Shown here: in pieces, positions 1 to 64,000 of the stretch
Position numbering within the stretch: position 1 is the first letter of the stretch
Layout: every line of letters starts with the position of its first letter
Origin: Octopus bimaculoides
Lineage: Eukaryota
Direction: 5' to 3'
Length of the DNA: 64,000 bases
Assembly (NCBI RefSeq): GCF_001194135.2
Contig: NC_068982.1
Span: 35,886,762-35,950,761 of the forward strand
Made by a program: the position numbers and the translations under genes
Notes under the pieces: generated by a model
Seen by the model: only the letters and a program-made list of their open reading frames with translations
Database searches by the model: none
Told to the model about the DNA's origin: nothing

Positions 1-3000
1 CAGGCCCCAAATCTAAATGCATGCTAGCAATATATTTTAAAATTATAAAATAATGAAATTTTTCTTTTTATAAAATTGAACTGGAGGCCATTGGTACAGT
101 CCATATTTTTGATACCTCTGAGCTATAACCTTGAAGGCAGTTTCCCCAAATGGCCTTAGTCTAATAACTGAAACCAAGAGTGCAGCAGCCATACAACAGC
201 TTAGTGAGACTGTAAGTGCACAACAATAGATGCAGCCTTCTATCTCCATATTTTTTTGGTTATAAGCCAACTAATCCAATATGGTATTTGAGTTATTCTG
301 CATAACCATACCATGTTTCAACAGGTAGATAAATTGGTGGTACATATCCTATGAAGGTATTGTTGGCCATTAGCTTGTATGAGAAAGGTATGTGGTATCC
401 AGCAAGATTAACTCTTTAGCATTCAGATTACTTTCTCAAATGTAATGATTATTTGTTCACATTGCTTTTTAATTAGTTACACATGAGCTTATGGCTTCAA
501 GATTTTGACAATGTGATTGCTTATTTTTAGAATGATATTCTGGAGTAGGTGTGAGAGGCCAGTTTGAACATAACACAGGTAGAATATTTGGATCAGATAT
601 GACTGGTTTAAAAACTAAAATGTTAAAAATAAAATGTGATAAAGCAAATCCTGTTAGCAACTTGCATGTACATAAAAGAAGGAAAACAAGAATTGAAACT
701 CAAATAAAGGATTAACAATGAAAGTAAAGGTCATGATATGATTAAACATAAATGTGTAGATTCTTTTTTTTTTTAATGAATGTTGTTTTTATAACTAGGA
801 TTTCTACAAGAGAAAAGAATGTCATTCAAGTCAAAACCATTTTCAGTTATCAAAAATAGTAAAAGATGAAAGCAAAATAAAAAAAGTTTCAAGATTGCCA
901 GATAGCCTATTATGCCATTTCTCATTGGTACTTTATACTCTGATTTGTTTTACAAGTGTTAAAAATTTTAAGACAGCTGTTAGTATTTTCATGAATAGTT
1001 TTATATATATATATATATATATAATACAATGGAAACTTACAATGCCTATGCCTCTCAATTGCTTTTAGTCATCAAGACTGTCTGATGGTCTTACTTTTAG
1101 GACATTTAACTGAGTCATAACCTATTAAATATAATTGAAACAAAAATGAAAACCTATAGAAGGGAAAAACCCTAAATGTTTTTAATTTAATAAATTTATA
1201 TCTGCCAAAAAGTTTTAATGAAATATTTATGAAAATGCTAAAACAAATGAATGCCCCATTTTCTTTAACATTTTATTCTGATTTTTATTTTTGTTTTTCA
1301 ATTATAAATGCAGTAACTCAAAATGATATATACTTAGATTTTCTCACATTGTCCATGTTTGAATTATTTAGACAGATCTGTACACTACATTTGACTTCAA
1401 AGTAAGATTGAGTTTATGAATTATGATAAAATTAACATGCTTTATTTCTAATTGGTAATATGATATAATATTTTCATTGCAATAGCATATAATATTTACA
1501 TCTATCCACATGTAAATGCTTTCACCATATCCTCTTTAGTCATCTGCTTTCAAGTTTTCAAAACATGTGAGAGAAAGAGACAAATATCAAATATTTACAA
1601 TCTTTGTATAGAATTTTATAATCAGTGCTGCTCATAAATGGCTGATCAGTCTTATTGATTTTTGTACAGAGAATATAGCAATTAAGATGTTCGTAGTTTT
1701 TCTCAAGGGCATTGTCAATGAAGATAAATGAAATGCTACTGCAGAAAATATAGATTCAATCAATGTAAAAGACAAATTGGAAAGTAGATTTGTTTTTCAT
1801 TCCATAATAAACACAATGAGAATATATATTGTCTATTTACCACTCATAAGTTAATTTGATGAGACATGTCCAAGTGGTAAGATTGGTACAAATTTGGCAT
1901 CAAGAAATGTTTGGCAAAATATAGTGAAATGTTCTGGAACAAAAAATTAATTTGTAAGCTAAATTTTCATTTGTAATTGTTTAACACCTTTGATGTCAAT
2001 TTACGTGAGACTACATCGGGTCTATGATACAAAACCTCATTATAAATTGCTGGGCCAGTTTCAACATAAAACAGAATATTTGGGCTGGATATGGCTGCTT
2101 TAGATGCTAAAGGGTGCTAAAATATTGATGATGATACTGTAAAATATGTTTTTATTTTGTTTAAGTAAATATTCCAGATGAAAGCAAGCTGGGAAGTGAT
2201 GAATTTATGTTGTCGGTATAGAGTAGACTGTTCTGTTCGTAATAACATGTTAAATACTGTTCTGTTGATGGTACCATGTGTATGATGATCAGTACTGCAA
2301 GTTTAAAATAAACCATGTCCAGGAGATAGCATGTATGTAAAGATTTGTGTTGACTGGCAAGCTGCTGAACTGTGTTGCTGCTTACAACAATTTGGTATAC
2401 CTGTTAATACAGCATCATACATATTGCTGATTAATTGATGAGAATTCATTTAAATCAGTTCAGCCATTAAGTAAATTTTCATGGGCATGAGTCTATACTG
2501 TTGGCACATCACAAAACATAGTTCACCCTTTTTAGGAGAGGTTCACTAAAAGCGGTATGTGAGCACTGTACATCTACCAAAGATGAAAAATTTCTTTTAT
2601 AATAATTATGTTCTTGGAGTATCATAATATGCGTTGTTGTAATTTGTTTACAGACCTGATAATACACAGTCAAAAAGCAAAATTCAAATTAAACTCACTA
2701 TGTATAGAAATAGCCTAAAGTTTGCACGTTTTGTAGTTGTCCCAAAGTCCTGAGGTACTATTGTAGATTCAGCACAGTAGCCCACTCTGTGACAACTGCT
2801 ATACACAGCTTGATTAACCAGAAAATTATATAGTCCTGGACTAGGTGTTATAAAAACTTTTAACTCTACCCAACTATACTTACTAAATTTAATACTCAAG
2901 ATTTTTTTTTTTTTTAATAGAGGTGAAAAATTGTGAAATGAAATAATTCAAAATAGTTCTAACATGGATGTATTGTACAGCTGATGGCTGAAACTTATCT

Positions 3001-3011
3001 TTGTTCTACAC

Positions 3012-3461
3012 AGAGGGTTCACAACCACCAGACTCTGGGTCGCACAGAGAATAACATTTTTAATTTTATTTTCATTTTCATTTTATTAACTATCACAGTC
3101 TGCAGAATTTTATTATAGTGTCCATAAATTATTTTTACAACTTCCACAATTTATATTATCTATATCTTGCATGCAACCAATTGAGCCCAAATGGAAGTGT
3201 TCTGATATTTCTAATAAAACTTTATTTGTTTGCTTATGTTATCCAATTAACTCTGCTGAGTTATCCTTATTTCTTATTGTTTTCTGAACTTTAAAAATTG
3301 TAAAGGTAATTTATGGACACCCTGTATATGTATTACGTATATGTAATAATTAAATTATATGTTATGCACTTTATTGCATTTTGTTAAACACATCATCCAC
3401 CAATCTGTGGGAAAATCATCTTGCCTGAAACCAGTCCATGATACAGGGTTGGAGGTTGCTG
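3012..3461. mobile_element. hAT-like MITE with a Tc1-like MITE (about 3114-3326) nested inside
   Basis: Outer 8-bp TSD ttctacac/ctctacac. Inner perfect 13-bp inverted repeat gtgtccataaatt (3118-3130) / aatttatggacac (3308-3320). Confidence 0.55.
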
Positions 3462-4854
3462 CTCTACACAACTTAATTCTTTAACATTTAAACTGGCCAT
3501 ATTACCTTTCATCCATTCTGGGTTGATAAAATGCCAGTTTAAGTGCTGGAATTAACATTATTGACGAAACCCTTCCCTTAAAATTGCTAGCCTTGTGCCT
3601 AAATCAAAAAACATCATCATTATTATTACTAAAGCAGCAAGTTGGCAGAATCATTAATTAGCATGTCAGGCAAAATGCTTAGCAGCATTTCATCCATCTT
3701 TACATTCTAAGTTCAAATTCCACAGAGGTTGGCTTTACCTTTCATCTTCTCAGGGTCAATAAAATAAGTACCAACTGAGCATTGAGGTCAATGTAATCGA
3801 CTAATCTCCCAAAATTTCAGGCCTTGTGCCTACAACAGAAAGGATTATTAAGCTTGCAGAATCATTAGCACACCAGAGAAAATGCTTAGTGATGTTTCTT
3901 CTGATTTTATCTTGTTCCAATTCAACTGAGGTTGACTTTGCCTTTCATCCTACTAGCTCCAGTTGAGCACTTGGCTTGATGTATGCAACTTCTCCGCTTC
4001 CACAAAATGTAAGTCTTTCTACCTATAGTAGAAATATTATCATCGAGACAAACGAGCAGACAAAATGCTTTATGACATTTCTCCTTGTTTTTTAATGTTC
4101 TGAGTTCAAATGCTGCCAAGGTTAACTTTGCCTTTCGTTGTGGTTGATGGAAAAAAAGTACCAGTCCTGATCAGTGGAATGGCAGAATTGTTAGAACATC
4201 AGACAGAATGCTGGATCTGTTCCAGCTCTGCATTCTCAGTTCAAATCCTACCCCATCACAAAAAAACAGGGACACTTCTGTCAGCAGTTTCAACTGACTG
4301 ATACAATCAATATTTGAAGAATCATGGGAAACAGTCAAATTGGTTCAATTGAAAGATCAACTGCCATTACCAACATTATCATATCCATAAGTGCAATCTC
4401 TCTTGCACATTCTATCTGATTCTTCTTCTGCACAGTTTCCCTCTCAGCTCACCTGTTTATATGCATCCAGCAGAGCCTGTTGACTTTATTTCTTTCCAGT
4501 CTCCACATATTCAACATTTATGTCTTACTATAATATAGCATCATATTATGTAAACAAGAAATTATTATCAACACAGGCAATAATTCCTTGAACTATTTCC
4601 ACTATTCAGAGTATGATATGCTTTCATCACAGTCACCTCTACTGCTGATTAAGTCCATCAAATCATGAAACTTGACTACTTTAAGCAAGTCTGCTAGGCA
4701 GTTGATAGATTTCATTTTTTTTTTTTTTTGGAGTGAACTTATTGCTTACTACTTTTGTGCATGTAGTACATATGAAATTCTTCCTGTCTTTGGACTGCCT
4801 GTTCTTTTGAAGGGCATTTTCATGCACCCATGGATTGCATTGAGCACTCAGTAC

Positions 4855-5092
4855 TGTTTCTTATTTCTTTATTGCCCACAAGGGGTTAAACATAGAGGGG
4901 ACAAACAAGGACAGACAGGGATTAGGTCAATTACATCGACCCCAGTGCGTAACTGGTACTTAATTTATTGACCCTGAAAGGATGAAAGGCAAAGTCGAGT
5001 TCGGTGGAATTTCAATTCAGAACATAATGGCAGACGAAATACCACTAAGCATTTCGCCTGGTGTGCTAATGTTTCTGCTAGCTAGCGGCCTT
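4855..5092 (-). mobile_element. SINE family B, near full length
   Basis: The same conserved blocks (gaaaggcaaagtcga..ggaattt.aa.tcagaac, cccagtgcg.aactggtact) recur in at least 10 copies. Confidence 0.8.
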
Positions 5093-7428
5093 ACACTCAG
5101 TACAGTTTCTTACTACCCCCTTGCCACACATCAAGATTGGCCACTTCCTAAATGGAAGTAGTTTTCTTTCCCACTTTTCCTCTAATTCAACAGACTGTTC
5201 ATAGATCAAGATCAACAATATACATAAGCTTAAATAAACCACGATATGGTGAGGGATGTATGTATTTGTGTATGCACCCCCCACCCAACATTGATGACCA
5301 ATGGTGCGTTTACATCCACACAACTTTGCAGTTCAGTAAAAGAGACCAATAAAATAAGTACTAGGCTTACAAATAAGTTCTGGGGTTGATTTGTTCAACT
5401 AAAAAAGCAGTGCTCCAGCATGGCCACAGTTAAATGACTGAAACCAGTAAAAAGAGAAGTAGACAACACATTGGTTCACCAATAGTTCAAGGTACAAAAA
5501 AAAAAAAAAAAAAAAAAACGCATCTAAACTTGATTTATTTCATTTGTGTTCACATTTCGATGGTACCCTACTGTCAAAGCATTTTCCCGCCATTATGCAC
5601 CAGTCTGGCTATTTATAAAAAGGCACCCAAAAGAATTGACTTAATTTGGCCTCCTCAGTGATGGAACCCAAATGTTCTGAACTAAACCAAAAAAATGTTT
5701 TCGTATACAAATCACTACATAAAACATTTACTGGCTAACGAGAAAGCTAGTCATGTTAGAATTAATTATGCATCCTTGAAACAGCTTTAGATTAAAATAC
5801 AGTCCAAAAATTTGCCAAAGTTAAGTTTAGTAAAACTATTCAAATCTTGATTCTAAATGTTATCAAAATTTACCTTAGAAAGTTCGCCTAAGACTTTCAA
5901 ATTAACCACTGATAATTCAGTTAATGCAGATGTTTTTGCATAGTTGTGAAATCAATAACTTTACACTGTTCTCTTATAACAGTGTAAAGTTATAAGTTTT
6001 TTCTTAGTTTCCTGTCAAAACTAGGTAGTATTCAATATGTGGTTTCACTATTACCTTTTCCATGTGGATAAAGACTAAAATTTCTAAAGAAAAGGATCAA
6101 ACCAGTTACATCTCATCAGTGGTTACGACAAAGGTGTTCTTGCAGGGAACAAACCTTTACAATGCTCAACAGTATTATTTGCAGCATCCTGCTCTTCACT
6201 AATATTTCAACTGTGTATGCTTGCTAATAAAACATTACAGCATCCACTAGCATTTAATACTGAGCAAATGGGGGGGAAGTGGCTACGCAGTTGCTCAATC
6301 AACAAGAATAGAAGCATAATGTCTCCCAAATCACTTAAAAAGAACACATTAGATAAGGTTATCCTAAAGATACAAACGAAAAGAAATAATCACAGTTGAA
6401 ACACTTTTAACATAGATCCTTGCCCAGAGCACTTAAGTCAATTCAATTACTGATATGATAAAAAAAATATATATTTAGCACCATTAACCGATTAATCTCT
6501 ATAAACAATTAAAGATTAGAAGTAAATAGCCACAGGTAATTTTAAATCAAATTTATTGAACTTTACTGATCAAATACTATGGCAGGAATAGCCATCACAA
6601 ATTAATCTGAAATACATTTACAAAAACAGACGGTTTGTAAGAACCCCCTCACCCTTATCAAAAAGAGGGTTGAAATTTTTTTTTTAATTACACAATACTT
6701 TAATGTCATTGATATAAAGTAAATATTTTGATCTTCATTGTGAAACCTGTAGTCATCGTCGTTATAAATGGGAAAATATACAGCAATTTCATATATAAGT
6801 AACCATCAAATCTTATCTGTTTGGTTAATTAAAAAAATTCTGAGGTTTGTGATCCAATTGCAACAAGAAATATCTCCTGTATTAAATTCCTTTATTTGTA
6901 GCAATAACTACACTATTAAATGACAATGCTATTTTAGTAATCAAGCCAGCACTGATTATAAAAGCTATGTGAAATTGTATGAATATTTAAACCAACACTT
7001 AAGTAGATCAGATAAAACAAAATGCAAACACTTAAAATATCGACTTGTATTTTCTGATGGAATAAAATAGATTAAAACTTGGCAATTTAATCATAATATT
7101 ATTGAATATATTTCAACAATCTATACAAAAGAAAATTTAAAGACAAAAAAATAGAAATTACATCATTTGATGTCAACTTAAAAAGCATGAAAGAAAAAAA
7201 TGATTCCAGAAAAGAATTAATCAAATACTAATGCTATGAACTTTGGAATAACTTTCATTGTTGATGGGTTTTGAAATTCAACTACTAATAACAAAAGAGA
7301 AAAATGTAGTTTCATATGTATGAGGTGGAGTAGTAAGAAAAAAAAAAAAGACGAAAATAACTGAGGTTTATATATGTGAAACAAGTTTTTGTTTTGTTTT
7401 GTTTTGTTTTTCCCTGCTCATTTATAGT

Positions 7429-10400
7429 TCAGGAATTCTTGTATCCTCGAACCATAGCCAGAACAGAAATATTCCCGTTATGCCATATGACGGAGCATTC
7501 ACCTAAAATAAAATATATTTAGTGAATTAATAAATTTGTTACATCACTAGAACTAGAAGTAAATCAGACGATAAAATTTTATTAGTGTTTGAAATTCGAT
7601 TTTATTAACATTGATTTATAATGAATTCTATCTTTCTATAAAATTTGTTTAGAGAAACATTGGAAAATTCACGAATGAAACAAAAATAAAGGGGAACAAC
7701 TTTGATGGGCTTACTGGAAACTATCGACCCACATTTAAAAAATATTTTATTTAACCCTTTCCCTACCAACCCACATGAAACTGCTTAACGTGTTTAAATT
7801 TTAGAGTGAAATTATTTGAAACATCTAATTTTAACAAACATTTAAACTTTTCATATTCTTTATTCTTCTCAATAGCTTGTCTTTCGCGAATTAACTTTTG
7901 GTGTTAGGGTCACTGAAGATAAAGGCAATGCTAACATAAAATATAGATTTCTAACGTTAGCACAAATTTGAAAGGTGAGTAAAGTCGATAAAAACAACAC
8001 TCTGCTTGACATCATTTTATCGACAAGAATGTCGAGTAAAGTTGACCTCGGACCCAAAAGTAACTAAATACCAAAACACGCAGTGGCGTACGGACCGGAT
8101 AGAACGTCTACTTTATATACGTGTGCTTCTTGTAATCAGATATATGTTATGTTTAAGGAAGCCAATTTGGTTACTGTCCAAACCCGCGCTACACCACGTT
8201 AAATCCACGACTAAGTATTTTGATCGACGTTCTGACGGGTTCTGCCAATCCACTATCAAAATTATAGAATATTAACATCAAGCATCAGAAAGAATCAGTG
8301 TTCTAGTACATAATATAAAGAATAAAAATACCTCTTGACGCAGGATCTCCAGAAAACGTGGTTGCAACATATTGGTTAGGACTCCTTTGAGAAATGGTAC
8401 ACACACCTGCAATATAAAAAGGAATATCATGCGTAATAATTACATTGCTTTTGTCAGTTCTGATCTTTTACTGGTTCTCACCACTGATGTTTGCTTCGTA
8501 TTTTGGCAAGAATTCTTGTAAAATTAATCTAAAGTGATAAGATCTCGGCGAACCGAGTTACGAACTCGCTTCAATTTCGATGGAAGCTAAATCAGCTTAT
8601 GCTATTGATATCTTTGAGAATAGCAAGGACAAATACATTCCATCTCCAATAAATAAGTGACCCTGAGTAAAGAAACCAGATATGCTTCAGTTTTTCTGAG
8701 TGGCGAATAAAATATTTTGCAATGATTAGCTAAAATCCATAGTTTAAATCTCGCTGAGATTGACAGAATTTTATTTTCCAGTATTCTTGAAATAAAGCTT
8801 CAATCAAATACTAGTCAATGTAATTAACTATACTCCTCCCTTTAAATTTCCCCAGTTGTTCCAGTGTTGGAAATCAGTGAGTTCTCGAAAAAGGTTTTCA
8901 ATTTCAATCTCATATTTCGATAAAAGAAAATAATTAGGTCGTCTATCTCGATTTACAGATACCTGTTTAAAACGTAAACACCTGCTCAAAAGCACACGCA
9001 AGTTCAGATAAAAAATATAATTCTGTAAGATGTTTTCTATTTGACCAACATCAAAGTGCTATCTGATTTATAAAAGAAAAACCAGAAACATTGGTATCAA
9101 TGAATTAACTACAACTGGAAATTGAAATAGACTTCCATATCACATTCAAACCATCGATTCAGCTTACACATAACTGTCAAAGAGTCCCGGTATTTAATAC
9201 GATTTAAACAACTGTACAAAATTCTATCTCTTCTGTATAATATATTTAATAAGATAGTTATAAAGGAGGGGTGAGGCTTTCAATTTGATATTAAAATTCT
9301 TTGCCCGTTAATTCCAGCCAATTTAGTTAATAAAAATGTTCGTCAAACAATGGTTTTAGAAGTTATATAATTATGAATAATACCGGCAGAAAATATCAGA
9401 ATGGCTACAGTTTCTAAATATCAAAGGCAAAAGGAAGTTTTATAATCTTTACATAAATAAAAACGAAGTTTATTTAGCATCAAACTAGATCGACTGACCT
9501 TGATATCGGAGATTTCGCCAAAGTCGGAGATGCTGAAAAGACAAATTAATTATCCTGTCAGACCATTTCTGGGCAAGTTCTTTAATATAATCGCTGTGTG
9601 GGCCAATTACTTGCTCTATTGTCTGGTAAAAGAGAACATCGACAAGTTACAATTACTAAAACGGATTGTGAAATTCAAACGAGGATTAGTATCGAAGAGT
9701 TATTCTGTTAATAGACTACAAGAATAATCAAAAGTGACTGGATGGTTGATGTATTGACCGACTGGCTGACTGAAGGGTAGTCTTGCTTTATCCGAATCAT
9801 TTACGTAATGTCAAAGACGAGAACGACAAACAAAATACCTTTACGATCCCGCTGGATCAGATTAGGTACTAAATTCGATTTAAACTATACTTCTATTGAA
9901 TTTCTAATATAATGTGAGAAGCTTAAAAGAAAGAGTATAAAAAGCAGGCCGTAATTCTGTTTTTAAAAAAAGAGTCCTGGGACACCAATGTAGAAATTCT
10001 TTTGTTTAGATATGCTGCGATATGAAGTAAGAGTTAAATAATAACCTTCATTGCGTCTGTCCTGAACGAAAGCTCCTGAAATCCGTGATTTAATGGTAAA
10101 TTACGTTTTTCAACCAGAGTTGTTCAGAAGCGACATACCGCTGACAGAATATTCCGTCATTGTTGACGTCTCTCCTTATTAGGTGCCGTCATTTTCGCAA
10201 TTACTACGTTTGGAGTTACCTTAATTTTTGGACGAACGTGCGGGTTTATTTTCTTCACTAATTTTTGTTGTTACCATACATTTTTGTAAATTAACGGTCT
10301 AAGAAATATATATAACAGTTGAAATATATTAATATGTCCTTTTTACTATAGGAACAAAGCCTGGAATTTTGGGGGAGGGGGACTGTCGATTACGTCGACT

Positions 10401-13400
10401 CCAGTGCTCGACTGGTACTAATTTTATCAACTCCACAAGGATGAAAAGCAAAGACGACCTCGGCGGAATTTGAACTCAGAACGTAAAGACGGACGAAATG
10501 CCAGTTCGCCGCCTTACATTTATATGTAACATCAACGGCATTGATAATAAAACAAAAATAAACTCGGTATTCCGACAAAGTGAAACAAATACGTAATTTT
10601 GCAATGATTCAGTGAAAAGGAATATATTTTACACAAGAAATACAAAACAGTACTCTGATATAATCCAAGTTCCAGCTAGTCACATCGAATGATAAAGGAA
10701 CATAATATTAAGATAAACAATTATTTGGTATTTCACTCGACAGGTAAATCTGGAGTTCGCTTCCTAGGATTTTATAGAGCATACAGAATATATATTCAAG
10801 ACATTTCTTTTAATGGTGTTTTGTGTGTATATGTGCATGTATATATCACCGTTTTTATTCATAAATCATATTTGAGGAATTTGAAATTAATTTAGACTTC
10901 GTCCCTTATAAAGAGGTATTGGCAATCCATTTCATACTCACATCGATAATAATTTCAATTGCTTCCGCTGCATCGAATTCCACATTTGATCTCACATCCA
11001 CCTAAAAGTGACAAAGTATATATTACGATTAGGCATACAAAAAAAAAAAATCGAATGAAAATTCCTATTTGTGACGTTCCTGCTTCTCCCAATAATATAA
11101 ATTAGCTGCATTAGCGAATTTGCTTCTACTGGAAGGTAATATTGGTTGAAGATGTTGATTAACTAAATGTATAGTCCTTGATGTACAAAGTTATGTTTCT
11201 GAATAAATTTCTAAGACCAGAAAAAAAAAAACACGGCGATTAGTGCAGGAAACATGTCTTCTTTTTTGAGATAAAAAGTGGGGGCAGATATTAAGTGCAG
11301 TTTTATGAGATTATATGTATTAGACAAGAAAAGGCTAAGCGCAGGTATTAAAATATAACCAAGACAGGATGCAAAAGATGAATTGAGTAGGATGCTATAG
11401 AATTGTGTTAAGAGTTAAACTATTTCATTAATCTTTCCTTTTTTTTTTTTTCTTCAACTCATTAAGCAATTAAACTTTAACGGAGAAAACTCACTTTTAC
11501 TGGGTAATTAGTTGGAGAAGGACTAATATAACGTTCTTGTGCACGCTGCTTTTCTATTAAACGTGCTTGGTGTTTTAATTTATCGGCAATATAATAGTAC
11601 GATTCCATAAATGTAGGCTGTACGTAAAAATGTGAATAGGACATTATTCTTCCATTCACTGAAGTTAACTGTTTATAGTCGACTCCCCATCATTACTTTT
11701 ATATGTATACAAGTTCACCCTAACATTCATTTCATTTTAGCGCACTAGCAACATTTCTTCTGACTCTTTATGTTCTGAGTTCAAATTTGACCGAGGTCGA
11801 TATAGCCTTTCATAATAGATAAAATAGATATGAGTTTAACACTGGCACCTAAATTGCTGGCCTTGGGCCAAAATTATTATTATTATTTTCTTATTTTTCG
11901 CTTGATTTCCATTTTATTTCATCTTCTGACCAGGTCTCAACGAGAGACTTAAGGCACGTATATATTAGATGGAGAGACACTTCCTGAGAAGATGATCGGT
12001 TGATGTCAGCACAATTTTTATTATGTGAGATTGGTACACATGGAATTTTAAAAAATCAAATTGCTCGTGATATCTGGTTTAAATATCAGGTAGTTTTTTT
12101 AAAAAAATGAAATTGTAAAGTTTAGGACGCCGGAAGTTCTTGGAGTATCATATCCGCCACCTTTCCTTTTTCATTTCACCTAAGCGTGTAATAGAAGCGA
12201 TTCCCCATTGCAAGGAAAGTTTTCCTCAAGCAGTGAAGACCCTCTTTGGTGAAAAATGTGGATCAAAAGTATCTACTGCTGATATAGCAGCAATAGATAC
12301 TTTTGCGTAAACAGTAATATGATCCAACGAGATGTATTTATGTGGTTCCTTACTTCATGGAACTTTAAAAATAATCTCTAATATTAATAGTAGAGATGTA
12401 CGAATAAAGAGTAAATAGTTGAGACATATTTATTGAACTGCATCAGATAAATAGTGATTGATAAAGATAGTAAAGATGATTATCCTATTGTTTTCTAATT
12501 AGACTATGTTAAAGTTGTGAAATGAGTTCTGGTCAAGAAGTGGTTCGAGTTATGACCATTTTTGCTTTTTTTATATTGTATATTTTGGTTTCGTTTTTCA
12601 GGCATAGTGTTTCAAGAACTATTGAATATATCCTTCGTTTATTAAAACAATAGTTGTGATTTGAAGGAGATATAGTTGCTATTTCTAGCAAGTCAGTCGT
12701 CCACGTAGAGGCTCCCTGGTTAGCTCATATGAAAGGTGATTTAGTAGAGGTGATTTGTTTCACATTAAGTAAGTTTGGTTAAAAAATTATTAAAGGCTTA
12801 GGTAATATTGGTTTCAAATTTTGGCACAAGGTCAGCAACTTCGTGGGAGGAGTAAGGCAATTGCATCGACCCCAGTGCTCAACTGGTACTTATTTTATCA
12901 ACCCCTGAAAGGATGAAAGATGAAGTCGACCTCGGCAGAATTTGAACTCAGAATATAAAGACGGAAGAAATGCTGCTAAGCATTTTGCTTGGTGTACCAA
13001 CGATTCTGCCTGCTTGCCGCCCTAGGCTTTGGTAATATTTATTCCATACAACACCTCAAAGTTGGTGTAAGGATTGCTGTATTTTATACGTTACATTTTA
13101 TAAGTTACATTTTCTTTAAAAGAAAAATGTCTCAAAAATAATCACTCTGGGTCCCTTATTCGAGATTGTGCCTCCCATAAGCTTTCTGAACACACACTGC
13201 TGAAATTAGTGTGTGCCAATATGCCCGTTCGTCTTTTATGCTATCAAATACGGAATATCAAATTCAGTATTTGACTGTCAGAACATAAAGGATCGTAACT
13301 AAATACCAAAGTATTTTGTTCAACGCTCTTACGATTTTGCCCATTCACCGCTCTTAAGACTTTAGCGAAAATCTGATTGTCTGTGTTAGCAACAAATAGT

Positions 13401-14729
13401 CAGTGGGGAAATTTGAGTAAACATTTGGTAAGTTCGGTTTTGGTGAAGGGTGAAGGATAAGACATTTGGGATTCATGCCCTTCATTTGAGTGAAGAAGAA
13501 AGGAAAATGCTGTTGTCGCTTGGGTTTCAGGCAAGGCAAACATTGATTTCGTGCCAATGGAAAACTAACCAGTGGTGAATGTCTTGTCCCTTTCCCGCGC
13601 ACCTTATCATGTACAAACTGCACTAGGAACCATTGTATGTTTGCTAACAGTATTATTTATGCTGCACAGTTTGTTGTATCTTCAATTAGTGTTGGAATAA
13701 ATGTGGCCATCAATTTTAACCTGAGTTTCCGTATGTCTTGGTGCTCTTAATCATGACATGTTTGGAACCAGATCATTATAACATTACCTGGGCCATAGCC
13801 ACACGCATCCCACTAAACATATATTATATGTCTCCTGGTGCGTTTAAAATACAAAGAGAGAATCCGTCAGAATCGACATTGCTTTACAAATCTCTAGGAT
13901 TAAAGTACTTGTAATAAACTGGTATCCAATCAATTAACTATATCCTTTCAGTGTTAGTACTGGACTTAATAAAAAATACTTGTAAATAACTATTAGTATA
14001 CTTATTTTATAACTAGTTCAAGCATTTCACATGGTTATATCATGTGGCCCAATCTGATGAGTTACATAACTGTCCTTTCCGTGTAGAGAAGTTTCTTCCT
14101 CTAATTGACGACATATCAATGGCATCTCCAACAGGATTTGGAGAATTAGCAGTGTGTGATCCCGATTTGACTAAAGCCTGGTTAGGAAGCTGTTCAATGA
14201 ATGCGAGAAGCTCAAGAACTCTATAAATTTCTTCGTCTATCAAGCAAGGGCTGAGAATATTAAAAGTGTCTCTTTGGTGGTGTATCCTAAAGTACTAGTG
14301 GTAGTGAACTTTACAAATATAAAATAGATCATAACGTCGAAAATGAAATCAAAGATGTTGCTTATCGATGAAATGACACGCTTTCTGGATCAGAGGAAAA
14401 TGTCATCGGAACTAATACGAAGCCAGCAATTACGGGGAAGGAGATAAGTCGATTACATTAACTCCAGTGTTCAACTGGTACTTATTTTATCGAACCCAAA
14501 AGGATGAAAGGCAAAGTTGACCCCGGCAGAATTTGAACTTAGAACGTAAAAACATTTCATCCGGCGTGCTAACAATTCTGCCAGTTCGCCGCCTTAATAT
14601 AATGGAATATTGAAAATAGGTCACACGTTTTTGATAAATTAATTAGTTTGGGACTAAGGAACAATCTGCTGAAGATTACCTTTGTACAAATACAACTAAT
14701 TGATGGCCTGTTAAATTCTGCCCGTCTCT
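7429..14729 (-). CDS. Unidentified multi-exon protein-coding gene, 5' end uncertain; join of 14729-14680, 14286-14066, 11658-11495, 11001-10942, 10298-10275, 9532-9499, 8406-8332, 7502-7429
   Basis: Eight exons (50, 221, 164, 60, 24, 34, 75, 74 nt = 702 nt), each with an AG acceptor and GT donor (gtaatc, gtaact, gtgagt, gtgagt, gtaaca, gtcagt, gtattt). Phases match at all seven junctions (2,1,0,0,0,1,1) and give one open frame ending in TGA at 7431-7429. Protein: RDGQNLTGHQLVVFVQRIHHQRDTFNILSPCLIDEEIYRVLELLAFIEQLPNQALVKSGSHTANSPNPVGDAIDMSSIRGRNFSTRKGQLLNGRIMSYSHFYVQPTFMESYYYIADKLKHQARLIEKQRAQERYISPSPTNYPVKVDVRSNVEFDAAEAIEIIIDTVNLQKCMHLRLWRNLRYQGVCTISQRSPNQYVATTFSGDPASRGECSVIWHNGNISVLAMVRGYKNS. 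An alternative in-phase acceptor exists at 14250. Confidence 0.8.
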
Positions 14730-14739
14730 CTAAAATATT

Positions 14740-15049
14740 TGTTTCAAATTTTGGCACAAGGCCAGCAATTTCGGGGTAAGGAATAAGTTGATTACATCGA
14801 CCCAGTATTTAACTGGTGCTAATTTTATTCTTTTCTACTCTAGGCACAAGGCCTGAAATTTTGGGGGAAGGGGCCAGTCGATTAGATCGACCCCTATATG
14901 CAACTGGAACTTATTTTATTGACACCGAAAGCTTGAAAGGCAAAGTCGGCCTCGGCGAAATTTAAACTCAGAATGTAAAGACGGACGAAATACTGCAAAG
15001 CATTTTGCCCGGCATGCTAACAACTCTGCCAGTTTGCCGCCTTACATCG
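14740..15049 (-). mobile_element. SINE family B doublet (ggcggcaaactggcagagttgttagcatgccggg...gagtttaaatttcgccgaggccgactttgcctttc...) with a 12-bp TSD
   Basis: TSD ctctaaaatatt at 14728-14739 and 15050-15061. Family B copies also lie at about 3640-3960, 4855-5092, 10352-10515, 11740-11870, 12810-13025, 14425-14596, 24945-25148, 47000-47420 and 53517-53735. Confidence 0.85.
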
Positions 15050-15171
15050 CTCTAAAATATTATGACACAAGTATTTCAAGAAATGTTACTATCAAGTTGT
15101 CTTAGACATATTCAATAATTTCAAATAAATTACTTTACTTTGCAAACTCTTATTAATGATAATAATAGCAT

Positions 15172-15580
15172 TCTCTTTTATTCTCTCTTACTTGTTTCAG
15201 TCATTTGACTGCGGTCATGCTGGAGCACCGCCTTTAATCGAGCAAATTGACCCCAGGACTTATTCTTTGGAAGCCTAGTACTTATTTTATCGGTGTCTTT
15301 TGCCGAACCGCTAAATTACGGGAACGTAAACACACCACCATCGGTTGTCAAGCGATGCTGGAGGAACAAACACAGACACACAAACATACACACACACACA
15401 TATATATACATATATGCGACGGGCTTCCTTCAGTTTCCGTCTACCAAATCCACTCACAAGGCTTTGATTGACCCGAGGCTATAGTAGAAGACACTTGCCC
15501 AAGGTGCCACGCAGTGGGAATAAACCCGGAACCATGTGGTTGGTAAGCAAGCTACTTACCACACAGCCACTTCTGCGCCT
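15172..15580 (-). mobile_element. tRNA-derived SINE, family A (gtggctgtgtggtaag...ggttccgggtt...gcaccttgggcaagtgtcttctactatagc...ccagcatgaccgcagtcaaatgactgaaacaagtaa), well preserved
   Basis: Pol III A/B-box-like head and an internal (CA)/(TA) microsatellite. Other copies or fragments lie at about 5200-5460, 22420-22540, 34310-34415, 35905-36255, 36620-36780, 39130-39230, 39335-39505, 48050-48240, 49975-50696, 60240-60410 and 63271-63683. Confidence 0.85.
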
Positions 15581-15639
15581 ATATGTTAAAATAATTGTCA
15601 TACATGTAGACAATAGTCGTCAAGACAAAAGAACCACAG

Positions 15640-16152
15640 GTTAGCTTTGTGGTTATACCCATAGTATGGGAAAGTGTCCTGCTATTAGGAAGATAGGCAA
15701 TATCTATGAGAAGAACCTTTTACAGTCTGTCTGCATGTCTCCTAGGAAGATATTTGAGAAAGCTCACAAAGTTGATGTTGGTACAGGTAGTGACCAAGTC
15801 TTGAGCAATGTCTTCAACATTGAGAGCAGATACAATGTTGAAGTACAGATGCATGTAAACAATGTCAGTGACATGACTATCATCCCAAGAAATGTTTGAA
15901 TAAAACCAGGGTCTCCCAATTTGGAATCTTGCAAGGCTAGCCTCAAGCAGTTTGATAGTTCGATAATCAAACTGTCGGAGAAGTTTGAAACCATATTGGA
16001 GACAGAAATTAGAAAAGATATAGTTTCTGAACTTGTTATAAAAATTATTGAAATGGGTGCAATGCCAGGTCTAATTAAAGCAAGTGTTTAAAAAGTTATA
16101 AAACGGAAAGAAAATGAGAAAAATGACGCTAAACTTGCATATTATGAATCTA
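15640..16152 (+). mobile_element. Degenerate Gypsy-like gag (zinc knuckle)/protease remnant
   Basis: One frame with two internal stops: LCGYTHSMGKCPAIRKIGNIY (decayed CCHC knuckle), VQMHVNNVSDMTIIPRNV* (decayed DTG protease site), SLKQFDSSIIKL, ...KLAYYES. Confidence 0.6.
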
Positions 16153-17213
16153 GCTTGGCTTCTTGCTTCATGCTCATGTTTGATGTGGGTGGGATCATTC
16201 TAAGTTAGTGGTTTTAGAAGCGTCATTATGCGTAGAGCCGACCAAGTTCACCAGTGCTCTCTATCGTTGGTGCCAGTTCCTCTGCATACTCTAAGGTGAC
16301 GTCGAGCCTCTGGAGATTTTCCCCAATCACGACAGCCATCTTGTGTGGGGCCTGTCATGAGGCCTCTTCCAGACTGCAGCTGCTACGTCGAATGAGAGTA
16401 AAGCCCTGGTAGGATGAGCTAGCAGGAGACGGAGGACATGTCCGTACCAGCGCATGTGACGGCTAGCTGTGAGGTAGGAGGCTGCGAGCTAATGCATGTG
16501 CTCACGCAGTTCTTTGCTGGAAACGTGATGGTACCATCTGATGTCCTCGATGGTTCTCAGGGCTCTGCTATCGAAGCCGTCGATCTTCTTTGCCAGGGTC
16601 TTCGAGGGGGGGGGGACATTTCTCCTCCATAGAAGAGAATAGAGAGGGCTGATGCGTTGTAGATGCAGAGTTTTGTATTCCGGGAGATAGAGCAGTGGTG
16701 CCAAAGGGGCTTCCATAGGGAGTACATGACGCCAGCGGCCAGACTATATCTGCAGTTAATCTCCGGGGTCAGGTTTTTATTGTTGGTGACTGTGGAGCCC
16801 AGGTAGATGAAGGAGTTGACAAACTCCACGATGTCGAGGCCTGTATGGAGAAGGTCCGAATCATCTCCGACATGCAGAAGCTTAGTCTTCGCCCAACTCA
16901 CCTGAAGACCAAACTTTGCGGATTCTTCTCATCATTGAAAGAGCTCAGGAGTTCCGCAAAAATCGCCACTTCTGCATTGCCTTCGTCGACCTCAAGGCAG
17001 CTTTTGACACGGCCAACTACGCATCCCTCTGGAAAATTCTCAAGCTCGTCAGTACACCTCCCAAGATCTCCGCACTGTTCCAACGGCTCTATAGCGGTGC
17101 CGAGAGCTGCGTGCGGGTGAACGGGAAGGACTTTGACTGATTCCCCACCAACAGCGGGGTTACACAGAACTGAGTGCCGCCCAGACCTCTTCGACTGGAT
17201 CATCGGTTATCTG
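16153..17213. mobile_element. RTE-clade LINE with 5' inversion: 3' RT half on the minus strand (16920-16153), upstream RT piece on the plus strand (16916-17213)
   Basis: Minus strand: AKFGLQVSWAKTKL..VEFVNSFIYLGS..TKLCIYNASALSILFYG..KIDGFDSRALRTI..W and a short-repeat tail. Plus strand: LRILLIIERAQEFRKNRHFCIAFVDLKAAFDT..SCVRVNG..SGV..DLFDWIIGYL. Confidence 0.9.
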
Positions 17214-17290
17214 ATATTTGAAGAGGCCGAGAAGCAGTCTGATGCATTACGTTATATTTTTCGGGAAGGAGTGGGGAAAACTGAAGGACC

Positions 17291-17623
17291 TGTAGGAAAT
17301 TGGTTATACACCATTAGGTGTATACCCACTTCCGTACATTAAATTCGGAATAAACAACGCAACGCAGAACTCTGAACTATCAACACAACAATATTTATTT
17401 ATGGAGGAAAATAGGCATGGTTGCTGAGACGTCGGAACGTTGTTGTGAGCTGTCCCCAGAGTTGGAATGTTGGAGAGACAGCTTAACACGTCCATGCTCA
17501 TGTGAGATAGCTCTGGGCTGGACGTCCGACCTCTCCGTCGGCCGGCGAGAAAAGAGAAAGAATCAGGGCGCCAAACTTGGATATTGATGACTACGCATGC
17601 GCACGAGACAGGGCGTTACTACA
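17291..17623 (-). mobile_element. Solo LTR (333 bp)
   Basis: Begins tgtag and ends ctaca (TG...CA, 5-bp inverted ends), with a 4-bp TSD gacc at 17287-17290 and 17624-17627. AATAAA on the minus strand suggests the orientation. Confidence 0.85.
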
Positions 17624-19066
17624 GACCGCTCCGGATGACAAACTCTAGCAACATCTTTGATTCCCTATCTGAAGTTCGTATAGTACACTAACTCACAACG
17701 GTTTATTGCATGGGGTACAGTGTGATAGTCTGTAGATGTTGCCTTTCTCACACTGTCCTATTCAGCAAACGTAGGCAAAGTGAACTCAATTAAAACTGTG
17801 GTTATTTCTCTTCAGTTCTTCTTTCAGAGTAGTGCGTATCCTTGCACAGTATTTGAAGCTACGATGTTATTGATATATTTATCTATCTTGACAGTGTTCT
17901 CTGCATTGTATTTTTGCACTATTGTACCTGTAACTTGGTGTTTGAGGATGATAAAACAATTTCTAGTGATAAGGGCTATGTGGGCTAGGACATTGTTGAG
18001 GCAATGACTTGTGTTCCTCGCATGTCCTGAATTCAGTTCATTCATAGAACTCAATATTTGATATTACTGTATTTAAAAAGTCTGCCAGGTGTCGTGATTT
18101 TGTTGTCATTAATCAGTTAAATCGTTTCCGCTCCTACAACCATCTGATAACTTGTACTACATTTACCCTTCAAACAAACCTCATTGAAAAGCTATCACTT
18201 ACAGAAGTTGAACACTTAGTAGAAAGGAGGAAGTGCTTGATTTCTTCTTTCAGAATTATATTTCCATTAAACTACTGCTTTGATTTCCACTACTGCTATA
18301 GATAACAGTAATTTATTTCGTTCTCCTGTCATCTTAATTTACTCCGTCCCTCCTCTATGCACGATTTAATTACATCAACGTAACCAGTAGTATTTTACTG
18401 ACATGCGACACATAAAAAAATATATCCAATAAAAGCAAAAATACAATAGAATAATATTATCAATAGTGCCGTCTGACCATCCAAGTAGATGTCGGTAACA
18501 CAATCGTGTTGTAGAATAATAAAACAGCTACATCAAGAAATATGAGACAATCAACATAAAGCATTACTGACATTTTCTCTATAACCGCAGCTGAAAACGT
18601 CCAAAACTATTCCTTGTCTGCGACAGGATAATCATCCAACACAGTGGCGATCGATAACCAAACCTAGGGGAAGCGTTTGTTAGCTGATATCATCCGTAGA
18701 CGGGTTAATTTCTAAAAAATTAAACCCATTGGCTACCAACTGAACTATTTATTATTGCTGCCGCTAGCTAACGCGCCAATCATTGTAAAGTTGATCTGTC
18801 GTAAATCGACGGCGACCTGTATTTTATGTTCTGTTTTCTTGCTGTATATGATTCTTATACAAAAAGATTCCATTTCAACTATATAGGTCATTGAATTATC
18901 TTCAGTTCCACTTATTTTTTCCTTTTCAAATATGGAGTTTAATACATAATGTCTTTTCTTTCACAATTAAGAATTGAAACGATGGGTGTGCAGTCCAAAG
19001 GTTCGTATCGTGTCGTAGTTACTCTATCGTGTCCATAGGTAAGAAAATTCACACTAGTCTTCTGTA

Positions 19067-19625
19067 CAGTAACACCACACTTTACGAGGACCCGGGTTTA
19101 CGAGTTTATTTTTTTAGCTCACTTTTGTGTGGAGAACTGAAATTTTTCAAGCACCACATCCAAATTTTGACCGAAGTGCAAAAGTTTCTACTTCTACAAC
19201 AAATGCTTCTGCGTGTTACTGAGAAATTTATAGAGAGCGAAAAAAGGCTTCTACACAAACAATTATAGGCTTATTTTTAAAAAAGAAATCTACAAGTCTG
19301 TCTACACGGGCTTGTGAATCGGCAATCGCGTCTACAAGTGATGGTATGCGAGAGAAAGTGATTCAGAAAACAGTTATAATAATATTTTTTATCATAAATG
19401 ATCTTCACGTTCTTTTTACCTTGCATAAAATATTCTTTACATTCTACTGTTGTTTTATTGCCCTTTATTTACGAGTATTATAAATTTTATAGGTAAAATA
19501 TTTTTCTGGAAACGAATTATGATTTAGAACATTGCTATTATGGGAAATTATTGCTCTGTTTTACGAGTTTTCGCTTTACAAGCGGTCTCCGGGAACAAAT
19601 TAACTCGTATATCGAGGCATTACTG
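19067..19625. mobile_element. pogo/Tigger-like non-autonomous DNA element (MITE)
   Basis: TA-flanked ends cagtaacacc...tacgag and ctcgta...ggcattactg, an imperfect TIR. Confidence 0.6.
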
Positions 19626-20379
19626 TATCTCGTAGTAAATGGTTACAAGGAACCGCTAGCAATTGTTCTGTCATCTAGAAAATAACAGCCAAATATCCTT
19701 CAAATCTTAGAAAAGGACATGTTATATAAAATAGTTCTACATACTCGTAAAAAGACAGGATGGTCACGATTTGAATATATTTAATCGTGCGTTTTCTCAG
19801 TCAGAGACAAACTGGAGTTAAAAATAGCCCTGTATAATCGATAAGTATTTCTACACGCTTACCGTACTTTAATCAAATCCTCCTGTAAGATTGTTGGGTT
19901 CTGCACGGTTGAATTAACCTAAACATAGTACATATAAATGAATTCTTCAATTGGTATTTCTACAGCCACATATGTAGTAAAATTAATGACTTTTTTTTTT
20001 AATCGCTTCAGTGATGAAGTTTTTACAAGAATTCAAAACTTACTCTGTATCGTAGCTCTACTACTCACAATTTGTGGTTTCCCTTCTTATATTAAAAACT
20101 GAAAATTATATGAGGTCAAATAAGAAAACAATAAGTCTCTTGGAAAAAGCCTCCCTATCAGTTGCAACATTCGTAAACTTCAATCTAACTTAAATCCAAA
20201 CTCACTACCCACTACTAATGCATCTTATTCCTCTCTGAGAGTATATCTCTTATCTTCTATTTCTAACCCATCTCTACTGCTCAGGTTACGACTTCACACT
20301 GAAAAGCAGTGTATCCCACTTAATTAAAATCAACTCTCCCTACCACTCACCCCTCTTATCTGGGTATCAGCAACAAAAA

Positions 20380-21830
20380 TTTCCAGTTACACTGCCTTTA
20401 AGTCTTTCTTCTTCATTTTACTAAATGCATCTACAATCTTTCAGAACTTTTCCAGCTACAAGTAGTAATTCGACTAGCTTACATATTGCATAGAAGACAG
20501 ATATCTGACATAAATATCAGGTCTTTTGATTCTGATTCTAAACTCCTTATTCACTGGTACGTATAAACTGAATCGTTTACCATTCTTAACTGTCCTCAGC
20601 TGTCAGAATTCAAACCCAGTCTTTACTCAGCTGTTGCATTTTTCTACACATCTTTTCATCAAACATTTATTACATCTTTCTCTCACACAAAACATCCTAA
20701 GCCTAAAAGCCAACTAACTGGTAGGAGCTCTCTCAATCTTAGGCCAACTACTACACCTGGCAATAAATATTCTTTGCAGCCAACATATCTGAAGCAGTGA
20801 AGTAGACTGAAACCCCTCCTATGCATGTTCTTCATAAAAACCAAACTAAACCCTGAAGTGATTCGTCTGTGGCAGTACAGGAAAAGAACACTACTTAGTA
20901 AACCAAGAGAAAGTCACCCACCACCAATACAAACTGAGACATGAGTCAGCAAGGGAGCCTCTATGAGGATACTTGAACTATCTTAACAAACAGATCTTTG
21001 TTAAAAAAATCTATCATAACACACAGATTTTTGTTAAAGCATACTCTACTCCCTGAAAAAAGAAGAACAGTGAAAATAAAATGGGATGATTATGACTAGA
21101 ACATCTATGATCATAGGTCTGCTCAATTAGAGCTATATTGCAACAATCAACAAAGTTTTTTTTTTTTTTATCAACTTCAACATCTCAAAGACAACCATCA
21201 GAAAAGCCAAAAATACCTTTTTTTTCCAAAATTGCAGTAGATAATTTTGTTGCTTTGCCAAGAGGATTTCTACGAATTTTATGAAATCCTATTAACAGTT
21301 AAATCCTGTCTTTAAAAGATAATTTCAATCACTTCAAGCCAATTGACCTAGAGCATGTCCCTTTCAATATCTTCAAACAATGCACCACAAGGCTAGTATC
21401 CATCAATGCCAAACTTTTGTATCACTCTCTCTCCCTCTGCAAGGATGTCTTCCATCTTTGAAAACATGCTACAGTCCATTCCAAAGGCAGCCCCCGCACT
21501 GGCCCTGTCAACCATCAATCTATTGCTCTTTCAACAATTTCATTCCACCTCTTCTGTGGCCATTTGTATGGCTACTGTATTTCTGGATCCATTGACAACC
21601 TTCTCTATAACACATTCTTGCAATGGGCAAAACTAGTGTCATTGCACCTGATAATCAACCACTTCACTCATTGCTACTTCCCGAATGTCAACCCTCTGTA
21701 CTTCTCATACTTGCCACATTTTTATCCATACATCTTCCAAGTTGGACATAAACCATATTTATCTGATCAGTCATATGGTTACTGCCCTTTTCCAGACTTA
21801 GCCATAAAATAAGAGGTTAACCAACAATTT
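20380..21830. mobile_element. Old LINE remnants (RTE-like on the minus strand at about 20380-20800; another RT-like fragment at about 21200-21830)
   Basis: Stop-riddled RT-like peptides; family assignment is weak. Confidence 0.4.
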
Positions 21831-23367
21831 GCTATGGATTAGGATTAAAATTAAACATGTCTTATTCATAGTCATCATCATCGTTGTTTTAATGTCTCCC
21901 AACTAAATTTGCTGGTCTTGTTCCAAAATTTGAAACCATTCTCAGCAGATCTAGCTACTCTATAGAGTCTGTCCTGGTTACATTATGGGAAATATAGCTG
22001 GAGTATTTTCAGGCTCTTGTGAAACTATTCACCTGTTTTAGTTCATTATTCCCAGATGAGAAGTACTACATGATGTCAAGACAGACATACAAATTTTATT
22101 CACACACACATATATATATATATATATGTATATATTATTTCATCTATCATTGTCAATGATAATGAAGGACATCACATGGCAGAAAAAGACAGGTCATGAT
22201 GTGTCCAGCTATGGCCAATCAATTCAATACATGCCCAGAAGGCTCTGCCTCAGGTCAGGCACTGGGGACTGAAGGCAGAGAGTTTGCTCTGCTATTTCTA
22301 GTAGATCAAGTCACCACATAACGGTTCCTTCCTTTGCTTAACTGCTTTGTTTCAATGCTAATGGGCATTTGCACAAAAGTTAATTCTATATATGACAAGC
22401 ATGGCTTCGTAATTAATAACTTCACTTCCCAACCACATGGCTTCAGGTTCAATCACAGCGAGAAGCAGCACCTTGGGCAAGTGTCTTCTATTATACTATG
22501 AGCCAATCAAAGTTTTAAGTGGATATGATAGACAGAAACTGAAAGATGCCCATGACGGGTTCTCCCATCGGTTTCAACATATGAGGATCCATCAATTTAT
22601 TCAGTTTGGATGCTTATAATTGTGATTTATTCACAATTATACACTCTTCTATTATGAAAATAAATTTTTTGATTGCCTGTTCTGGCCACTGATATAAATA
22701 ATTATTCGTAAATAATTTTGAATTGTTTACGATATATTCTTCACAATGTATTTTTGCATTCCTCTTTTATTATTTAATTTTCACTCATATCCAGTTTTTC
22801 ACCGTGACTCGTTTTACTGGTCTTTTCTTATAAACTCTGTGCATGATACAGTTCTATATTTAAGAGATGAGTAATTATGTACATTATTTACATTATTAAC
22901 ATTCAACAGATATTTGTCCTCATCTTGTTTGTTGTTAACATGTTTCGAAACGTTGTGTTAACAAGATAAGGACAAATATCTGTTGAATGTAAATAATGCT
23001 GTGCATGATGTTAAAATTCAGAATCTGATGTGCAGATTGAGGCGACACATTATTCTTGCTGGTCGAAACACATATTAAGGCCCAAGATATGTTTTTTGTG
23101 TTAATTTGTATCTACACAAATGTCTTCCTGACAAGAAGAGTAGAACCTTTTTGGTTCCTAACTTCAAAATTGCAATGGAGGACTAACCTTTTATTTTTAT
23201 TTAAATTTTGAATTTTTTATCATGTTGCCCACCAACAGCTTTTATTGTTGAAGAGATATGAGTGGTCATAGTGACTTTATAGCAGTTTTGACTGCTATTT
23301 CTAGACATGTAAGTGCTTTTACAACCTTCTCCGTTATAATTGTGATTTATTCACACTTATACACTCT

Positions 23368-23424
<57 letters not shown>

Positions 23425-23501
23425 TGATTAGAGTTTGTATTAATGATTAATTTGTTGTTAATAATAAACAATTAACTTCCCAATCTCCATTTTCTTTTTC
23501 T

Positions 23502-23542
<41 letters not shown>

Positions 23543-24369
23543 ATGTGTGTATGTGTGTTTGTTTCCTTGTGTTGACATTGCATGATGGTTGTAAATAAGC
23601 ATCATTTTTGTACAAGTAGTGTTATTTGTTTCCGGTCTTCCATGAAAACATATCCAGCCACAGAAAAATATTGCCTTGCTTGCAAACAGGTGAGGTTTGG
23701 TGACAGGAAAAGCATCAGCCCATAACAAACCTGCCTCAACAAATTCCATCTGATCCTTGCAAACATGGAAAAGGTAAACATTAAAATGATGATAATGATA
23801 AAACCTAAAAGCAAAAACAAAGATTAAGTAATATTAGTTAATAGCCTATAGAAAGCTAACTCTGTTGAAGAAGCTGAATTTATATGACCACGAAGTTATT
23901 TGCACTCCATACTCAAGTTACACGTTACTGGACATCCTTTCATGTTATTTCTCTAGACAAACGTAATTCTGAGAAGGATGCAAACTCTACATACCCATAT
24001 TCTGTTCTTCTGTACCCATTCACTTCTATTTACTTTCTTCTGCCTTGAGTGTCCTCCCTCATACCCCTTCAATATTATTTCATCTCTCTTTGTAGCTCCA
24101 CTCCAGTAACTCCCACCCATTCTTCTGTAATGGGAATAACCATATAGCTCCTCTACAGTAAGAAACCTGTTTTGTTCTGGGCCCCCTTTTTTTATACATT
24201 AATTTCTCACATCCTAACATGAAGTTACTTTCCTCTCTACTGTAGCCCCACTCAGTCAAATGGGATCTTAGTCTTGCAACTGCATGGCAACCTCATTAAT
24301 ACTGGTGCCACAAAAAAGCACCCAATATATTGTAAAATGGTTGGTATTAAGAAGAAATCATGCCAAAGT

Positions 24370-24577
24370 AGATACTGTTAAACTGTCTGACTCAAAGAAA
24401 TTCACACATCAGTTAAAATGTGTTGATTTTTGAAATGGTTAACATCTCTCAGTTATAATGCCTTTTTACCCTACAAGCTTCATATGCAATTGGGAAAGCA
24501 TGAAGAGAATGATAAGAGTTTATGTACCAGCAGTGTGGCACAACCGAATCATCAGATTCTGTTAAACTGTCTAACTC
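24370..24577. repeat. Direct duplicate (24394-24545) of the ZIP7 3'UTR segment 25402-25554, flanked by about 24-bp direct repeats
   Basis: The two ~153-bp segments differ at only a handful of positions. Flanks are agatactgttaaactgtctgactc (24370-24393) and agattctgttaaactgtctaactc (24554-24577). Confidence 0.9.
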
Positions 24578-25672
24578 TTGCCAGCATAGAAGTTAAAAGA
24601 TGATGATGTTGAGAATAATGAGAATGATGATGACAGCATCCTGAATTAGCAGAGATTTCTCATTTTCCTATGATAGACAATATGTCTTTTTCACATGAAC
24701 TGCATATAGTTTTAGCTATCTGTTAATTAGCTTCCTGGAACAGTTAATAGTAACTTTTAATTCAGGCACAAGGCTAGCATTTGTTTTATCAACTTCAGGA
24801 TGAAAGGCAATGTTGACCATAGCAAGATTTGAACTCAGAATGTAAAGAACCAACAGAAATACTGCAAAGTATTTTGTTTAACATTGTAATTGATTCTGCC
24901 AATCCACTACCTTCAGGAGCAGTTAATAATCCTTTCTAATTTTGCCACAGAGTCAGCAATTTGAGGAAGATGGGACAGTTGATTACATTGCCCCCCAACC
25001 CCTGCTCAACTGGTACTTATTTTATTAACCCAGAAAGAAAGACAAAATCAACCACTGAGCATGTGAACTCAGGATGTAAAGCTGGAAGAAATTCCACTAA
25101 GCATTTTGTCAGAGATGCTAATGATTCTGCCAGCTTACCACCTTATTAGCAGTTTATGAAATTAAACATATTACAAATTATCTAATTACCATTTTAGTCA
25201 TGTTATTTCTTTTCAGATTCAGCATTACTGAATTTTTACTGTTGATTTAAGCACCTTAAACAGAAATAAAACTGTGGAAGCGGATTTTTTTCTATCATTT
25301 TTTTTTTATACAAAAAGCATTGAATGCAATAAATAGTTATTAAATATTTTTCTTTTTTTTTTATTTGATATTCTTTCTCTTTCCCCAACTTATCAACTTC
25401 CCAAGAAATTCACACACCAAGTTAAAATGTGTTGATTTTTGAGATGGCTAACATCTCTCAGTTGTAATGCCTTTTTACCCTACAAGCTTCATATGCAATT
25501 GGGAAAGCATGAAGAGAATGATAAGAGTTTATATGCCAGCAGTGTGGCACAACCAAATTCAAAGACCAACCCAGCCTTCAGCAACACAACAATGCTAATA
25601 ACAACAGTTAAAATGTTACATTTCTGATAAACTGATGTGTCAAATTGGCCAAAAGTGTCATAGTTAGCAAAT

Positions 25673-28600
25673 TTATTCATAACTTGCAATAAGGACCATC
25701 ATATAAACCCCCAATATTAGAGCAACTATTTCTTTAATAGACTGGCGGAAGCTGGATTCTATAAGAAGTTCTGGAATAACAGAGACAGTGGCAATATAAA
25801 TAAATCCTCCAGCAGTGAAAGGGAGCACCCAAGCTGTAGCTGTAATTCCTGTGCTTCCTGCCACTAAACTGCATATTGTTCCCATGATGGCACCAAGTGC
25901 TGTTGATAGTTGAAGCAGCATTGCCTGTGGAGTACAAATAAAAGAAAAGGCATATATTAATTAACAGACTAAACATTTGTATATTTCGGAAATAAATATA
26001 AAATAAATTATTACTAAGAGATTTAACCATTAAAATTATATTCCTTTCTTTATCCTTTTCCATGAGGGTTAGATGAATCTGAAAGTCTGAACAATTACAG
26101 GAAATCTATAACTGGAATTCCTTCTTAACACAAACCATTAAAAACTTAAATGAAATAGATCAAAGTACATTTTGGAAGCATACTACACACAAGCAGGGTT
26201 TGAAACCTCCACAAACTATTTTGCTGCTTGAAGAAACAATGCTTTGCCTTGGGCTTTCAATTCATAGAGGCATCATCATGAAATACAGCATGTTTGGTAC
26301 ATTTTTAGACCTGGCAGAGCCCATCCCTCTACAGGCTTGACTAGAACATGACTGGTAATTTATTTCTCAATTTTGAAAAATATGAAAAGCTAAGTTGAGC
26401 TCAGAAGGTTTTGTTTAAACTCAGAGTGTAGTGAGCCAGAACAAATATCATAAAATAATCTGTCTGACGCTCAAATACCTCTGCCAACTGACTGCCTTGA
26501 CAGGAAGGGTAAGAGTAACTAAATGCTCCAATTTATCATAATATCAATCATATAAATTAGGAACCTGCTCCAAATATTAGAAGTAATTTACAAATTGTTT
26601 CTTTCCTTATTATTCCCCACAATCACTAAAAAGTCTAACAGTGTATGCCACTTTTCAAGGTATTAAGCAGTTGAAAGCCCCTGCCCTCACCCACTCTGGA
26701 GAACAGAGAGAGAGATTACCAATATTCCAAACATTTTCCTCTGAATCCAGTACTGTGAATTATCAAAAGCTCAACAAATACATAATAGTTGAATGTATTA
26801 TCAAACTACTTCACTTAGTTTCATTCACCACCATTATATTTCTTCAGTGGATTATTCACAGAAACAGGACTTTACATCTGTTTTTATGCAATGCGCCCTT
26901 AGCATAATTAAAATTGGAAAATGAGTTAAGACATGACCACAATCTGTTCCAACCCATATGGTCTCTGTAACTACATGTCTGGTCTTCTACAATTAACTAA
27001 ATACATTAGCTAATTACCAGAACACTATATCAGTGTCCAAAAATCACTATTTTTTCCATTTAATCTAGACAAACACAAGATAGCTGCAAAAATGACTGCT
27101 TCACATGGCAAAACTCTATGCAATGATTATCAATGGGATCAAACTATCTGACAATAACACTATTCCCTTTAGTTTTTGCCTTACTGTTGTCATTTTCAGT
27201 AGTTTTGATCATTACTGAAGAGATTAGACAGCAAATTAAACACAACATATTCATTCTTACACTTCATTTAACACTATTAACAACTGCAAAACAGAAACTA
27301 TAGTGTCTGATCTGATATGAAACTATTAAAGAATCTATGTTTACAGGTTTTGTACTTGTAGAATTCACTCTGAAACAAAAAATTAATCATTGATAATATC
27401 AAGATTTTGTTGCAATTTTATTTATTTAAGAATGTTTTTCATTTCATAAATAAGAAATTTACTACACCATCAAATATTTATATAATTTTGTACATTTTGT
27501 ATATTTTTTTAAACTGAAGCTAATTTAAGAGAACAAAAATTACTGGGAAATTATTTTGAAAATTAGCTTACCCTTTTCTTAGTGCAACCAGATTTCACAA
27601 GAATAGCAAAATCTCCAATTTCATGAGGAATTTCATGCAGGAAGATAGTGATGGTTGTTACAATTCCAACATTACGGCCAACAAGGAAAGAAGCACCAAT
27701 GGCCAACCCATCAGTGAAATTATGAGCAAAATCGGCAGCAAGATTCAAGTAACCAGATACAGCAATTTCATTTTGGGTTTGCAAGTCTTTTTCTTTAGAT
27801 GATGCTGAAGTAAACAATAAACCAGTTTTTATTCACTTTATACAGAGGTAATAAATAATAATTCAATTGTTATTGTTTGTCTATATCACCTAAATGAGTT
27901 ACATTCATTCTACATAGAAGTAATGACTAATAACCAACAAAATTACTATTTAATTACCTGCCACATAAAATGATTGGGGGGGGGGGCTAATGTAGTTTCG
28001 CACCTCTCCTTGAAAAATGCATTTAAAAAAAAAATTTTTTCAGATTCCTATGTTTCAGATGTTGGAGATTATGAATATGCAAAAGAAAAAAATTTTTTTG
28101 AAAAATTTGTTTTTTTTCCTATGTTTTAGATGATGGAGATTCCGAATATGCAAGAAACCACATTTTCAAAATTTTAAATTAAATAAGCATATGAAAGTCT
28201 TCCTGGGGCTAAAAACAACAGTAACACCGTCTTCTTTCGGACCGCAACATTTAGTTGACAAATATATTTTATGAATAAACAGACAGGGATAAATAGACAG
28301 ATAAATAAATAAATGGATGAAAAAGTTCAAAATTTAAAATTGGAGAAGTGGGTGAAATTTGAACCCCTTATTAAACTTTATAACATTAATTATTAAACAT
28401 TAATGCATGTTTCTCATAAAATGGTGTATATTTAATTTACATTAAATTATTATTTATAATTATTTAAGGCAAACACAAGTAAAATGCAAATTCTTTTCAC
28501 TTTAATGTTTTTGTCTATATTTAATTTCAATTTGATTATGTTCAAAAAGATTGCTCTGAAAATGATCTCTCTCCACAAATCCAGCTATCTTTTGTATTCT

Positions 28601-31600
28601 CTCCTTTTAACATATTTTGTGATAACTGTCTAATTCAATGTTTTCTTTGGATTTAACTTGCCTGTCATCTAGCAGTTCATAAAATATATTCCTTTAAAAT
28701 TCTTATTATTTATTTTACATCAATTGAACAAGGTAGATTTTTTTCTGTTGGACACAATTTGATCTTAGAAATCATGTGCAGTTTATCTGATGATACTCTT
28801 TGTCACATTATATATCTAGTAGAAAACATTACTTAATATTCTTTTTTAGCTTTTTAACAGCAATCATAATTAAGTCACCTGAACAATTGCTTTTGCTCAA
28901 ACAAAAAGTGTTTTTTTTTTGGGGGGGGGGGTTCTATTGTTTTTGTTTTCAAAATGGTGAAAAAAGTTATCATCAATTTTATTTCATGTTGCTTACTACT
29001 TATCATTGGATGAGAAAAGACAAAGATACCCTAGTGGGCTTCAATAATTAGTGATAAAACAAAACAAAAGGTATTATAAAACAATGTAATTAGAGCTGTT
29101 TATTATACACAATCATATCATTCTACATAAAAATTTTAATATGAAATATTATTGCAGGTCAAAGTGTGTTGTATAAATGGATTTAGTGTACTGAAAAGAA
29201 CATTTAATTTTCAATCTGCTTCAAAAAGCTCTAATTCTCTTCTGTAATTAATAGCTTCAATGCTACCAACCTCTGTAGATGACCTCTTTAGCAGTATGAC
29301 ATTGGTAACCTTACAACTAGGTACTTCTTGGAACTGCATATCATTTCTCATGAATTGTATACTGAATTGGATTTCTATTTTTATCCTAACTACCATAAAT
29401 ACCAAGTATATATTTAACTAGTTCTGCTATAGTTAATCACCCAAACATATACCTTGATAAATTTAGGTGCATTACTCTATATTAGCCACTACAATTTCTA
29501 TGCTTGTAAAATGTGAAAAATAATTCTATTGCTTAAGAAACAAACATGGACATCATCATCATCAATTTGTGTTCATTTTCCCATGCAACATTGGTTGGAC
29601 AGGTTTTCTGAGGCAGTACTTTTATGGTCAGATGCCTAACACACAAAAGCACAGAGTACCTATTCTAAAACCAGGATACACAGTCACCATCATCATCATA
29701 TTATGTCCATTTTCCATGCTGACATGGGTCAGATGCTTAACCTGAGGAATCACAGGGGGGCATGGTCCACAGGGCTGCAGCGTGCTCCATGTCAGCCTTG
29801 TCATGGGTTCTACAGCTGGATACCCTTCCTAACTTCAACTACTTTGCAGTGCCCTGGGTGCTTTTTTCCTGCCACTGTCATTAGTGAGATTGCCAAGTAA
29901 CTTGCAAGGTAAGAAAGAACAAAAAAAAGCATGCTTAAAAAATGGTCATAAACAAAAATGGACTGTTCCATTCATTAAATGCATTTAGAAAAGAAATTGT
30001 AATAAAATTTCCCCTTTATCTTGTAATTTCATAGGATGCGGGGCAAAGTTAGTAACCAGTGTAAAATGAGTAATTTCTGCTCATTTTCTTCTGTTTGGAA
30101 TCATTACAGTGTAAGTATTGTACCACCATTTTGTACTGTTACATCATCGTTGGGAGTAAAATTTGGTCAGCATAGTTGTTGTTGTTGAAGTTGAGCATAG
30201 TCAGGTAGCAGATACTTTTTAGTCAAGAAACTTTCCCCTCAACTTTGACTCATTTGTAATTGAGGTTCCTAATAAAATATCTGGATAACTTGTGGTGTTT
30301 AACAATCAATATTCTTTTCTCTGTTGGATTCCAAGTCAATTTTTTCCCCACACTAATGTTTAATTTTGATAATTTTCAATTAAAAAATAATTTATGTCTA
30401 AAATGACAATTTTCAATAATTTCTCCTCTTTAACTGCATGTTGTGTAAATATACAGATTCCTGATACATAAACATATATCAGGAAGAGAACCACTCCAAC
30501 AGATCATGAAGAAACTATAGAGAATATTTTATGTTGAGTCTCTGATTTAGTCAAGTTTCATTAAATTCATATCATGTACCATTTTTCCCTGATCTGTTTT
30601 CATTTGACTGAGATATTTTAACTTTTTATTACATTTCTCATCTTTCTGATGTCTAAAGATGGACACTGATGTGTACGAGACTGTTTTCAAATGTTATTCC
30701 AGAGAATTGAAGAGGCAAATTTACCTTACCTTGGTTTACTCATTTTGCCCCAGCTAAATTTGTCTTTTATATGCTCAAAGAGAATGGTTATAATTTTCTG
30801 AAATAGTATTCAGATTATGTTATAGTGTTTTTAATACATTAACAGAAGGTCATTTGCTTAGCTGGTATAGTTTTTGTAAGGTTGTGAACATTTGTCAAAA
30901 CTATTTTTTTCTCATAGTCAAAAATGCAGTAAAAACTCCTCATTGTACCCCACCCCAAATAGGCACTAGTTGTTTTAGCAATTATAGTGATTATCATCTT
31001 CACTTTAAATCTTGTTAATACTCATCATACATACTTTCAATATTGTATCATTTCATGTTTGATTCCATATTATCAAGACCAAGTGGTTAAGATCTTGAGG
31101 TTAAGTTATTTTTACATCAAACAAGCATCGTCTTTTAATTATACGTTATATAAATATATGAATATTGTAAAATAATTAGTAATTCAATTAATAATTAAAC
31201 ATATTTTCCAGTAGATATTTTATCAGATTATATTTTAAAGTGTAATTAAGTAAAAGATTAATTTAGTTTCCTTTAAGATTTATAATGGGTTTGTTTAAAA
31301 CATGAGAAATGTTTAGCTTTCATGAGATCATGTATTTGTTTAGCTTTCATGAGATCATGTATTTGTTTAGCCGTAATCGCGCAGATCTTATTATCAAAAA
31401 CATCCTAGCCGTGACCATCCCGCTCTTTATATAGCTAGGATTACATTGTCCTGAGTCCTTAAGACAATAGTGTAATTTAAGTGAATTTTAATCGCTGTGT
31501 TTCAAAATTAGACTTCCTCATAACTCAGAAAAGAAGTTTGGTCTCTGGCATAACTCTGTAGTTATGCCTCATCTTTTTAGTATTCTTGTTTGATACAACG

Positions 31601-34043
31601 GAAATAACAATTTTGAAAACAATTTGTTCTTTTCAAAAATGTCAATTTTATTTTTTACATATTTGCCCACCCACTTCTGTAACCTTTTCCTTTCCCATGA
31701 AGTATGGGGTGCTTTGAGACGAAACTCCGTCGAGGTTCTGTTTCTTCGATCAATTATAGCTATATCAACAGGTGGGTTTTTTTTATTTGTAATTGGACTA
31801 GCGATACAATAAAAAAGTAGTATAGCCTATCGTATGTTTATATGACACTGGTTAACTTGAAATGAATACAGAAACTACTAAATAAACAACAACGAATTGC
31901 CGTACAGTACAGAATAGTAACAATGTTTTTTACGAAAAAATATAAAATTAAGGGCATAACTACAGGGTTTTACCAAATTAAGAAGGAAATTATTCATTTT
32001 ATCAATAGTACATCTAAGTAGACGTTGTGTTGACAAAAAATGTTTAAATGAGATAAAATAAAGCAATTTTAGTATAGTTATACAAAATATAATTTTATAC
32101 GAACATTTGAAATACTAAAAAATTATTTTATTCGTTTTTTTGAGTCAAATGTTTTTATTAACCTTTGTAAATGGGAGCTTAGTAGGTAATATCAAAGGAT
32201 CCAACGGGTTAATTAATCTAATTAGCAAAATTAGTATCTATTAACTGTTCACAAATTTGCAAGAGACAGGAAGCTACCTGCCTAGTAATCAACATAACTT
32301 TACTCACTACTCAATCATTTCAAAATTCTGTCATGCCTATCACATAGGTTTAGTAACAAGTTGATGAGGAAGAAATGTTTTTTATTTTATATTTTGTTTT
32401 CTCTTAATAATCTTTAGTGGTTAATTTAACATATTTTAGGATCAAATATTGCACAATTACTAATAAAGAGCCGAACTTCTGGTATAAGTATTATGAGGGA
32501 AAGAATAAAAATAAACAATTAGAAGTGCATGTTTTCTTCTTTATGGTAAAACAAGACTGCATCAGCAAATGTTACATACGAAAATAGTTATTTCCTCGAA
32601 AAAACAAATCAGATTTATAAACAAAAGTAAACGGTAATTTCATTTTACGCCAAAACATGTGCTAAAATCTTTCTATGATTAAACAAACCTTAGAATCTAG
32701 TAAGTTAAAAATATATATATTTTGCTGTAACTGATACTGCTCGTATAAATTGAGGTTTAAAGGGATTAGCGCCAATAAAAAAATTTTAAAATCCTGAGAA
32801 ATTTCTCAGGAATAGTAAAAAAGCAACAGTTCGTCACTAGATTCACACGTCAGTCGTTATAAAATGAAAAGTATCTGAATTTTTGTGTTACAAATTATTT
32901 CTATTTTTATTTATTTTCGTAATTTTACTTCCTAAAATAACTTCAAAATAAGCAATAGCGGAAAATTAATTTTTCCCCATTTTTATACTATTTACATATA
33001 TAAACTGTGTCCTTTTCAGATACAGAAATGTCTTGTTGAAAGTTTAAAAGAAATAACTATAAAAATTATATTAATTCAGTACTTTCCAATAATATCTAGC
33101 GGACATTAAAGAGAGATACCTAACTTATGTTGAAATTTGGTCTTAATTTTTTGACCGAAAAAGACTACGTAAAGAAAAAAATAACAAATATATACTTACC
33201 ATTCTCTTCCTTTTCTTCTTTGTCATCTCCTTCATCATCAGATGTCTTCTCTTTCTTTTTTACTTCGCTGTGAGAATGGCTATGAGAATGGCTATGTGAT
33301 CCTTTCAGATGACGAACTACTTTCTCAACAGTGAGGAAGACTATAATCCCAGTCAAAACCCACAGACCGATAGACAAATCATGACTGTGGCCTCCACCAC
33401 CGTGTGAGTGACCATGATGATGATGATTATGACCATCATCTGAATGATCAGAATTCTGGGAACCAGAATGTGGAATTAGATGTAAAAATGCATCACCTAA
33501 AAGACCTCCAGATGCAAAACTAAGAAGTATTTTAAGAAAAGGTAAATTCTCCTCGGTATTTTCTAAAGGAATGAAAAACAGAATAACCACTGGAGCTGCA
33601 CTGATGATAAGAGTAGCCCCAATAGCCTGGAGCCAGAGTACTGGTCCCATAACTTTAGGTTGGTGGGTTTCTTCATGGCTGACACTTTCCTTTCCGATAT
33701 GTTTGCTGTCTTCAGAACCGCTGTGATGAGAGTGACCGTGATGACCGTGATGAGCGTGACCGTCGTGTGAGTGATCATGGTGAGCGTGCTCTGAATGAGG
33801 AACTTTGTTAGCTTCCCGACTATACCTAAAGTTTACATTTTCAGCCCCTGAAAGGTCTTCGTGTGCATGGCCATGATGTGCATGTCCGTGGTCGTGATGT
33901 GCATGACCGTGGCCGTGATGTGCATGACCGTGGCCGTGATGTGCATGACCGTGGTCATGATGTGCATGACCGTGGTGGAAGTGGTCTTCGTGACACTGTC
34001 CAAAACTGATCACAATACATAAAATCACCACTGTATAAATCAT
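25673..34043 (-). CDS. SLC39A7: Zinc transporter ZIP7 (SLC39A7/Catsup/KE4 family); join of 34043-33200, 27804-27572, 25924-25673; about 442 aa
   Basis: Signal-peptide-like start [17 protein letters not shown], His-rich lumenal region, [59 protein letters not shown] (LIV-1 HEXPHEXGD motif), [22 protein letters not shown]. Canonical splice sites with phases 1 and 0; the exons total 1329 nt. An in-frame upstream ATG lies at 34172. Confidence 0.97.
33860..33975 (-). repeat. Coding 21-nt tandem repeat encoding (HGHAHH[D/G])n in ZIP7
   Basis: gtgatgtgcatgaccgtggcc units, about 5 copies. Confidence 0.9.
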
Positions 34044-37000
34044 ATTAAGCGGTATAGATCTACAGTGACTAGAATAAATACTTGTTGAATTTTTTCTGTG
34101 CCTTTTAAAATTGCAGGAGTAGTTACAGCTGGAGAACACGTTTAAGTGACTAGGGTTACTCTCAGTGCCCATCTGTACTGTTGTAAGATTTCCTCCAAAC
34201 CTCCACTATGTGACAGTTATGCAGACGTGGCTTTTCTAATGACGCTCTCTATGTTATACGTGATTATTTCCCTTTAATCTGGGTTTCTTGGTTCCATAAC
34301 TTTTTTTTTTCATTTTTCTTGTATTTATTCTTTTACTTGTTTCAGTCTTTTGACTGTGGCCATGCTGGAGCACCGCCTTTAGTCGAGCAAATCGACCCCA
34401 GGACTTATTCTTTGGAATGTTCACATAAGTTAACTTTCATATAAAAAAATACATATTTTATAAGGAGAGTTTATACTTTTATAATAGACTATAATTAAAT
34501 GAAGAAATAAAATTTATTCACTGTGTTCCTCAATTTTAATACGTTTTAAAACGTATATTTAGACTCTATAAGATTGATTCTATCACTGATGACAAGATTT
34601 TAAAATCTCTAGAACAATAAAAATTATTCAGTTTGAGAAAACGGGAAGTCGAGCCTGGTGTAGCCATCCGGTTGCACCAGTCCTCAGTCAAATCGTCCAA
34701 CCCATGCTAGCATGGAAAGCGGACGTTAAACGATGATGATGATGATGATGATATATATATATATATATATAAAATGCTTTACAATTCAACTGAAAGTACA
34801 GTCTTTTCACAAAACGACAATCCTTCATAGAAATACTTTACCAGTATATTTTAATTTAATTTCATTCCATCTCTAAGTTCAAAACTGGGAGCCATATATA
34901 AATATAATATTGATTCCAATTGCTTCAACATCCAGATGTTCTACAACTTTATATAGATTGTGTCATCTACTACTACTACTATTAATACTACTACTACTAC
35001 TACTACTACCACCATTACCACTACTACTATCACTGTCAATTTTTGCTTCTGTCAGTAAAATGACTGCCTCATCTCCCCTCTCCTGCACAAAGAATCTTAA
35101 ATACCTGTCAATTATTTTACACTCACTGAAATGACTACTCTTAGGTCAGTTAAAACTTTCCCCAATCATTTATAGTTTATGTTCAGTCTTTTACTCTTTA
35201 TTTCTATATTCTTTTACTGGTTTCAGTCAGAGAACCAAGACCATGTTGGGGACTGCCCTCTATAATTTAGTCAGTATCAACTCCATTATTTAAATGAGTT
35301 TGGTTCTTATTTTATCTATCTTTGTTTTTTAAGATGCTAAGTCACAGAACATATAGGGATACAACATAAATAATATGAATTTAAGGTTGTTGTCAGTGTA
35401 ATAACAGACACAGGCACACATGCACACACACAAAAACACAAACATACGTAGGCTATTCAGCTCTCTCACCCTTATCCTTTCTGGGACTAGTACCTTGATA
35501 AAATGCACCTGGTGCATTCTGTAAAGTGTAGGGTTAGGAGGACTCTTTAGTCTCATCAATGTCACAGCCACCTCTCTAGTGCTAGTGCCATGAAAAAATA
35601 TACCCAATGCACTCTGTAAAGAAGTTGACATTAAGAAAGGAAGCTAGCAGTAGAAACCAAGACAAAATTAAAATTTACTAGTGAGATGGGGTTCCTTCAA
35701 TTATCTAGAAGAGGAGAAATGCCCCATCCAACACATGTCAGCATGGAAAGTAGACATAAGAGTAAAGCTACTGCCGATGTATTAGTATAGTTTGTATGAA
35801 GCATTGTCTGGTATACATAAATGCTTTGAATATTTGTTTTAAACTAAAACAATGTAATGTAATTAAATATTGAATTACAGGTAAAAGTACAAACTATCAA
35901 CTTGGTGTGGTTGTGTGGTAAGAAGTTTGCTTCCCAACCACATGGTTCCAGGTTCACTCCTACTACGTGGTACCTTACTAAAGCCTTGGGAGCAGATTTG
36001 GGAAATGGAAACTAAAAGAAACCCATGGTGTGTGTGTGTGTGCACGTTTGTGTTTGTCCCCTACTACCATTTGACAACTGGTGTTGGTGTGTTTATATCC
36101 CCATAGCCTAGTGGTTTGGCAAAAGAGATTGATAGAACAAGTACCATGCTTAAAAAAAGCACTGGGGTCAGTTCATTCAACTAAAAATTCTTCAAAGCAG
36201 TACCCCAACATGGTCATAGTCTAATGATTGAAACAAGTAAAAAAAAAACAAAAGTAATATATATATGTGTGTGTGTGTATGTCATTCCATTTTAACATCC
36301 ACTTTTCTATGCTTGTTTGGATTGGACAGATTTTCTACAGCCTGATGCCCTCCTGTCACCAAACCTCACCTGTTTCCAAGGAATGTAATATTTCCCCTTG
36401 GCTGAACATGTTTTCACGAAAGATTGGAAATTTGAAATGCTTGTATGATGTTGATACTTCCTTACAGCTATCATGTGATATGAGAACAAGGAGACACACA
36501 AACACACTCGTACATACACATATACATTGCCATCATTTAATGCCCACTTTTCCTTGCTTGTATGGGTGAGACAAAATTTGTTCAGGCAGATTTTCTATGG
36601 CCAGATACTCTTCCTGTCACCAAGATATACACACATACACACAATGAGCTTCTTTTAGTTTCCCTTCACAAAATCCATCCACAAGGCTTTGGTTGGCCCA
36701 CGACTGTAGTAGAAGACACTTACCCAGTGGAACTGAACCTGAAACTATATGGTTAGGAAGCAAACTATTTAACCACACACACACACATTCATGTGTCTAT
36801 GTATATATGTATACAGCAGGCTCCCACAGTATTCATTTACCAAATTCCACTCATAACATATTGGTTTAGCTGAAGCCATAGGAGAAGGTGCCAAACCATC
36901 AGATTGAAGCCAAAATTACATAACTGCAAAACAAACTTCTTAACTACATGAAATCTTTTTTCCTTTATATTCTTCAATGTATTTATTATATATGAAACTA

Positions 37001-37055
37001 TGTAAACTACATCAGTGAGTAAATAAACAATTGTCTTGACTTATATCAAATATCT

Positions 37056-37776
37056 TTAACCCTTTAGCATTCAGATTACTCTGTCAAATGTAAGGCTTGC
37101 TTATTTACATTGTTTTGAATTAATCATGCATTATGTCATAGCATTGAGATTTTGATGATGTCATCATCATCATCATCATCATCATCATTTAACATCCGCT
37201 TTTCATGCTGGCATGGTTTGGATAGTTTGACATGGAGCTGGGTGGCTGGGAGCTGTCCAGACTCCAACTGTCTGTTGTGACGTGATTTCTATGGCTGGAT
37301 GCCCTTCCTTATGCCAACTACTTAACAGAGTATGCTGGGTGCCACCAACACAGATACATTTATGCAGCACTGACAGGTGGCACTGGTACTTGAAAGAACA
37401 AGCCTGTATGTGTGGAGGCCAGTAATTTTACTTAGCTTGATGTGTCTTATCAAGTACAGCAAATTGCTGTTTCTCCTGGTCCCTCATCATTTCCTCAGTG
37501 AAGCCCAGCATCTGAAGATCCTTTCTCACCACTCTGTTCCACATCTTCCTAGTCTATCCCTTCTACAGGCACTCCTTTATGTATCTCTCCGCATCCATAT
37601 GCATCACATGACCAAACCAGTACAGTTTTCTCTCTCGCACACATCTGATGCTTCTTATTTATTTTTAGAATGACATTGTAGGGTAGGTGTGAGAGGCTGG
37701 GTTGAGTTTATTTGAACATAAAATAGGTAGAATATTTTGGCTGGATATATAGTTGGCCTAAATGCTAAAGGGTTAA
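37056..37776. mobile_element. piggyBac-type (TTAA) MITE interrupted by an RTE 3'-end copy at about 37160-37655
   Basis: ttaa-ccctttagcatt ... aatgctaaaggg-ttaa termini. Uninterrupted or partial copies lie at 44655-44878 and about 410-625. Confidence 0.8.
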
Positions 37777-37838
37777 GGAAACTACAAAGATTTGTGAAAA
37801 AAAATCAATTTGAAAATATTATTCACTAACATTATTTC

Positions 37839-38134
37839 CATTATTTATATTTGACGGATATTTGTCCTCATCTTGTTTGTTGTTAACACAACATTTCAGC
37901 TGATATACCCTCCAGCCTTCATCAGGTGTCTTGGGGAAATTTTGAACCTGGGTTCTCATTCTTAAGTTATGTTAATAATAATAATAATAACAACATCAAA
38001 AAATACCTTAGGAATGAGAACCCAGGTTCAAAATTTCCCCAAGACACCTGATGAAGGCTGGAGGGTATATCAGCCGAAACATTGTGTTAGCAACAAACAA
38101 GATGAGGACAAATATCCATCAAATATAAATAATG
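37839..38134. repeat. Penelope-type inverted repeat: about 128-bp arms (37839-37966 / 38007-38134) around an (AAT)n spacer
   Basis: The arms are near-perfect reverse complements and each carries a CTGATGA...GAAA motif. A related, centre-deleted palindrome lies at about 22845-23000. Confidence 0.85.
38043..38088 (+). ncRNA. Minimal type I hammerhead ribozyme-like motif; mirror copy at 37930-37885 on the minus strand
   Basis: GACAC-CTGATGA-A-GGCTG(gagggtatat)CAGCC-GAAA-CATT-GTGTT: stem I GACAC/GTGTT, core CUGAUGA and GAAA, perfect 5-bp stem II. The stem III tetramer ACGT is mutated in both copies. Confidence 0.65.
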
Positions 38135-40039
38135 TACATAATTCCTCATCTCTTAAATATAGAACTGTATTATTCACTAAATCATTATAATTCAACCAGA
38201 TAATTTAGAAAGATAACAACTATATCAGTCTGATACAAATTAAAATATGAATTCATGTACACTCTGTAACGGGCTGTGAAAGCTGGTGCTCCTTTGGCAG
38301 GGGATCTACAAGGGAGATTGCTTTAGGTTACTTTCAAAGTTATTTTGTACATACTTAGCATTGTAAATATATTTTTCCAAAATTCTTACTATTTTAATAA
38401 TAAGAAAACTATATAATTATTAGAATAAGCACATAGATCACCCACCCAAGTAAATTTGCTCACATTAGATCACATGGAAACTAGCACAAACTAAAAAGTA
38501 ACCTAAAGTAATCTCCCTTTAAATTGTAGAACACACAGCAAAGTGGCATGTTTCTTTTCTTAAGAAATTATGTGAATTTAGTGCTGATTTCTTGTAAAAA
38601 TGCAACTGCCTTGTAAAAATCTTTAGCCGACATCTTACAGGTTTTTAGAAATTGAAAAGTAAACTAAAAAGTAACCCAAAGTAATTTCCCTTGTAGATCA
38701 CACACCAAAGGAACACCCCTAAAATCTTCCTCAAATCACACTCTACATCTGAAAAAGAGAGGGACACATTGAATAATATGGTTTTAAAAAGCAAATTGCC
38801 TGAAAAATGAAGGGGAAAAATCACAGCTTAAACATATTTGATCATAGGCCTGGTTAATCAGAGCTAACCTGGGGTGGGGTTCAAACAATTTGAGGAAGTT
38901 AAAAATCAAAGAATAACTAATCCCAGAGAACAGTGAAAAGGCAATTTTCCTGAAATCATCATTTTTCAGGTGAAAACATAATACGAATGATATTGTAGAA
39001 ATACTTTACCAGAGTTTTGCAAGTTTTACTTATAATTCAGTACAATTTAAGGATAACTCACAGTAAAAAGTAATATACAGCATTTATTTCTAAAGCTTTT
39101 CTACATTAATTATATGTTTTACTGTTTTTGTTTAATAGATTAACTCACACATCTTTGGTTGGCCCAGGACTATGGTAGAAGATATTTGCCCTAAGTACCA
39201 TGCAGAGGTACTGAACCTGAAGCCACATGGTTTCAAGGACCTTTGAATAAAACCTCCAAATAATGGTGTACGACAACAACATAAAAAAAATTAAATAAGA
39301 CCTCAGTTGTTTTATTCCTTATCTTTAGAATCAAAGGCGTGGCTGTGTGATAAGAAGCTTGCTTCCCAGCCACATGGTTCCAGGTTCAGTCTGACTGCAT
39401 GGTACCTTGGACAAGTGTCTTCTACAGTAACCTCGAGCTGACCAAAGTCTTGTGTGTGGATTTGGTAGCGAGAAGCTGAAAGAAGCTTCTCGTGTGTGTG
39501 TGTGTTAAAATGATTAAAAAGGGCTAGTTATGCTACTTTATACTGGAGTATATGTTCATAAATATATGAGATAGAGAGAGACAAAGAGAGGGAGAGAAAA
39601 GAGAAAGCAGAGAGTAAAAAGGAGTCATGAAGAAAAAAAACAACAAAAAAAAACCAAAAAAACTTTCAACATTGTCTTATCAATTTAATAATTATAATAA
39701 TTTTCTTCATGTTTTTTTAGTCCCTCAAACAGACATGATTTTGTTCGAAGCACATACATAAAAAAAAGGACATTTGAATTTGTTTTATAAATTTTTGATT
39801 TTCATGTTTAAAGAGAAAAGAATGAAATCCTAAAACAATTCAAAGCAAAAATTAAAACAGCAAATTTATTTAACAGTAATCAATGCTTTGAGAAGAAGGA
39901 ATGAACAACAAAGAAAAACTAATGTAGAATGTTCCATGAAGTATTTTCAAATCCTCAGTTTTGAGTGCCATAGATTTTACAGTTTTAATCAGACATTGAA
40001 TGTATATTGTTTTAACCTTAGATGAATACAACTAAAACA

Positions 40040-40073
<34 letters not shown>

Positions 40074-40494
40074 GGAATGTAAGAAACTACAACAGTTGTC
40101 ATCACCATCACCACACCAATTACAGAAAAGGCTGGAAATAATAACATCTTTATCATTACCACCTAACAATTCTTCTAACATTAAACTGTTCCAGTAACTC
40201 TAAGTTAGAGTACCATCGTCAGCATGTTTTTCATAATACTAAGTAATGATTTTTTTCCTCTTTAGTAACTTATGAGAGTACTGTGAGCTCATAAAATATT
40301 CAATAATTACCCAGTGTCTCTGCTACTTACAGCAATAAAGTATACCTTTCACAGTGCTTATTTATTACGATGTAGTCTGAGCAGTAAGAATTAAATGGTT
40401 TTCAAGGATGCAGTGAAGCAAATTAAACTAATGGCTTTTTAACCAGCAGACTGACAGCTTGTTTCAGTCTTTAATCATTATATTTATTACTCCC

Positions 40495-40850
40495 AGTGTG
40501 GAGACACAATGGCCCAGTAGTTAGGGCAGTGGACTCGCAGTCATAGGATCATTGTGTTTATTGAGCGAAAACACCTAAAGCTCCTTGAGGCTCCAGCAGG
40601 GGATGGTGGTGAATCCTGCTGTACTCTTTCACCACCACTTTTTCTCACTCTTTCTTCTTGTTTCTGTTGTATCTGTATTTCAAAGGACCAGCCTTGTCAC
40701 ACTCTGTGTCACACTGAATCTCCCTGAGAACTACGTTAAGGGTACACATGTCTGTGGAGTGCTCAGCCACTTGCACGTTAATTTCACAAGCAGGTGTTCC
40801 TTTGATTGGATCAACTGGAACCCTCGTCGTCATAACCGACAGAGTGCCAC
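40495..40850 (+). mobile_element. Third SINE family with a tRNA-like head (gagacacaatggcccagtagttagggcagtggactcgcagtc)
   Basis: A-box-like head and a GC-richer body ending ..ccctcgtcgtcataaccgacagagtgccaca. Only one copy is in the window. Confidence 0.55.
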
Positions 40851-42285
40851 AATTATTCCCAGTAGCTTCAGTATTGATCAAATATTGATAAATCAAATTT
40901 AGAAAAAGGAATTTGCAGAATTATCAGCTGAGTTATTAATTATCAAATCTAATTTCATTTCTGACAAACTCTAGTTTGAAACTTTTGTTATTCTTTCATC
41001 ACCATTATTATTTTACATCCTCCTTCCATGTTGACATGGGTTGGACGGTTTGATAGGTGTTGGCCAGGCAGGTGCTGACACCAGATTTCTGTGTCTGTTT
41101 TGGCAGGGTTTTTATGGCTGAATGCCCTTCCCAACACCAACCACTCCGCAGAGTGTACTGAGTGCTCTTTACATGGCACAAGCACAGGTAAGGTCAGTTT
41201 AGTATGGTTTTTACAGATAGATGTCCTTCCAAACACCAACCACTTTACAATGTGAAATGGATGCTTTTTAAGTGGCACCAGCACTGACAGGATCACCAAG
41301 TAACTTGCAAGACAAGGATCTTTTGAGAGGGGAGGTGGCATTGGAGGAGGGGATATTGTGTCAGATGATGAAAGGTTATAGTGAAACAGAAAGAAACAGG
41401 TGTCTTGTTGTAGGGCATGTACATGGTTACCTGGCTAGAAAGAGAGAGAAAATGAGAACAGAAACAGGTGTGCTATTGTAAAGGAGATACATGGTTACCC
41501 AACCTGAGGGAAGAGCCAGAGAAGGAGAGAGTGGGAGGCAACAGGAATGCAAGAGAGCAGGAGAGAGATAGTGACAAAGTGCCAGGCATATTCATAAAAG
41601 TGGGAATCAGAATATAAATGGGATGGTCAAGTAATCAGAATATAATAGGATGATCAAGAGAGAGAGATAGTGGCAAGTGTCAGGGCATACCCTTGAGATA
41701 CGGAGGTCATAATATAATGGGCAGGACATTGCCAAAGAAGTGTGTATAGAGAGTGGGGTAGGGGAATGTAGTGAGTGGTGAAAACTTGGGTATATAGTGG
41801 GGGGAGCTACTGGATAGCAATGATACAGTGATAATGAAAACAGAGAAACAACAATTGGCTTAATTAGAGAAATTACTTGGTCAGTATGAACAACTAGATG
41901 TTTTCTACTGAATTGCCTTGTTCTCTTTTATATGAGATTTATTTTGGTTCAAAAATAAACAAGTAACTTATTAACTGCAGAGTTCTCAATTTATGTCCAG
42001 AGACTCACCTGTTATGAGTCTCTGGTAAAACTCAACTTCAAATACAAATAACAGGAACTTTGAATGATAGAAAAGTGATCCATTAGCTCCAAATCTTTTT
42101 ATGTGGTACAAAAGAGCAAATCGATACTACTTGTATTATTTTAGAAAAATATCATACAAAAACACGTGGTTTCCCAACAAGTCACAGCTGCTACTCCGTT
42201 TTGTTGTGGTTTTTGTTTGTAACCATTTCATATCATTTATATTGCTAATGTTTCCAGGAAGGCTCTTAGTGTTGCAGCTCTTCTA

Positions 42286-43514
42286 TTGGGTTGGCAACTA
42301 AGTTCCCGCTGTTTCTTAAAATTTAAATTTTTTAAAAGGTTTAATAAAAAATAACAACTAATTAATCAATAATGTATTCACCCTTGTTGTTTACAATTTC
42401 TTCCCAACGTTCAACAAGATTTTCAATACCTCGGTAGAAATCACCCGATTTTGACTTGAAAAATTGATCCAACTAAGCTCTCAATTCTGCATCAGTATTG
42501 AACGAAACTCCACACATAGCATTTGAAAGAGATCGAAAGAGGTGGAAATCTGTTGGTGCCAAATCAGGAGAGCACAGCAAGTGCGGCAGCACTTCCCAGC
42601 CATGCATTTGAATGGCTACCTTAGTCATATTGGCGATATGAGGGCAGGCGTTGTCGTGCAGCAGAAGAACTCCATGCTGCCGATTAGGTCTTTTCTCTTG
42701 AATAGTCATGTTGAGTCGTTCCATCTGTTCAACATAGTGTTCCACATTGACCATTTGGTTCCGTTCAAGCAATTCGTAATGGATAATCCTTTCCCAGTCC
42801 CACCATACGCACAACATCGTTTTACGTGGATGAAGATCTTGTTTCATGCACGGTGTCACTTGTTTACCGGGGCTAAGCCATTCCTTATGCTGCTTCATAT
42901 TGATGATGTACAGGCACCACTTTTTGTTGCCAGTAACGATTCGGTAAAGAAATCGTTGCTTGCGTCCATTAGTTGAGCGGTGACAAGCAAGCAAACCAGC
43001 AGAGATTGTGGCTCATTGATTTTTGTTGTTGTCACTTAAAACATGCGGAACCCATGCTCCATACTTCTGAACCTTTCCCATCAAGTGAAGATGCTTCTCT
43101 ATAGCAGTGTGGNNNNNNNNNNNNNNNNNNNNNNNNNNNGCAAAAGTTGCTTTAATCGCTCTTCACCGAACTCAACTGGACGGCCAGAATGAGGTGCGTC
43201 TTTGAGGTCAAAATTTCCATTTTTGAACTTGGCATACCAATCGCAAGCGGTTCTTTCAGCTATAGCACCCTCTCCACACACAGCACAAATGTCGCGAGCA
43301 GCTTTTGCAGCCTTAAAACCTTGATTAAAAGCAAAAGGAAGGAGGTGTTGAAAATGCTCATTTTTCTTAACTTGACATTCCATTTTAATGATCTGAAAAT
43401 TAACAAAAATTAAGTAGAAAAGAAACAGATTCCAAAATGATTCCAAAATAGAATTCTCGAAAAAAATAGATTCCAAAATTTAAAAAAACAGCAGGAACTT
43501 AGTTGCCAACCCAA
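42286..43514 (-). mobile_element. Full-length degenerate mariner (Tc1/mariner, DD34D) transposon
   Basis: TIRs ttgggttggcaactaagttcc at 42286 and its reverse complement ending at 43514, with TA duplications on both sides. The transposase pseudogene runs 43383-42362: MECQVKKNEHF..SGRP, IVTGNKKWCLY (first catalytic D mutated to N), LHDNACPH, SPDLAPTDFHLF, NLVERWEEIVNNKGEYIID*. It has an internal stop at about 42473 and an assembly gap. Confidence 0.95.
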
Positions 43515-44654
43515 TACTTCCCTCATTATACCTATCATGCAGCACCAAATATGTACATGTGTGTACATATGAATTTATGTACTTAGGTATGTATGCATGT
43601 TCACCTTTATAACATGGATTAGTACTGGATCTCCTCTATTCAACTCAGCTTATGCTTTCCACTTGTTCGCCTCTCTTCCTCATTAATCCTTGAAATGAAC
43701 TCTTTCTCTTTCCCTTACTTTGAACCCCAATACTGTCCCCCCTGTTACAACACTAAATCTGTTGCTCCCATTCATACTTTAACTTCACTCAATACCTCAC
43801 CTAAAGTCATCACTCTCTCTCCAATACTCCCTTTTGTAACAAGGTGACCTCACTAATACTGGCACCACAAAAAAAAGTACTTGGTACACTCTATAAGGTT
43901 GAAAGTATCCTTTAGGTTTATAGATAGAGTGTAAGACTTCTATATTGTTAATTCCACAAAAAAAATGCACCCAATACACTCTGTAAAGTAATGTTAGGAA
44001 TAGACAAGACATAGTATTGTCTGAACTCATAGAAATTGAATATGCAAAAACATAATATTAACAAGAGCAAAATAATTTCAAAACCATCTTCTTTATTCAG
44101 TTTTAATAAGTAATCAGCAGCATAATGTGAATTGATGTTCTTTAAAAAAACTTTTGAACTGCCAAAATACCAACACTATCGTGATGGTCAAATGTACAAC
44201 TTTCCTTTAAGAAGTTTGCACACCATATTTCAAAGTATTTTTATTCTGTATCATTTGTAAGGCCTGACTTTATAATATTTGATTAAACTATTAAATCATA
44301 AGTTCACTCTGATCCCCTCACTAGCCACTCCATCATTTCTTGCCATCTCATGACATTTTTTAATCAAACACAATTCATAGAGTTGTCCTCTTAGCAGGCA
44401 ATAACTTCTAATCATCAACTTAGACTTAACCTGTCTTCTTTGTCCAAAATGGATACTGTACATACTTTCTTCATCTCAAACTCTTAAGCCTTCTTTGATT
44501 GACCATTATCTGCCGTATTGCAGAGATATAGACACTCTCTTTATGTTCAACATTTTGATTGAATCCTCAATACCAACAAAAGTAATAATTCACCTGCTTA
44601 CCAACCAAGACAGCATGTTGCTGCTAGTTTTTCCATCCCAACAATATATACTTG

Positions 44655-44878
44655 CTAACCGTTAGCATTCATATTACTCTGTCAAATGTAATGTTTATTT
44701 ATTCACATTGTTTTGAATTAATTATGAATTACTTTGTATCTTCAAGATTTTGATGAAGTGGTTGCATATTTTTAGAATGAAATTGTAGGGTAGATGTGAG
44801 AAGCCAGATCTGGCCCGTTTGGACACAAGACAGAATAATTTGGGCCAGATATGGCCAGTTTAAATGCTAAAGGGTTAA
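44655..44878. mobile_element. piggyBac-type MITE, same family as 37056-37776
   Basis: Same internal sequence (tagcattc..attactctgtcaaatg..gtgtgagagg..) and the same aatgctaaagggttaa end. Confidence 0.75.
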
Positions 44879-45656
44879 AAATAATCCTTAAAATATTTTT
44901 GACATTTATACAGATGAGCAGTTAAAAGTGAAGTTCCTGAAAATGAAACTAGAGATTGAATAAAAAAAAAATAATCGAAGGACTTGTTCGATATGACAAT
45001 ATGACAGTTTATTTTACTTGGGTTACAAATCACTGACATTCCAAGTATCCAGTCAGAGAATAGGGAAATTTTAATGATGAAATCAAAGGAAATTGTTTAA
45101 AAAAAATAAAAACTAATGTCATGCATACTTATGTGCTTCTGTGTGTATACCAAGTTTATTTTTAAGAACACACACAAAATTTCACATGGACACATACATG
45201 TATATACACAGACACTTTTATCTAATGAAGAGCAAAACTTTAAATCATATAAATCTCGTTTTAGAAGGCACATCAAGAAAATGTACCTTGTCACACACTC
45301 ACATTACCAACGTATTTAAAAGTCTGCAATGTACAGTAACCCAACGTTTGCTGTTAACCACTTGATTATGTAGATAGAGTGCATATGTTGTAGCAAAATC
45401 TTACACACACACACACACACAGAATCACTCCGGTGATTAGCAATACAACAGAAAATGCAATATTATTTGCACTTGTATTCCAAAATCTCCAGCTAGTCAA
45501 GGTGAGAAACAAACTTCATCATGTCTTGCCTACAATAACTGGACAAGAAATAGCAGCGATGTTGTTTGAGAAAGCATTCTGCTCTCTGCTAATAGTTGTT
45601 GGGATATCCTGCTACAGTCTCTGCTCGGGATCCACAGCAAATAGTTTCAGATATTG

Positions 45657-48020
45657 TCAGGAAAATTGCTGAAGAGCTAGCTTCACCCTGAAACAGAGAG
45701 AGAAAAATCACATGTCTAGAGAATTTCAAAAATAGTTATTCATTTTAGTTAAACTCAGTTAGTTTTGTTAAGGCTATCATTTAAATAACTTTTCAAATCT
45801 ACATTTAAAAAATCCATTACCATAAAATTAAAAGATGTGGCTAGAATGTGTTTTCCCTTTTTTCTTTTTACAGAATTCAACTCTGTATCTAAAATTAATA
45901 ATCAGTACAGCCAGCCAACATCATCAAATATCCATGTTCTATGCTGGCATGGTTGTTTATGGCCATATTATATTGTAAACACCAGTTCTCCAACCAAATT
46001 CTAAATATTACTGTAACATGAGAACTCAATATGTTTCTAATTTCCTAATATTAAACTAATAGCTGTTAACACTAAGAAGTGAGATGTGAACTAGCAATGT
46101 TCAGTGATAAATAGATTAATGTCATAAGAAATCAAACATGACAGACCTTTGTTGCAGATCCCCTGTAGTTGTTGTGGACAGTTGTTGAAGAGATTTCTGA
46201 ACACCTAAATCTCGCAGCCGTGCTTGTCTTTCTGCCGACCCTGAAGCAAAGAGTAAGTGAATAATTTGTTTGAAAAGGACCAGGAGAGATAAAATAATAC
46301 CAACTTTAATGTAAATATCATTTCTAAGTATAATTATAATTTAACAAAAATGCAATACCACAAAAAAAAACTACAGATACCATGAAAAACACTTTACTTT
46401 GGGTAAATCATTAAATTGTGCAGTCAGAGCTTCTGGAAAATAGCACCAGCCTTAATTTAGGACAGATAGTGAAAAGTGACAGAAATGAAATACAATTTTG
46501 AAATATCTATGCCAAAATCTTAAGTAAATTTCAAAATTTCCAAGTGCACCAATGGGCAGGAAGGAATGTGATAATCAAATCAATACTATCAACTAAACTA
46601 TGTGATTAAAACAACATTCAAAAGTTCAATGACCAAACAGATATAGATCTCTCGGTTTTTTATGCTATATGTTCAGTTCCAATGATAAATATTATGATCT
46701 TGAACGAGTTTGATCTACTTGTATTAAGAACAGAATGAACTGCTTCACACCAAGATAGAATTGTATTGATAGATATAACCGAAAGGGCACAGAATCTAAA
46801 AAATGCTCCACAAGATTCCACAACAACCAAGAAATATAAAACTGGAATAGAATGTTTTTTAAAAACATTTACTCTTGTAGTGGAAATACCTAATAGTAAT
46901 TTTTTGAAGAAGGAAAAACAAAACAAAAATTTATTTTTTTAATTAATAAACAACTAGGTAAAAAAAACAATAATAATCATGATTGCTACTAACATAAACA
47001 CAAAACCCCAAATTGGGAGGAAGTGAGGTTAAATCAATCAAATCAATCCCAGTACTTAACTAGTACTTTATTTTGTCAACCCTAGAGGGATGACAAGAAT
47101 TTGAACTCAGTATGTAAATGCCAAAGAATTACTACAAAGTACTTTGTACATTGGTCTAATGATTTTGCCAATACCCTGTTCATAAAAACTTCATAACTGC
47201 TTCTAATTTAAGTACAAGGCTAGCAGTTTTTGAGGAAGAGGTTTGGTCAATTAAATCAACTTCACTGTTTGACTAGTCCATAATTTTGTCAACAGCTGGA
47301 CAGAGGACAAGTGAAGTTAACCTTGAAAGGAATTTAATGCAGAACATAAATACCACATGAACAAATGCCACAAGACATTTTGTAAAAAATTCTAATGGTT
47401 CTGCCAGTCTCTTGTAAAGAATTAATTCCAATCAAGTGCATTTTATTTATCAAAAACAATGTGACATTTTTGTATAGTTTACAAAAAATATCATTTAAAA
47501 GCATCATACCCTCATCATCATTCCACACCAGGTTACAGATGCAATAGACTGCAGCTAGTTGGACTTTTTCATTATTGTGTACCTGATGAAGAAAAGAATG
47601 TAAACAAAATTAGAATTAATTCCAGATATCAAAAGAAAGACATATAAATATAACTAGAAAGCATTTGATTGTACTAAAGCAGCATGAGACTTGTTGTCTA
47701 TCAGGTTATAACCCAAACCTTATTTTAGAGCAAAGTTAAATATATATTAAGCAAATCAACTGGTTACAAAATAGCAGTAACGTCAGTCCCTATGGAGCAG
47801 CCATGTTTAAGTGGTGATAAGCGTTAGCTCTAAATATATATTTGCTTTTGCATTGGTTTTTCCATGTCTGCATGGGTGAGATAAATATGTTATTGAGGCA
47901 TTATATGACAGCCAGATGCATTTCCTGATGCTAACTCTTACCTGTTTTTCAACTAAAAAATTTCTTATTTTACATCTGTATGAAAGCATAGAGTGAATGA
48001 AATGTAAATGAAACATACAT

Positions 48021-48087
<67 letters not shown>

Positions 48088-50434
48088 CAACAGTCTTCTT
48101 TCAATATCTGTCTACTAAATACACTCACAAGGCTTTCATCAGCCCAGAACTATAGTAGAAGACACTTGTTCAAGGTGCCATGTAGTGGCACTGAACCTGA
48201 AGCCACATAGTTGGCAAGCAAACTTCTTAACCACACATCCATTCATGCCTGAGGAAATTAATTTAATACAATTGTTTGAGTACTACAAAAATGTACAAAA
48301 TGCAAAATATTATTGTACTTAAAGTTTTGTTCAGCTATTTAAACCAAAAAAAAAAAAACCCAGATCAATAAGACTTACCATATAATTGATTAATTTTCGA
48401 AGAACATCTTCATTCCCCACGATGAAATCCTTAGCAGTCTTTCCATCAGCAATATGACCTAATATACACAGAGCCTATGAAGACAAAAATATGTAATTCT
48501 GTGAATAAATAGAATCATATTGACCCCGACAATCGAATCACCAAATGTTGCATAATGTAATAATCAGAAAACAAGCTACAACAAATTGGAATAGTGAAAA
48601 CAGTCAGTAAGTGATTAAAGATTATTGGTGCTTCCTTAGGCATAGACACCTATGGCTACTTTTTCTGATTAGTTGTAGTGCACCTCAGCACTGTATACAA
48701 TAAGTTCATTATTATTATTATTATTACTACTACCTAGTTAGAGACAGGCACAAAACTTGACAACAGCTATTATTTCTAGCCAATCAAGTGACTATGCACA
48801 GGCTTCCTCATTCACTCAAGTTACAAAGATGATGCTATATGTCATTGAAACAGAAAGCCAAAGAAGATTTATAAAAGTTGGAGATGAAGAAAGTAAATAC
48901 AAATTAGACTGCTATTTCTAGCAGATTGAGTGATCATGTAGAAGCTCTTTCATGAGGCTCATATTTACATTAGATTCTATATATATATAGAAACAATATG
49001 GCTAAACATACAATTGTAGCCATCCCACCTTCAAAAACAAAACCCTACTGTTATTGTCCAGGCAAATGACTGCATTTGGAAGAATAAGGACTTTAAAATG
49101 GTAGAGAATCTTAAATAAAGACATTCCTTCAGTAGATGATTCAACAATACTTCTACTTCACTTACAAAATATATCTGTGTGTGGTGTGTGTGTAACAGCT
49201 GGAGATGAAGAAGGTGAATACAAATTAGACTGCTATTTTTAGCAGACTGAGTGACCATGTAGAAGTTTCCTCAGAAGCTCATATTTACATTAGTCTCAGA
49301 TATCATCATCATCATCATCGTTTAGTGTCTACTTTCCATGCTGGCATGGCTTCTATGGTTTGACTGGAACTGGTAAGCCAGAGAGCTGTATCAGGCATGG
49401 TTTCTGCAGCTGGATGCTCTTCCTAATGCCAACCACTCCAAGAGTGTAGTGGGTGTCTTTTACATGTCACTGGCAAGGGCGCCTTAGAAATCTACCTATG
49501 CACAGTATCTAAACAGATCCATTGTGTTAAATAAAGTCAACAAGTGTTGCATTCTGTGTTTTATAAATAAAATTACCATAAACATACCTGTTCCTTGATA
49601 TCAACACAATGTTCACCTTCCAAGATAAAAACAACAGCCTGCATAATTTGGTCACCATAGCCATTCATAACATTGTCAATGTGCTGAAAAATAATAGAAA
49701 CAGAACATGGAGCAGAGTATATGACTGTGTCTGTGTACACACAAACACATGCTCACAAATTTTTGCATATTTCATTTTTCCATGCTAATCTTGGAAACAG
49801 AGGGTACCTGGTATGTGCAACAAGTCCTTAATAAAAATCCTGACAAGTCAACCACTGAATACTAGTAATGTAGTCTAACAATATATTTGGAAAGAGAAGT
49901 AATACAAAGAGAACAAAAAGAAGCTAGTTTGAAAAACCTCCTAAAGGATTATATAAAACGATATTATATAGGTACAGGCATGACTGTATGGTTAAGAAGC
50001 TAGCTTTAGAACTTCTTGGTTTTGAGTTCAGTCTCGCTGCATATCTTCAGCAACACAGATAGATAGATANNNNNNNNNNNNNNNNNNNNNNNNNNNNNNN
50101 NNNNNNNNNNNNNNNNNNNNNNNNNNNNNNNNNNNNNNNNNNNNNNNNNNNNNNNNNNNNNNNNNNNNNNNNNNNNNNNNNNNNNNNNNNNNNNNNNNNN
50201 NNNNNNNNNNNNNNNNNNNNNNNNNNNNNNNNNNNNNNNNNNNNNNNNNNNNNNNNNNNNNNNNNNNNNNNNNNNNNNNNNNNNNNNNNNNNNNNNNNNN
50301 NNNNNNNNNNNNNNNNNNNNNNNNNNNNNNNNNNNNNNNNNNNNNNNNNNNNNNNNNNNNNNNNNNNNNNNNNNNNNNNNNNNNNNNNNNNNNNNNNNNN
50401 NNNNNNNNNNNNNNNNNNNNNNNNNNNNNNNNNN

Positions 50435-50478
<44 letters not shown>

Positions 50479-64000: not shown

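What the first reader, a model, noticed from the sequence alone, without database searches (positions are those of the whole stretch)
7429..14729. Hidden 8-exon gene encoding a protein I cannot assign to any family
No ORF in the track reveals this gene. Eight short segments with canonical splice sites join with matching phases at all seven introns into a 233-aa open frame with ordinary protein-like composition. It has a helical-looking N-half, a low-complexity linker and a beta-rich-looking C-terminal ~90 aa (VDVRSNVEF..LRLWRNLRYQGVC..ECSVIWHNG..VRGY). It also has three N-glycosylation sequons (NLT, NFS, NIS). Seven consecutive phase matches are unlikely by chance, although I chose the exons by eye. 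It may be a lineage-restricted or poorly annotated gene. Unlike its housekeeping neighbours it sits in CpG-retaining DNA, suggesting tissue-specific expression (inference).
Basis: partly seen in the sequence, partly recalled or inferred. Interest (0 to 1): 0.85.

Follow-up and report, generated by a model that had tools for sequence, protein, structure and literature searches.

The report
Divergent octopus Tctex-type dynein light chain
The "hidden gene" is real, but it is a five-exon, 160-residue gene already in the Octopus bimaculoides annotation as an uncharacterised protein, and it is a very divergent member of the well-known Tctex-1 dynein light-chain family found so far only in cephalopods, not a protein without a family.

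Summary
A spliced minus-strand gene is present. The supported model has 5 coding exons (11644-11495, 11001-10942, 9622-9499, 8406-8332, 7502-7429) and 160 aa, not 8 exons and 233 aa. It is 100% identical to RefSeq XP_014791183.2 (LOC106884354, "uncharacterized protein", Octopus bimaculoides). Orthologues exist in O. vulgaris and Argonauta hians with identical intron positions and phases, and in one cephalopod-like transcript whose 5' leader carries in-frame stops. Purifying selection is clear (dN/dS 0.215 between the Octopus species; 0.135 in the C-terminal domain). At least 29 alternative GT-AG chains meet the same constraints, shuffled DNA does as well, and no homologue exists. The DNA that holds them is absent from the syntenic O. 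vulgaris locus. Residues ~58-160 are a Tctex-1 domain: Pfam is marginal, hhalign gives 98.2%, and the top 36 Foldseek hits are all Tctex-type light chains. All residues invariant in the reference set are kept. A 55-residue N-terminal extension has no detectable relatives outside this group. The CpG-retention observation is confirmed (o/e about 1.0 against 0.0-0.4 in the flanks). Most likely function is a dimeric Tctex-type light chain or adaptor, which is inferred. Interest is low to moderate.

The parts
11495..11644 (-). Coding exon 1 (150 nt, ATG at 11644-11642; aa 1-50, MSYSHFYVQPTFMESYYY...NYPVK); donor GTAAAA|gtgagt
Evidence: Exact solution reproducing XP_014791183.2 with GT-AG sites. The start and MSYSHF are conserved in O. 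vulgaris, in a further octopus (P0004) and in Argonauta (MAYSHF).
10942..11001 (-). Coding exon 2 (60 nt, aa 51-70, VDVRSNVEFDAAEAIEIIID); ttttag|GTGGAT ... ATCGAT|gtgagt; phase 0 on both sides
   Evidence: orthologous exon of 57 nt in Argonauta and 60 nt in O. vulgaris
9499..9622 (-). Coding exon 3 (124 nt, aa 71-112; TIEQVIGPHSDYIKELAQKWSDRIINLSFQHLRLWRNLRYQ-G); accag|ACAATA ... ATCAAG|gtcagt; ends in phase 1
   Evidence: 124 nt in all three genomes; aligns with Argonauta DNA at 76%
8332..8406 (-). Coding exon 4 (75 nt, aa 112-137; G-VCTISQRSPNQYVATTFSGDPASR-G); ttgcag|GTGTGT ... CAAGAG|gtattt
   Evidence: 75 nt in all three genomes
7429..7502 (-). Coding exon 5 (74 nt including the TGA stop at 7431-7429; aa 137-160, G-ECSVIWHNGNISVLAMVRGYKNS*)
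11697..11703 (-). TATAAAA motif 59 nt upstream of the ATG, inside a ~60-nt block that is almost invariant between the two Octopus species; candidate core promoter (inferred)
   Evidence: TATAAAA at -59 (O. bimaculoides) and -52 (O. vulgaris); TATAAAT at -53 and -33 (Argonauta)
7001..20000 (.). CpG-retaining domain (CpG o/e 0.57-1.32 per kb) that holds the gene, with sharp edges against CpG-depleted flanks (0.0-0.4)

Best explanation
Window 7429-11644 (minus strand) is the coding part of Octopus bimaculoides LOC106884354. It is a five-exon gene for a 160-residue cytosolic protein. The protein has a fast-evolving 55-residue N-terminal extension: one predicted helix at about 12-38, then a disordered linker. 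That is followed by a strongly conserved Tctex-1 domain (about 58-160) with an alpha1-alpha2-beta1-beta4 layout.

Shown here: the gene structure, its conservation and purifying selection in octopods, and membership of the Tctex-1 superfamily by sequence profile and predicted fold.

Inferred from what is established for the family (PMC10886578, PMC10987677, PMC8754002): the domain forms a strand-swapped dimer, either with itself or with the canonical Tctex1-type chain. The exposed edge strands of that dimer capture short disordered peptides, typically from a dynein intermediate chain. This helps hold two intermediate chains together at the base of a dynein light-chain tower. The lineage-specific N-terminal helix would add an extra contact or recruit a partner.

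Also inferred: the TATA-type promoter next to the ATG and the CpG-retaining, presumably unmethylated, setting suggest tissue-restricted expression. Several extended Tctex paralogues in other animals are axonemal or associated with sperm.
For: Gene model:
- 100% identity of five GT-AG-bounded exons to XP_014791183.2.
- The annotated CDS span of 4,216 bp equals window 11644-7429, and window 1-21644 is identical to CM046602.1.
- O. vulgaris has identical exon lengths, and Argonauta has the same four intron positions and phases (exon 1 of 186 nt, then 57/124/75/71 nt).
- A contiguous 159-codon CDS lies on a 1,022-nt transcript-like contig with in-frame stops in its leader.

Selection:
- dN/dS is 0.215 overall and 0.135 in the Tctex part for O. 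bimaculoides against O. vulgaris. CDS identity is 95.4% against about 87.6% for the surrounding DNA.
- Against Argonauta, pN is 0.105 and pS 0.67 in the domain.
- Only the five exons align collinearly with Argonauta DNA.

Family:
- Pfam PF03645 covers profile positions 4-94 of 95, at E 3.3e-4 for the octopus protein and 8.2e-6 for the best orthologue. PF03645 is precomputed for the Argonauta protein.
- The orthologue profile against the PDB finds DYNLT1 at E 3e-6.
- Among 1.84 billion representatives it finds 20 proteins. All nine domain-level hits scanned against Pfam score 92-193 bits on Tctex-1; the tenth protein scanned, P0004, is a 54-aa exon-1 fragment with no Pfam match.
- hhalign against 12 such proteins gives probability 98.2% and E 2.9e-14.
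- The 10 columns invariant across all 16 aligned sequences (4 cephalopod proteins plus 12 Tctex-1 references) correspond to octopus F59, Y82, W90, L102, Y110, C114, Q118, C139, W143 and N145.
- The AF2 model has pLDDT 85-94 over most of 60-160 (71-72 at 121-140) with H61-76, H84-105 and four strands.
- The top 36 Foldseek PDB hits are all Tctex-type light chains, with TM-score by target of 0.65-0.80 for the best.

Promoter and CpG.
Against: - The octopus sequence alone scores 21.4 bits, below Pfam's gathering threshold of 22.8.
- The AF2 model depends on an alignment in which 12 of 16 rows are canonical Tctex-1 proteins, so the fold match is partly circular. With the three orthologues alone the pLDDT was 40.5.
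- Some near-canonical motifs are changed (WEN to WHN; C-[FY]-W-D to F-S-G-D). Identity to canonical chains is only 20-30%, so partner specificity may have changed.
- No expression data, no protein interaction and no dimer model were available here.
- Whether dynein is the partner is inference from the family. Family members such as yeast Tda2 work without dynein (PMC10886578).
Confidence: 0.75

Rival explanations
1. One reading: an 8-exon gene from 14729 to 7429 encoding a 233-aa, possibly glycosylated protein of no known family.
For: Open, GT-AG-bounded segments can be chained in phase from 14729 into 11622. An 84-codon open stretch exists at 14294-14043.
Against:
- There is no ATG at 14729.
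- The 84-codon stretch has no Pfam match and no homologue in 5.8 billion clusters, including the annotated Octopus proteomes.
- There is no tblastn or blastn conservation in Argonauta or in the related transcript.
- Window 13357-17212, which holds these segments, has no counterpart in the syntenic O. vulgaris locus, yet that species encodes a 94%-identical 160-aa protein.
- O. vulgaris has an in-frame stop two codons before the ATG.
- The residues the model skips (MSYSHFYVQ) are conserved as coding sequence, and the internal acceptor is absent in Argonauta.
- The related transcript has stops in its leader.
- The protein does belong to a family.
Confidence: 0.03
2. A Tctex-fold protein that has left dynein. 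It would act as a dimerisation hub or adaptor for a lineage-specific partner, for example in actin regulation or receptor-tail binding, as yeast Tda2 does and as Tctex-1 does in its dynein-independent roles.
For: - Divergence from canonical chains is extreme: only 20 hits at E<=1e-3 among 1.84 billion representatives, and 20-30% identity.
- Near-canonical motifs are altered.
- The N-terminal extension is conserved only within the group.
- Tda2 is among the structural matches.
- The literature documents dynein-independent Tctex functions (PMC10886578).
Against: The family-invariant core residues are all retained. The best sequence and structure matches are dynein-bound DYNLT1 chains. Most animal Tctex paralogues studied so far are dynein subunits (PMC8754002).
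Confidence: 0.2
3. The five-exon CDS is right, but the O. bimaculoides mRNA also carries non-coding 5' exons somewhere in 11.7-20 kb, possibly overlapping the reader's segments, as species-specific 5' UTR.
For: Only CDS spans were available here, not UTR annotation. The CpG-retaining domain extends about 8 kb upstream of the ATG.
Against: A conserved TATA motif lies 52-59 nt upstream of the ATG in a nearly invariant block. The related transcript has a 98-nt leader. The upstream block is missing in O. vulgaris.
Confidence: 0.1
4. A decaying or non-functional duplicate (pseudogene) of a dynein light chain gene.
For: Strong divergence from canonical family members.
Against: The frame is intact and the splice sites are identical in three genomes. 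dN/dS is 0.07-0.22. A transcript exists in a related species.
Confidence: 0.02

Closest known systems
DYNLT1/DYNLT3 (Tctex-1 / Tctex1-type dynein light chains; Pfam PF03645)
   Same: These are the best sequence and structure matches: PDB DYNLT1 at E 3e-6, and Foldseek 8rgi_A, 8pr0_G and 5wi4 at E about 1e-6. The match spans the full Tctex domain with the same alpha2-beta4 order. All residues invariant in the reference set are retained.
   Different: Identity is only 20-30%. The protein carries a 55-residue N-terminal extension, whereas canonical chains are about 111-116 aa. WEN becomes WHN and the C-[FY]-W-D motif becomes F-S-G-D. There is a one-residue insertion before Y82 and a one-residue deletion after L102. 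The octopus sequence scores below Pfam's threshold.
N-terminally extended Tctex paralogues: DYNLT2B/TCTEX1D2, DYNLT2/TCTE3, DYNLT4/TCTEX1D4, DYNLT5/TCTEX1D1
   Same: Same architecture, an N-terminal extension followed by a C-terminal Tctex domain. DYNLT2B heterodimerises with DYNLT1 by strand swap and binds the intermediate chain on an edge strand (PMC10987677). DYNLT4 and DYNLT5 are likewise poorly characterised (PMC8754002).
   Different: No sequence-level hit to DYNLT2B or Tctex2-type PDB chains even at E<=10. The structural match to DYNLT2B (8rgi_B) is much weaker than to DYNLT1, at E 8e-3 and 12% identity. There is no RVxF PP1-docking motif of the kind that defines TCTEX1D4 function (PMC3654263). 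The extension has no detectable relatives outside the cephalopod group.
Yeast Tda2 (Tctex-fold protein acting in actin assembly, independent of dynein)
   Same: Tctex fold (Foldseek hits 5vky_A and 5vky_B). It is a precedent for a divergent family member working outside dynein (PMC10886578).
   Different: It is a weaker match (E about 1e-2, 11-12% identity) than the dynein-bound chains. No evidence here for or against a link to actin.

Membership tests
Tctex-1 family (Pfam PF03645; Tctex-type dynein light chains) | Significant match to the family profile over the whole ~95-residue domain | tested here: met
   PF03645 positions 4-94 of 95. The octopus protein gives E 3.3e-4 and 21.4 bits, just under the gathering score of 22.8. 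All three orthologues match, the best at E 8.2e-6. PF03645 is precomputed for the Argonauta orthologue. hhalign of the orthologue profile against 12 genuine members gives 98.2% probability and E 2.9e-14.
Tctex-1 family (Pfam PF03645; Tctex-type dynein light chains) | Reciprocity: distant relatives found by the query profile are themselves family members | tested here: met
   Beyond its own cluster, the profile finds 19 proteins among 1.84 billion. All nine domain-level hits scanned score 92-193 bits on PF03645; the tenth protein scanned, P0004, is a 54-aa exon-1 fragment with no Pfam match. All significant PDB hits are Tctex1 chains.
Tctex-1 family (Pfam PF03645; Tctex-type dynein light chains) | Fold: two helices followed by a four-stranded sheet | tested here: met
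   The AF2 model has H61-76, H84-105, E109-118, E128-130, E138-145 and E148-157, with pLDDT 85-94 over most of the domain (71-72 at 121-140). The top 36 Foldseek hits are all Tctex-type chains. Caveat: the alignment used was dominated by family members, and the shallow alignment gave pLDDT 40.
Tctex-1 family (Pfam PF03645; Tctex-type dynein light chains) | Retention of family-invariant core residues | tested here: met
   Ten columns are invariant across all 16 aligned sequences, which include the 4 cephalopod proteins: F59, Y82, W90, L102, Y110, C114, Q118, C139, W143, N145. G77, A126, D132, G137 and V141 are nearly invariant and are also kept.
Tctex-1 family (Pfam PF03645; Tctex-type dynein light chains) | Strand-swapped dimer that binds a dynein intermediate-chain peptide on its edge strand; presence in a dynein complex | not testable with these tools
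   No multimer prediction or interaction data were available. The property is taken from the literature on family members (PMC10886578, PMC10987677).
DYNLT1/DYNLT3 subfamily (orthologue of canonical Tctex1) | Protein of about 111-116 aa made of the Tctex domain alone, with high identity to canonical Tctex1 | tested here: not met
   160 aa with a 55-residue extension, and 20-30% identity to canonical chains. I did not test whether the octopus genome also carries a canonical Tctex1 gene.
DYNLT2 / DYNLT2B (Tctex2-type) subfamily | Closer sequence relationship to Tctex2-type than to Tctex1-type chains | tested here: not met
   No Tctex2-type PDB chain appears at E<=10. 8rgi_B (DYNLT2B) gives E 8e-3 and 12% identity, against 8rgi_A (DYNLT1) at E 7e-7 and 22% identity. 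No phylogeny was made.
DYNLT4 / TCTEX1D4 | RVxF-type PP1-docking motif in the N-terminal part | tested here: not met
   No [RK]-x(0,1)-[VI]-{P}-[FW] motif in any of the four orthologues. The motif's role is taken from PMC3654263.
   Maximum Kyte-Doolittle hydropathy over 15 residues in the first 40 aa is 0.18 in the octopus protein and at most 0.83 in the orthologues. There is no strongly hydrophobic 19-residue segment. This is a crude test; no dedicated predictor was available.

The most novel reading that the evidence does not exclude
The gene founds a cephalopod-restricted clade of Tctex-type proteins whose domain has diverged far from every other animal DYNLT paralogue. It has gained a new N-terminal helical module and serves a lineage-specific, tissue-restricted role, for example in sperm flagella, sensory cilia or a dynein-independent adaptor complex, instead of standing in for a canonical light chain.
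Probability: 0.3. Interest if true: 0.4.

Novelty: new member of a known kind. Interest (0 to 1): 0.2.

Why it matters
The practical result is a better annotation. Proteins labelled "uncharacterized" or "hypothetical" in three octopod genomes can be named Tctex-type dynein light chain-like, and the 160-aa start at M1 is supported over the older 148-aa model. Biologically it adds a very divergent branch, seen so far only in cephalopods, to a small family whose extended members (DYNLT4, DYNLT5) are still poorly understood. This could interest people working on cephalopod cilia, sperm or neuronal transport. It opens no long-standing question. As a method lesson, phase-compatible GT-AG chains picked by eye in AT-rich intergenic DNA arise freely by chance.

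Tried and rejected
- A structure prediction from the three orthologues alone gave pLDDT 40.5 and was unusable. I replaced it with a 16-row alignment.
- The 84-codon open stretch at 14294-14043 and the 100-codon stretch at 13656-13357 have no Pfam match. The former has no homologue at all. Both were rejected as coding.
- A second homologue search with the orthologue alignment found no further members. The taxonomic range therefore rests on O. bimaculoides, O. vulgaris, Argonauta hians, one exon-1 fragment from another octopus-like sample (P0004) and one transcript of unknown species (SRR8281686).
- Paper searches for that run accession and for the gene identifiers found nothing. 'Tctex' plus 'Octopus' gave nothing relevant.
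- I looked for tandem paralogues in the window: tblastn of the protein gives only chance-level hits elsewhere.
- dS against Argonauta and the unknown species is saturated, so only pN/pS and the Octopus-Octopus comparison are quantitative.
- I considered a PP1-docking mechanism like DYNLT4 and a secreted glycoprotein, and rejected both.
Full report
**1. What is in the sequence**

The region is AT-rich animal DNA (GC about 0.34). Inspection of the flanks shows clean AG...GT boundaries around the C-terminal segments.

A provisional translation found a 160-aa protein that is 100% identical: XP_014791183.2 / UniProt A0A0L8I3B9, "uncharacterized protein LOC106884354 [Octopus bimaculoides]". Window 1-21644 is 100% identical to O. 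bimaculoides chromosome record CM046602.1. The annotated CDS span of 4,216 bp equals window 11644-7429.

I solved for GT-AG boundaries that reproduce the protein, which gives five coding exons:
- 11644-11495 (150 nt)
- 11001-10942 (60 nt)
- 9622-9499 (124 nt)
- 8406-8332 (75 nt)
- 7502-7429 (74 nt, including the stop)

**2. Is the five-exon gene real and constrained?**

- O. vulgaris (CAI9718574.1, 94% identical, 10 substitutions) has identical exon lengths and splice sites.
- Argonauta hians (LOC115224530, 69% identical) has the same four intron positions and phases, with exons of 186, 57, 124, 75 and 71 nt.
- A 1,022-nt contig from run SRR8281686 carries an uninterrupted 159-codon orthologous CDS (64% identical). 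It has in-frame stops in its 98-nt leader, so it behaves as a spliced transcript with a protein of at most 164 aa.
- Between the two Octopus species dN/dS is 0.215 (0.135 for residues 58-160, 0.274 for residues 1-57). The CDS is 95.4% identical, against about 87.6% for the surrounding locus.
- Against Argonauta, synonymous sites are saturated (pS 0.67-0.79) while pN in the domain is 0.105.
- At the DNA level only the five exons align collinearly between octopus and Argonauta.

**3. The three upstream exons are not supported**

The finding gives no coordinates for them. A start at 14729 reads RDGQNLTGHQ... (the NLT sequon) directly after an AG, without an ATG. An exon around 14250-14066 holds the NFS sequon. 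To reach 233 aa the chain must enter the true first exon at an internal CAG at 11622, skipping the real start codon.

- Under exactly these constraints 29 different chains are valid. Without the sequon condition there are 186, and 20 shuffles of the same DNA gave 0-315, with 3 above the real count. The phase-match argument therefore has no force here.
- The first segment abuts a SINE-like repeat at 14734-15047.
- The 84-codon open stretch at 14294-14043 has no Pfam match and shares too few words with anything among 5.8 billion protein clusters to yield even a candidate.
- Neither segment has a tblastn match in the Argonauta locus (10 kb upstream included) or in the related transcript, nor a blastn match.
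- Most directly, window 13357-17212 has no counterpart in the syntenic O. vulgaris locus. About 4.3 kb in O. bimaculoides (window 13357-17623) stands against about 0.9 kb in O. vulgaris (L004 7428-8346), of which about 0.84 kb is unrelated sequence. Only SINE copies and one relocated inverted segment match.
- O. vulgaris has a stop codon two codons before its ATG.
In Argonauta the CAG is CAA.
- A TATAAAA motif sits 59 nt (O. bimaculoides) and 52 nt (O. vulgaris) upstream of the ATG in an almost invariant block. Argonauta has TATAAAT at -53 and -33. This suggests, by inference, that coding exon 1 is also the first exon.

**4. What the protein is**

- Pfam gives one family, Tctex-1 (PF03645), covering profile positions 4-94 of 95. 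The octopus sequence scores E 3.3e-4 and 21.4 bits, just below the 22.8-bit threshold. All three orthologues hit, the best at E 8.2e-6.
- A profile of the orthologues finds human DYNLT1 chains in the PDB at E 3e-6, then Chlamydomonas and Drosophila Tctex1. No Tctex2-type chain appears even at E<=10.
- An exhaustive HMMER scan of 1.84 billion representatives finds only 20 proteins at E<=1e-3. These are the group's own cluster, one exon-1 fragment, and otherwise Tctex-domain proteins of the DYNLT1/3 type. All nine domain-level hits scanned against Pfam score 92-193 bits on PF03645; the exon-1 fragment P0004 has no Pfam match.
- Profile-profile comparison with 12 of them gives 98.2% probability and E 2.9e-14 over 103 columns.
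- In the joint alignment the 10 columns invariant across all 16 sequences include the octopus protein (F59, Y82, W90, L102, Y110, C114, Q118, C139, W143, N145). Some near-canonical motifs differ: WEN becomes WHN, and C-[FY]-W-D becomes F-S-G-D.
- With this alignment AlphaFold2 models most of residues 60-160 at pLDDT 85-94 (71-72 over 121-140), as two helices plus four strands. Residues 1-55 are a low-confidence helix (12-38) plus a disordered linker.
- The top 36 Foldseek matches in the PDB are all Tctex-type chains, including DYNLT1, axonemal Tctex chains, DYNLT2B and yeast Tda2. Because the alignment was mostly canonical members, and the shallow one failed, I treat the fold result as consistency, not independent proof.

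**5. Mechanism (inferred from the family)**

- Tctex-type chains form strand-swapped homo- or heterodimers. Their edge strands capture disordered segments of dynein intermediate chains, next to LC8, at the base of the light-chain tower. In dynein-2 and in axonemal dyneins the dimer is a heterodimer of Tctex1 with an N-terminally extended paralogue (PMC10886578, PMC10987677, PMC8754002).
- The octopus protein has that architecture, so the best-supported reading is a dimeric light chain or adaptor whose extension adds a lineage-specific contact.
- The family also has dynein-independent members and roles, such as Tda2 and actin regulation by Tctex-1 (PMC10886578). Given the strong divergence, this stands as the main rival.
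- There is no RVxF PP1-docking motif of the kind used by TCTEX1D4 (PMC3654263).
- There is no hydrophobic N-terminus, so the sequons (NLS at 96, NIS at 147) are unlikely to be glycosylated.

**6. The CpG observation is correct**

CpG o/e per kb is 0.57-1.32 from about 7 kb to 20 kb. It drops to 0.0-0.4 on both sides, including most of the syntenic ZIP-transporter gene upstream, whose exons lie at 25669-25937, 27559-27820 and 33194-33953.

Many invertebrates show mosaic gene-body methylation, in which broadly expressed genes are methylated and CpG-depleted (general knowledge, not tested here). On that pattern, the CpG result fits an unmethylated, tissue-restricted gene, but it is an inference.

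**7. Novelty**

The gene model is already public, and the family is old and well known. What this work adds is:
- the family assignment for proteins labelled uncharacterised, which no paper in the library mentions;
- support for the M1 start;
- the observation that close relatives are seen only in cephalopod data.

I file it as a new, highly divergent member of a known kind, with low to moderate interest.

Noticed in passing
window 10329-10501, 11746-11813, 12800-13024, 14417-14596, 14734-15047: Copies of a SINE-like dispersed repeat (core ...GGCACAAGGCC...TTTGAACTCAGAAC...). Each has up to 11 further copies in the window, and related copies occur in the O. vulgaris and Argonauta loci.
   Followed up: partly
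window 13357-17623 vs L004 7428-8346; window 15590-15172 vs L004 1478-1069: A large indel or rearrangement between O. bimaculoides and O. vulgaris just upstream of the gene. About 4.3 kb stands against about 0.9 kb, most of it unrelated sequence with a CCCTAA-like run in O. vulgaris. A 420-bp segment is found inverted and about 7 kb away in O. vulgaris at 88% identity.
   Followed up: partly
window 16557-17203 (minus strand), inside the GC-rich block 16-18 kb (GC 0.47): Two adjacent open stretches of 114 and 101 codons. The first has a weak sub-threshold match to DUF6451 (E 7.6e-4). It may be a remnant of a mobile element, and it accounts for part of the high CpG count upstream of the gene.
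   Followed up: partly
window 25669-25937, 27559-27820, 33194-33953 (minus strand): Exons of a ZIP-family (PF02535) metal transporter gene, aligning at 69-81% with the gene directly upstream of the Argonauta orthologue. Synteny is conserved, but the intergenic distance is about 14 kb in octopus against 3.7 kb in Argonauta.
   Followed up: partly
window 31001-35000: A second CpG-retaining patch (o/e 0.64-0.93) inside an otherwise CpG-depleted stretch. It overlaps the large conserved ZIP exon at 33194-33953 and may be that gene's 5' end or promoter.
   Followed up: no
window 11608-11606 (codon 13 of the gene): The earlier RefSeq version (XP_014791183.1, 148 aa) started at Met13. That codon is Leu in O. 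vulgaris, whereas Met1 is conserved in three octopods, which supports the current 160-aa model.
   Followed up: yes
L005 / L006 (Logan contigs from SRR11869391 and SRR11869384), 144-308: A 54-codon call (P0004) from another octopus-like sample. It is exon 1 of the orthologue read through the donor into the intron (…PAK|VSFSN), and the contig aligns to window 11780-10567 at 73%. The species is unknown.
   Followed up: partly
window 23373-23414 and 23506-23540: Two perfect (TA)n microsatellites of 21 and 17.5 units, in the intergenic region between the ZIP gene and the Tctex-like gene.
   Followed up: no
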